Shown: positions 1-63,995, counted from the first letter of the whole stretch. The stretch is 63,995 nt of DNA, filler included, from Fonticula-like sp. SCN 57-25 (GCA_001724245.1; 6 parts of 6 records of this genome joined end to end with filler, not necessarily neighbours in it); one strand, 5' to 3'. The notes: generated from the letters alone by a model not told the origin. Numbers and translations are program-made.

Positions 1-574
1 CAGGTTGTGGCGAAGCATGTAGCAAACCGCGTACTTGTCGTACAAGTGTACTTCTAGAAAGGCGTAGAAATCCGACGTGACGATCACGCGGGGATCCTCT
101 CGGATCAGCGAGCCAAGGTAGGCCTCGAGCTCGGCGCGGCGCGTCTCGACCAGCTTGACATCAAACTTGTTGGCCGACTTTTTCGGCGGCTCTCTCGGAA
201 GCGAGCCAAATCGCTTTTTCAACTTTTCATGAAGCTCTAAAAAGTCGGAGAATCGACGACATACAGTCCAGCGATTGGATGTCGTCTGAACGTCTATGAG
301 GTACGCGGTAAACTGCCCAGCGGCATCCTTGCGCGATTCGGTGCGAGCAACCGTCACCGACTCGAAACCTGTCGACGCCGCGCCCGCACTAGACGGCGGC
401 GCTGGGCCGGGGATCCCCTCGCGGGTCACTCGCGGCAGCGGCTTCACAGGGGAATCAGTACGGTTTGAATGTTTTCGATGGGAACCGTACCGGCATCGCC
501 GGGCGATCCGCGGCCAAGTCGCGCGTGCTTCCGCCGCCCGACAGAGCAAAGAACCCGACTTTGGAGTCCGCCAT
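1..574 (-). CDS. PX-domain protein, nischarin-like N-terminus (runs off the window start)
   Basis: Manual translation: ATG at 574, GTACGG..AAG intron (about 442-490), then FTAYLIDVQTTSNRWTVCRRFSDFLELHEKL...PPKK...VETRRAELEAYL...FLEVHLYD. This is a PX domain, and the post-PX segment resembles nischarin FLHFHFYE. Confidence 0.75.
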
Positions 575-1189
575 GTCGGTTGACTCGCGTCCAGGCTCCG
601 ATGCTCTCCTCGGTGCCTCTCTCGACGCGGTCCAGCCAGCCAGGCGCTTGGCAGTTCTTTGGACGGCGGTGTTGACGGGGCGATTCGTGTGCTGATTGGT
701 GGGTTTGTCGCTAACGAGCAGAGCAAGTAAAGCGCTGTTTCAGGGGAAGGAAATATACAGAAGTGTACAGCTGAGCGTGTATTTTCATTTGCACCTGTGT
801 GGCTGCAATAAAGTGGTCTAATAGTCTCTCTCGAAAGTGCATTTGGTAGCTGAGTGCGCCAGGTTCTATTCGCGAGGTATGTCTGCCATCTAAATTTCAC
901 CCTCTGAACTATGGACCTTGGGATAAACACTCAACATGCAACATGCGCGCAGCAAGGAATATGCTGCTCTTTCCTAGACTTCAATAGGCACACATTCACT
1001 ATGGATATTGCTTCCATTTATCACTCTACGCTACACACAGAGTTATGCAGACCTTTGGATTCCGATGTATGGGTTGTTTGCAGTTTGCAGATTTCATTGC
1101 AAATTATGCGATCGGATTTTTTAGGAGCTTTTGCAGATATTTCCGCGGGCCGCGCGTAGGTGTGGGTGAGTGGCACACGCGGAGGCAAG

Positions 1190-4100
1190 ATGTTGGAGGG
1201 AGTGGTTTCCACTCTCCTCAACAAGGTATTAGGAGAGTTTGTAGACGATGTACAAGCCAGCCAGCTTGATATTGGCATTTGGAAAGGTGCGCATGGCGCC
1301 GCGGAAGTGATCCCGAGGTTAACGAACGCGGGGTGGCAGGTGACATTGTGCTGGAGAACCTCTCGCTCAAGGAAAATGCGCTTCGCAAGTTTGACCTTCC
1401 CATTGACGTGACGTATGGGTACCTGGGCAAGCTTGTTGTGCGCATTCCGTGGTCGAACCTCATGAGGGATCCCGTCCACATTGTGATCGACCGCCTCTAC
1501 GCGGTGGCCACGCCTCAGTTTGGCAGCGATGTACGCATGCCGACCCTATTTGCCATCTTCTGACTTTCTGTACGCTAGTATGACGCCTCGAAAGAAGCAG
1601 AGACCGCTTACCAGGCAAAGGAGAAGGCGCTTGCTGCGTTTGAGGCCTCTCGCAAGAAGGTGGCCGCCGAGCAGACCGAGTCTGGTGGCGGCGACTTTGT
1701 GGCGCGGCTGGTCGCCAAGCTCGTGGATAATCTGCAGCTGACGATCCAAAAAGTGCACGTCCGGTATGAGGACGCCGTGAGCCACGCGCAGGGGACGCTC
1801 GCATTGGGCGTTATTCTGGACGGCCTCACGGTGAAGACGATCCCCGGCGACGAAGAAACGGCGACGGCCGGCGTCGCCTTCAAGCAGCTCACGCTGAGCA
1901 ACCTCTCAGTGTACTGGGAAGACGAGTCTTTTTCAGCTGCGCGCAGCGCCGAAGCAATGGCGCCGCAAAACTTTTCGGCGAACGACACCCGTGAGCATAT
2001 TCTGCTGCCCACCGGCGCCGACGTCAAGGTACGCAGACCTTTTTTTCTCATTGCTTCTAACGCAGGCATAGTTGCGACTCGACACGTCTCGCCTGCCCGG
2101 CAAAAACTCGCCGCAAGTTGACTTGCAGGTCGACCTAGAAAAGCTCGCGCTGCAGCTGGATGACGCCCAGTTCCGCCAGCTGCTCGACGTTCTCAGCACA
2201 TTCAGCTCGTTCCAGCGCGGCGTCGTCTACCGTCACCTGCGCCCGCCTCGCCAAATGCTGATGCAGGGGAGCTCTGGCCGCTACCGGCAGTACTGGCGCT
2301 TTGCAAGTGCGCATTCTATTTGTTGGTTTTATTTATTCTAACGCGGCTGTTTTGCAGTTGACGTCGCTCTCTGGCAGGCGCGCCGCAAGCTTCACCCGTG
2401 GGCATGGAGCAACATCAAGCAGTGCTGCGACGACCGCCATACGTATATCGCCACCTTTAAGGCTGTAACGATTGGCGGAAAAAGCGCGACGGCTGACCAA
2501 AAGCTGGCGCTGGAGCGCCTTGAGCGCCGCCTTGACTTTGCCGACCTGTGCTTTTACCGCACCATTGCGCACGCCGAGATGAAGCGCGACCGCCAGGGCC
2601 CCGAGCACCAGACGACGCTCGGCTGGCTGACGAGCTGGATGGGATCCGCCGCGCCGGCCAACGCGACCATCAGCGACGAAGAGCGGCGAAAGCTCAACGA
2701 GTCGATCGGGTTTGACGGCGCTCGCAAGACGGTTGTCTATGCCCGCGATGTGCGTTTTGCTTTGCAGTTTGCGTATTTTGCTGACATTTTTGCGTCACAG
2801 TATGTGCGCTTCCGTGTTGGCGCCAATCTCAGCGGCGTGCAACTCTTGCTACGTCGCAAGGGCAAGTCGCAGACGAGCGATGTGGTACGACTACTCTCAT
2901 TATTTTGCACGATTTTGACTTTTTGTATAGGTTTCCCTCGGCATCAGCGGCGTTGGCGCGAATGTGTCGATTCGCCCCTCGTCTCTTGTGGTCAGCGCCT
3001 CCCTTGACGCTATTATCCTTGATGACCACGTCACCACGCGCGGCACCGCCGTTCCCATGATTGAGCGGACGGGCGACAAGGAGGGCAAGCTCCTCACGCT
3101 GTTCTTTGAGCAGGGCCCGCTGGACAAGCACGCCGATATTCAGGTGGACCTTGACCTGCAGCCTATTGTCGTGCGCTTCAAGCCGGCGCCCATCAAGACC
3201 ATTCTTCGTGCCTTTAAGCCGCCGGAGGACCGCGAGCTCAAGGAGCTGCAAAAGGCCGTTGCTCGCCGTCTGCTCTTCTTTACCGAGCAGACGCGCATCG
3301 GTCTGCAGCACAAGCTCACGACGCACACGACGCTCGATCTCAAGGTGAACATCAACGCTCCCGCCGTGATCATCCCGCACGAGCAGGGCACCATTGGTAT
3401 CGACCTTGGTCAGTTCACGGTCAAGTCCGAGCTGGTCGACCCGGCTCGCCGCGCCGCCGTGCTTGCAACGACCAGGCGGCTCGACGAATCGGAGATGCAA
3501 GAGCTAAAGTGCGATTTGTTTCTCTTGCTGCCTTGAAGCTTACGTTTTATGCAGGTCGTTCATGTATGACCGCTTTGATATCGGCGTTTGGTCGCTTCAA
3601 GTTGTCATTTGCGAGGACGAGGCGCAGTGCTTTAGGGACATGGCTGGACACAAGACTATGCCTTCGCACCTTCTTTGCCCGGCTGTGCTGGTGCGTTTCA
3701 TTTTCTGCTCTCTGCCTTTCTGACCACTTTTTCAGGACGTCACAATTGAGCAGTGCATTGTGGACCACGCCGCTGGCTTCCACTCGATGCGCGTCAGCGT
3801 CATTGTGGAGACCATTCACGTGGTCGCAACGAACCCGAAGCTCCGCTCTCTGCTCGCGGCGGTCGACGGCATCGTCGAGGCCGTGACGCCTGCGCCGAGC
3901 GCGGCCGATCGCCCGACGCCCCGCATTACCGTCGTCCCTGAGCTCGAGTACGCGACTTCCCTTGACGACATTGTCGGCGACCGCAGCAAGGAGCTCTTGA
4001 ATGTGTCCGAGTCGCAGCTGGTGTCGATGAGCGACGACAGCGTGGATGACGACGAGATTGAGTGGTTTGACGCGCTTGAGACGCAGCCGGTCGAGCCGGT

Positions 4101-7100
4101 TCCTTTCCACAACCACGTCACGCTGCTGGCCGAGCTCTCTGTTGTGGGCATCTGCCTCACGGCGGGGACGCAGGCGTCGCTCGTGTCCCCGATCGTCGAC
4201 CAGGTGGCCGCTGCGATTGATGCGCTGGAGGCGAACTTTTGCCAGCGGCTCGATGGCATGTCGGCCGCGGTGTCGATCAGGGCCGTGGACGTTGCTGCCG
4301 TCAGCGACAGCGTGAGGCGCACCATCGTCGCGCTCAACGATAGTACGGCCAATGTTCTTGTTGATCAGTATTCGCTCACGCAATTTTGCAGAGGAGGGAG
4401 ACTCGATCAAGGTTTCCTTTGCCCAGAGCGTTGCATCCGACGAGTCGGTTGCGCGCGAGTTGGGCGCCATTATTGGGATGGTCGTGCTCGATGCGGAGCC
4501 CGAGGTCGTCATGGGTCTGGTGGTGGACGCGCTTGCCATTGTCGATCTTCCAAAGTCGTCCGGCGCAGAGGAGGCGACCATCACCGAGATGCCCGACGAG
4601 GAGCACTTTGATGACGCCGACGAGTCCTTCGAGTCCGTGTCGGTGCTGGACACGAGCACGACGAGCGAGCTGGCGTCGCCCAAGGTGTCTGCTACGCTGC
4701 TCGTCGACGTCAAGCTCGGCGGCGTTCAGCTCAACTGCAAGCACTTTGACTCGCAGGTGGCCCAGATTGTCCTTGGCCACACGTCTGCGACCGTGCAGGT
4801 GAGCGACCAGTTGATGGTCGTGGAGGCGTCGGCGGGGCCGCTCGGCCTCGAGGCTGGGTCCGAGCGCGTCATGTTTACCGAGGAGAAGCACATTGCCACG
4901 CTGCTGTTCAGGCAGACAAAGGGATTGGCGCCGGACGCCTTCGTGCAGCTGCGCACCGCGCCGTTGGTGCTGAGCGTTTCGCCGCCGTCCGTCAATGCAC
5001 TCGCTTCATACGGTTTTGCGTACGTTTATGTGAATTTGCTATTTTGTTTGTTAATCATTTGCGTAGGTTTGGCGCGGCTGCGAGCACGCTGCCGTCCAAG
5101 AAGCCCGCCACCACCGCCGCCGTGGCTGCTCCCGCTCCTACGCCGGTCAGCGTCGAACCGGCTGTGCCGTTCCGCTTTGACCTTCACATTATGGCGCCGC
5201 GTTTCCACATCAACCGGACGTCGGCGGGCCAGCTTGCCGACATTCTGGTCGTCGACCTTGGCGAGCTGTCCGTTTCAAACGTCATTCACCAGGCCGACGA
5301 CGACGTCTCTTCCATCGACAGTGCGTATCTTTTTTTATATTTTCTACTTTACTGAATAGGTCCAATAGGCATTACGCTGGCTCTCAAGCGCGCCCACGTG
5401 CTGTCCCGCGTCGAGGCTGCCGACATGTCTGTTGTCGAGCGCACTCTCTTTGAAGAGTTTGCCGTTGACGCGACGATCGACCGCTCGCTTTCGGACACGT
5501 ACTTTGGCGTCCCCAAAATGGAGATTGGCGCGACGGTCCTTCCCGCCAAGATGTCGATCGCCGACACGGACCTTCTTCTGATCCTCTCGACGGTCGACGC
5601 GTTCATGTCGGCGCTGCCCAAGCCGCCCCGCTCGGCCGCCACCCCGGCGCATTCCAGCGCGCCCGCGGCCGTCGCCCCCGCGCCGGTCGTCAGGCCGCGC
5701 CATCACATGCTCGACCTGTCGCTCAACATCAGCGACATTTCGATTGCCTTTGCGCATGTCTCGGCGTACCCCATCGTGCTGTCCGAGAACCGGCCTGCGC
5801 GCAATGAGCTCCTGCTTGCCGCCAAGGGTTACGAAGTGATCCCCGTCAGCGCGATTACGATTTCATCGACGACGGTGCGCATGGCCAGCCGCGCCGACAC
5901 GTCGTCCGATATCGAGGTGACCGTCGCGGCCGTCACCATTGATGCCGCCAAGCGGTGCGTTTTTTTACGCGTTTTTTGGAAACCTTTTGCTGACTATGAT
6001 TCTAGGGAGACCTCGAACGCGCACAATCTGCCGCTGCTTCGGACGGGCGTCCTTAACGCGCGCGTCTCGCGCCAGTCGACCGGCGAGACGGCTATTTCCG
6101 TCCAGGTGGACAGCCCACACGTGACCGCCGATGTCGGAGCGTGGCTCGCTACCGCCGAGATTGCGCTTCTTCCGCTCGCCGACGCGCACCGGTCGGACTC
6201 TGTCAAGCCGTCGTCGTCGCCGGCGCTTCCGCCGATCAAGGATGCGGGCGCCGAAGCGCCAAAGGAAGACGGTCCGGGCATGACTATTGGCGTGCACATT
6301 GCCAACGTTCGTGTTGCCATTGTGCACCCCAAGGCGTCGGACTATGTCGAGCTCGTCGTCCCGCGCGTCGTCGTTGGCCTTTCATCAACGCCCGGCGCCG
6401 ACAGCATCACGGTCGATGTCGTCGATACGGTACTGCAGCGCTCTGCGTCGGACGCGCCGTCCACGACCATTTTGGTGCGCTCTTTTCCCTACTGTTGTCC
6501 TTTTCTAACGATATTTAAGGCCCCGGTGACGCTCGGCGTCAAGCTTGATACGCAGCGCGGCGAAGAAAAGTCGACCACGATTGTTGTTGACCTGATGATG
6601 CTCGACCTTGTCTTCCCCTTCTCGACCCTTTTGCTTCTTCAGCAGAGCGGCGAGCACATTACGAGCGCCACGAGCACGTCCGCCTTTTTGAACGCCTCCC
6701 TGCGCGCCCCGCCGGTCACCGAGTCGGAGGAAGAGGATATTGACATTCTCGCAAAGTCAGCGATCGAGTCGGCCGGACTCGACGACGGCTCTTCAATGAT
6801 GTCGATCACGAGCAGCAGCAGCGAGGCGTCGCTTCCGACCATCTCGTCACAGTCGCTCTCCCTGGCAAAGCCGCTGCGCAACGAGTCGCTCAAGGTCAGG
6901 CTAAAGGGCCTTTCGCTGCGCGTTCTCAATGACGCGCTCGAGACGCGCGTCCCGCTGCTCGACGTATCGCTCCCACCGTCCTCGATTTCTGTGAACGAAT
7001 GGTCGGGGTCGCTCGCCTTCAAGGCGCACTTTGCGCTGATTGTGAACCTCTACGATGCCGAGCGCGCCGCATGGGTGCCTGTCCTTGAAAAGTGGACGTG

Positions 7101-10100
7101 CTCGATTGGTGTTTCGCGCGCGGGCTCCAAGGGCGGTATGACAATCGACTTTGAAACGCCCACCCGCTTTGAGCTCGTGTTTGCATCGCACTACATGCAC
7201 GTGCTGCTCGAGGCCGCGTCGTCGTACTCGTCGCTCTCCATCAGGCCCGACAAGCTGCTCACCGAGTACTGCCCGTACCGCATCACAAACTCAACTGGCG
7301 CGCCGGTGCGCGTCTGGCTGTCGGACGGCCGCAAGGTGCAAGAGACGCAGGCGCCCGAGTCGGCTATTCTTGTCAAGGACGGCGACTGCGTTCCGTTCTC
7401 CGTCGACGCCGTACGCGCACATTTTTTGATAATTTTTTGATATTTTGAGTCTAATTTTGACTTGCAGAGCTCGTGGCTCATGGTCGCTGTTGGCGACTCG
7501 TTAGTGTCGGGTCGCGCCGTGGACGTTTCCAATCTTGGCGTCTGGACGACGCGGCTGGTGCCAGGCGTCAATGACGCGCACATGCTCCTCAAGGTGGACG
7601 TGCGGTACACCAACAGCGCGCGGATGATTACGCTGCGGTCTACTATGCTTGTCCGCAACTGCACGGACTTTCCGCTGCACGCGATCTGCGCGCTCGACGA
7701 GCAGCGGTTCCAAAAGGAGCTGCCGGTCGGCGGCGAGGTCGCCATTCCGATCGACTTTCAGCTCGATGGCTTCTTTTCGATCGTCACGAACGGTGCGCTA
7801 CTTTTTGTGTTGTTTGCCTTACTGAACTATCGGTTATAGATGATCAGCATGATGCCAGCGGTCCGTACGCGATGGCCGCGCTGCGCCGCCTCGTCAAGAA
7901 GGAGCACAAGGACCCCGTGGACGTGCTCCGCTGCCGCAAGAAGGCCTCTGCCCCCTCTGATGCGCGCGACTTTTGCGCCCAGGTTGGCGTTTACGTCGAA
8001 AACAACACGTTCGTCGTCGTGCTTCTCCCGCCGCTCACGATCGAAAACGCACTGCCGATCCCGCTGTGCTTTGACCTCATCGACAAGGCGGCGGGCCGGT
8101 CGATCACGACCGCCGTTATCGAGCCGTGCGGCTCCATGCGCTGCTACGACGACTCGCTGGTGACCAAGGTGCACATGAACATTTCGCTGCCCGAGGTTGG
8201 GTTCGCCACCAAGAAGCCGCTGCGCATTGTGCACCCGAGCAATGAAAAGGAGCGGTTGGTGTCGGACCTTGTGCCGCTCGTCACGAGTGGCTCGGACGAG
8301 ACGCTCTCCATTTGCATGAACAATTCGCTGAATGAGCACTGGAAGGGCGGCCGCCACGTTGTCTTTTTCGCGCAGTACCTGATGGTGGACCGCTCTGGCC
8401 TTGGCCTGTACTTTAAGAGCACCGGCCGGATCCCGAGCAATGCCTTTTCCTCGGACAAGCTCCCCTCGCAGTCGTCCAAGATTGCCGCCTTCCCGCCGGA
8501 GTCGGGCTGCCCCGTCACGCTCTTTGCGTCCAGCAAGCTCGAGCGCCTTGCCTCGGTTCGCACCAAGGACTCTAACTGGAGCAAGGCCTTTTCGATTGAG
8601 GCGACCGGCACGCACGGCGAGATGACGCTGACTGTCCCCAAGTCGACCACGCGTTACCAGCTTGGCATTGCCATCACGGTCGGCAGCGGCGCTTATCACC
8701 GCTCAAAGGTGATCACGTACGCGCCGCGCCACGTGCTCGTGAGCAACTGTGACTTGCCGCTGCAGTTCCTCCCGCAGCCGGACGAGCGCAACACGGCAGT
8801 CGACAAGATCGCCGCCGTGGGGCAGAACATGAAGAGCCTTGCCATGACGGCCGTCTCCACGTTGCAAGCCTCGCAAGCCATTGTTTCCGAGCAGAGCTCA
8901 ATGTCGGCGGCTGTTGCGGCGGACCCGCACCACCGCGTCATCAGCGTTGCGCCGCGTCAGCGCGCCGGGTGCCACCTCGACGAGCGCGAGTCGACGCTGA
9001 GCGTTCGCTTGGGCGACTCTGGCGAGTGGTCCTCCCCTTTCAGGGTCGTCGACGTCGGCGAGTCCTTTGTGGTCGTGACGCACCCGACGACTGGCAGGCG
9101 CGTTGTGCTGCGCGTTGACGTTGAGCTCGAGGGGTCTATTATGTTTATCAAGGTGTTTATCTACCGCGGCGAGCCGCCGTACCGCCTCGCGAACCACTCT
9201 TCGATCCCGATCTCTTTCCTTCAGCACGGCGGCCGCATCACGTACGAGGCGCTGCCGGGCGAGTCTGTCCCGTTCGTGTGGGAGGACCCGCTCAGCACCG
9301 AGCACGAAATCATCCTGCTCAGCGGGACGTTCCAGCGTCGCGTGGACCTCCGCACGATCGGCTCGTCGCGGTCGTTTGAGGTGAACGACAAGGGCCGCAT
9401 GAAGGTGACCGTCGCGCCCGAGAGCATCACGACGGTGGTGCACCTGCGGCCGGGTGCCAAGAAGCGAGGCTTTGGCGGGCGCTTCATGGACTCGGCGTCG
9501 GCGTTCAAGATCCCCGCCGTCAACCGCCTCAAGGGCGTGAAGAGCAAGTCCTCATCGACGACGTCGATTGGCTCGGGCGTCGACGCGGCGTCGGCGCTCG
9601 AGGATGAGGTCGAGGACGCACAGGAAGGCGCAGAGGGCGTCATGGCCGTCAAGATGGCCAAGTTTACGCACCTCAGGCTGAACGCGCGCATCGCCGGTTT
9701 GGGTCTCAGCATTATTAGCGAAAAGATGAAGGAGCTGCTGTACCTCAGCGTGCAGGACGTCAAGCTAAACTACTCGGACTCGGACATTGACAGGAACGTC
9801 GTGCTCACCGTGGAGAACTTGCAGATTGACGACACGTCGAGCGACGCCAATTTCCCCGTCGTGCTCTACCAGGCCGTGCCCAAGGAAAAGTCGGCGCCGG
9901 CGGTCAAGCTCGAGGAGATTGACACGTCGGGCATGACGGAGCAGGAGGCCGCGGCGGTCAAGCAGATCGCGGCCAATGCGCAGAGCGGCAAGCGGCCGTT
10001 CGTGCACTTTGCCATGCGAAACATCAAGCAACGCGCCAATCACGTGGTTGTCTTCCAGAGCTTTTCGCTCCTCTTGCAGGAGATTTTCATCGACGTTTCC

Positions 10101-11742
10101 GAAAAGTGCGCATTTTTTCGCGGCCTTTTATATTAACTAAACGTGTCTTTCAGGCTTTTGTTCCGCGTGCTCCGCCTTGTGAGCGCGACCTTCCCCGTCG
10201 GCAAGCCCGTCAACTCGATTGGCGAGGCGTCCGCGGCCGTTCCGTCGCCGCACACGCAGGACGCGCCGTCCACGCGCGTTTACTTTGGCGTGTTTGAGCT
10301 GCAGCCCATCCTTCTCAAGCTCACCTTTATGCACTCCAAGGAGGCTGGCGAAATGGTACGCGATAAAGTCATTTGTGAGGTGGGTCTAATGCTTGAATAG
10401 AACCCGGACAGCTTTGATGTGTTTGCGGTCGTGTTTGAGACGATGACGTCAGCCGTCGGCAACATTGACGGCGCACCGATCAAGCTCAATGGTACGCTAT
10501 AAAGTAGCGATTATAATGACCACTAACGGATTTTCTCCAATCAGCGCTCGAGATTCGCAACCTGAATGCGACGCAAAACGTGCTTGTTTCTCTGATTGTC
10601 AAGCACTATGTATCGCAGGGTATTCAGCAGGTTCACATGCTCCTCGGCTCGGCCGACCTTCTCGGCAACCCCGTCGGCCTCTTCACCGGCATCTCCACCG
10701 GCGTGACCGACTTTTTCTACGAGCCAATCAACGGCCTCGCGCGCGGCCCCGAGGACTTTGCCAAGGGCCTCGGCGTCGGCACGGCGTCGTTGTTGAAGGG
10801 CGTCGGGTTTGGCGTGCTCAACACGGCCACAAAGTTCACCGGCGCTGTCGGGTCGGGTCTCGCGCAAGTCACCATGGACGATAGCTACCAGGCCGAGCGC
10901 CAGGGTACGAAATTGAAAGTAAAGGATGTGTTTTTGCTGACATGTTGTAGCTGCTCGTGTGAGCGCGCGAGGTAACAATGCGACTCAGGGCGCCGTCGCC
11001 GGCATCACGTCGTTTGGCAAGGGCATCGGCAGCGGCCTCTTGGGCGTCGTCAAGAAGCCCGTCGAGGGCGGTACGCATCCACATGGCCACTTTCTTTTTG
11101 CTGATTTCGTGCTTTGCAGCCAAGTCTGGCGGCGTTGCTGGCTTTATGGGCGGCGTTGCCAAGGGCGGCCTCGGCCTCGTGGCCAAGCCCGTCGTTGGCC
11201 TCATTGACGCAACGTCTCACATTGCGCAGGGCATCCGCAACCAGGCCACTGACCACCGCGTGGCGATGCGCGTGCGCCTGCCGCGCCACATCCAGCGCAG
11301 CGGCGTCATCACACCGTTCTCGGCGCGCGAGGCGCTCGGCATGAGCATGATGCTTTCGATCGACCACGCGAAGCTGTACAGCTGGACGTATGTCGCGCAC
11401 ATTGAGGTGACGAGCCACAACACGATTCTGCTCATTGCGTTCGAGGGCGTCGCTATGGTCGACCCGTCAAAGGACGACGTCCTGTGGTCGGTGCCTTTTG
11501 TCGCGCTCGCCCACGTGTCAGAACAGCCGTACGCGCCGCTTTTTTGGATTATTTACCATACTGACTATATATTCTTTAGGTCTGGCTTTGCGCTCACCGA
11601 AAAGCACCCGAATGCGCTGCGGTCGCGCGAGCACTTTGTCGAGATCAAGGAGGAGGGCACGAGAAAGTCCGCCATCAAGACGATCAGCGAGACGCAGATC
11701 GATTGGGAAGCCGTCACGGCCGGCATGGAGTTTACCCTCTAA
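1190..11742 (+). CDS. VPS13: Vacuolar protein sorting 13 family bridge-like lipid transfer protein (about 22 exons)
   Basis: Chorein_N start MLEGVVSTLLNKVLGEFV..LDIGIWKG; VAB region (NWSKAFSIE, VITYAPRHVLVSN, PPYRLANHS); C-terminal LLGSADLLGNPVGLF..GVTDFFYEP, Gly-rich ATG_C and PH-like end. 21 short GT-AG introns join the ORF pieces. Confidence 0.95.
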
Positions 11743-11899
11743 GGACCATTTCAAATAGGCATGCAGAGCAAAAGCAAGTATAGCATGAAACTTTCATTTA
11801 AATTGTATTGACGATGAATGGAGGAAACAAATCGCAACTTTTTTGTCACAGCACCAAAGACGAAATTAAACCAATGGCATAATCACACTGCACGTGAGC

Positions 11900-11996
11900 T
11901 TACTTGGCCGAGACACCCGCGAGCTTGCGGAGGATCTGCTTGTAGTGGCCCGACGTGTCGCCGTCAATGTCGCCCTCGAGGGTCTTGTTGTGCTTC
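11900..11996 (-). CDS. Annexin, C-terminal fragment (truncated by contig end)
   Basis: Reverse translation KHNKTLEGDIDGDTSGHYKQILRKLAGVSAK* matches the last annexin repeat (GDTSGxY). Confidence 0.8.
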
Positions 11997-12096
11997 NNNN
12001 NNNNNNNNNNNNNNNNNNNNNNNNNNNNNNNNNNNNNNNNTTAATTAATTAANNNNNNNNNNNNNNNNNNNNNNNNNNNNNNNNNNNNNNNNNNNN
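11997..12096. other. Artificial contig-joining spacer
   Basis: N run with central TTAATTAATTAA (stops in all six frames). Confidence 0.99.
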
Positions 12097-12125
12097 TCGA
12101 TCAGCAAAGGTCAGCGTCCGTCTAC

Positions 12126-13562
12126 TTAATAGCGGAGGGCGAGGTTGACAGCCTCGAGGGCGTCAATACGTCCATAGCCGTAGAAGTAGTTGGGGTACAC
12201 CTCATAGCCGACACCGTCGCAGGCCGAGACGACACCATCGGGCTTGCCGAGGGTCTGGACGGCCGAGCGGGTGAGGATCGAGTAGATATCGTCATACTCG
12301 AGCGAGGGGTTGGCCGAGAGGAGGAGACCGACGAGGCCAGACACGTGGGGGGCGGCCATCGAGGTGCCCGAGAGCGAGGCGTAGGCGGTGTCCGAGGTGT
12401 AGTACGACGAGCGGACGGCCGAGCCGGGGGCGGAGATGTCGGGCTTCTGGTCGGGGAAGTTGGCGCTGCCAACACCCGGGCCGCGGGACGAGAACGACGA
12501 GAGGGTCTCAGCGCTGGTGGTGGAGCCGACGCCAATGACGATGCCGAGGTCACCAGGGGAGTTGGCGGTGGCGCACGACGAGCCCGAGTTACCCTGCGAG
12601 AAGACGGGGATCGAGCCGGCATCGCGCCAGGCCTCAATGTAGGTCAGGTAGGTGGTCGAGCCGCGGCCTCCTCCCCACGAGTTGGAGACGACATCAGCGC
12701 CGAGGGTGCAGTTGACATCCGAGCCATCCTGGCGGGTGGGGCAGAGGACGTACTCAGCCGACTCCATGAGGTGAGCGTTCGAGCACGACGACGAGGCGCA
12801 GCCCTTGGCGGCGATCCACTTGGAGCCGTGGGCAACTCCGATACCGGTGGACTCGGAGCCGATGATGGTGCCCATGGTGTGGGTGCCGTGGCCGTTGTTG
12901 TCGAAGGGGGCGTTCTGGGGGACGGTCTGGGGGTCCAGCCAGTTGTAGTCGTGGTCGTAGGTGCCGTCCTCGAGGAGACCGCGGTACGAGTCAGCGACGG
13001 CCTCGTGGGTGTAGCGGACACCAGTGTCAATGTTGGAGAGGGTGATGCCCTCGCCGGTGGTGATCTCCCAGGCAGCCGGGGCGTTGATGATCTCAATGCC
13101 CCACTCGAGCATGTTGCGGCCGACGCGGGTCGACTCCTCCTCAACCTCGTGAACCATAGGCTCGTTGATGCGGGCAACAATCTTGTCGGCGGCCTCAAGG
13201 CGGAGGACGCTGCGCTGGGTGCGGAAGGTGTGGATAAGGGCGGGGGTGGCGTTCTTGACAAGGATGGCGTTGTTGATCCAGAAGGCCTTGACCTCGAAGC
13301 CGGCGCTCTTGGCGAGCTTGAGGAGGGGAGCCTGGAAGGGGGCAGCGTGCTTGGCGCGAGCCTCGTGCACAGCGACACGGCGCTCAGCGCGGGTCATGCC
13401 CTGGTGGATGTTCTCGGTGGGGCGGGCAAACTCGGGAAGGTACACAATGACGTTGATGGAGGCGTCCTTCTCGAGGGCAGCCTTGATCTCGCGGTCCACA
13501 GGCGCGAGGGCAGCCGCAGCCGCCACAAGGGCGGCCAGCAGCAGCACGGTCGAAGTCTTCAT
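12126..13562 (-). CDS. Secreted subtilisin-like serine protease (S8, bacillopeptidase F-like) with signal peptide and propeptide
   Basis: Signal MKTSTVLLLAALVAAAAA; catalytic triad NIDTG / NGHGTHTMGT / SGTSMAAPHV; WIAAKGC, SNSWG, YPNYFYGYGRID; intronless. Confidence 0.93.
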   Translation of the reverse strand: MKTSTVLLLAALVAAAAALAPVDREIKAALEKDASINVIVYLPEFARPTENIHQGMTRAERRVAVHEARAKHAAPFQAPLLKLAKSAGFEVKAFWINNAILVKNATPALIHTFRTQRSVLRLEAADKIVARINEPMVHEVEEESTRVGRNMLEWGIEIINAPAAWEITTGEGITLSNIDTGVRYTHEAVADSYRGLLEDGTYDHDYNWLDPQTVPQNAPFDNNGHGTHTMGTIIGSESTGIGVAHGSKWIAAKGCASSSCSNAHLMESAEYVLCPTRQDGSDVNCTLGADVVSNSWGGGRGSTTYLTYIEAWRDAGSIPVFSQGNSGSSCATANSPGDLGIVIGVGSTTSAETLSSFSSRGPGVGSANFPDQKPDISAPGSAVRSSYYTSDTAYASLSGTSMAAPHVSGLVGLLLSANPSLEYDDIYSILTRSAVQTLGKPDGVVSACDGVGYEVYPNYFYGYGRIDALEAVNLALRY

Positions 13563-13718
13563 CCTGCGGGGTAGGAGGAAAAAAACAAACGCTGAAAAAG
13601 TCAGCCCCGCGGAGTGGCGCTTTTATACTTTTTCCGTGAGACGCTTTTTCTCCGAATTCGGTAACTTTCAGATAGCTTTGTGGGGCGGAACCGCAGTTTT
13701 CGTCTCAACGAAAGAAGT

Positions 13719-13765
13719 TCATCCGCCAATCACCTCTATGGGAGAAAGTCATCCGCCAATCACCT
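13719..13765 (+). promoter_or_regulatory. Duplicated CCAAT-box element in the divergent subtilase/factor B promoter
   Basis: TCATCCGCCAATCACCT occurs at 13719-13735 and 13749-13765 (30-bp period). Confidence 0.55.
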
Positions 13766-13887
13766 TTCGCGGGGTAGAACAGGAAAGTTGCTCACCGTCG
13801 GCCGCTGATAAACAGTGCCGTAGTGATGACGTAATCACTTTACCTCATTCTGAGCATTTTTGACGACAGGTTGCCCTGCACGCCATC

Positions 13888-14466
13888 ATGATGATGTCCG
13901 TGGGAACCGCACGGTTAGCGCGCGGGTTTTCCGTGGGGCGCGCCGCCGCGGCAAAGGGCGGGACAGTGTACAAATGGATAGACAACCTGTTTAATGGGAT
14001 TGACCGGTCGCGCGTCAAGCAGCTGGGGGCGGACCGGGTGGCGGCCGAGTTTGTCCTGCGCATGGACGGCAAGCTGCGGATTGGCGGGAAGGAGGAGTGG
14101 ATCCGCTTGGAGAGCGAGCTGCCGGAAAAGGGGAAGGTCAAGGTGGAGGAGATTGACTTGAGTAGCACGGCGCTCAGCGACGCCGGAATGCAGCACTTCA
14201 ACGAGCTCGAGCACTTGAAGAGCGTGTCGGTTGCTGACTGCGGCGACGTCGACGATGAGGCCATCAACTTTTTCCTCCCGCTGCCTCTCGAAAAGATCAA
14301 CGTGAGCGGCTGCAACTTTACGTCGCACAAGCTCAAGGAACTTGGCACCATCGGCACGCTGCAGCACGTCACCATGAAGCGGATGCCGCTGCTCGAAGGT
14401 CGCGATATTGCTGACATTGAAAAGGCGCTCAAAGATCGGCTCGGAAATGTCACCGTGGACGCCTAA
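13888..14466 (+). CDS. ATP5S: Mitochondrial ATP synthase coupling factor B / subunit s homologue (LRR protein)
   Basis: Arg-rich presequence, then WIDNLFNGIDRSRVKQLGADRVAAEFVLR, matching recalled mammalian WLNAVFNKVDYDRIRDVGPDRAASEWLLR; LRR-like C-terminal half of similar length. Confidence 0.85.
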   Translation: MMMSVGTARLARGFSVGRAAAAKGGTVYKWIDNLFNGIDRSRVKQLGADRVAAEFVLRMDGKLRIGGKEEWIRLESELPEKGKVKVEEIDLSSTALSDAGMQHFNELEHLKSVSVADCGDVDDEAINFFLPLPLEKINVSGCNFTSHKLKELGTIGTLQHVTMKRMPLLEGRDIADIEKALKDRLGNVTVDA

Positions 14467-14551
14467 TTTTCGTCATTTCTGCCATGTTTATATCGGCAAT
14501 AGAAAATGTTATTGTAATATAATGAAAACAACGGTAAATAGAATGCATTTC

Positions 14552-16334
14552 TCAGCTTGCAGCGACCGCCACCGGCTCCTTTTCCGCGGTAGCCTCCGTC
14601 GGCTCCGCCTCGCCAGCGTCCATGTCGACGTCATCGCCCGCCGGCTCCTTGTCGGCCTCGACCTTGATCGGCGGCGTATCAATCGGGCTCGGCGCGGCGC
14701 GCGGCTCGTCCACGACTATTGACGGGAGCTTGTGCGCGCTCGCCTTTGTCTTTGCAATGTTGTCCATCACCGTGCGGCTACCGGGTGCATTAGTGTGGCA
14801 CACCACTTTTTGGTTTTAGCGAGGCGTACCAGCATATGCTGAGGTAGGACCGCGTGTTGCAATCGTCCTGCAAGACGGGGTGGACGGGGAGCGCAAAGTG
14901 CGGCCCGTAGTACTCAAAGTAGTCGTGGTACGGGATGGCGGTCGGCAGCGTGACGCCGAGCAGCTGCGCGGTCGCGACGGTCCATAGCCGCGCGGCGTTG
15001 GCCGAGGATGACATGCCGCCGCCCAGCAGCAGCATCGGCACCTTGGTGCTCTGCAGCGTCCGCAGGCACGCCATGTAGCCGTCCAGCGTCAGATTAAAGC
15101 TGCCAAAGCGGTCGCCGGCAAGGGCGCCGGACGCCATGCGGAACACAATCGCCGTCGGCTTAAAGTGTGACATCACTTCCTCCATAATCTGAAAAAATAA
15201 GCCGAAAAAGGTCAGAAAAGACGTCAAAAAGGCGTATAAAAGATATCAAAAAGCGCACCGGCTCAAAGACGGCCACCAAGGCGTCGTCCGAGAGGCCCGT
15301 GAGGAGCGGGCAATTTACCGCGTAATTCTGGCCCTTGCCGTATCCAATATCCTGCGCAGGGCGTTAAACACAATGAACCACGTGGGCGTGACGTACGCGA
15401 ATGTCGCCGGTGCCGGGAAAGTGGTCTGTGAATTGCTGGTGGAACGAGAGCGTCATGACGCGGTCGGTGGTATAAAAGGCCTCCTCGACGGCATCGCAGT
15501 GCAGCGAGTCGAGGTTGACGTAAAGAACGCGCTCAAAATATCTGCCAATCAAGTTAGAACAAAAAGCAAATAAAGGCCGAAAGTGCGCACTTTAGGAGCT
15601 CCAGGATGCCCAATACGACATCGTTGATGTAGCCGGTTCCTGATGCGGAGCTCTTCATCGCATGCTGGAAGCCGCCGAGCCAGTTGATGGCGACATCTGC
15701 TTCGCCCTTGCCGAGACGAGCAGCGCCCGCTACGAGGAACCGTAAGCAATGGAAAGGGATCGTGAGGGCGGGGCTTACCGAGCGTGCCTCCGGTGTACAT
15801 CTGGCTAAACTCGTAGACGCCATCGAAAGGCGGGTTGTCGCCATCCTCCTCCACATTGACTATTCCAAAAGCGTTAGAACTCATACTACCGCCACGCGGT
15901 GCAGAGGCGCACAGTAGCGGGAAAGAAGGCCGTTGTCGGCGGGCGGCGTTGGCGACAGCGATGCGAGGTAGCGCACGTAGTCGTCCGTGTGAAACTTTGT
16001 GAGATCCATAAAGCCAGGCCTCACATAGTCCTTCTGCAAGGGCACAGCGGCGGGTCAGCCATGCTGCACGGAAAGAAGCGAGTCTGGCGTACGCAAACTG
16101 AAAGCCGCGAGAGCATCTCGTACTGCGTGAGGAGCGAGTGCGTGAGCATGGCGCGGTGTGCCTGCGAGGGATGGCCGCGGCCCATCGAGTACGCGCTCGC
16201 ATCCGCTATTCGCCATCAGTTAGACAAGCAAATTTAACACCCTGCGGTCAGCGCGCACCATCGTAAAAGTACCACGTGCGCGGCGTCGGCTGTCCCACCA
16301 CCTTGCCTGCATCGCCGTTCGCCATCGTTCCCAT
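14552..16334 (-). CDS. Class I (Rpd3/HDAC1-like) histone deacetylase homologue, predicted catalytically inactive
   Basis: Spliced exons give [92 protein letters not shown]; about 8 GT-AG introns. Confidence 0.9.
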
Positions 16335-16480
16335 GACAGGCGGGCGGGCAATCAGGCAGCAATCAGGAAACCGAGGGGATCTACCCCAATTCCCCTCCAG
16401 GTAGCTACGAATAGCACACCCCGGCCGGGCCTTGTGAAAGCTGCGTCATCACAACCCGAGGGCGGGCTTGACCGGGAACC

Positions 16481-17123
16481 ATGGACGTGATCAACAAGAT
16501 TACCGAGTCGGCGAGCGACTGCACGAGCACTGTGCTCTCGTGGTTTGACGAGGAGACCGTGGGCCGCGAGGTCGCCGCTCGCAACAAGTGGGTGGCGATC
16601 GCCGCCGGTGTTGGCGCCGCCTACATTGCACTTCGCTTGGCGGCCAGCTCCCAGCGCGTGCGTCATATGGGTTGCAAAGGGGATCTTTCTTATGTTTCTT
16701 TTATATTTTTAGAGCCGCTTCCAGGGCCGCCGCGCCGCCGAGCACGTTGAAAAGGTCAAGATCCAGATCTCGCCCGAGAACCTCGCGTATCTTAAAAAGT
16801 ATGCTGCCGTCTACCAGCGCGATGTTTCCTCTACGCTCCAGTTTGCGTTGGACTATGTGATCATCGAGCTCAAGCTCACCGCCGAGCAGGCCAAGGCTGC
16901 TTCGAGCACCGTCGGCGAGGCGCAGGTCGTCGCGACGGAGACGAGCATTGTCCTTTCGCAGCTGCGCTGGCTGACGCGCCTCTTTGACTCTGACGATGTC
17001 AGCGCCGCCGTCAACAAGGCCCTCATCGTGGCGCAGCGCGGCGACGCCTCGCAGGTCTTTGGCATCGACCGCACGCCCTACCGCGAGCAGGAGGACCACA
17101 CCCGCTTCCACCTCAAGTCGTAA
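16481..17123 (+). CDS. Hypothetical protein with one hydrophobic segment and two ribbon-helix-helix-like motifs
   Basis: Two exons joined by a GTGCGT..TAG intron (about 16658-16712); strong GC3 codon bias; hydrophobic WVAIAAGVGAAYIAL. Confidence 0.7.
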
Positions 17124-17274
17124 GAACCGACGCTGGCGGCTCGCCTTTCCAGCCCGTCAATGTATATGATGATGCGCGCTTTCGCCACCAGAGGCAAAGC
17201 AAATTATGTAATGAAAATACGAATAGACATGAATATTCTTTACAAATGCGGCCTTTTTCGGCGTCCAGCGACGC

Positions 17275-19908
17275 TCACTTGATCTCAATATTGAGAATTT
17301 TGATATCATCATACGGCTTGTCGTTCTTGTCCACGCGCGCGCGGCCAATAGAGTCGACCACGTCCATGCCGCTCGAGCAGCGCCCGAAAATCGTGTGCTT
17401 GTTGTCCAGCCACGGCTACAGAAACGGCCACGTGAGCAATATAAGTCAAATGGCGGGAAAAGAAGCGCACAGTGGGAACAAGCGTGACAAAGAATTGCGA
17501 CCCGTTCGTGTTTGGCCCGGCATTGGCCATCGATACCGTGTACGGGCGGTCGTGCCTGAACAATATGTAAGCAACATATTGTAGGAAATTAATAAAAAAG
17601 AGGCGCCAAAAGAAGGCAAAAAGTATCAAAAAGAGCCGCTGCGCACCTCAGATTGCGATGAAACTCGTCAGCAAACTCCTTGTTCCAGATGGACGTCCCG
17701 CCCGTGCCATCGCCTAATCCAAGTTAGTCCCAACAAAAGTCACGTGCCAATACGCACCGAAAGGGTCGCCCGTCTGGATCATAAACCCACGAATAACCCG
17801 ATGGAAAATATGGTTATTATAATACCCATTCCTCGCGTGCGTAATAAAGTTCTCCACCGCGAGCGGCGCCGACTCTGGAAACAACTTTACCGTAATATCG
17901 CCCGCCGTCGTATAAATCACCGCCGTCGTCATCACCTCCTTCTTGACCGTCTCGGTCACGAGCGTCTGCTCCTCGCGCGTCGGCTTTTCGTTAAACACGT
18001 CGCGGTTGCCGCCGGCGCCTTCCTCTTCGGCGTCGCCGGGGTCGCGCCGCGTGATCATGAAGAAGCGGTTGCGCTTGAAGGAGGAGCAGAAGAGAGTGGG
18101 GTCGGCTTCTTCGGCATTGCGCAGGTTCGGGTTGTCGCTCGCAGCCATTTCCTGGAGGAAATTGTTACTAAAAAAGGAAGGCAAAAAGACGGCAAAAAAG
18201 AGGCAAAATGGCGCACGAGGGTCTGGGCGGTCTTGGAGCGGAGGACGCCTTGGTAGAGGGCGACGTTGAGGAAGCGCTGAGAGGATTCGAGGGAGCCGAG
18301 TATTGACACGACCTTGTTCGTGCGAATATTCACAACTGGATAATGTGTTAGAAAGTGCAAATTGGTGGTAAAGAGTGGCAAAATTGTGGCAAAAATGGCA
18401 TTTTTGTGACATTTTGGCACTTTTCATGTCATTTTTGGCACTTTTTCCTTCTTTTCCCCAACTTTTCCCGCTCTTTTCCCTTCCCTTTTTCGTACCTTTG
18501 ATGCCAAGAAGTGTCGCGTAGAGAATAAAATTCCCCGAATCATCAAACACGGCGTTCGCCGCCTCCTTATAGTCCGACTTGTCAAGCTCGCGCTCGACCG
18601 CCAGCCTGCGCCCAAAGTCCATTGACTCGAGCTTGACAAACGCCGTGCCCGCCTGCTGCATTTCAGACTGCACTGCGAGCGTCTCGTCGTACACGCGGTA
18701 CAGCTTGCCGGTGGCAAAGGTGAAGACGCGCACCTTGCGGTCAGAGGACATGGTCACAAAGAGGTCGCCTTTTTTGTTGAACGACATCGAGAAAACATAC
18801 GTCTTGTTCTGTGAAAAAGTGTAAGGAAAATGAATAGGCAGAGATGAAAAGAAATGAAGAGGAAAAGAAAAGAAAACGAGCGAAAAACATATCGAGGGAG
18901 TCAAAAAATATTAAAAACGTATCAGAAAACACAACATACCATAATATCTGAAACATTAAAATGCACTAAAATACACTGAAATGCATTAAAATACACCAAA
19001 ATGCACAATAATGCACCATTATACACCATAACACATCACTCCTCCCTCCATATTACACCCTTCATACCTTGCCAAACTCGTAGAGGTCCGTATCGAGCTT
19101 TGACTCGAATGCAACGCTCGTCGGCAGCTCCAGCGTGAGCGGGTCCCAGTACTCGACCATACCGCGCGCGTCTGCGCTGACGACCGTGCCGTACACCTCG
19201 TTGAACTTTATGGCGGTGACGGGCGCCGGGTGACCCGAAAAGGTGCGCAGCGGCGTCGGCTGCGCATCGCGCGCGTCGTAAATGTGAATGTCGGGCGTCT
19301 CCTGCGACGAGATGGCGAGGAGCGCCTGGGCGTCGCCGCGCGAGAGCACCCACGCGCACGCGCGCGGCACGTAGTCGAGCTTGAGCATGTTGATGGCGTC
19401 AAAGTTGACCACGTCAAACACCTTGATGTACTTGTCCGAGCTCACGGTGACAAAGAGCTGCCCGTCGGCGCTCGCGTCGGCGCACGAAATGGCCTCGAGG
19501 TGCGCGCGGTACGTCTTGACAAATTCGATGCCCGTCTTGCCTTTCTTCCAAAACTTGACAAAGCCATCCGCGCTGCAGGTGATCACAAAGTCGGTCGATG
19601 TCACAACGACATGCGTGACAACATCGCGGTGCATGTAGCTTTTCTCGTACATGCCGGCCGACGGCAGCGCCGCGACAAACAGCCTCTCGTGCTCGAGCAC
19701 TACAATACCGGAAAATCCCTGGTTAGCGCGTCCGCCGAGCCATGGCGCGCATCGTACCTCGACGCTTCTTTGGCGCCTCGCTCGGCGCCTCTGGCATCGG
19801 CCCGACATCGTCGTCGTCGCTTTCCTCCTCCACGTGCGCCGTGCGCTTCTCCTCTACCTTCTCACCGCCGCCGATCTCCTCCAGCTCGTCGTGGCCGCGC
19901 TTTGACAT
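17275..19908 (-). CDS. PPWD1: WD40 + cyclophilin spliceosomal protein (PPWD1/Cyp15)
   Basis: [28 protein letters not shown]-like [55 protein letters not shown]; multi-exon. Confidence 0.96.
18958..19038. repeat. Degenerate ~10-bp tandem repeat (AAAATRCACY-like) inside a long PPWD1 intron
   Basis: aaaatgcact aaaatacact gaaatgcatt aaaatacacc aaaatgcaca ataatgcacc attatacacc. Confidence 0.7.
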
Positions 19909-20423
19909 TTTCCTCGATCGGGCCTGCCGGTCGAGCGGTTGTATAGTCAGACCGCGTCCCACAAGCAGAGGCGCGCGCAATCAGGGTGACTTTCCCGATT
20001 TGCAAACCGACAAACCATATTGCACATGTATACTGCACTTGCGCGGGGCTGCAACCGCGCTTGGGCCATTCGAGTGTGCCAGAACTGACGCTGCTCCTTA
20101 TTTCGAGTCAAATAATTCGAGCGCCCGGCTGATCGCCCGGGAGTTCGGCCGCAGGACAGCTAAATTTCTATACACTCAAAGAAAGAAAAAGACAAAGGAA
20201 AGAAAGGTCAAACATGGACAAAAGCAATGTTCTGAAACATACTCGGAGGAGCAAGTGGCCGAGGCACACTCCTGAAACAGGGAAAGAGGGCAAAGTTGTG
20301 GCCAATTCTCTAGTGAGTTGTGCGACAAAGAAAAGTTGAAAAGTACACCTCCTGCTCGGTCAAAGTTGCTTGGAAGCCTATTTAGTTTGTTGTTTTGTGG
20401 GTAATTTCCCGCGCAAATCAAGG

Positions 20424-21475
20424 ATGGCAGACACTGATGACGGCGGCGGCGACGTGCATTACAAGCGGTTCTTGTCGAATGATGTGTTAAAGCTGGGAAT
20501 TATTCGCCCTCTCGGCAGTGGCGCGTATGGCGTAGTGCACGAGGTGCGGCTTTTAGAGTCGGCCCTCGAGCATCTGCCGCCCGGCACCTACGCGCTCAAG
20601 GAGGTAAACTTTGACAAGGTGAGCGACCGAGAGAAGCGCGTCCTCGAGCGCGAGCTGGAGCTGCCGCTGAAAATACGCCACCGGCTCTTTTGTCAGTGTT
20701 TCTATTCATGGGTATGCGCGCGCCGCTCTCTTACCTTTGCTGCTGCTCACGCCCCGATAGCGAGACGGATCCGAAGGGTACCTCTTGATGGAGTTTGTGC
20801 AAGGATGCACGCTCGATGAGGTTCTGAAGCGCGGGCCAATGTCGGAAGAACGCGTTCGCTGGATTGCCAAGCAGCTGCGTACGCATACAGAATTGCGCTC
20901 GCGCAAGTTTTGCTAATCCCGCATCAGTTGTCGCCATCGATGTCCTCTATCTCGAGTACCAGATTCTGCACCGCGACATCAAGCCCAAGAACGTCATGAT
21001 TGTGGACGACGACGACAACCTCAAGCTGGTCGACTTTGGCTTTGCCATTGTGGAGGACGTTGCACAGACAGTGCTGGGAAGCGCGGGCTACCGCGCCCCC
21101 GAGCTCGTGCCCGGGCACAAGTACGGCTTCAAGGTGGACATTTACTCTGTCGGGATGACGCTTTTGAGCGCTCTGACGCAGACCCGCCCGCCACCCATTA
21201 ACCCGTCTCTGCACCCAGACTCGTTCCTGGACATGGTCGCCAACCTGCTGCGCAAGAAAGGGGCGTCCGAAGAGTGCGCCGGCTTCATCTGCGAGCTCGT
21301 CCACCCCGATGAGTCGCTGCGCAAGCTGGTCACGACGGCCCTTTCGCACAGTTTCATCAGGGCAGAGAAGCGCGCCGTTCCGTGGCTCGACGGCCAAGTG
21401 GACGTCGCGACGACCGACCGCGTGCTCAGCGAGGACGGGTGGGACTGCGTCTCCGACAGCGACATTCCCTTGTGA
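20424..21475 (+). CDS. Small Ser/Thr protein kinase (loosely Atg1/ULK- or CAMK-like)
   Basis: LGSGAYGVV, YALKEV, HRDIKPKN, DFG, GSAGYRAPE, DIYSVG; two short introns. Confidence 0.88.
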
Positions 21476-21783
21476 GCCATTGTGAGCCGATGCTGCCATC
21501 GCCTCTTGCGTGAATCTGATCTATTGCGTGTACATTTTCTGCATTCCGTATATTTTCCGCTCTTCGTGTATCAATAGTATGCTGTTTTATCCCTTGAAAC
21601 GCGCGAATGGACCGCCAAAAGGGCCCCTCTCTCCTGGCCGGCGGCATGACGTATAAAGTTTGCAGTTTGCAGAGGCAATCGTCGACACCTAATCACTGCA
21701 ATCACCACCGACAGGCATCGCTGCAAAGACCCGCCGCGCCCCTCTGCGCACGTCAAGGTTTACAGCAGGAGCGGGCAGCCGCC

Positions 21784-23145
21784 ATGTGGGACTTTGCCCA
21801 AACGCTGCCAAAGCGGTTATTGTTATTTTTGTTGAAGCGTACGATAGGACCGTTCCTGGTGAACGAGCTCGATGTCGACAATCTCGATCTCGACTTTAGC
21901 CTTGGCACAAGCCAGGTACGCCGCGCGATCCCCTCTTTCGGCTCTCCGCCAAAGCAAGTGAGCTAAACAGGGTCAATTGTTTTGTAGGGTCGGTTCCAGC
22001 TGCGGGACCTGGAGCTGGCGCCAGCCATGCTAAACGGACTCTGGACCGAGTCCCCCCTGAAGGTCGTCGGCTGCCGGGTCAGCGAGCTGACTGGCACAGT
22101 CGTGCTGAGCAGCAATGGTGCGCCTCTATTGTTTCAGTAAAGTCGCTTACGTGTGCCACAGCGGACTCTTCGTTGGAGATCAGCGGTCTCGAGATCTGCC
22201 TGAGGCCAAAGTTGGAGGAGGATGTCGTCGACCGCGATCCTTCGGTCCACCTTGGCACATCGCAGATCTTGGCGCAGGACTTTCAAGCTGAAGGATACAT
22301 GCAGGTTCGTCTCTTTGGTTACATTCTGTAATTGTACTTACCCGGTGTTTGCAAGGATGTTTATGGATCATCTGCATCGGCATCATCGACGAAAGGCGAA
22401 GGCGAAGGCGTACAGGTCATTGCCCAGTTCATTGACGGCGCAATGAACCGCTCGCAGGTACTTCTCCGCAACACCATTGTATACATTATGAACTCGTCCG
22501 ACATTACCAAGCGCGACGTTTGCTTTGAGCTTAAAATCGAAGAGATTTCCTTCCGCGATGACACGCCCGGCCTCACCGCCGCGCTCGCCAGCGGCACCAA
22601 AATCCCCGCCGTCCTCTCCAAGCTGCTCTCCATTTCCGGCGTCACCGCCAAGCTACGCCAGCAAGGTACGCCCACTTTGCGCCACTTTCCAGTTTGATAT
22701 TAATTGATTTGTACTAGCTGCGGGCGCCAACTGGTACGACCGCCCCGCGCCGTCCCCCCAGCACATGCCGGACCTTGTGCTGTTCACCGGCCCGAGCCTG
22801 AGCGTCCCCACCAAGGACCACGTCACCGTCCGCCTCCGCCAGCCGCACTGCACGCACCCGCTGACGCCCGCCGTCGATGTCGACGTCGGCATCAAGGGCA
22901 TCAATGTCATCCTCGACCCGCTGCAGCTGCACTTGCTCGCCGAGCTCGTCGACGGAATCAGTGAGGCGTCGGCGCTCGCGCAGGCACAGAGTGCGGCAGA
23001 GAATGAGGATTATGGAATGGGGACAGCGCAGCCGCTGGGAAGCGTGTACACGTCGGGGATGCACGCTGACGACGACGGCGAGATGCCAGTGGCACGCGCG
23101 ATTGACTCGGCGTCGCTAACGTCAAGCATCCTCATGGCAATGCAG
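21784..23145 (+). CDS. ATG2: Autophagy-related protein 2, 5' portion (truncated by contig end)
   Basis: MWDFAQTLPKRLLLFLLKRTIGPFL..LDVDNLDL..GRFQLRDLEL and GEGVQVIAQFID are typical of the ATG2 chorein N-terminus. Confidence 0.82.
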
Positions 23146-23245
23146 NNNNNNNNNNNNNNNNNNNNNNNNNNNNNNNNNNNNNNNNNNNNTTAATTAATTA
23201 ANNNNNNNNNNNNNNNNNNNNNNNNNNNNNNNNNNNNNNNNNNNN
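23146..23245. other. Artificial contig-joining spacer
   Basis: N run with TTAATTAATTAA. Confidence 0.99.
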
Positions 23246-23725
23246 CGAAACCCTTGCTAGAACCAAAAGTTCTCATGGTACTCTATGTCCTGTGAACGTT
23301 TCAAGCAACGCGCAGGTAACTTGGTGAAACGCGGGGCGCTCAAAACTTAAGGCCACAGAACGCATGCGTTAATCCTACGTGGCCGTGCAGATCTACCCTC
23401 ATTCACACTATCGTGCTTTTTCGGGAATCAAACACTGCCAACTTCGGCAGCGATCTAGACAAGGAGGTTCGTTCTTTCATTCAGCTCTCGGTCCTTTTTG
23501 CGCTTGCTATTCCAATGATGATCCAAGAACCAGCACCTATACTATTCATATTTTCGCACCCTGCATGCGCATAATTGAGCCCGACCAATCACAACCCCGC
23601 GATCAAGCACACTGCAAACTGCAAACCGATGATCGGAATCAGCCAATCACGTGCAAGTGTGCAGCTGAATTCGTGACCACGAATCAGTTCCCAACGTGGT
23701 CTTTCTGCGTCGCATACCGTCGGAG

Positions 23726-25800
23726 ATGAGCGGGACGCGCCTGTTTGACGCTGAGAAGGGCTACGGCAGCCTGGTACGCCCCCGATCGGGTCATCTGTCT
23801 ATGTGCTTATAGTGTGCATGTGGAATAGCCGAGTGGCGCTCCTCCTTCGACGCTCTCCCTTTCGTGGCATCACCTCAATGTTGTGGGTTATGATGAGGGC
23901 TCTGGCGGGGGCCGCTGCTTTGGCTCGCGCACCCCCAAGCTCGAGAAGCGCATCCTGAACGACATCTCTGGCGTTGCGCCTGGCGGCGAGCTGCTTGCCA
24001 TCATGGGCCCTTCCGGTGCGGGCAAGACGTCTCTTCTCGACGTGCTGGCCGGTCGCCAGCCGGGGTTCACAGGGTCGCTCGCGCTCAATGGCCAAGTGTG
24101 CACCGGCACGGTGGTCCGCGAGATGTCGGCGTACGTCATGCAGGACGACATGCTGTTGAACACGCTGACGCCGCACGAGTACATGACCTTTTCCGCGTCT
24201 CTGCGCTTGGCCCATCTCTCGGCCGCTCAGCGCGAGGAGCGCGTCCGTCTGCTCCTCGTGCGCATGCCCGTTGACTCACGTAAGCGCCGGATCTGCTGAC
24301 ACCTTGTGCTTGGTTACAGGGCCAATTGAACATTATGCGGTGCGCCAACACGCCCGTCGGTAATCTGAGCGGTGGCGAGCGCAAGCGCACGTCGATCGCG
24401 GTCGAGCTGATCGCGGATCCCCGCATCATGTTCATGGACGAGCCGACCTCTGGCCTGGACAGCTTCACGGCGCTGTCTGTGATGCGCATGGTGAAGCGCC
24501 TCGCGGAGGAGGGCCGCACGGTGGTGGCGACGATCCACCAGCCTTCGAACGAGATCGTGGCCGAGTTTAGCCGGCTGCATCTTCTCGCTCGCGGTCATAC
24601 GGTGTACAGCGGCCCGCCGAGCGGCGCCCTGACGCACTTTTCCAACCTCGGCTTCCCCTGCCCGAACTACACGAACCCCGCCGACTTTTTCATGCGCCTC
24701 CTGCAGGACGACGCCAAGGTGGGCGAGGCCGAGGAGGAGGAGAGCCCCGAGGCCAAGGAACGCAGGCACGCGCTGCCCGTCCTCATCAACTCGCCGTGCG
24801 AAGTTGGGAGCCCCTTCCCCGAGCCGTCGTACAATGACGCCGTGGTGCAGGACCTCCGCGAGGAGACGGAGCGCATGACGAAGCGCGCGAGCGGGCCCAA
24901 GGCCCTCGCCGTCGTGACGTGGAGAGAGTTCCTCAACTTTAGCAGGGAGCCGATGGCGCTGCGCGTCCGCGTCGGACAGAGCATCTTCATTGCCCTGCTC
25001 CTCGGTATCATCTACTTGCAGATCGGCAACTGGCAGTCGACCATCAAGGACCGCATCGGTGTCCTTTTCTGCCTGATGGCGTTTGCCGTCCTCGGCACCA
25101 TGACCAGCGTCGTTATGACTTGTACGCCGCCGTTGGCCTCGACCCTTTTTGATACTAACTTTCACAAACAGTCCCCCAGGAGCGCAAGCTGTTTTTGCGC
25201 GAGCACAGCAACGGCATGTACAGCGCGTGGACGTACTACTTGGCCAAGGTCGTGAGCGAAATCCCCTTTTTGATCCTGATTCCTATGATTCTCTCAGTGG
25301 TGGCGTACTACATGGTCGGCCTGTCGACGGTGGACCCTACGCGCTTTTGGGTCTTTGCACTTGCCATGATAGTGCTCACGTTTGCGGCGCACTCGTTCGG
25401 CCTCATGATTGGTACCGGCTTTAAGAACTCGGCGGCGGCCGTCTCAATGACGCCGCTCATCCTCACGCCTATGCTCCTCTTTGCGGGCTTCTTTGTCAAT
25501 ATGGAGAACGTGACGCCGGTCCTCGCGTGGCTGCAGTACCTTTCCTTCTTCAAGTACGGCCTCGAGGTCTTTAGCGTCAATGAGTTCCAGGATCTCGTGC
25601 TTGTGTGCCGCGATGACGAGCTCGTCGGGCCCATCTGCCCGATCACGTCGGGCGACCAGGTGATCGCAAGCATGGGCTACGACCCGGATGCCGTCTGGAC
25701 CGACTTGGGAATTTTGGCGGGCATGTGCCTCGCCGCGCACGTGCTCGCGTTCTGCTTTTTGTTCATGCAGACGCGCGGCCGCAAGGAGCGCGGCATCTAG
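23726..25800 (+). CDS. ABCG (White-type) half transporter
   Basis: Walker A GPSGAGKTS, LSGGERKR signature, MFMDEPTSGLD, TIHQP, then an ABC2 membrane domain; three introns. Confidence 0.95.
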
Positions 25801-25964
25801 ATAGACTTTTCGCATTGGCTTTTTTGTTGTTGCAATTTTATCAATACGATTCATTGAAATTTATGGCACGAATCGCCCGCAGCAAAGCGGACACATTGGT
25901 CGATTAAAAGGGTAAGAATGGAAACACTAAAAGACTAAAGCAGAACACTTGACACAATCTGCGT

Positions 25965-27952
25965 CTAGAGCGGCGTTGTCGGCTCGGTCCAACTCCACTC
26001 GACGATAATGTCGCCTGCGCACGCGAGCGTTGCGACGCAGACCGTCTCCCTTTCCGGCACGTCGGCAACGATTGGGTTGGACGCGAGGCCGGCGGTGACA
26101 GGCCCCTCGACGTTGATCTCCACGCGCACCTTGGCCGCGCGCGTGTTGTGTATGAGAATGTCGATCGTCCCCCGCTCGCTTCCCGCCTTTTTAATGAGCC
26201 GCACTCCGTGGAGGACGGACGACTGCTCGGGGAGCGGTGGCGCGGCCGCCGACTGGAACTTCCAGCTCTGGGACACCGGCCCGCCGCACGTGATGCTGCC
26301 GATTGGGACGGCGGCGGTCGCGCCCGCCGGGACGACTCCCTTGACGGTGAACGGCGCCGTTAGGCCCGACGTCGTCACAGCGAGGTCATTGACCGCGATC
26401 ACGCTCCCCTCGACCGACACCTCGACCTCAACGGCGACCTGGTTCCGGTTGCTGGCAAAGAAGCTGATGACCGTCGGCGTGACGTTGTGCTGGATGCGCG
26501 TCTCGAGCGTGACGTTGTTGAGCTCGGAGCTGCGCACCTCGACGGCCGCCGGGCGCACCGACATGGATGAGCTGAACGACATTTCGCCGTCGGCCGCGAC
26601 CGACTTTACCGTCGCCAGCCAGCCGCTCGAGTGGCTCGCCACGACGCCCTCCAGCGCCTTGCCGCCATCGCTCACGACAACGTGGCTCACAGCGAGCGGG
26701 TCCGCGTGGCTCGAGCCCTCGTACTGCGCAATGACCGCGTTGGCGCTCTCGATCGAGATGCGCACCCGCACGGCGTACTCGCGGTTGTTCACCGCATGGT
26801 AGTGGTAGCTGCCGCCCTCCGACACGCGGCGCAGCTGAACATGGTCGAGCTCCTCGACGCGCGCCGACGCGAGCTTGGCCGACAGCGTCGACGAGGTCGG
26901 CGCAATCACCGACCCGCTGCCAACCGAGGGGGACTCCCAGCTGACAAGCGAAGTGGCCCGCCGGGGCGACTCGGGCGGCGCAATCGACATAGTCGAGCGA
27001 GCACTTCCTTCACTCGGGAATGCAGCAGCAGCAGCAGGAACAGCCGCGGCGGCAACGGCGACAGCAGCGGGAATAGCAGCAGCAGCAGCGTCCGGAATGT
27101 CGGGAAGGAGGCCGATGAGCGTGTCGACGATGCGAGCAAAGGTCGGCCTGAGCTCTGGCTCGTCGCTGACGCACTGGAGGACGAGGTCGACGAGGACGGG
27201 CGGGCATCCCGGCTGGATGAGGGAGCGGACCTCTGCGTCGTCGAGGCCAAAGCCCGGGATGACACGCTTAAAGTGCCGCGTGTCGGGCTTGACGCGCGAC
27301 AGCAGCTCGGCCAGCACCATGCCGTACGAAAACACGTCGATGAGCTCGGTGTAGTCGAGCGAAAGCATGATTTCCGGCGCCATCGTCCAGTCAGTGCCGC
27401 ACATGGTCATCGGCGCCTTGCTGTCCTGCGGGCGTGCAAAGCCAAAATCGCACACCTTTGCGGAAAAGTCGCTCGAAATGAGAATGTTTTCGCTCTTGAG
27501 ATCGCGGTGGATGATCCCGCGGCTGTGAAGGTACGCAACGGCCTTGGCCACGTCGAGCGCGATCTGGATGCGGGTGCGCCAGGGGAGCTCCTGGGCAATG
27601 TTGACCGCTCGAAGATCGCCATGGCCCTCGATAAACTCGGTCAGAATGTACATGCGCTTCTCCCGATCAATAGAGACTCCCATGAAGCGAACAATGTTGG
27701 GATGGCGCGCTTCACTGGAACAACAACCAGGTAAGCAAAAAGGGCGCATCAGGGAGAAGAAAGTGACGCGTACGAAAGCGTCGTCACCTCGCGCTCCCAG
27801 TACTTTTGAATGTCGGGCTCATCCCCCGCGTCCGTCAGTCGCTTGATCGCCACAGGCGTCCCAAACAACGAGCCGCGATGGACAACGCCAAAGTTTCCTC
27901 GGCCAATGATCTTGCCAAACTGCAGATCCTCAAACTTGACCGTCGAATTCAT
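25965..27952 (-). CDS. TKL kinase of the LISK (LIMK/TESK-like) family with a C-terminal triple beta-rich repeat
   Basis: IGRGNFGVV, VAIK, HPNIVRFMG, IIHRDLKSEN, DFGFAR, MTMCGTDWTMAPE; one intron near 27715-27773. Confidence 0.9.
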
Positions 27953-28309
27953 GGCGGGCCGACAAGGAGAAGCGTGGCGGTGGATTGTGACAGGAGCAGA
28001 TCGCGGCCACGTGGTTAGAAACAGTCAGCGGTATTTGACCAATCAAAATTGCAGCAAAATTGCCCGAGGAATAGATTGGCACGGGGTACGCAAGGAGAAA
28101 ATTAGCAAAGGCCAATTAGGGCTTTTAGCAGGCGCATGTGCAGCGCAATATAATGTACGGGCACTTCCAGGAGGTATGCAATTTGCAATATAAATAAATC
28201 ATTTCCCACACGCGTTATATTGCATGCAAACTGCAAAATCGATCTTTCCCACACGCATTGTATTGGATCATGGTAAAAGTACATTGTGCAGATCGGGCTG
28301 GCGGCCCTC

Positions 28310-29770
28310 TCACTGCTGCTGCTCCCTTAATGAGCTTCCCGACCCGCCAAACGGCACAAACCCGACTGTCTTTCTGAGGCTCTCGTTCACCGCGCCGTTG
28401 CTCGGGGCAGCGACGGCGGCGGCCGCGGCGGCCGCGACGAGCGGCGGCGGCAGGCCAAACGCAAGCCGCCCTTCGGGCACGTGAATGGGAGCGGCGTCGC
28501 GCGGCACAAACACGGCGCGGACGCTGAGCGAGCGGGGCGACGCGCCGGGCTCGGTCGCGGGCGCCGCAGCCGCCTTTGACCGAGGGATAGGAACGCTCTG
28601 GGACGAGGAGGCCGATGCGGCGGACGGGCTGACGCCGAGAGAGTTGGCGTCGGCCGCGGGTGCGCGCGAGCGGCCACGAAGAGAGGCGCCGCCACCAGAA
28701 AACGGAACAAAGGAAGGCGTGGGCGGCGGCGCGTCGGCGTCGGCCGCGGCAGAAGCGCCAAGCTGGGGGCTCACACCAGAGGCACTGCTGGCGGGGGACC
28801 CCGTCACCGTCGACTGTGACACGCACAAATGTTAGAAATCAAACACGAGAAATCAGACACAAATGCATGTCAAGAGAAAAGAGTGGCACGCACCGATGCG
28901 GCGCTTGCCGGCCGGGTGGGTTCCTGGTATCCCGGCGGCGGCGCAAAGTCGACCTCGACGTCCGTCTCGATGACGCAAATCGCTCTCGCCGGCTTGCATT
29001 CGAGGACGTTGAATTGGTACGTTTTGGTATGGAAGAGGAGATTGACGCAGTCGCCTTCCGTCAGGCAGGCGTAGCTACGCAGGGCGCGCTCAAGCCTGTC
29101 GAGCGATGGTGAGCACACGTACTTAATCCAGAAAGGGAAAAAGATCAGGTCAGCAGCAAGAGAATGATATCAAGACTTAAGCCATCTTCTTTTCTTCGCT
29201 GCATTTCCCCCTTCATTCCGACGTACATTGTTCGCGGGTGATTTACGCTCAGGAATGATTCTGACGTCGGCTGAAGCTTGACAAAAGAGCCCGACGGCAT
29301 CTCGGCGCTGGTTAGCTTTACGATTGAATTTGCGCATCCGAGCTGCTCAATCATCCAGCCGGGAAGGTGAACTTTCCCTTCCTGGGCAGTGAACTCGATG
29401 ACACCGCAGTGCGTCGACTTGCCGTTGAATTCGACTCGGAAGAGCAGAGGGTACATGACGTTCAGGGCAGTCAGCTGCGCGAGCGCCGAAGGAGGAAGCA
29501 GAACTAAACAGACCAAAGCAAGTTAAATAGGCAATTAAAAGAACGAAAATACCAAAAAATAATGCACAATTCACAACGAAAAGAGGTTATAGTGTGCGCG
29601 CCCTCATCTCTCTCTAATGGTCCAAATGACGTACTCTTCCCACCATAGTCGAGCTCCATGTAGTTGGAGTTGCCCGAGTCTTTCATCGTGTTGCAGCGGA
29701 GCACGCGCTCAAACTGATCGGCGTCGCCGCCGTTGCTCGGCATACGGCCGTAGTGAAAACCCCCAAACAT
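28310..29770 (-). CDS. UFD1: Ubiquitin fusion degradation protein 1
   Basis: YGGK..LLPPSALAQL, YPLLF, THCGVIEFTAQEG, LERALRSYACLTEGD, IETDVEVDFAPPPGY; two SHP boxes (FVPFSGGG, FVPFGGSG). Confidence 0.94.
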
Positions 29771-30074
29771 TCCGCGTCAAGTGAAGATACAATCACCGCA
29801 AGGAATGTCGACGTCGGGGATCGGCGCTCTTCAAAGACAACTGCTTGAGGGGCAGCTCAAGTTGACGTGATCGAAAATCGTTCTTCAATTCTTTATGGAT
29901 GGTCAAATTTTTACCCTTGCTGCCGCGAATTTGCGTTATATGTTATATTAAAGATGAACCAGAGGAAAAGAGGGTGAAAACGTTACAAAAGAACATCGAC
30001 ATAAGGGAAACCGCAAAGAGGAACGCGTCCGACGATGCAGCATCCCCATGCTAATTTTAAGACTCTCAGGCAGT

Positions 30075-31497
30075 CTAGATGAGGTCGGCGACGTTGAGGG
30101 GCATCTCCTCGATCTGGGTGTGGTAGAACTTTTCAATTTCACGCATCATGGGGACGTCCTCCTGGGCGATGAAGTTGATGGACACACCCTTACGACCGAA
30201 ACGACCACCACGGCCGATACGGTGGATGTAGTTCTCCTTGTTGGCGGGGAGGTCATAGTTGATGACGAGCGAGACCTGCTGCACGTCGATACCACGGGCC
30301 AAGAGGTCGGTGGCGATGAGGACGCGGGTGGTTCCCGAGCGGAACTCGCGCATAATGACATCGCGCTGGGCCTGGTCCATGTCACCGTGCATGCACGAGA
30401 CGGTGAAATTGCGCGCCTTGAGCTTGTCGGTGAGGAAGTCCACCTTTCTGCGGGTGTTGCAGAAGATGACCGCCTGGGTGATGGTGAGCGTCTCGTACAA
30501 GTCGCACAGCGTGTCGAGCTTGTACTCCTCCTTGTCGACGGCGACGTAGAACTGCTTGATACCTTCAAGGGTGAGCTCGTCGCGCTTAACGAGAATGCGG
30601 ACGGGGTCGCGCATGAAGCGCTTGGTGACCTCGAGCACGTCGGCGGGCATGGTGGCCGAGAGCAGCACAACCTGAACGCCGCCCGGGAGGAGCTGGAAGA
30701 CGTCATAGATCTGGTCGGTGAAACCGCGCGAGAGCATCTCGTCAGCCTCATCGAGCACGAACATCTTGAGGTGCTGCGTGCGGAGAGCGCGGCGGTTGAT
30801 CATGTCCTGGACACGGCCGGGCGTGCCGACGACAATGTGAGCGCCGCTCTCAAGCTTCTTCATGTCCTCGCGGACGCTGGTGCCACCAATGCAGGCGTGG
30901 CACTCAATGTTCATGTAGTCCGAAAGGGCAATGATGACCTTCTGGATCTGCTGGGCCAACTCGCGCGTGGGCGCAAGGATAAGGGCCTATGGTCGGACAA
31001 TCAGCGTCCGCATAGCTAGGGGCATAGGGGGCCGTCAGCGTACCTGGCACTCGCGGAGCGAAACATCGAGCTTCTGGAGGATCGAGATGGCAAAGGTGGC
31101 GGTCTTGCCGGTACCGGACTGGGCCTGCGCAATGACGTCGCGGTTCTTCACCACGGGCACAATAGCGCGCTGCTGAATGGCGGACGGCTTCTCGAAACCG
31201 TAACCATAGATACCGCGGAGGAGCTCATCACGGAGACCCATGTTGTCAAAGTTGTCGACAACCTCATCCCAGTTGGACTGCAGGAAAGAGAAGCCAAAGG
31301 TGAGCTACAAAAGAACACCACAGAGAAGCAGAGATGCTGGTCGCAAAAACGTACCTCGATGTCCTCGCCGACGTCCTGGAGATCAGCACGATCCTGCCTA
31401 CAAGAGGGAAAAAAAGGAAAGAAAAAAGAAAAAGCTCCATGTTAGACTACGGCGCGCACGCCAATAAAGCACCAGTCATGACGCACTCAGAAGCCAT
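30075..31497 (-). CDS. EIF4A: Eukaryotic initiation factor 4A (DEAD-box helicase)
   Basis: [48 protein letters not shown]; three short 5' introns. Confidence 0.98.
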
Positions 31498-32285
31498 GTT
31501 TGCAACACAAGCGCGTTTACTTGTTAAGAAGTTTTCCTTTCCTTACCACTAGATAGTGGTACTCGACGTCGAGTGAGGAAGAGAGAGAGAGAGAGGGCAC
31601 TTGAAAGGATAGCACCGCGAAAAGGGACGCGTGGCTGCTGGACCAGAATTCGTCTCAACGCACGGTCGCAAGCATATGGGTGATATGGTCGGAATCTGAT
31701 CGGGATTGATAGGTTGAGACACTTCAAGAATCGCATGCGTTTTTTGTCGAGGCGGGAAAAAAAAAGCGGGAAAGTCGATTCTCTCAATCGCCTGGCAATG
31801 GCATTGTCAAGATGGGCATATAATCGAAAGGAGCCTCCGCTGAGCACTTTTCTGAACCTTACACAATGAAATGGAGACATTACTTTTCTTAGCAGATTAT
31901 TGTCCATTGAAATGCGGTTGTGTGGTACACGAATCGCGCAGCTACTTTTTGCCAAGCAAATAAAGTTTACACTGAAATGCAGACTCCACCAGTTTTTTAA
32001 GGTGACATCTTTTCCTTTGGCCTGTTTCAGCATATTTTGTTACCTGGCGTACTTTTGATAAGCTAATTGTACGGATCGCATGTACCCGGTATCCACTACC
32101 GCGCGGGACCCGACCAATCAGCAATCACAGCCACGTGATCATCCACATGGCCACAGTTACGGTTTCGTCAAAATTTAGCCGTCACCGTTACTGACGTTGG
32201 AAAACGTTGTAAACCCCTTGTGCGTGCGAGGTAGACGCGGACAGTTTTTTTCTGCGTCTCCGTCGCCGTTCTTCTGTCCCACGAC

Positions 32286-33650
32286 ATGGTAGTGGCTTCG
32301 TCTGCTCCCACGATGTCGCTTTCTAGTGTAACGGGTTTGGCGGAGGATTTGCTGTTTCGCCTGTACTGCTCGTTGACGCCTCGTTCGGCGCGCATCCGGA
32401 AATCGCGCGGGAGCGGGTCTCTTCCCTCAAGCTCGTCGCTGCTTCGGTGTGATCTCGGTGCCGACTTTAATGAAGCGCATGTCGTGTTGTCGACGTCGCC
32501 ATCGGCTTCTCCCGGCGGTCGGCTCTTTTCGCCCTCGCGCACTGACACCACAATGCGGAGCCTTGTTTCGCGGCTCGAGTCTGAAGTGCGGACGCTGTCG
32601 CAAAAGCTAAAAGAGGAGCGCGAGGAGCTTGTGCGGGAAAAGTCTGCGCGGACGTCGGCAGAGTCAGAGCTGGAGGCTGTTCGTGCCCATAACGAGACGC
32701 TGGTGGCGCTTGTGCGGGAGCTTCATGGTGAGATCGAGCTCGAGATCAAGGATAGAAACGAGGATCTCTACGCGATGGAAGAGCGCCTTGAGCAGGTGAG
32801 CGAAGAATACCGCAATGGTCTTTTGTCTGAGCTCCTTGAGAAGCGCGATCGCGCCATCGTTGCCAGTGGCGCCCAGGACGACAAGTTCGCGTCTGCTCTC
32901 AAGCGGACGAGCTCGACACTGGCGCGCTACGCCGAAATGAGCGACCAGACGCCCGCATCGCCCAGCACCGTTGCAGCGCTCGCCCGCAATCGAATTGCCG
33001 AGGCCAAGGTCAGCGCCGAGGCCAAGGTTAGCGCCGAGGCCGCAGCGGCTAACCCGGCCAAGGTCACGACCGGCTCGCTGCTCGACATCACGCAGGAGCT
33101 GGACCCGTGGCGCCGCATTGCTGACCCGACGTCGCCGCCGCAGCACGACGCCCTTCTTGATCGCTCGATTGACCCTGCCTTCCATGCGCCCATCGTTATT
33201 GCCTCTGGGCCAGTCACCGAAGTGTCGACGCAGACCGAGGGGCCGGCGCAGGAGGAGCTGGAGCAGCTGCGCGAGGAGCGCGACCGCGCCGAGGCGACTT
33301 CAACGCACCTGGCGTCCATCATCCAGGAGCTTACCGCCGAGTTTAAGCGCATCCTGGCACCGCGCGATGGGCCGCTCGCTGTGCTGGCTGCCGCGGCAGC
33401 GGCAGTGCCCGCCACGAGGCACGCGGCCGACTCGAACACGCCGGCCCGCGAGGCGGCGCACGAATTTTCCGTTTCGACGACGCACCGCGCGACTTCTCTC
33501 TTGGCAAAGATCGAAGCGGTGTCGGTGCAGCCGGCTAACAGTGTGGGCGTGGCCGCCCTTCTCCAGGGTGTCCCGCAGCCCTTCTCTTCCACGACTACGC
33601 CTGAGCGCCGCATGCCCGACCCCGACATTTTGCTGCGCGGAAGCGCTTAA
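32286..33650 (+). CDS. Hypothetical coiled-coil protein
   Basis: 454-aa intronless ORF with genome-typical codon bias, heptad-rich segments and an AEAKVS tandem; upstream CCAAT and CACGTG motifs. Confidence 0.7.
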   Translation: MVVASSAPTMSLSSVTGLAEDLLFRLYCSLTPRSARIRKSRGSGSLPSSSSLLRCDLGADFNEAHVVLSTSPSASPGGRLFSPSRTDTTMRSLVSRLESEVRTLSQKLKEEREELVREKSARTSAESELEAVRAHNETLVALVRELHGEIELEIKDRNEDLYAMEERLEQVSEEYRNGLLSELLEKRDRAIVASGAQDDKFASALKRTSSTLARYAEMSDQTPASPSTVAALARNRIAEAKVSAEAKVSAEAAAANPAKVTTGSLLDITQELDPWRRIADPTSPPQHDALLDRSIDPAFHAPIVIASGPVTEVSTQTEGPAQEELEQLREERDRAEATSTHLASIIQELTAEFKRILAPRDGPLAVLAAAAAAVPATRHAADSNTPAREAAHEFSVSTTHRATSLLAKIEAVSVQPANSVGVAALLQGVPQPFSSTTTPERRMPDPDILLRGSA

Positions 33651-33985
33651 CGAACGATGTACATGTAGCTACACTTATTATCATAACTTGTTTTCAATGC
33701 ACTCTGTATTTATTGGGAATTGTTTGTAACTCATCGCTGCTTGATGCCAAAATAGTTGAGCTACGCTCAGTTCACGCTCGTCATTGGACACAATGAAACC
33801 CATTCTTGGAACCATCACATGGCATAGACGATATGTTTCCGTAATGATGTATGCCATATGCGCATGCCAGCACGCCGCCTAATACAATTCCTCTCGGAGA
33901 GATTTGAAAAGTTCATTTCAATGAACCCACAAGCCTGTCACAAGCATGTCACCGTCATGGGTAGCGAGCGCAGTTGCGCGACGAG

Positions 33986-34286
33986 ATGGTGACAGAGGTG
34001 AGGGTGTGGTGGAAGATCGAAGGTGTGGACCGCATTTTTGAGCGCCCTTTTCCGGCGAATGCGACATGGAATCGTGTTGTGGAGTACATTCATGATAATT
34101 GTTTTGAGGAGCGCGTGCCCACCTTGCCCGCAAACATCCACGTACGCCGCGCGCACTCTAACCGCTCGTCGTTGCTTGGCTTCGCTCACTGTCTGTCGCT
34201 TTCTCCACTTTTGTTCCTGCCCACAGCTCAAGCCTTTTGGTGCAAAGGAGGAGGATGACGAAGTTGATTATGGTCAGGAAGTAGGC
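33986..34286 (+). CDS. Hypothetical protein, N-terminal fragment with a possible ubiquitin-like (Crinkler-type) header
   Basis: MVTEVRVWWKIEGVDRIFERPFPANATWNRVVEYIHD..., GTACGC..CAG intron (about 34142-34226), second exon runs into the contig end. Confidence 0.5.
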
Positions 34287-34386
34287 NNNNNNNNNNNNNN
34301 NNNNNNNNNNNNNNNNNNNNNNNNNNNNNNTTAATTAATTAANNNNNNNNNNNNNNNNNNNNNNNNNNNNNNNNNNNNNNNNNNNN
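34287..34386. other. Artificial contig-joining spacer
   Basis: N run with TTAATTAATTAA. Confidence 0.99.
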
Positions 34387-34689
34387 TATCTTACGTAACC
34401 CAGCGGGAGCTGAACGCGTTCGCCCAACCTCTTCGCGTTTTCGGCTGTGTGTCGCAGATAAGTAGTTTGCGGAATCCGTCTGTCAGGAATCACATCTACC
34501 AGACGGACAGTAGTAGGCTGTCCTGTCCTGTCCAGTTTCTCTATCAATGTTTTTAACTCTTGGATACTAGAGTGGCCCAGCCTGAACGAAAGGTACTAAT
34601 CAACTTACCGTCTGTCGTTTGGAGGAGTAGATTATTCGACTTGCTGCACAACGCCTTTAATGCAGGCAGTCTGAGCTTCAAAGAGGTTT

Positions 34690-35155
34690 GTCGGGAACCA
34701 AACCTCCCACACCTACGCAGGGCACATCCTCCTCTACCACACGGAACTCTTCCAGAAGTGAAGTAGCGCGACTCGCCTCGTCGCCAGCTCTCGAACGCAT
34801 CCTGAACCATCGCTCTACGACAAGTATTCGCGAAGGTATGAACGATCATCAGGAATCATCGTCCGACCCCTTACGGTCGGGTCGACCATCAACCCCGACG
34901 ACGCTCCTCAATCGAGTCAACACCGTTGCTGTCCCGCACACGTACGCACACTCGTGCTGCGCTTATCAGGACGATCAATCACTCGCAGGACCTATAGCGC
35001 GCTCTATAGCTGGCTGGCACAGGACGCCCACGCCAATAGGGCAAACGAACCTCGCAGCTTATCTCCGACTGGTCGAGCCTCTTGGACTAGTGCCTCGTTG
35101 CATTGTTATTTTGCGTTCTTTCCTTTGCAATACAAGCTCGGGCACATTGTCACAG
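34690..35155 (+). mobile_element. Degenerate interspersed repeat, copy A (possible 3' end of a non-LTR retrotransposon)
   Basis: Shares CTGAACCATCGCTCTACGACA, GCGCTTATCAGG, CAGGACGCCCACGCCA, ATCTCCGACTGGTC and GGGCACAYTGTCACAG with 49730-50215; reading frame broken by stops. Confidence 0.6.
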
Positions 35156-35215
35156 ATTGTTGCATCAAAGAGGCATTATTGGAAACATGACCATATCAAA
35201 TGTCTATTGCTACAG

Positions 35216-38200
35216 TTACTTCTCAACTGCTCCTTCACCGCGGTCGCCCTCTGCCGCGCTCGCCACTGTCGCTGTTGCTGCTTCGTCGACGACCGCGAGG
35301 CATGCTCGAATATCGTCCGAGCCGATAACCCCATAGTAGTAAAAGTTGAGCAGATGGAGCGCAAAATTGTTCCTGAGCTTTTTCTGGACCAATACTGGAG
35401 CATGCGACGTCGCGAATGCCCGCACAAGACCTGGTACGTGGCGGTCTGCGATTACGACACCCTCGTAGGAGGCGACATGGGCATTCCATAGCTTCATCAT
35501 CTCCTTCTCACCAGTGTTGACATCGGAGAACTCGTCAATGAGGTGATTGCTGCGTTCGAGGATCCACGCCGCGTCGGCGTCATCGTCACTGTCGGCACGC
35601 AGAGCACCAGGGCGCACCGGCGAGTACCAGCGGGAGTGGTAAAAGATCCTGCGCGGGGCAGCTATCGTTAGCAACAATCAAACAATAGATAGCACCACAT
35701 CTCAATGTCCACCCACGCTTAAGTGCTCCCCCCCCCTCCTCCCTTCCAATGGCGCACCTGCTCCGTGTCACACGCTGCGCCAATGATGTCATTGACTGGC
35801 CACGGTAGGGGTCCAGGCGGGCCACATACGCAAAGTTGAGCGGGACACATCGGCCAATCTTTAAGAGCCCGTGAGACGAGAAACAATAGACCGTGCATCA
35901 AGCATTCATACCGCCGTGCGCACGAAGTACTCCTCTAGGTGAGCCGAAGACGCCAATGTCACACGAACGACTGCGGTTCCATGCTGCGGGACATCTTCAT
36001 CAGCCAGCTCGAAGCGGAAGCGGAAATGACTTGTTTGCAAGTGTGTCATCAGCGAAGAAATACTACCGCACTCTGTCTCATTACGTTAGACACGATGTGA
36101 CACTTTGAACGAGAAACAGAAAAACGAACGAGCGTACCTAGGTGACACCAGAGGCACTGGAAGGTGGGACACGTTCTTTGGAGGGTTGTTTCATGCTCCG
36201 CATTGTCCGCATTCCGTGATGTAAAAACGTATTCCACTGAGACCTGCGCACCATGCAGAGCTTCTTCACGTTCGATACGTTGTTTCTTCATGACTGTCAA
36301 ATCGTCCGCAAGTTCTGCACACCAAAAGTGAGCGACAGGAAACGGACCACTAACGGTACACAGTCAAGGAAACAAGCGAAAAACACACACTCCAAGTATT
36401 CCCATTCACCACGATTCCTCTAAGCAATTACGCACTCGTTGCGGTCATAAGCAGCCGTGTAAGTCTCTGACTCGTGAGTGGAAACAGGTATTGCTTTCCA
36501 TCATCAACCACTGGGGGGTCCCCTCCTGTCCCTCCCAACTCGGCGCCATTGCCGACTGCGCCGTTAGCACCATCAGCTGCCGCCTGCGCTGCCGCCGGCG
36601 GCTGAACCGCACCGGCCTGCCCGCCGCTGCCTTCCCCGCGCCGCCGCGGCGGAGGTGGCGAGACCGCCCAGGCCACGTGAAAGCGCAAACAGCGGCCAAA
36701 TGGATCGTCCACACTGCCAGTGCCATCCGAGCCGTCCCGAGAAGCTCCGAACGGGTCCACTCGACGAACCGGGCCACGCGACATACCAGAAGGAACAAAC
36801 TCCAGATGCTGCGCGGACGGGAGCGGACGAAGACACAATTCGTAGTCACCACCGGGAAGCAGCTCGCCAAGCACCTCATAGGCCGTCAGCTCCGCCGTTA
36901 GCACGGGGTAGCGCAAGTGAAGAGCGGCTGAAAGAAAAACAGTGAGTGGTCGGTCACCTTGCGAATTACGAGGAGATAAACGAATGATGAATAGACCGAT
37001 AAAGGGCGTATATCAATCGCACTGTGCAAACACCAGGCAATGTTCATAACAGTGATGAAAACCAATAGACAGCAATGAAAGTACACATTCCACTTTCGAA
37101 TCACTCAATTCACCGACCCAAACAATAATCCCTGTCGGACCATCTACCGCCCCGCCTACGTACGAAGGAGCGTGTCGTCATCCAGCTTCTGATGCAGCAG
37201 GAACGTCAGCATGTACGACTTTGGCGTGCTCGTCGCAAATCGCATTTCACCCTGGAAGCATGACGCGTCAAACTCGACCAGCGGGGACGACCGCACAGGT
37301 GTCAGGTCAAGTGAACCGCGTGTCGGCGCAACTGGGATCACGCGACGGAATCGCTCAATCAGGCGCGCAGCCGGGCGCACATCCTATTCAAACAATAGTC
37401 AGCAATGCCACCAATGGCAGTGTCGACCACCAACAAAAATGCCTCAATACATGCACAATATAATGCTCGATGAAAAAGAGCACGCAGATAAACATCACAA
37501 TGCACGCCAACGTCCAAGGAAACACCCCATTATCACCATCCTCCACCACTCATTCCAATTCTAGACGTACTGTGCGATTCTGCGGCGTGAGCTCAAAAAG
37601 AGAAACCTCGCATGTGACCTCGGACACTGCCCTGCTTCCAACATGGTCCGTGAAGTGCGAGTCCACAAGGCCACGGATATGAATGCGCAGCGACTTTTGA
37701 AAAAGGCTGCTCGTCTGGTGAGTTTCATTTCGCTAGGTAGAGAAGGCGTTCCACGTACGGGCTGTACAAAAACGTGTCTTCTTCTTCACGATTTGCCAGA
37801 AGGTCGTCCAGTTTAACACGAGAGCTATGGCGTCATGTTAATAACTAGCAAATCTCTCTGCAACAGCCCTTTCTAAAACGACTGCTACAAAGACCGGGCA
37901 CCGGCATGCATCCGCCTACCAGCAGCGCCTTCCCTACCCCCCCTGCCCGGGCCCATCCCACCGAGTCGCACCGTTTGCGAGAGTCCGGACGCGGGCGCGC
38001 GTCCAAATATGACAAGTTGCGCCAAAGAAACACCGGCTGCAGCAACAGTGAGTGGTCTGTCGAAAAGAAAATGTCACTCGATGCGCGTACGTTCGAGATG
38101 TGGCGAGCAGAGAGCAGCTTGTACAAGCACGAAGGACCTAACAAAAAAGCACAGGTTACATTCAGGTACACAGGTAAAACGAAAAGCGACAAGAAAATTC

Positions 38201-38451
38201 TCAGAGGGACCATACGACACGTCAAAGTGCGGTATCTCGACGCATATACGACGATGGTGGGGAAAAATATACCCGACACGAAAATCGTGAGATGAAAAAA
38301 ACCTCGTACCTGCGAGAACGTCGCTCAACTGACTCAATGAGTGCTGAGATGCTAGTTGTGGAGACGCAGTAACGGGGCTGGCCAGAGGGTTGGCGATCGC
38401 CTCATCGCCCACACTAGCGGGCGACCCGTCGCCGCCCATCACAACATCCAT
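35216..38451 (-). CDS. SUZ12: Polycomb repressive complex 2 subunit SUZ12 (VEFS-box protein)
   Basis: N-terminal FLLGPSCLYKLLSARH..PVFLWRNLSYL; zinc finger start FQCLWCH; VEFS box RIFYHS..DSDDD..W..IDEFSDVNTGEKEMMKLWNAHV..IADRHV. Start codon and internal exon limits are approximate. Confidence 0.9.
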
Positions 38452-38923
38452 CTGACGCCTCTTCAATCAACTCACCTGCCTTGAAAAAAGCAATAGAGAA
38501 GCCGCTGGTAAGTATGCGATATGCACAAGCTAAACGCAGTAGCATACACCAGAGCAGTACTCACCACGAGTTGAATAATTATATACTTGGTCGTCGCCCG
38601 CTCGCCGCTCCGGTGGTAGTATACCGCACGGACCTGGCGCCGACAAAAAGTGTTGCCAGAAACCGACCAGAAACCGACCCAAGGTCGATGTGTTCGATTT
38701 TTTGTTTTGTGGTGCTGAAAGCAGCGAATTTATTCACCTATGTGCTCGAGTTCGGCTCACGTTTCTTGGGCAATAATAACATGGTTGGCCATGGAATTGT
38801 GAAGTGGGTCTGCAAGTGGAAACATCAACTACGTAACTCTCTTTATTTGGGATTTAAATGACAACGGGTTCAAATTGTCTGTGTAAGAAAGGATGTAGGC
38901 TCGTGCGCATAGCCAGCTGGTGC

Positions 38924-40312
38924 TCACTTAGCCTGAAGCGACGCGAGCTTCTGCTCGAGAGCGCGGATCTGGACATCCTTCTGGGTGAGCTTGTCGTTGA
39001 GAAGCTTGTTCTCGTCCTTGAGCTTCGACCACGACTCCCTAAGCTCCTTCTCGTTCTTCGGGTTCTCAAGATCCTTACGGTCGGCGTTGACGTCGGCCGA
39101 GATGAAGTTGACGTCCTTGCGGACACCAGCGACGAAGCCCTTGTCGAGGGCAACGGTGACGGGGTTCGCGTCCTTGCCAGCAAAGTACTCGTCGCAGGTG
39201 AGCGCGGCCTTGCCGTCGGCGGCCGGGGGGAAAAGATCCTCCTGGAAGACGTCGGTCTTGCGAGGCACCTTGAACGAGATGGGCTCGATGAGGGAGGTGG
39301 TGAGCTTGTAGCAGCGCATCACCTCGACCTGCGTCACGTCGCAGGCGCGCTTCGGCACAAACGCCAAACCGCGCTGCGGCTCCTGGCTCTTGTACTCGTC
39401 AAGCAAAAACTGCCACGGCTTGTCGTCGACCATCTCGTAGTAGCGGATGTTGGCATCACCCTTGCCACCGAGGTAGAGCATCTTGCAGTCGGGGTCGTAG
39501 AACGGCATGAGCATGCCAGCGCTAGTGTCGAGGTTCTCCTGCACCAGGAGCGTGTCAAACGCCGACACATCGCGGATGTACATCTGGCGGTCAGACGTCT
39601 TGCTGAAACCGGTCGACGCGATGCGGTTGGTGTCGCCGAGCCAAACGATGCGCGAGCCCTTGATACCCTGGTGACCGTCGGCCTCCTGGACAACCTTGCC
39701 AGCGCGAATGTCAAACACGCGCGCCTTCTTGTCACGGCAAGAGGTAGCAATGAGGGAGCCATTGTAGTTGAAGCTCATCGAGTTAACGAGGTCAGTGTGG
39801 CCGAGGAGCTCGACCTTCTGCACGCCCTTCTCAATGTCCCACACCTTCATGGCGAGATCGCCGCCAGCAGACACAAGAGTGTTGTCCGCGGTGGGGTGGA
39901 ACTGGATGTTGCCAACCTTGCGCGAGTGGCCACCGAGAATGGCAGCGGGGGTCTCCTGCGGGGCGTCAATCTTCTCAGGGATGTTCCAGATCATCACCTT
40001 GCAGTCCTCGCTGGCCGAGGCAATGACGTAGTCATTGAACGGGTGGAAGTCAATGTCAAGCACGGGCGCCTTGTGAGCCTGGAAAAGGTTCGGCTGGGCG
40101 GGAAGCTTGCCGGTGTCCTCCTTCTGGTTGAGCACGGCGAAAGCACCACCACCTCCGGCCTCCCAGCAGACAGCCACGTACAGGCCGTTGGCCTTGATCA
40201 AGTTCGTGTCCCAAGCATTGCGCGAGGGCTTGACATTGTCAAAGCACTGCTCCTTCTTGGTGCCAGTGCCGTACACGTGGCGGAACTTGGACGCGCGCAC
40301 AAAACGAGACAT
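38924..40312 (-). CDS. Coronin
   Basis: MSRFVRASKFRHVYG, WD40 repeats, GKGDANIRYYE, EPISFKVPRKTDVFQEDLFP, C-terminal coiled coil; intronless. Confidence 0.97.
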   Translation of the reverse strand: MSRFVRASKFRHVYGTGTKKEQCFDNVKPSRNAWDTNLIKANGLYVAVCWEAGGGGAFAVLNQKEDTGKLPAQPNLFQAHKAPVLDIDFHPFNDYVIASASEDCKVMIWNIPEKIDAPQETPAAILGGHSRKVGNIQFHPTADNTLVSAGGDLAMKVWDIEKGVQKVELLGHTDLVNSMSFNYNGSLIATSCRDKKARVFDIRAGKVVQEADGHQGIKGSRIVWLGDTNRIASTGFSKTSDRQMYIRDVSAFDTLLVQENLDTSAGMLMPFYDPDCKMLYLGGKGDANIRYYEMVDDKPWQFLLDEYKSQEPQRGLAFVPKRACDVTQVEVMRCYKLTTSLIEPISFKVPRKTDVFQEDLFPPAADGKAALTCDEYFAGKDANPVTVALDKGFVAGVRKDVNFISADVNADRKDLENPKNEKELRESWSKLKDENKLLNDKLTQKDVQIRALEQKLASLQAK

Positions 40313-40835
40313 GCTGATGCAATACCTTCACTCCTGTGCGAGGAAAAAGAAAACAAAATGGGAGGGAAAGGGAGAAAAGAGAAAAGTGAGAAAAAATTTA
40401 AACATTGCCTTTTCGGGTAATGTTTGTCGTTTTTGGGCAATTCCACAACTGTGAGGGGATGAATCGGGGGTAAATAGTGGCGCAGGGCTGTGGCAGGGCT
40501 GCCCGATTGGGTGGTTTCTGACCAGTTTCGCTCTGCCAGTGTATCAGTGCTGCATCAGTGCATGCCGTCAGAACTTGCCATTAAAAAATGAGCCACATCG
40601 TCACACGAACCAAACACGCTTACCGGCACATTGCATATAACTACTGGTATGTTGTAAAATGATAATTTGTCTTTTGATATCCACACTATTCGATCATACC
40701 ATGTGTCGACACATCATATAGCTTCCGTGGTAGCTAAAATCCATGCTGTATTCTTCGGTGTGGACTCTATTATTAAAGATGACAAATATTCACTCATGAA
40801 CCGTGGTTAAATATATTAATAGAGCGTGTATATGT

Positions 40836-43054
<2,219 letters not shown>

Positions 43055-43523
43055 TTTGGCGACTATAAGAGCGCAATGTTAGACGTCTGTTTGAAATAAT
43101 GTGCCCCAAGAGGACAACCGCAACGAATAAACGTCAATCCACAGATTCACACTGCACGCAGCGCAATGTGAAAGCTCTGCTGGTTGTAAACACCAAAAAA
43201 ACACAGCCGCTCACAGCGTGTGGTCGCGGCCAACACGTTGTTCTCATCCCATCTTTACCTTTCTTTCGGGTTCACTATTCCTTATGTTCGCCTCCCCACG
43301 GCTCCCTTCCATCCCCACCGCCATATATGTACCTCAAAGAGCACCGGCTCGTAGTTTACGACGAGTCTAACGTTCGTGCCTTTCCGGTCGACCTACCCCG
43401 GTACCTCCTGCCGGCACAGCAAACTGAAATTTCCTTTTTTATCCTCCGACAACAATATTTCCAAATACGGCACTACAATTTCCTAATACGGATAATTTGG
43501 GTTCCCGAGAACAGTGGTAAGGA

Positions 43524-44674
43524 ATGGAAAGGTTTCATGTAACGATGACGGTGAAAAACGTCATACTGCCCCTCAAGCGACGTTGGTTCGGCAGGAAGCT
43601 GTCGGTCATGTCGTTGTCGCCGTCGTCGCCGCTAGATCGGCCGTCGCCTTCTGTTTCCCCTGTGCCTGAGGAAGATATTGAAGATGACCAGGAGGTGATG
43701 CAGGATGCTAGTGAGGATGTTGATGATCCGACCGCGTATGCGCGCGAGCGTCGTGCTGCTGGTTTGAGAGGCGAAGTACGTGCAAAATTAAGATCGCATC
43801 TATTGTGGAAATGGTTGTGTAGTTGTGGCGTTTACATTTTTGTGCTTTGCCTGTGTTGCGTTCTAGACCTTTGAGCCATTATTTTTGTTTTATTTGATGA
43901 TACAATCACTTGACTCTTTGTTTCGCGTTTGGGTGCCTATTCTCGAGCGTGTTGAAAAGTTCTGCGTGCTCACCCGTTCGTGTTCTTCAGGAAGTGCGCA
44001 TCTACTGCGACGGCATCTTTGATTTGTTTCACTATGCGCATGCCCGTCTTTTGGAGCAGGCGAAGCACTCTTTTTTCCCGAATGTTCATCTTTTAGTTGG
44101 CGTTTGCAGCGATGCAACGACGCATCTTCACAAGGGCCCTACAGTGCTCACCGAGTCTGAGCGCTACGAGTCTGTGCGCCATTGCCGCCACGCGGACACG
44201 GTGATTCCCGATGCGCCCTGGGTAATTACACAGTCGTTCCTCGATGAGCATCGGATCGACTTTGTGGCGCATGATGGTGATCCGTACCCGAGCGCCGACT
44301 CTGCGGACGTGTACAGTTTTGTGAAGCGACAGGGGCGGTTCCTCGCGACGACGCGGACAGATGGCGTGAGCACGTCAGATCTGATTGCGCGCATTATCAG
44401 GGACTATGACGGGTACATTCGGCGCAATTTGCGGCGGGGTTATTCGGCGGAGGACCTCAACGTCGGCTTTATCAAACGGCAGCAGGTGAAGCTCGAGGAG
44501 CGGATAGAGAATGTGAAGGAAAAGTGGGAACGCGAGAGGAGCAGGATCAAGCGTGGGTTCGAGGAGGTGGAAGGGGAAATCGACAAACACGTGCAGCACG
44601 CCGTACGCATGGTTCTCGGCGACAAGAGGCGACGAGGCGAAGAGGACGACGCGGCGGAATCTAGAGAAAAGTAG
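43524..44674 (+). CDS. PCYT1: Choline-phosphate cytidylyltransferase
   Basis: VRIYCDGIFDLFHYAHA, ERYESVRHCRHAD, IDFVAHD, TRTDGVSTSDLIARIIRDYD, RRNLRRGYS; one intron. Confidence 0.94.
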
Positions 44675-44917
44675 CATCTTGCCGAGCACTTATAATACAG
44701 ACAATTCAATATATTTTATGCCGTTTTTGCGAAGCAGCGTCGTGGGTTCTGTCCGATGCCGCGGCGCCCTTTCCTCTGTGTACAGACTCTATTCGCGAAG
44801 CTGAATCAAGCTCTTAAAATTATCCAATCCATCTTCTAATTCACAATTATCTCGCTCTTTGGTCATCCATGTTTGATATTCATTTCATAGTTGCACTTGG
44901 TGATTTATTATTTCATA

Positions 44918-45355
44918 TCAAGATATCATTTTCTGGAAAGCAACGATGGCGAGGGCCGCCGTGTCTCTGCCCTTGCCCTGCGCGACGCTCCCTTCAATCC
45001 CGTCAATGTGGGCAACATCGACCTGTGCAAAGTACGCGTCCGCAATGAGCTCTGCAGCGGTGGGCGGCTCGCGCGACTTGTCGAGCACGCGAAGCAGTAC
45101 TGCCCTGAGCTCCTCGCTGCCTCCGTCAGTGGGTGCCTGCGTCACCTCGCGGCCTGCCGCCATCTCGGCAAGCGCAAGACCAAACATGACAATATCAATC
45201 ATCCACGTGGCGGACAGCTGGAATTTGCGTGCGACGTAAAGGCGGTTCGGCGGAATGGCGGCGGCGAGCGCGGCAGGCGACGTGAGCGAGCAGCGCGTGT
45301 GCTTGGTGGGCTGCGTATGCTCGCTTAAAAACATATTACCAGTGTGAACGTGGCC
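44918..45355 (-). CDS. PXK/Slob-like pseudokinase, C-terminal fragment
   Basis: GHVHTGNMFL...IDIVMFGLALAEMAAG...PPTAAELIADAYF resembles recalled PXK GHLHASNV..DVHCFGHLLYEM..PTISRLL. Confidence 0.68.
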   Translation of the reverse strand, partial: GHVHTGNMFLSEHTQPTKHTRCSLTSPAALAAAIPPNRLYVARKFQLSATWMIDIVMFGLALAEMAAGREVTQAPTDGGSEELRAVLLRVLDKSREPPTAAELIADAYFAQVDVAHIDGIEGSVAQGKGRDTAALAIVAFQKMIS

Positions 45356-45455
45356 NNNNNNNNNNNNNNNNNNNNNNNNNNNNNNNNNNNNNNNNNNNNT
45401 TAATTAATTAANNNNNNNNNNNNNNNNNNNNNNNNNNNNNNNNNNNNNNNNNNNN
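45356..45455. other. Artificial contig-joining spacer
   Basis: N run with TTAATTAATTAA. Confidence 0.99.
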
Positions 45456-45790
45456 AACCGGAAACACTCGGCAGTGCGGGCGAGGTCTTGCAGCAGCATT
45501 CCCGACCAAACTGGTGGTACGAACACATGCCGACCGCACAACAAATGAACAGCGCCCCAGCATTGTGTACACGACTCTTTCCGCGACAAGCAGCTATCGG
45601 CAGACTCGAGCAGTGACTCGCAACAGTCCACGACGCTCAGACGATGCTTGAACTACTGACAGTGTGACAGTGTGACAGCTGCGACTGGGTAGCCAATTTA
45701 GTTCACCTCGAGATTTTTAGTGGGTAGGTGTCGTTGCATGGTGTGTCATACTCCGTTCGACATTGCTTCAATTGCTTTCGTCAGAGCGGA

Positions 45791-46792
45791 ATGGCCGACG
45801 GACTGCCTCGTGCGTTTGTAGAGCACCATGTACGCCAGTATGGTCAGGAACGCTGTGGACGACTGCTCGCATCCATGAGGCAACCCACACGCCATGTGGC
45901 GCTGATCAACACTTTGGCGCTCGACGGGGCTCACGACTTGCCGATTGTCCCCGCCTCGTGGCGCAAGGTAGAATGGTGTCATCCGCTCGTTGCTTACGAG
46001 TGCACTACGGGTCTGTTTGAGCCGCCTGTACGGCTGCCGAATGGACTATTGCCGTATTACCTTCTTGACGCGGCATCTTTGCTTCCAGTGCTCGCCCTAG
46101 GGGTGCGAGCGGGCGACAAGGTGCTCGACTTGTGCGCCGCACCCGGAGGCAAGTCGGTTGCCATTGCACAGTTCCTCTTTGGGTCGCTTCCTACAGACGA
46201 CGCCGATAGCAGCTCTGCTCTGCCAATTGGTCTTTTGAGATCGGACTCCCGCTTGACAAGCAATGAGAAGAATGAGACTCGCCGGAAACGCCTGCAGGCT
46301 GTCCTTGGCACGCATATTCCTGCTGCCACGGCTCGCGGGAGCTGTACTGTGATGGGCTTTGATGGTACACTGATGCCGCCACGACTGACAGCCGCCAATA
46401 CGCGCGTTCTTGTTGATGCGCCGTGTTCGTCAGACCGGCACCTCGTGCACGCTCCAAGAGAGGCCAGCGCGTGGTCCATGGCAAAGGTTCGGCAGACAGC
46501 CAAACTCCAAGTCGATCTTCTTCGCGCCGCTCTTGAGGGAGCTGTTGACGGTGGGGTTGTGGTTTATTCGACGTGCGCGCTGAGCAGGGAGGAGAACGAC
46601 GATGTAGTAAGGCAGGTACTCGAAAAGCATCCCGCGCATTGGGGAGTCAAGTTGGCGCACCCGCCGGGAAAAACATGGCCTATCGGAGAGCCTACTGAGT
46701 TGGGCTGGATTGTTCTTCCAGACAATAACGACGGCGTGTGGGGACCTATTTACTTTGCCGTGTTGGAACGAACACCCCGCAAGGCGCGATGA
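45791..46792 (+). CDS. RNA cytosine-C5 methyltransferase, NSUN3/NSUN4-like (RsmB/NOP2 family)
   Basis: [57 protein letters not shown]; intronless. Confidence 0.93.
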   Translation: MADGLPRAFVEHHVRQYGQERCGRLLASMRQPTRHVALINTLALDGAHDLPIVPASWRKVEWCHPLVAYECTTGLFEPPVRLPNGLLPYYLLDAASLLPVLALGVRAGDKVLDLCAAPGGKSVAIAQFLFGSLPTDDADSSSALPIGLLRSDSRLTSNEKNETRRKRLQAVLGTHIPAATARGSCTVMGFDGTLMPPRLTAANTRVLVDAPCSSDRHLVHAPREASAWSMAKVRQTAKLQVDLLRAALEGAVDGGVVVYSTCALSREENDDVVRQVLEKHPAHWGVKLAHPPGKTWPIGEPTELGWIVLPDNNDGVWGPIYFAVLERTPRKAR

Positions 46793-48729
46793 GTTTTTTT
46801 GCGCATCCGTAGTCACTGCTCATAGTGTACTGCGTTGGCAGTGAAGCGACTGTGTACTTTATTGCTGTTGGTTTAGTGCGCACTGTGTAATATATACGCA
46901 ACTAGTCCTGTTGAAGAGTAACTGTTTCTGCGTGTTGGTATCGCAGCAGACGTTGACCGTCGTGTCTACGCAACATTTGATTCAAGTTTCAAAAGTGCCC
47001 CCTGTGACATTCACGAATATGTGTATGACTTTCTTCATTAACGAAAGACACCGCTCTATTTATGCTCTTGTAACTGGCGTCGACCATCTGATATACGAGG
47101 CATGGATGGATACCCATTGAGTGCATTTTAATGATGCTGCCTGCATTGTCCCTCTTGCGTTTCAGCATTGTGCAACGCAGCGTTAGCACTGTCGGTCACT
47201 GTTAACACTGTTTAAAACCTGTTTGAAACAATATAACACTAATATATGTACGGCACACAACACTACGAACATGAATTGTTTAAAAAAACGCACTGTTAGG
47301 TCGATGTTGGTGGACTGAAGAAGCATTCAAATTGCGTTTTATCACTGTAATAATACACTCAGCATTGTAAACCGCTGTGTTACCATGCTGCCGCTTCGAC
47401 GTAGCTTCAGGCTGCGGCCATATATCATCACATGTCATACTTTGCTGTTTCGGTACTGATTTCCTACTGAAAAAACAGTACTTCACCACTGTTTTACTGT
47501 TTGGATGCGCTGCTTAAACAGTCACGAACCATTGCATAAAACAGTGCTCTACGATTGATGTTACTTTTAGTCGCTCATTCATTGAAATGACATTGTTACA
47601 ATAGAAACATTGTTCCTCGACATGGCTGCAGTAACAACACAGTAGTGAAATAGATGCGGAGCATTGTTTTTTTTGTTGCTGGCGTGCGCTGTGAGGCCAT
47701 TTGGGCAAGCCATCGAAACTGTTGCTCTCTCTCCTAGCCATGTCAGATCGCTTGTGACGAGAAATGGGTTGATTTAACCATGCTAGGGTTGTGGAGGTTT
47801 GCTGGGAGTAGAGGTCAATAAGCCGTGTGCAATAAAGACCTTAAGAAAGGCACTACAGCTACAGCTTTCATTCTAGGAAGCACATATTATAGAGAGGAAG
47901 GACTGGAACCATGTAGAATGATGTGGACTGCCGTACAGCGGTTCATAGCTTCGATGACTGTGAATACAACGACTGATACAACAAATGCTATATATGTGAC
48001 AGCCCGATGCACAATCGTCGTCCCACAATAGTGGGATTGAAATCAGCTATGGTCGTATTTGCATGCTCTTGGCGTGCTTGCGTGGTCGATAATTAGTTCG
48101 CTCGATATATGTGAGTTAGCAATACCACACTGTAGCATAAAGTGCATTGAGAATGTGAGTGGCATCGCAGTCCGGCTTGGTATACTGGGATGTTGGGTCG
48201 GCACCGCAAGTCAGCCATCATATGACTTTCGGGGTCGACCCGATACTGACTCTTCAAGCGCTACAGCAGCACACTGCCGCGGCGGCGCCACTCTTTGTAT
48301 AATAATATCATGATACTATGCCATAAAAAACTCCACGGGGTAACCTTCTTGCGAGTGACACAAGCGACACAGCTTTTGCTGGTCGACCTCCGTTGGCAAT
48401 TCATTCGTGTGCCTGGCATCCAAATTCACTCCGGTTTTTCGCCTTAAACGTTTTATTGCGAAAGTGACGTCGTTAGACCGTCAGTCTGTCTTCCATTCGG
48501 TCGTGAAAGGGAAAGGGGGGGGGCATCCTCTTAGCGGAGCAAACAACTTATTCAGGGAACGATAACGAGACAACTTATGGTTAGGCACGTTTGTGATGAT
48601 TTGCTGTACGTAATACTCTACTTTTCCAACGACGTCGATACGTACACACTTCTTTTTTCTCCACGTCGTTCGGCTCCCGTGTAAGGTTCCGCGTCTATTG
48701 CGGCAACGCGTATCACAATACCCTTTCTC

Positions 48730-49070
48730 TTGCGCAGCTGTTCTTCGCGTGGCATCATTCGACTCGTCTCTGCCGTAACCGCAGCTCTGCGACGCACACT
48801 CGTGTGAAGATGGCGCAAGCTACGCTCCATCAATAAATGCGATTCCTTGATGATCGACCATGCAGTCTAGACTGACCCACCCGCTTACGCGCATATAAAT
48901 ACGTGCTGAACTTGTCAGGACGTTCATACGAAGGACCGCAACGAGCGCTAGCAGTTCCCGAAAAAATAAAAGGACAACGCACCTGCCCTGCCCTGGCAGT
49001 TTATCTCCGACTGGTCAGGCCTTTTTTCAAACTTCTCATCCCTCCTTCCGCTGTTCTTTTTGTCGTGCAA
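48730..49070 (+). mobile_element. Degenerate interspersed repeat, copy C (most diverged)
   Basis: TTCGACTCGTCTC near 48758 and GCAGTTTATCTCCGACTGGTCA at about 48996-49017, in the same order and similar spacing as copies A and B. Confidence 0.45.
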
Positions 49071-49729
49071 AAAAGTCAGGACGTTGATATGGTCCAATCA
49101 CGAAACGATTCGATTGTAAATAGAGGAGTTTTGTGTGTTTTCAGTGATTCGATTGGTCAATATACATAATAAAGAATACACTGATCATTTGGTTTGTGTG
49201 ACCAAAATATGCTGCTTCCTGCTTGCTCACGGCACGGGGTGTCCGAATGAAGGTGGTGGTCAAAGAAGCTGGTGGCGTGTTATATAGCCACGAGTTGCCT
49301 TCCTGTGAGGATTGGGTGGCCCATTGTTCACTCCTTTCCGTATGCGAGAATAAATGAAGCCCGTATCCTGCTTTTGAATAGAAGAATAGAGAGAGGTAAG
49401 CTTTGAATGTCGTGATAATCATTCATGTATATTGGTGTAGACGAAAGCCATTCCATGAACGTTTTGTTGCCCCACCAGAAAGCAGGCCGGAATTTTAAGT
49501 CTGTAACCTCGTCATTCCTCACCTTCCTCCAGAATTGCGTGATTATGAGCTCAATATCTGATTCTGAATTGCTCGACTTGTACTCAGCATCAACACAAGG
49601 ACGTAGGGGCTTCCTTTGAGGACCCGCAAGGTGTCTGTGTGGCACGATTCGTTGACAAGACACCCCTGCACAATCATACTCGAGAGCAGAAGAGTGTTTC
49701 ATGCCGTTTTTTCCTACCGATCCATTTTT

Positions 49730-50215
49730 TAGGAACCACCTCCACCTCCACTACACGTGCAGCGCCCTCCTGCACCGCACATATCGCTCACCGAGTGACA
49801 CCGTTCGACTCGTCTCGTGGCGAGCTCTCGAACGACCTCTGAACCATCGCTCTACGACACGTACTCGCGGAGATATGAGCACCTGCTGCATGCGAGAATC
49901 ACCGACCGATGATTTCTTTGTGGGCTCAGACGACGCCCCTCGTTCTAGTCTTCACCGTCACCGCCCCCCACGCGCACACACGTACAGCGCTTATCAGGCC
50001 CGTCCTTCAGACGCAGGACCAATGGCGCGCACTACAGCTGACTCGCAGGACGCCCACGCCAGTACTGGGCTCGCAGCATATCTCCGACTGGTCAATCTTT
50101 TTGTGTTCATTGCATGGAATTTGCCCCGTGGCACCGTCCTTTTGTGTGCTTTTCTTTGCGAAAGAATGCAAGCCTGGGCACACAACGCAAGCTGGGGCGG
50201 GGCACACTGTCACAG
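49730..50215 (+). mobile_element. Degenerate interspersed repeat, copy B
   Basis: Homologous to 34690-35155; best frame reads HAHTRTALIRPVLQTQDQWRALQL..VLGSQHISDWS. Confidence 0.6.
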
Positions 50216-50989
50216 TAACCAAAAATGCGTGTTGTTGATACATTCTCCCGTACTCGAGAATAGCATTGCAAGGGGCGCGTAATGTTGCATCAGCCCGTGC
50301 GGCGCGACAGCAACCTAGATTTCATCATCACACCAAACTGCGCGCTGTCAGGCATTTTTGTGTACGCGATCACTCAAGCTGTCAACGGCAATCCACATTG
50401 TTCTTGACCATTCTAGGCCCCCTCTTTCCTGCGCCTCCCAGCACGAAAGCTATAGCGTTCGCCGTAGGTGCTCTGAGCCTCTGCACTTCATACCTCTTTT
50501 ATTGAACTCTACTTTCTCGTAGGCAAGAAACCTCCACCACCCCACCCCATAAAGGTGTAATTAGGCTCCTCCCTCATCGCACTGTCGTCGTCTCATGTAC
50601 TCACGCGCACATCTGCTTCTCCTCATAGCCCACGTAGTGCAATGACGGGCATGGCGTGCCTGCTAGCGCTAGCCAATCAATGAAGCGCCGCGGAGGTTCA
50701 CTCTCGCACGGACGGCAGTGCGCATAACGCTTCACGTCATTCACGAGACTCGCTTTCTCCTTTATCACCCCGCCTCAATGCACTGCTCCTATCTTTTCAC
50801 ACAGCAGCGTTAAACGTTTATAAACACTTCTGCTAGAGTATCGAAGCTGCCTACCACTCACCGCACCCGTTCGTTTGTAAAGGTTAGCATGGATGGCTGT
50901 GTGTATTATACTGTACATACGGTGAACAGTGACTGAAATTTATCAGATTGGTCAGATTTGGCGGGAGCCGATGCCATCCGTGCCTTGTC

Positions 50990-52714
50990 ATGTCGTCAGT
51001 GGATGAGGTTGATGCAGCACTGTTGTCCGATCTCAACACTGTACCTTCGAGTGTTATTGAAGCATGGGTCCGCGAGCTTACAATACCGGGCGAGTCGGGC
51101 CCGTCTCTTTTCCCGTCTGGCAGTCAAATTCTCACGTCGACGGTGGACGATCTGTGCGATGCTCCGTTTGAATTTTCAGCAGTGATCGCGAGCGAGCTCC
51201 TTTTGCGCTGCTACATGATTTTTCATCGTCTGGCAGAGTCACGGCGAGGTTCCCTACCCGGAGGTCTTTTGTCTTGGGGTAGCGGTGAGCTGCGGGAGTG
51301 GGTTGCAACTCTTGGCCCAAAACAAGCTCCAGCGGCCGCTCCAGACTCGGATTTGTACCGGAGCTGGACAGGCGCGTGTATGGCGGCAGCGACCAATGTC
51401 ATGGTCCACCGCGCTGTTAAGCGTGCTGGAGTGCGATACAGTCTTGCAGACGCGTCGGTACTACTTGACAAGGCACGCCAGCTCATGGTAACTCAGGTGG
51501 CGGATGGTCGTGCGCCTGCGTGGACCGCTGCGTGGACCGGGCGCATCTCCCTTGCCGAGCTTCCTTCACCGGATACCCCGCGCACTGCCGTCGTTGTGCC
51601 TGTACCGCATAGACCGTCATTACCAAGTACGCTTTTGGGTGAAGATGCGGGGCCAGACATCAATATCCACATCCCGCAAGAGACTCCCCCTCCGCCTCCT
51701 GTTCGCATCCCAACGGCGTTCATGCGTCAAGAAGACGAGTTTTCCACGATATGGCAGCAGCACCGCGCACTCGAGAGAAGGCTTCTCGAGGCAGCCCAGC
51801 ACGAAGTGTCCCTCGAGGAGCGGCAATGTATTTCCACTGATTACCCTGATGTGCTCGACCTCACAAAGCTGGCTCATGTTCTCGTCCTGATAGGTGCGAT
51901 ACAGAGCTTTTGCCGATATCTGCTTTATTTCACCAGGTAAAACTGGCATGTATGCATATATTTAACACCAATTTCTCTTAATTATGCACTCCCATTGTTG
52001 TTGGCCCCGCTGAGAGCCCTGCCGTACTGACCTTTTTGATTTAAAGGCCAATTTGCGCGTTTTGGGAATGGTGACATGCTTAGGCTTCAGCAGGATGCGG
52101 CGCGATTCGCCGATGCAGTGTCAATTGCACGCACAGCCGGGGACCAACTGCATGCTATTCGAAAAGCGCGCAAGGACGAGCTGACGTTCAACGCACGCCT
52201 TAAGGTGGAAGAGGCACAGAGGTGTCTAGGCGCGCTGTCCGATGCCTGCATCGAGGTAGAGGCGCAGGCAGCCGACCTACGCTCTTTAATACAGGAGATG
52301 AGAGAGGAAAAGGGTGGATTTCGGACAGTCGACAGCGGCCCATCCTCTCAAGGAGAGTTTGGCGGGGTACGCAAGGCGCGTTGTCCTTTCATTTCTGACG
52401 CCTCTATTGTATCACAGTCCAAACTGCCAGAGGAGAGTGCCCGATGGTTCACACGCGCTGTTCACGCGTTCAAGGCAACAGAGCACGGACCGCTCAAACA
52501 TACTGTCCGCGACTTTGTTGATTGGCTTATTGAAGAGGACAGCGCGCAGTCCTGCGACGCTGCGAGTCTACTCGTTCAGCGCAGCGGGGCGCGCAGAGGG
52601 GCCATGGTCGACAAAGCGCTGCTTCTATACAACGTCAATTCGTATATGCGCGCCTTTCACTCGTCCCTGCCTCCTCAGTCGAGGCTCAAGGTGATCAGCA
52701 GCACAAAAAGGTAG
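50990..52714 (+). CDS. Hypothetical protein: tandem SAM-like N-terminus, Pro-rich linker, coiled coil
   Basis: Two long ORFs separated by an AT-rich intron-like gap (about 51893-52046); SAM-like motifs VIEAWVREL..SGSQILTSTVDDL and LLSWGSGELREWVATLG. Confidence 0.6.
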
Positions 52715-53109
52715 CCTATCTCGGCTTCTTTCAACTAATTTTCTTTCGTGTACTATTTGTGTGGCTTTTTGAATAATGTTTATGCCCATTTGCCCATTTT
52801 ACCCATACGGATAATTATCCTGTTTTTAAACCAAAGGCCCAATCTTTGCTCTGCTTTGTTCGAGCTGCTAGCTGTGCGAAACACAATACAATGCGATAGA
52901 GGAAATAGCAAGAGAAAGCGAGATGGATGGCGAGCGAGTGATAGCCAAAAGGCCAACGCAACACTCCCACTAACACAACAACAAAACAATGGCACAAAAC
53001 AATAAAAAGGATAATTTTGCAGAGAAAACGCCAACAATTGCGTGCTAAACGCCATCATTATGCGTGCCCCCCTTGCCACAACACAATCTCTACTATTTTT
53101 GATTCATTT

Positions 53110-53977
53110 TTAGCGCTGGTTGAACTGTTCGATAAGTCCTTCCAATGGCTCGAGCTCGTTCTTCTCGATCAGCTGGAACTCCTGCGCAAAAAAGAGAAAG
53201 TGCTTAAAGCACGTGTTGAGGTGCGCCTGCTCACCGAGCGACTCGATCATCGACATGTGCGTGTGGTAAATGTGGGCATAGACGCGGAAGAGCCTCTTAA
53301 AAATGTTGCGAATGATCTCGGCAAAGTCCTGCGGGAAATCCACGTCTGAAACAAGGCGAGCAAGAAGGTGAGCACAACCAACATCCCGCAGGCATCAAAG
53401 AACAGCAATATAAAAAACGTACCGGTCAAAGACGGGAACACGCTCTCGTCGTCAAGGCTCTCCTGGACCCAATTCATCAAGTTTTCCATGTAGTCGGGCG
53501 CCGAAAGCTTCTGCGGCCGCTGGCTCTTATCCGCGGACCAAAGGTACACATACCGCGCACCGGCGTTCATCACAGGGCACGACTCTTGTGTGCAGAACTC
53601 AGCAATGCTGCCGTACAGCAGGTTGATCTGATTAAAAAAGTCGACGGCTGTACACGCGAGCGTGAGCAACAATAAAGCCACCCTAATGACACGCACTGTT
53701 GACAGCAAGCCATTCATGGTAGTTCTCGCCCGGGGGAAGCCTCACCGCCTGGCGCAGGTCACCGCTACCGAGCGTCTGCACAATCATCTGCTGCAGACGG
53801 TCGCGCGACGACCCCTTCAGGAACGTCCGCCGAGGACGGAACGTCTTATCCTCGCGACTGAACAGAACAAGGCGGGACAGAACAAAAGGAAGCAAGGAAA
53901 AGAGCACACAGCGTTAGAGAACAGCGCTCAAATACCGCAAACTAGTCGGCGTACAATAGGCGACCAATGACGTTCAT
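53110..53977 (-). CDS. MOB1: MOB kinase activator 1
   Basis: KTFRP, TLGSGDLRQAVRLPPGE..EWLAVN, VDFFNQINLLYG, CPVMNAG, IFKRLFRVYAHIYHTH, HLNTCFKHF; three introns. Confidence 0.97.
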
Positions 53978-54453
53978 CTTGTGTGGGTGGGTGGTGGGAC
54001 AAAGTAAATGGTCCACCAGCGAATTTGCAAGGTCAAAGAAAGAAGCACACAAAAGAACCGCTCCTAATTCTAAACAAAAGAGCAAACAAAGCGTCAGCAC
54101 AACTTCCGCCCAAGGCGCACACAAAAGCGAAACGCACTCGAAGGCGGTAAATCGGCAGCGCCTCGGTCTGGCCCGCTACTTGCTTCGCTAGAACCAGAAG
54201 GACACGAAAGTTTTAAACCGACCGTAACCGACCATCTCAATAGGTCACGTGATGGCGCGTGATGGAACCAGGGGTATGATGATAATTATTTGATTTGGGG
54301 GCTCCCCGCATGCCGGCCCCACCGGCGCAAGCATTAATGTGTACTGTTCTTTCATCCTTTTAGACCCAAGTAAACTAGGTGTATAGCATCTGAACAATAC
54401 CTTACAATCATTATATTGGCCTTTTCAATGAACAAACACCAATCATAATACAA

Positions 54454-56392
54454 TCATTCATTTCTAACGAAGGCTACTGGTGGCATAGATGTGTGGAGCG
54501 CCGATGCTTCAAGGCGCTTTAGTATGCAAGCGCCGTCCGCTGCCGATGACCTTTCGAGCACTTCAAGCCCCACCTTGCATGCCAAGTCGAACATGCGCTC
54601 ATGCCATGTAATAATGATGATTCGCTTGTCATGCCCCACACTCGCAGCAATCTCCGTCTTCCCTTTAGGCTGAAGGCCGCAAGGGGCCAGATGAGGAATG
54701 CACGATTGCACCAAATTGCCCGCCCACAACCGGGCATCATCAACCGAAATATGTCCATTCTCGCGTAGGATGGCTAGCGACAGATCAAACGCCACCACAT
54801 CATCAACAAACCACACAATGAAGCTGGTGCGCATGCCCTCAATCGACCTCGCAATGTGAATCCCTTCCTTAACCTCCAGTGCCAATGCAACGCCCACAGC
54901 ATGGCCGACATCGTGTCTCTCCAGCGATACTACGGCAACGAAAGCAGTGTGGTGCTTCATGGGCGGCAAAATACGACCGGGGATTCGCTCCATGAAGTCG
55001 GCGTCAACATCCCGCTTCGTATCGCGCGTCATGAGGCAGCGGGTCGCTAGAGGCAGCAATTCCGAGCCTTCTTCAGGGTGCATCTCGGCCATCTGCAGTC
55101 GCAAGCGGCACGAAAGATACGCAACAACAAAATCAGAAATGCTTTCATCTTGAAGCATTTCTTTGACTTTGGTGTCACAGTTCGGAAAAACAGCGACAAC
55201 AGAGGCGGCCTGCGCAATCACACGTGTCCTTTCATACTTGCTGACGGCATTCAAGTTTTTACCGTACGACCTCTCACGAAGATCAGCCTCGCAGTGAGTA
55301 TCAATCAGCGTCTTGATAGCGTCTGGAGTAACATACTCGCATGACCGCTTGATGAATTCCGTTATCGACGCAGCGGACTGTAGCGCAAGCGCATAGAAAA
55401 TGTCCTCGACCGGTATATCAATGATCGTTTCGGGCAGCGCCGCTGTGCGAAAGAGACGCGTTGAAAATGTCTTTCCGAGTGGCAAACGAACTCCACTGCG
55501 GTTGTTGAGGGTCCTAGCAATCACTGCGCCTTCTTTTAATTTCTCGACACGATCCCATCGGGTCTGGTCGAGGCTTGCGTAGGAAATATCACTGTCGTGG
55601 TCTGCGGGGTTGGAAAGCATGAACTTTTCCGCTTCTTGGTCGAGGTTAGCTTTATGGGCTTCGCCTTGCCCGTACTCGATCGTCAACGGCACCACATTGC
55701 CGTACAGCACGACAGAGCGGGACCCTGCATGGTCGTCATCGCGCAAAAAGGGATGAGCAAAATACACGTCAGCCGCATCCATCCCAAGGGTGTTAGCAAC
55801 AATGCACACCACTTCTTGATACCAGTGCAGCTTGTTGAAGTCGACGGCTCCTTTTGTGATGGCGCCAAGGAGGAGATGTGCAAGAGGACGATCGACCTGA
55901 CGGTTGATGGCAGGCACGCTGGCATCCACTACAGTGCTCGATGGCTCACATAAGCAGACAATGTACACCGAGAGATCAAAGAGAATGGCGGCGCTGCCTT
56001 GCTCGGAGAAGCGCGACATCTCGTAGTCGTACAGGGACTCGAGCGCAGAGAAAACAGAATACGCGGCAGGCGAAGGTGGTGGAAGTTGGAAAGAGTTTAT
56101 CATGCTAGGTTCTGCAGGGAGAGGAATGCCCTGGTTTTGAAGCTTCTTGTAAAGGTGCATATGAAATTTGCAGAAACCTTCGGCGCTCTTATTCATGAAG
56201 TTGACGGAAAGACCGACATTAGAGCAGCAAGCCTGCTTACACGTGTTGCTGCATTTAATACCCTGAAGTCCGCAATTAAGTGCCTGCACGTTATTGCCTG
56301 TCTGGTTGAGCAGGTAGTCGGCTGGCGACGCTTCCGAACGCATGCGATGCAATAGATGTTTTTGATGTTCCAGGCACCTTGGCTCCAGAGAA
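54454..56392 (-). CDS. Orphan intronless protein with Cys/His-rich N-terminus (5' truncated by contig end)
   Basis: Open frame of more than 630 codons continuing to the contig edge; lower GC3 than flanking housekeeping genes; no family recognised. Confidence 0.7.
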
Positions 56393-56492
56393 NNNNNNNN
56401 NNNNNNNNNNNNNNNNNNNNNNNNNNNNNNNNNNNNTTAATTAATTAANNNNNNNNNNNNNNNNNNNNNNNNNNNNNNNNNNNNNNNNNNNN
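56393..56492. other. Artificial contig-joining spacer
   Basis: N run with TTAATTAATTAA. Confidence 0.99.
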
Positions 56493-56559
56493 CACAAAAT
56501 GAACAATAATAACGTATAAAATCCATCCTTATGCATCAAAGTAGCATATAAATGCAGTA

Positions 56560-57292
56560 TCAATCGGTATTTTCGCCTGAATTGGCCGATGAATTCCCCA
56601 AGACGCGGCCATCCAAGGTGCGCGGGCGCCTGTCCGCCGACTTTGTCTTTGCCTCCAGCTCCCTGTTTTTCCTCAAAAGTGACTCTTCCGTCTGCCTGAT
56701 CATCTCCTCCTCCTCCGAGTCCATTTCGTCGTCGTCGTCGTCGCCGTTCCTCTCCTTGGCCCGATGCGCATCATCAGCATTGTCGCTGCCGCGCGGCGAT
56801 GACTCTGCCGATCTCTTGGCCGCAGACGAGGGGGCGGCCCGCAAGGACTGCTGCGATCCCACGCGGCGCTCGAGGTCAAACTGGAAGCTGCTGGCGATCC
56901 GCTCAAGGACGAATGAATTGGTCGCCTCGTCAAAGATCAGCAGCGCTTCGGTGCGCTTGACGCCGGTCGTCTGGGTCCCATTGAACGCGACATCGCCGGC
57001 CTGGGTAAGAAGAGGCATATGAGCAAATCACGTAAAAATACTATTAAACGCAACGCACTTCAGAAGGAAAGACGGCGCGCCACGCGCCCGTGTTATCATT
57101 CTTTCGAAGCTGACCTTTCTCGCTCCTGCTGATCCCTTCCGGCTTGAAATTGTCTTTGAGCGCCGCGATTAATTTCACGCAAACCAAAGCCCGCGGCGTA
57201 CATCTAAACGTGTGAAGCCTGCTGCTAGAACTCGGCGACGACGCGCGGAACGACTTTCCCAGCCGCACAGGGAAAGTTCCCGTAGGCGCCAT
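56560..57292 (-). CDS. EAF: ELL-associated factor (EAF1/2 family)
   Basis: [36 protein letters not shown]; two introns; acidic tail. Confidence 0.85.
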
Positions 57293-57360
57293 GGCGGCGG
57301 TCTGTAAGGAGGGAAGCGCGGGAAACGCAGTTCGGGGTGGAATCTGGTCTCGCTGACACG

Positions 57361-58356
57361 ATGCTGCTGACGAGGAGCCTTGTGCGGACGACGGCGGCCG
57401 TGGTGCGCCGCGCCCACTCGACGCGGCCTGGCCCGTCGACGGAAGAGCTACAGAAGCTGCGGATGGCACGTGGCCTTCCGAAGCGCACGCCGATCCCGGG
57501 CGTCAAGCACATTGTGGCCGTCGCATCGGGCAAGGGCGGCGTCGGCAAGTCGACCGTCGCGGTGAACCTCGCCGTGGCGCTCAGCCAGCAGAACAAGGCC
57601 GTCGGGCTGCTCGACGCGGACCTCTTTGGGCCGTCCGTGCCGCGCATGATGCAGCTGAACAATGCGACGCCCGACACCAATGATCGTGCGCCGCCCTTGG
57701 CATCCCGCCCGTGATGACTAACCATCTTTTTCGGCAGGCCAGCAGCTGGTGCCGCTGCGCAGCTACGGCGTGAGCGTCATGTCGATGGGCTTTCTCGTCA
57801 AGGACACGGACGCCGTTGTGTGGCGCGGGCTCATGGTGATGAAGGCGCTGGAGCAGATGCTGCGGCAGGTCGCGTGGGGCGATCTTGATATTCTGGTGAT
57901 CGACATGCCGCCGGGGACGGGCGACACGCAGCTCACCATCAGCCAGCAGATCCCGCTGGCGGGCGCCGTCATTGTGTCCACGCCGCAGGAGGTCGCGCTT
58001 GGCGATGCGCGAAAGGGGATCGCCATGTTCCGCAAGGTGGACGTGCCCATTCTCGGCCTCGTGCAAAATATGAGCATGTATGTGTGCCCAAAGTGCGGCG
58101 ACAAGAGTCACATTTTCGGGTCAGAGGGAGTGCGCAAGGCGGCAGAGGAAATGAACGCCAAGCTGCTGGCCGACATCCCGCTCGAGCCGGCGCTGCGCGA
58201 ACTCTCGGACGCCGGGAAGCGTACGATCTGATCACTGAATGATTGTTGGGTACTGACTTTTTTTTTTCAGCGGTCGTGGTGTCACAGCCAGGAAGTGCTT
58301 CTGCAGACGTGTTTAGGGACCTCGCCGCTCGCGTTATCGAGCAGCTACCAAAGTAG
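57361..58356 (+). CDS. NUBPL: Mitochondrial Mrp/NBP35-family Fe-S ATPase (NUBPL/Ind1)
   Basis: Presequence; [50 protein letters not shown]. Confidence 0.95.
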
Positions 58357-58486
58357 ACACAGTGCAATTTGCGCGAATGACGCGCTTTCAATGAATAATC
58401 AGATGTAAATCCAGGGTTGATTTTTAATGTAAATTTGGCGGGAAAACGTGACGATTTTGAGCGCCACCCGGCATCAGTTGCCAGAC

Positions 58487-59397
58487 ATGTCAAAGAAAGC
58501 GTCAAAGGCCGATGGTGCGCGCGCAAGCGGCCCTTTTCTGGATAGCAGGCCAGTTGCTAATGAATTTTTGTTTTGGGCCGCGTAGGCGAGTCGACTGTCG
58601 TGCTCGAATACCTAAAGAAACAGAATCGGCCGTACAATGCCAGTACGCTTCGGCATCCCCCTTTGGCGCGAAACTGATCCGCGCTTTTCTTTCAGACGAC
58701 ATTTTCCAAAACCTTCACGGCCAAATAGGCAAGACGGGCCTTGTCAAGGTCCTGAATCAGCTTGCGGCCGATGGCAGCATCTCGCTCAAGGCGTACGGCA
58801 AGCAGCAGGTCTTTGTGGCTCGCCAGGTACGTTTCCCTTGTCGCGTTATGATGACGCCGCGGCTGACCGGCATCCCAGGACGAGATGGCCGCGCCGTCGC
58901 AGGACGAGATTGACCGCATGGACGAGGAGATTGCTCAATTGAAAGAGGCGTTTTTCGCGGCGCAGAGCGCTTCAAAAGATCTGCAGGCCGGTACGGCATC
59001 GCCGATCCCCACTCTCGCCCTCTCACCTTTCTGTGCAGAGCTGAGCCGCCTCAAGTCTTCCCTGTCGCTTTCCGAGCTGCGTGCGCGGTACAAGGAGCTG
59101 AGCGAGCGCAAGGCGCAGCACGAGTCGCGGCTCGCCGTCCTCCGCGAGGGCAAGAATGTCATGTCGGCCGAAGATGCCAAGGCGATCACCAGCGCGTATG
59201 AAAAGAACCGCAAGGCGTGGCGGCAGCGGCGCAAAATGGTGCGCTTTGATTGGCTGGCGACGCGGTCGCTAACGACGGCACAGTGCACCGAGATCATGGA
59301 CACGATCCTGGAGAGCGGGTCGATGAAAAAGTCAGAGTTTATCGAGCTCGTCGGCATCGAGACGGACGACGCGGTCGGCGTCAAACTGGACCCATGA
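58487..59397 (+). CDS. HOP2: Homologous-pairing protein 2 (Hop2/TBPIP)
   Basis: VLEYLKKQNRPYNA, DIFQNLH, KAYGKQQVFVARQ, coiled coil, WRQRRKM, GIETD; multi-exon. Confidence 0.92.
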
Positions 59398-59539
59398 CAA
59401 GGCAGAGAAATTAGTTTTTATTGTACGATGATGATGGGCGAATAAATAGTAATGTGCACAGAAGGATGTATCAACATCAGCATCAGCATCACAGCAATGC
59501 GGCCACAATGCAGCATCAGAAACATTGAATGCACATTGG

Positions 59540-60067
59540 CTAAAAAAAGGTATGATCATCTGGTGGAAAGGGTTCAATGGAAGCGTCACCGTAGTATTCG
59601 TCGAATCTCGGAAAGTCGCCCACAGGGCTGGGCGTTCCGTAATCGTACATGCCTGCATCGACATCGTCATCGTCAAGGACACTGGACTGAGCCAGCATCG
59701 ACTGAGCCAGCATCGACCGGTCCGCTTCATCGCCTCCTTGTGATGCCGCCGTCACCGTCGAGACTTCGGCATCGCTCGTCTCTTCGACCAGCTCGCTGTC
59801 CCCCCCCGACTGCCTCGCAGCGGCGCTGTTTGCATTCAGGATCCGCTCCCCGATAAACGGCCCCGCCTCGGCGGTCAAGAGATCATTGTGCACCTGCACG
59901 ATCACCGCCTCCATCTGACTAAGCGCGCGCGGGTCGTCCCATTCAAGAATGCTGCCGAGAAGCCGATCGGCATTGACCGGAAGGCGCTCATGCGCAAACC
60001 GCAGCGGAGCCGCCGCCATCCTCTGTACTTGAGGGGCAGTTTGAAACGGCAATCGACCGACCAACAT
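59540..60067 (-). CDS. Hypothetical protein or gene relic
   Basis: 175-aa ORF preceded by an intron-like TAG acceptor; internal 15-bp tandem (SMLAQ x2); no family recognised. Confidence 0.4.
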   Translation of the reverse strand: MLVGRLPFQTAPQVQRMAAAPLRFAHERLPVNADRLLGSILEWDDPRALSQMEAVIVQVHNDLLTAEAGPFIGERILNANSAAARQSGGDSELVEETSDAEVSTVTAASQGGDEADRSMLAQSMLAQSSVLDDDDVDAGMYDYGTPSPVGDFPRFDEYYGDASIEPFPPDDHTFF

Positions 60068-60098
60068 CTATAAGAACGATAAGATCACAGCACATAAG

Positions 60099-60224
60099 AA
60101 ACGGAAAAATAGTAAACTATTAATGCTCTTTGTGCACATTCTCTTGCGGTACGCTTTCTGAAAAACGGAAAAATAGTAAACTATTAATGCTCTTTGTGCA
60201 CATTCTCTTGCGGTACGCTTTCTG
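60099..60224. repeat. Exact 62-bp direct tandem duplication (64-bp period)
   Basis: AAACGGAAAAATAGTAAACTATTAATGCTCTTTGTGCACATTCTCTTGCGGTACGCTTTCTG at 60099-60160 and 60163-60224. Confidence 0.95.
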
Positions 60225-60320
60225 CATTGTTTCCACGCCAAACAGATATAAAATTCCCGTTTATTTATATACATCTTTCACATACAAATATGCACAATGA
60301 AACACTCCTCTCCACCTCCT

Positions 60321-63011
60321 CTACTTCTTGCGCTTCCCCTTTGTCTTCTTCGCCTCGACGCGCTTGAGCGCCTTCATATCCTTCCTCAGCCTCGCGTCGA
60401 CCATCTTGTAGCGCCCCTTGACACCCTTCGGGCGCCCCTTTCCGCGCGTCGCCCCCTTCGCGACGACCACCTGCACCTTCTTTGGCTCCTTCTTCTTGAG
60501 CTTTGCCTTGTACAGGCTGTCAATCTGCTTGGCCTTTGCCGCCTCGCTCAAGTCCTCCTGCTCGGCAATGGCCGACGCCTGCGCCTTGACGCGCTCCAGC
60601 CGCTTGATCGTCTTGCGCTTCTTGCGCGCCTTGGCCTCGACAATCTTTTTGATAGGGCGCGCGTTGATCTCCTTCATCATCTCATTGTGCTGCTGGACGG
60701 CTTCCTTGGTGACGGGCACGGCGGGCGTCGTAAACTTGCTCTCTTCCTGCGCAAACCACGCGGGAAGGCCGTCGTCGTTGAAGGCGTAGCGGTTGTACGC
60801 CTTGTCGAGAAGGTCAGCGCGGTGCGCAGAGCTGCGAAGCATCGTCGCAACGGCGATCTCGGCGGGGGTGAGCTGGCGGCGCTTGGAGGCGTCGCCGTCG
60901 TCGTCGCCGTCGCGCTCAAGGCTCGAGGCAGGGACTTCTTCGAACGACGCATCAGAGTCGCTGTGAAGGGAATGTTAATATACGGTTAAAGTGAGGGAAG
61001 TGTCAAACAAGGCTAAAATAAGGCTAAAATATGACAAAAAAACCAAAAAATACCACAAAAAGGGACATAACCGTGACAAAAACACCACAAAAACAGCACA
61101 AAATCAAGGTAAATTCACCAATTCAAGACAAACAACCACAAATACGCACTTGTCGCTGTCGCTGTCCTGATCGGCCTCGTCGCTGTCTGCTCCCTCCATT
61201 GCCTCCGTGTCCTCCTCCTCCTCCTCCTCGTCACTCTCGGCCGCGCGCTTGCGCTTCCCGCCGGCGGGCATCTTGCGCGCCTTCTTCATCGCCGCGATGG
61301 CCTCCTCGTCATCCTCTTCCTCCTCCTCCTCCTCCTCGCCCGCCGCGATGCCCGCAAAGAGCGGCTGGCTGAACCACATGGACGCCTTCCTGCTGCGCGC
61401 CTCTGCCGCCGACCCGTTCGTGAGCAGCGAGTTTGTCGCCTCCGCCTCGTCGGGGTCCTCGTCGTCGTCGTCGCCTGCGCCATTGTGCGCGTCGGCAAAG
61501 GGGTCGCCCGACACGCGCGCCTTCTCCGCCTTGATGGTGGCGAGCCGGTGGCGCTTGCGCGAGCCGCCCTTGCGCTCGAGGTACTGCTCGTACATTGTGT
61601 CGAGCATGCTCTCGAGCGTCGTATGGTAGTCGCCGTTGCTGCCGTCGGCAAAGTCAATGGCGCGGCGCTCGGGCGCGGCAAACTCGTCGTCGTCGTCGCC
61701 GTCGGCGTTCAGGTCCGCCTCGGCGACAACGTCGAGCGCGCGGTCAGAGCGGATGCGCTTGAGGGAAAAGAGCGCGTCGTCCTGCACCATCAGGGCAGTG
61801 TCGTTGGGGACCTCCATGTTGAGGCGGATGCGCTCGCGCAGCTTGGCCTTGAGCGCGTTCTTGCGGCGCTTCTCGCGCTTGCGGTCCTTGGAAGCAGACT
61901 CTTCGAGCGCCTTGAGCTCGGCGTCGAGAAGCTCGTCGTCGACGGCCTCGGAGCTCACGACGGCGGCAAGGTCCTCGTCGTTGTCAGCGTCGCCCTCGCC
62001 GGCGGCGGCATCGGCTTCCTTCTTGGCAGCCTCCACGATGCGCTCGCGCCAGCGGAGAAGTTCCTTAAAGTCGCGCTTGCCAATCACCTTGAGGTCGGCG
62101 CACAGCGCGCGGATTTCGTCGGTGGTGCGCGGGAGCGCATTGATGCGGCGGCACTCTTCGTCGTCCTCGTCAAACACAAACTGGTTGTGCGTCGCCAGGA
62201 TCGTGATGGGGTCCGCGGCGGAAATAAAGGTCGTGATGGGGCACGACTTGAAGAGAATGCGCGCATTGTCCTCGTAACCGTCGCGGTGGCGCTTGGACTT
62301 TTCGGGGTGGAAGATGTTTTGCGTCGCGCCGAGCGCCTGCGAGGGATCCTCAACCTCGCTAAAGACAAACTTGGGGTCGAGGAACTTGGGGTCAAGGTGC
62401 TTCGGGTCGAGGTAGCCAATGCCAATAACGTAAATCTCGGCGGAAACGCTGCGGGACGACGAGGGCTTGGTCACTTCGACGCGCTTGAAGAGCTGGTTAA
62501 AGACCCAGAGAAGGGCATTGTAATCCTTGGAGCGGAAAACTTTGGTCACGAAAACGCCGCCGGCGACCAAAAACTCGCAGGCGAGCTTGAGAGACTTTAG
62601 CGTGAGCTCGGACTGCGTAAAGGCGTCCTGGATCCACGCCTGACCCATGTTGGGCGAACCGTCGTGAAGCACAACATCAGCCTTCCACGTCTTGAGCTCG
62701 CGGCGCAGATCAGTGCGGCACTTTTCCGTCGTAATGTCGTCCACAAGCGTAATGACATTGGGAATAGGCCTAATGGGCACCAAGTCCACGCCGACGATCA
62801 GGCTGGACATGGGCATGTGCTTGGCCGCCACCTGCAGCCAACCACCGGGGGCCGCGCATAGATCAATCAGGACACGCGCCTTGTGAAGAAAGTTGTACTT
62901 GCGGTTCAGCTGAACCAACTTGAACGCTGAACGAGCACGGTATCCCTGCTCCTTGGCGAGGTGGTAGAACTTGTCCAAACGCCCCTTTCCGGTCTTCTTC
63001 TCGCGACCCAT
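60321..63011 (-). CDS. SPB1: Pre-rRNA 2'-O-methyltransferase Spb1/FTSJ3
   Basis: [51 protein letters not shown]-terminal [16 protein letters not shown] and GRYKMVD; one intron about 60962-61149. Confidence 0.98.
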
Positions 63012-63164
63012 CTTCAGATGCAGGCGCGACGACCACGCGGCGGGTGCGGCGGCAAACTTTCGTGTGCAAACTAGTTTGCACCTGGCTATGAATCAGCGCA
63101 AATCAGAACAAATCAGGCGCGAAAACGCGCGAAACTGCATACTTGCAACAGCGCGGGGCACACG

Positions 63165-63889
63165 ATGACGGGCGGACTCAAGGCCAGGCTGGTTATTCAG
63201 CAGCAGCCTCAGCAGGCGCGCATGTGCGCCATGGATGACGCTGAGCGGAGCATAATTGAGCCGCCGCCTATTGTTCAGATGGTCGACGAAGAAGGCCGCC
63301 CGCTGGTGTGGGATTTCAACTTTATGGTCTACGTCCAGGTGCGGATTCCTGCCGTGGCCCACCGCATGTTTCTCATGATGGCTGTCTCCTTTTTAGCTGT
63401 TGTCTGCGGACGGAACGCGCGACGTGTCAATCTTTCAGTCGTCCATCATGCCGCCTGTTCGCACCATGTTTGGCACCACGTCCTCATCCGTTTCCCTCCT
63501 TCGCGATCTCTCCGACGAGCTGCAGGCCTACTTTATCTTTAACGACCTGTCTGTGCGCCTCGAAGGCGTATATCGTCTCAGTTTTACGCTTTTCCACCTT
63601 TCGTCGTACGCCTCGCTCCCCGCTCGCCTTCGCCTAATCTTACGCCGCATGCAGGAGCGAGAACCCGATGTGCGGAACTGCAGTGTCCGATCCCTTCACC
63701 GTGTATACCGCCGACACGTTCCCCGGAGAGGTCGGGTCGACGCCGCTGGCGTATTCTCTGGCGAGGCAGGGCGCAAATATCCTAGTGCGCAACTTGCACA
63801 CGGCGAAGCGGCGCAAGGGCAGCGCGGGCGACGCGCGGACGTGGCACCGGGACGACGTGGAAAATACCATGGACCAGAGCATGGCCTAG
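63165..63889 (+). CDS. Velvet-domain transcription factor (compact, stand-alone)
   Basis: LVIQQQPQQARMC..RSIIEPPPIVQM; LFGTTSSS..LRD..YFIFNDLSVRLEGVYRLSFTLF; SDPFTVYTADTFPG..STPLAYSLARQG; two short introns. Confidence 0.93.
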
Positions 63890-63995
63890 GCCGGGCGGGG
63901 CATTCAGTGCATAGCAAAATAGTTGGTAGGCATTTGCATTTGTTGTGTTGTTATTGCGCCCCTCGTTTGGGTTTTTGTATTTGTTTTCGCCGCGC

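Follow-up and report, generated by a model that had tools for sequence, protein, structure and literature searches.

A near-invariant GTRCG donor consensus in the short introns of a protist that groups with Fonticula alba

Is the C at the fourth intron position of one VPS13 gene a peculiarity of that gene, a product of the way in which its introns were placed or a property of the organism, and how might such a donor be read? The initial annotation had reported GTRCG at every VPS13 donor that it could place in the window (the whole 64-kb stretch of DNA that was analysed, six chunks of the genome of an uncultured organism that groups with Fonticula alba). All 21 coordinates indeed carry the pentamer (10 GTGCG and 11 GTACG). 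In the list below, class A denotes an intron top-ranked by homology with the motif ignored, class A? a near-tie or an intron below the top ranks, and 'parse' recovery by a parse that is agnostic to the donor motif.

1190-11742, plus strand: VPS13 gene, 22 exons, 21 introns, 3177 aa; open spliced frame
1287-1339, plus: intron 1, GTGCGC, 53 nt; class A
1531-1578, plus: intron 2, GTACGC, 48 nt; class A, parse
2029-2071, plus: intron 3, GTACGC, 43 nt; class A, parse
2307-2357, plus: intron 4, GTGCGC, 51 nt; class A, parse
2750-2800, plus: intron 5, GTGCGT, 51 nt; class A, parse
2885-2930, plus: intron 6, GTACGA, 46 nt; class A, parse
3509-3554, plus: intron 7, GTGCGA, 46 nt; class A, parse
3691-3735, plus: intron 8, GTGCGT, 45 nt; class A, parse
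4343-4391, plus: intron 9, GTACGG, 49 nt; class A, parse
5020-5066, plus: intron 10, GTACGT, 47 nt; class A?, near-tie (445 versus 448); parse gives GTCCG at 4987
5321-5368, plus: intron 11, GTGCGT, 48 nt; donor class A, acceptor ambiguous (5359 possible)
5955-6005, plus: intron 12, GTGCGT, 51 nt; class A, parse
6475-6519, plus: intron 13, GTGCGC, 45 nt; class A?, near-tie; parse
7411-7467, plus: intron 14, GTACGC, 57 nt; donor class A, acceptor ambiguous (7449 possible)
7793-7839, plus: intron 15, GTGCGC, 47 nt; class A?, outside the top two (409, 404); parse
10106-10153, plus: intron 16, GTGCGC, 48 nt; class A; identical in metagenome contig
10356-10400, plus: intron 17, GTACGC, 45 nt; class A?, 865 versus 876; parse; identical in metagenome contig
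10492-10544, plus: intron 18, GTACGC, 53 nt; class A; identical in metagenome contig
10905-10950, plus: intron 19, GTACGA, 46 nt; class A
11071-11119, plus: intron 20, GTACGC, 49 nt; class A
11529-11579, plus: intron 21, GTACGC, 51 nt; class A

Spliced at the nearest in-frame acceptors, which give introns of 43-57 nt, the frame from 1190 to 11742 has no internal stop, and it closed only with these GTRCG introns. VPS13 homologues match at 20-24% identity, with VPS13 Pfam domains. Of the 21 donors, 19 were also found by a parse informed solely by GT..AG ends, codon usage and the T-richness of introns; it missed 1287 through a wrong start codon and replaced 5020 as listed. When all frame-compatible GT..AG introns were scored by how closely the spliced peptide resembled 11 distant VPS13 homologues, 17 of 21 junctions had the listed donor in first place, and the remainder (5020, 6475, 7793 and 10356) are near-ties in poorly conserved stretches. 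A metagenome scan returned a sole match, a 1.3-kb VPS13 contig (L001, 99.77% identical) that keeps three of the introns unchanged.

The annotation's further claim that GTRCG extends beyond VPS13 with few exceptions also held up, in a catalogue of 67 introns from 16 genes in five of the six chunks, to which the first chunk contributes VPS13 introns only.

14555-16325, minus: HDAC-like gene, 8 introns; frame open, 447 aa, 5' part read by hand
16258, 16092, 15912, 15590, 15396, 15258, 14829, minus: HDAC-like GTRCG donors
15730-15778, minus: HDAC-like exception intron GTAAGC, 49 nt; needed by the frame, no GTRCG in reach
16658-16712, plus: intron GTGCGT of an unnamed gene (16481-17121), 55 nt; donor-agnostic parses
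17278-19908, minus: PPWD1 gene, 7 introns; WD40 and cyclophilin Pfam matches
19757 GTACGA, 19067 GTATGA, 18495 GTACGA, 18216 GTGCGC, 17757 GTGCGT, 17646 GTGCGC, 17470 GTGCGC, minus: PPWD1 donors
18809-19067, minus: PPWD1 exception intron GTATGA, 259 nt, longer than all others catalogued; homology
20879-20927, plus: protein-kinase gene intron GTACGC, 49 nt; agnostic parse; downstream exon matches Pkinase profile 110-263
22118-22717, plus: ATG2-like gene, three modelled introns (22118-22161 GTGCGC; 22305-22415 GTTCGT, an exception; 22666-22717 GTACGC); motif-informed model only, weak ATG2_CAD match just upstream
23726-25798, plus: ABCG-type transporter gene, introns 23774-23828 GTACGC, 24258-24319 GTGCGC, 25122-25171 GTACGC
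27715-27773, minus: intron GTACGC of a protein-kinase gene (27952-25968), 59 nt; Pkinase positions 50(+2)/54 across the junction
28313-29743, minus: UFD1 gene, introns 29634-29504 GTACGT, 29226-29096 GTACGT, 28893-28814 GTGCGT
30078-31497, minus: DEAD-box helicase gene, introns 31486-31398 GTGCGT, 31354-31278 GTACGT, 31043-30987 GTACGC
40839-43054, minus: AGC-type kinase gene, introns 42966-42748 GTACGC, 42604-42540 GTACGC, 41915-41759 GTACGA, 41383-41229 GTACGA
43776-43990, plus: cytidylyltransferase gene intron GTACGT, 215 nt; motif-informed model only, gene by Pfam match
53113-53977, minus: Mob1-like gene, introns 53954-53858 GTACGC, 53696-53648 GTGCGT, 53422-53346 GTACGT
57361-58353, plus: NUBPL/ParA-type gene, introns 57686-57737 GTGCGC, 58221-58270 GTACGA
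58487-59394, plus: unnamed gene, introns 58515-58585 GTGCGC, 58643-58695 GTACGC, 58827-58878 GTACGT; motif-informed model only
60961-61149, minus: Spb1 intron GTGCGT, 189 nt; agnostic parse; Spb1_C profile begins at the first residues of exon 2
63339-63654, plus: low-scoring unnamed gene, introns 63339-63396 GTGCGG, 63606-63654 GTACGC; motif-informed model only, weak score

GTRCG begins 64 of these 67 introns, a figure that is biased upward because 22 come only from a gene model trained on the donor motif. Position +4 is C in 65 and +5 is G in all 67; +3 is A in 38, G in 28 and T in 1, and +6 is C in 37, T in 19, A in 9 and G in 2, the commonest hexamers including GTACGC (20 of 67) and GTGCGC (16 of 67). 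Three donors depart from the pentamer in the modelled part of the window; about 12 kb (34387-38900 and 45456-53000) had no usable gene model, and exceptions there would be missed. Two of the three, all previously proposed, were borne out: GTAAGC by the HDAC-like frame reading, and GTATGA by homology, with a score of 1489 versus 604 for the best candidate with an alternative donor, two distinct donors being possible. The third, GTTCGT at 22305, is present only in the motif-informed ATG2-like model. A fourth exception, 'GTAGGC in SUZ12', was not confirmed: Pfam searches of the window found no SUZ12 or VEFS match, and the GTAGGC at 31401 (minus strand) overlaps an acceptor, TTGTAG/GC, in the DEAD-helicase model.

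Evidence independent of the motif comes from 30 junctions of VPS13, PPWD1 (six junctions, ranked against 12 proteins; donor 19757 is from the motif-informed model alone) and the Mob1-like gene (ranked against 16 representatives, the first with a weak margin). These junctions offer 296 different GT donors that keep the frame, GTRCG accounting for 34, and in motif-blind ranking GTRCG took first place at 25 of 30, with 3.95 expected randomly; +4 was C in 25 of 26 first-ranked donors in the subset placed without the motif. In genes scoring at least 15, the donor-agnostic parse began 40 of 52 predicted introns with GTRCG, whereas the pentamer makes up 5.3% of GT sites overall (374 GTGCG or GTACG among 7,105, both strands, whole window). 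Pfam profile positions are continuous across 11 further junctions, all GTRCG, which were first proposed by the motif-informed model or by hand. They include three in the HDAC-like gene (Hist_deacetyl 135/141, 186/188 and 217/219), the last two in the ABCG-type gene (ABC_tran/ABC2_membrane; sequence read directly), the middle one in UFD1 (UFD1_N2 21/24; the other two introns are from the motif-informed model), the last in the DEAD-box helicase (DEAD profile; all three introns are in donor-agnostic parses), 41915-41759 in the AGC-type kinase (Pkinase 69/71; the remaining introns are from gene models) and the first in the NUBPL/ParA-type gene (ParA 60/64; the second intron is model-derived); Mob1 profile positions run 28/30. 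Across the VPS13 frame, the 30 ranked junctions and the 11 Pfam junctions, removal of the predicted introns thus gave reading frames that continue and match homologues.

At the level of sequence, these results confirm the GTRCG pattern as real in the window, and the donor consensus is probably a property of the organism rather than a feature of VPS13. Our preferred reading, to which we assign a probability of roughly 0.85, is that the introns are short and of the ordinary spliceosomal type (GT-AG, U2-type) and belong to a protist grouping with Fonticula alba, with a donor consensus of G-U-R-C-G-(C/U, rarely G) directly after the exon. Positions +4C and +5G match the GU in constancy, and the exon side and +7 onward are almost information-free. 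The exonic -1/-2 bases had been called unconserved, but position -1 is weakly conserved (G in 34 of 67). Similarly, the proposed intron length of about 45-60 nt describes VPS13, but elsewhere in the catalogue 21 of 67 introns exceed 60 nt. Of the proposed CTAAC or CTGAC branch points, the strict form occurs in 24 of 67 introns; relaxed to YTRAY no more than 45 nt from the acceptor, the motif occurs in 48. The median distance between the branch A and the 3' end is 14 nt, a pyrimidine occupies acceptor position -3 in 66 of 67, and all 67 introns start with GT and end with AG, partly by construction, as candidates were GT..AG only. Coding sequence carries about 2 introns per kb, with 61 in 30.6 kb. 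The 5' end of U12-type (minor) introns has the consensus RTATCCTT; GTATCC or ATATCC is found in 0 of 67 donor hexamers.

A +4C consensus is already known from Mastigamoeba, the Mamiellales and Thecamonas, so the present case is unusual but has precedent. In the available text of Roy & Bowser (bioRxiv 10.1101/2022.06.08.495308), Mastigamoeba balamuthi has GUGCGC donors and a U1 with ACGUAC instead of ACUUAC. It shares with our organism the hexamer family (+3 purine, +4C, +5G, +6C) and a fairly intron-rich genome, but it is an archamoeba, unrelated to the Fonticula clade, and its +3 is mostly G, where A slightly outnumbers G here. The Mamiellales Ostreococcus and Micromonas use GTGCGTG or 'GYGCGY' donors outside an atypical chromosome (Irimia & Roy 2008, PMC2483917; bioRxiv 10.1101/2022.06.08.495308). 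As described there, they resemble this genome in the +4C/+5G consensus, GC-rich DNA and strong ACTGAC-type branch sites near the acceptor; in contrast to it, they have few introns, and G is fixed at +3 and T at +6. Of the described cases, the closest by phylogeny is the apusomonad Thecamonas trahens, whose lineage is sister to the opisthokonts. It has common branch-site motifs, but its C at the fourth intron position is described in the available text of the same preprint as a preference only; no Thecamonas protein was among the 120 matches listed in either homology search, which sets the present organism apart from it. The initial annotation had also placed GTRCG in basidiomycetes, for which the limited literature searched yielded no paper supporting a GTRCG-type motif.

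How, then, might +4C be read? The initial annotation had suggested that U1 or U6 changed to compensate, or that dependence on METTL16 or SNRNP27K was altered. Positions +1, +2, +3 and +5 would form their usual pairs, first with U1 and then with the U6 ACAGA box; +4 faces U1 position 5 and the central A of that box (PMC10581693). We give about even odds to standard snRNAs (U1 ACUUAC, U6 ACAGAGA) with +4C read other than by a Watson-Crick pair; it may be favoured via U1C, PRP8, SNRNP27K, or the presence or loss of METTL16-dependent m6A. Two of the three published +4C lineages, Thecamonas trahens and five Mamiellales, keep a standard U1 according to the available text of bioRxiv 10.1101/2022.06.08.495308, and the near-equal A and G at +3, with G at -1 in half of the introns, fit partial pairing with such a U1. 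Among 230 Saccharomycotina, +4 switched between A and U with invariant U1 ACUUACC and U6 ACAGA (Parker et al., eLife 2023, PMC10581693, available text). That system resembles ours in concentrating variation at +4, but the alternation there is between A and U and is tied to METTL16 and SNRNP27K, through loss of either or a change at SNRNP27K Met141, and the link as described does not concern C; here +4A and +4U occur in one of 67 introns each, a pattern of another kind. Neither METTL16 nor SNRNP27K is among the window's genes by Pfam. Also against standard snRNAs, +4C is kept as strictly as the invariant positions are, for which a direct base pair is the easier explanation.

Such a pair would be supplied by a co-evolved U1 in which a G faces +4, as in ACGUAC, and the helix with GURCG is again unbroken, a reading that we rate as possible but less probable than standard snRNAs. 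Its model is Mastigamoeba, whose GUGCGC is among the commonest hexamers here and whose +6C is uncompensated by its U1, as far as the available text goes. A purine at +3 agrees with a U beside that G in U1 (A-U or G·U), and the U of the exception GTATGA could wobble with G; the A of GTAAGC, however, would mismatch it. Compensation in U1 is described in only one of the three published +4C lineages, in the text available, and Rfam searches found no U1 gene, nor any other snRNA gene, in the 64-kb window at gathering thresholds or at E<=5. A wider parallel is Entamoeba, with GUUUGU donors and U1 AACAAAC (bioRxiv 10.1101/2022.06.08.495308, available text): its near-invariant atypical donors are a model for splice-site/snRNA co-evolution, but the bases differ (+3U, +4U) and its genome is intron-poor. 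That an ACGUAC-type U1 evolved independently in this Fonticula-clade organism, matching near-invariant GURCG, is possible, though we regard it as somewhat doubtful. If true, it would be a second, unrelated splice-site/U1 co-evolution after Archamoebae, and one in a still intron-rich genome, not attributable to prior intron loss.

A changed U6, with G opposite +4 in the ACAGAGA box or with other changes, is improbable. The central A of ACAGA is altered in Cyanidioschyzon merolae, as mentioned in PMC10581693, so that position is not absolutely fixed, but in the available text of that paper the box is invariant in 240 of 240 surveyed species, and Entamoeba is described as keeping it despite very atypical donors (bioRxiv 10.1101/2022.06.08.495308).

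Least probable of all is that GTRCG is an artefact of placing introns among several GT sites, or of GC- and CpG-rich composition: the pentamer is frequent in the window, with 68 exonic copies, and motif-trained models contributed to the catalogue, but motif-blind placement still recovered it, the VPS13 frame closes with these introns alone, and intron interiors (A 0.175, C 0.212, G 0.217, T 0.396) would predict T at +4, which leaves +4C unaccounted for by base composition.

The exonic copies bear instead on how a donor is chosen. In 30,621 nt of sense-strand coding sequence, the 68 GTRCG copies compare with 60.5 +/- 5.6 in synonymous shuffles and show no depletion. The pentamer is nearly necessary for a donor and far from sufficient, as about the same number of copies stay unspliced in sense-strand exons, and the donor would therefore be chosen jointly with the downstream 45-60 nt or so. 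Likely cues are a T-rich interior, YTRAY about 14 nt before a YAG acceptor and the lack of G at +6, a mode of choice that would amount to intron definition. Real donors and exonic decoys differ in these respects: G is at +6 in 1 of 59 versus 19 of 68, the median downstream T is 0.38 versus 0.19, and downstream T reaches at least 0.30 in 41 of 59 versus 4 of 68.

All 21 donor positions given for the VPS13 gene in the initial annotation read GT[AG]CG in the sequence at each coordinate (hereafter GTRCG, with A or G at +3, C at +4 and G at +5). With the nearest frame-keeping AG chosen as acceptor for each donor, the introns were 43-57 nt long and the spliced product, from 1190 to 11742, was 3177 aa with no internal stop; its largest exon matched fungal VPS13 proteins at 20-24% identity. 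The six chunks of the window (7.5-12 kb each, with N spacers between) have GC-rich exons and short, T-rich introns. Usual eukaryotic donor hexamers are rare in the window: counting both strands, there are four copies of GTAAGT and 15 of GTGAGT, and no modelled donor uses either. Upstream of VPS13, in head-to-head orientation, is a PX-domain gene (4-930, minus strand; Pfam PX, E 2e-17).

Donors were placed by three tests, none of which used positions +3 to +6. An agnostic Viterbi parse, which drew on GT..AG boundaries, T-rich intron content and codon usage learned from the long VPS13 exons, found 19 of the 21 VPS13 donors; it missed the one at 1287, because a later start codon was chosen, and swapped the one at 5020 for a GTCCG 33 nt upstream. 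A second agnostic parse covered the whole window; of its 52 introns in genes with a score of at least 15, 40 began with GTRCG, whereas GTRCG makes up 5.3% of GT sites in the window (374 of 7105), and several of the 12 non-GTRCG introns were parse errors by homology (PPWD1, Mob1). A first Viterbi parse without the intron content model merged introns and called antisense genes and was discarded; a regular-expression scan with a strict GT...YTRAY...YAG pattern excluded too much to be of use.

For homology ranking, every frame-compatible GT..AG intron was enumerated per junction, its spliced peptide was aligned locally to the homologues, and the BLOSUM62 scores were summed. Against 11 distant VPS13 homologues, the annotated donor came top at 17 of 21 junctions; at the remaining four, all in poorly conserved stretches, the candidates nearly tied. 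The top donors at the six testable PPWD1 junctions (12 homologues) were GTATGA, GTACGA, GTGCGC, GTGCGT, GTGCGC and GTGCGC, and those at three junctions of the Mob1-family gene (16 representatives) were GTACGC (by a small margin), GTGCGT and GTACGT. Across the 30 ranked junctions, 34 of the 296 distinct candidate donors were GTRCG, yet GTRCG was top-ranked at 25 junctions, compared with 3.95 under random ranking.

Donor and acceptor matrices were then trained on 23 homology-supported introns and the window was re-parsed, with corrections by hand to one ABC-transporter intron and to the 5' portion of the HDAC-like gene. The resulting catalogue holds 67 introns and includes no donor sites from 45456-53000. 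The introns come from 16 genes, and five of the six chunks are represented, with VPS13 as the sole contributor from the first. Pfam profile coordinates were gap-free across 11 junctions, in HDAC-like, ABCG, two kinase, UFD1, DEAD, NUBPL, Mob1 and Spb1 genes.

Catalogued introns by basis of placement
Class A, first-ranked by homology: 26 introns
Class A?, not settled by homology: 4 introns
Class B, Pfam continuity: 11 introns
Class C, by-hand reading: 4 introns
Class D, motif-trained model only: 22 introns

Base counts at donor positions (n=67)
-1: G 34
+3: A 38, G 28, T 1
+4: C 65, A 1, T 1
+5: G 67
+6: C 37, T 19, A 9, G 2

The GTRCG donor observation is confirmed. Its extension to other contigs with few exceptions also held on the chunks that contributed introns, in that 64 of the 67 introns overall, across 16 genes, start with GTRCG, a figure biased upward by the class D introns; 25 of 26 homology-resolved junctions is the count with the least bias. 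Among the proposed exceptions, GTATGA in PPWD1 (19067) was class A by homology ranking and GTAAGC in the HDAC-like gene (15778) was borne out by a frame read by hand. GTTCGT in the ATG2-like gene (22305) was retained by the motif-trained model and has no other basis, and a GTAGGC donor assigned to SUZ12 was not confirmed; no ORF tested had a SUZ12 Pfam match. Information at +7 to +11 was at most 0.14 bits. With 21% C and 40% T inside introns, C at +4 and +6 runs counter to local composition. Introns had a median length of 53 nt (range 43-259), and 48 of the 67 have a YTRAY no more than 45 nt from the acceptor. Coding sequence of 30.6 kb carries 61 introns, a density of about 2 per kb.

GTRCG is not a sufficient donor code. 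The coding sequence of the gene models (30,621 nt) has 68 non-donor GTRCG on its sense strand, and this exonic set showed no depletion indicative of selection against cryptic donors (68 versus 60.5 +/- 5.6 in 500 synonymous-codon shuffles, 464 of which were at or below the observed count).

Real donors compared with exonic GTRCG decoys
G at +6: real donors 1/59, decoys 19/68
Median T fraction, +9 to +40: real donors 0.38, decoys 0.19
T fraction at least 0.30: real donors 41/59, decoys 4/68

From these differences at +6 and in downstream T we infer that the donor may be recognised jointly with the branch site, the acceptor and the T-richness of the short intron between. One kinase gene (25968-27952, minus strand) has 14 copies of GTRCG on the sense strand of its modelled exons (1926 nt), a density several times that of other genes, which could reflect unmodelled in-frame introns or plain composition.

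A +4C consensus is already known from three described lineages. Ostreococcus introns outside chromosome 2 have an 'atypical consensus GTGCGTG' (Irimia & Roy 2008, PMC2483917). A preprint (Roy & Bowser, bioRxiv 10.1101/2022.06.08.495308) describes donors of the form 'GYGCGY' in five Mamiellales and GUGCGC in Mastigamoeba balamuthi, and reports that Thecamonas trahens favours C at position 4. Our literature search, which covered text outside supplements, returned nothing on the donor sites of Fonticula or nucleariids and no paper with the term GTRCG, GTRCGT, GTRCGY or GURCG. This organism adds a new +4C case close to fungi and animals, in which high intron density (21 in one gene) goes with a donor whose strictness roughly equals that of the strictest known (+4C in 65 of 67). 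The preprint places strict atypical 5' splice sites mostly in intron-poor lineages so far; donor strictness here is equal, but coding sequence holds about 2 introns per kb, and Mastigamoeba is the only precedent described there as comparably intron-rich.

How C at +4 is read bears on whether snRNAs follow introns, which the preprint treats as an open question with a handful of test cases. We put the probability that the Fonticula-like organism has standard snRNAs at roughly 50%. Thecamonas and the five Mamiellales are described in the preprint as having a standard U1, and under a standard U1 the C at +4 would have to be enforced by something besides base pairing. A U1 with G opposite +4, one of the changes suggested initially, is a tentative alternative that still carries real weight: the preprint reports U1 = ACGUAC in Mastigamoeba and, beside GUUUGU donors, U1 = AACAAAC in Entamoeba, and a changed U1 here would mean co-evolution without the need of intron loss. 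Either U1 outcome would be informative. A changed U6 seems very improbable; in Parker et al. 2023 (PMC10581693), yeast +4 A/U switches are tied to METTL16 and SNRNP27K, with U1 and U6 invariant. The window itself contained no snRNA match in Rfam at E<=5 and no RNA family at gathering thresholds; four weak matches far under thresholds (miRNA-like, CRISPR-DR, isrG) are regarded as chance.

To place the organism we used an intronless coronin, whose best named match among those listed was Fonticula alba (61% identity), with environmental sequences at 63-69% and early fungi at 50-57%. A maximum-likelihood tree of 33 coronins grouped the window with Fonticula and 14 environmental sequences (support 100/99), fungi lying outside, in a single-gene tree with fungi as farthest outgroup and an arbitrary root. 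The idea that the DNA is from Thecamonas trahens itself was rejected on this placement and because the listed matches included no near-identical protein that was spliced and annotated. Database entries for the window's genes were, among the matches listed, single-ORF calls only, including two of the window's own proteins:

17717-18910, minus strand, public single-ORF call
38927-40312, minus strand, public single-ORF call

As public protein calls appear to be of this kind, public proteins would be fragments wherever introns occur. For PPWD1, the public piece is 357 aa, compared with 633 aa in the spliced model, and occurs on four contigs of at most about 14 kb. Gene finders for this organism need a donor model with +4C. 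Scanning metagenomes with the large VPS13 exon yielded one low-coverage contig of 1276 nt, 99.77% identical and collinear with 9588-10863, and no relatives or new sequence beyond it. This contig differed from the window at three exonic positions (9773, 10227 and 10825) and at none in three introns, and therefore represents a near-identical strain. Together with the single-ORF calls, it marks the organism as unannotated and uncultured.

Several individual loci stood out. The sole homology-proven exception, the GTATGA intron of PPWD1 (18809-19067, minus strand), is also the longest (259 nt, 32% GC) and adjoins one of 160 nt; the miRNA-like Rfam match (E<=5) near these long introns, at 18367-18479, is far sub-threshold (28 bits versus 80). 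The HDAC-like protein (14555-16325, minus strand), identified via Pfam, matches the Hist_deacetyl profile weakly per exon, and a search with class I HDAC motifs as generally known gave no match. Class I HDAC enzymes have a conserved catalytic histidine pair; the model differs from that motif at this place, so the protein may be a catalytically altered paralogue.

Two stretches yielded no usable gene model. In one, of some 4.5 kb (34387-38900), no open frame on either strand reached a positive coding score and the four longest ORFs had no Pfam match, which stands out among otherwise compact genes. The other, of about 7.5 kb (45456-53000, 51% GC), gave no gene from either codon model; the low-GC-trained one rescued no gene models in either stretch, and a donor matrix scan of both returned scattered, unconvincing sites. 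The longer stretch either has codon usage strongly unlike the rest or holds decaying genes, and within it the ORF at 45728-46792 has a clear NOL1/NOP2/Sun methyltransferase match (E 7e-24).
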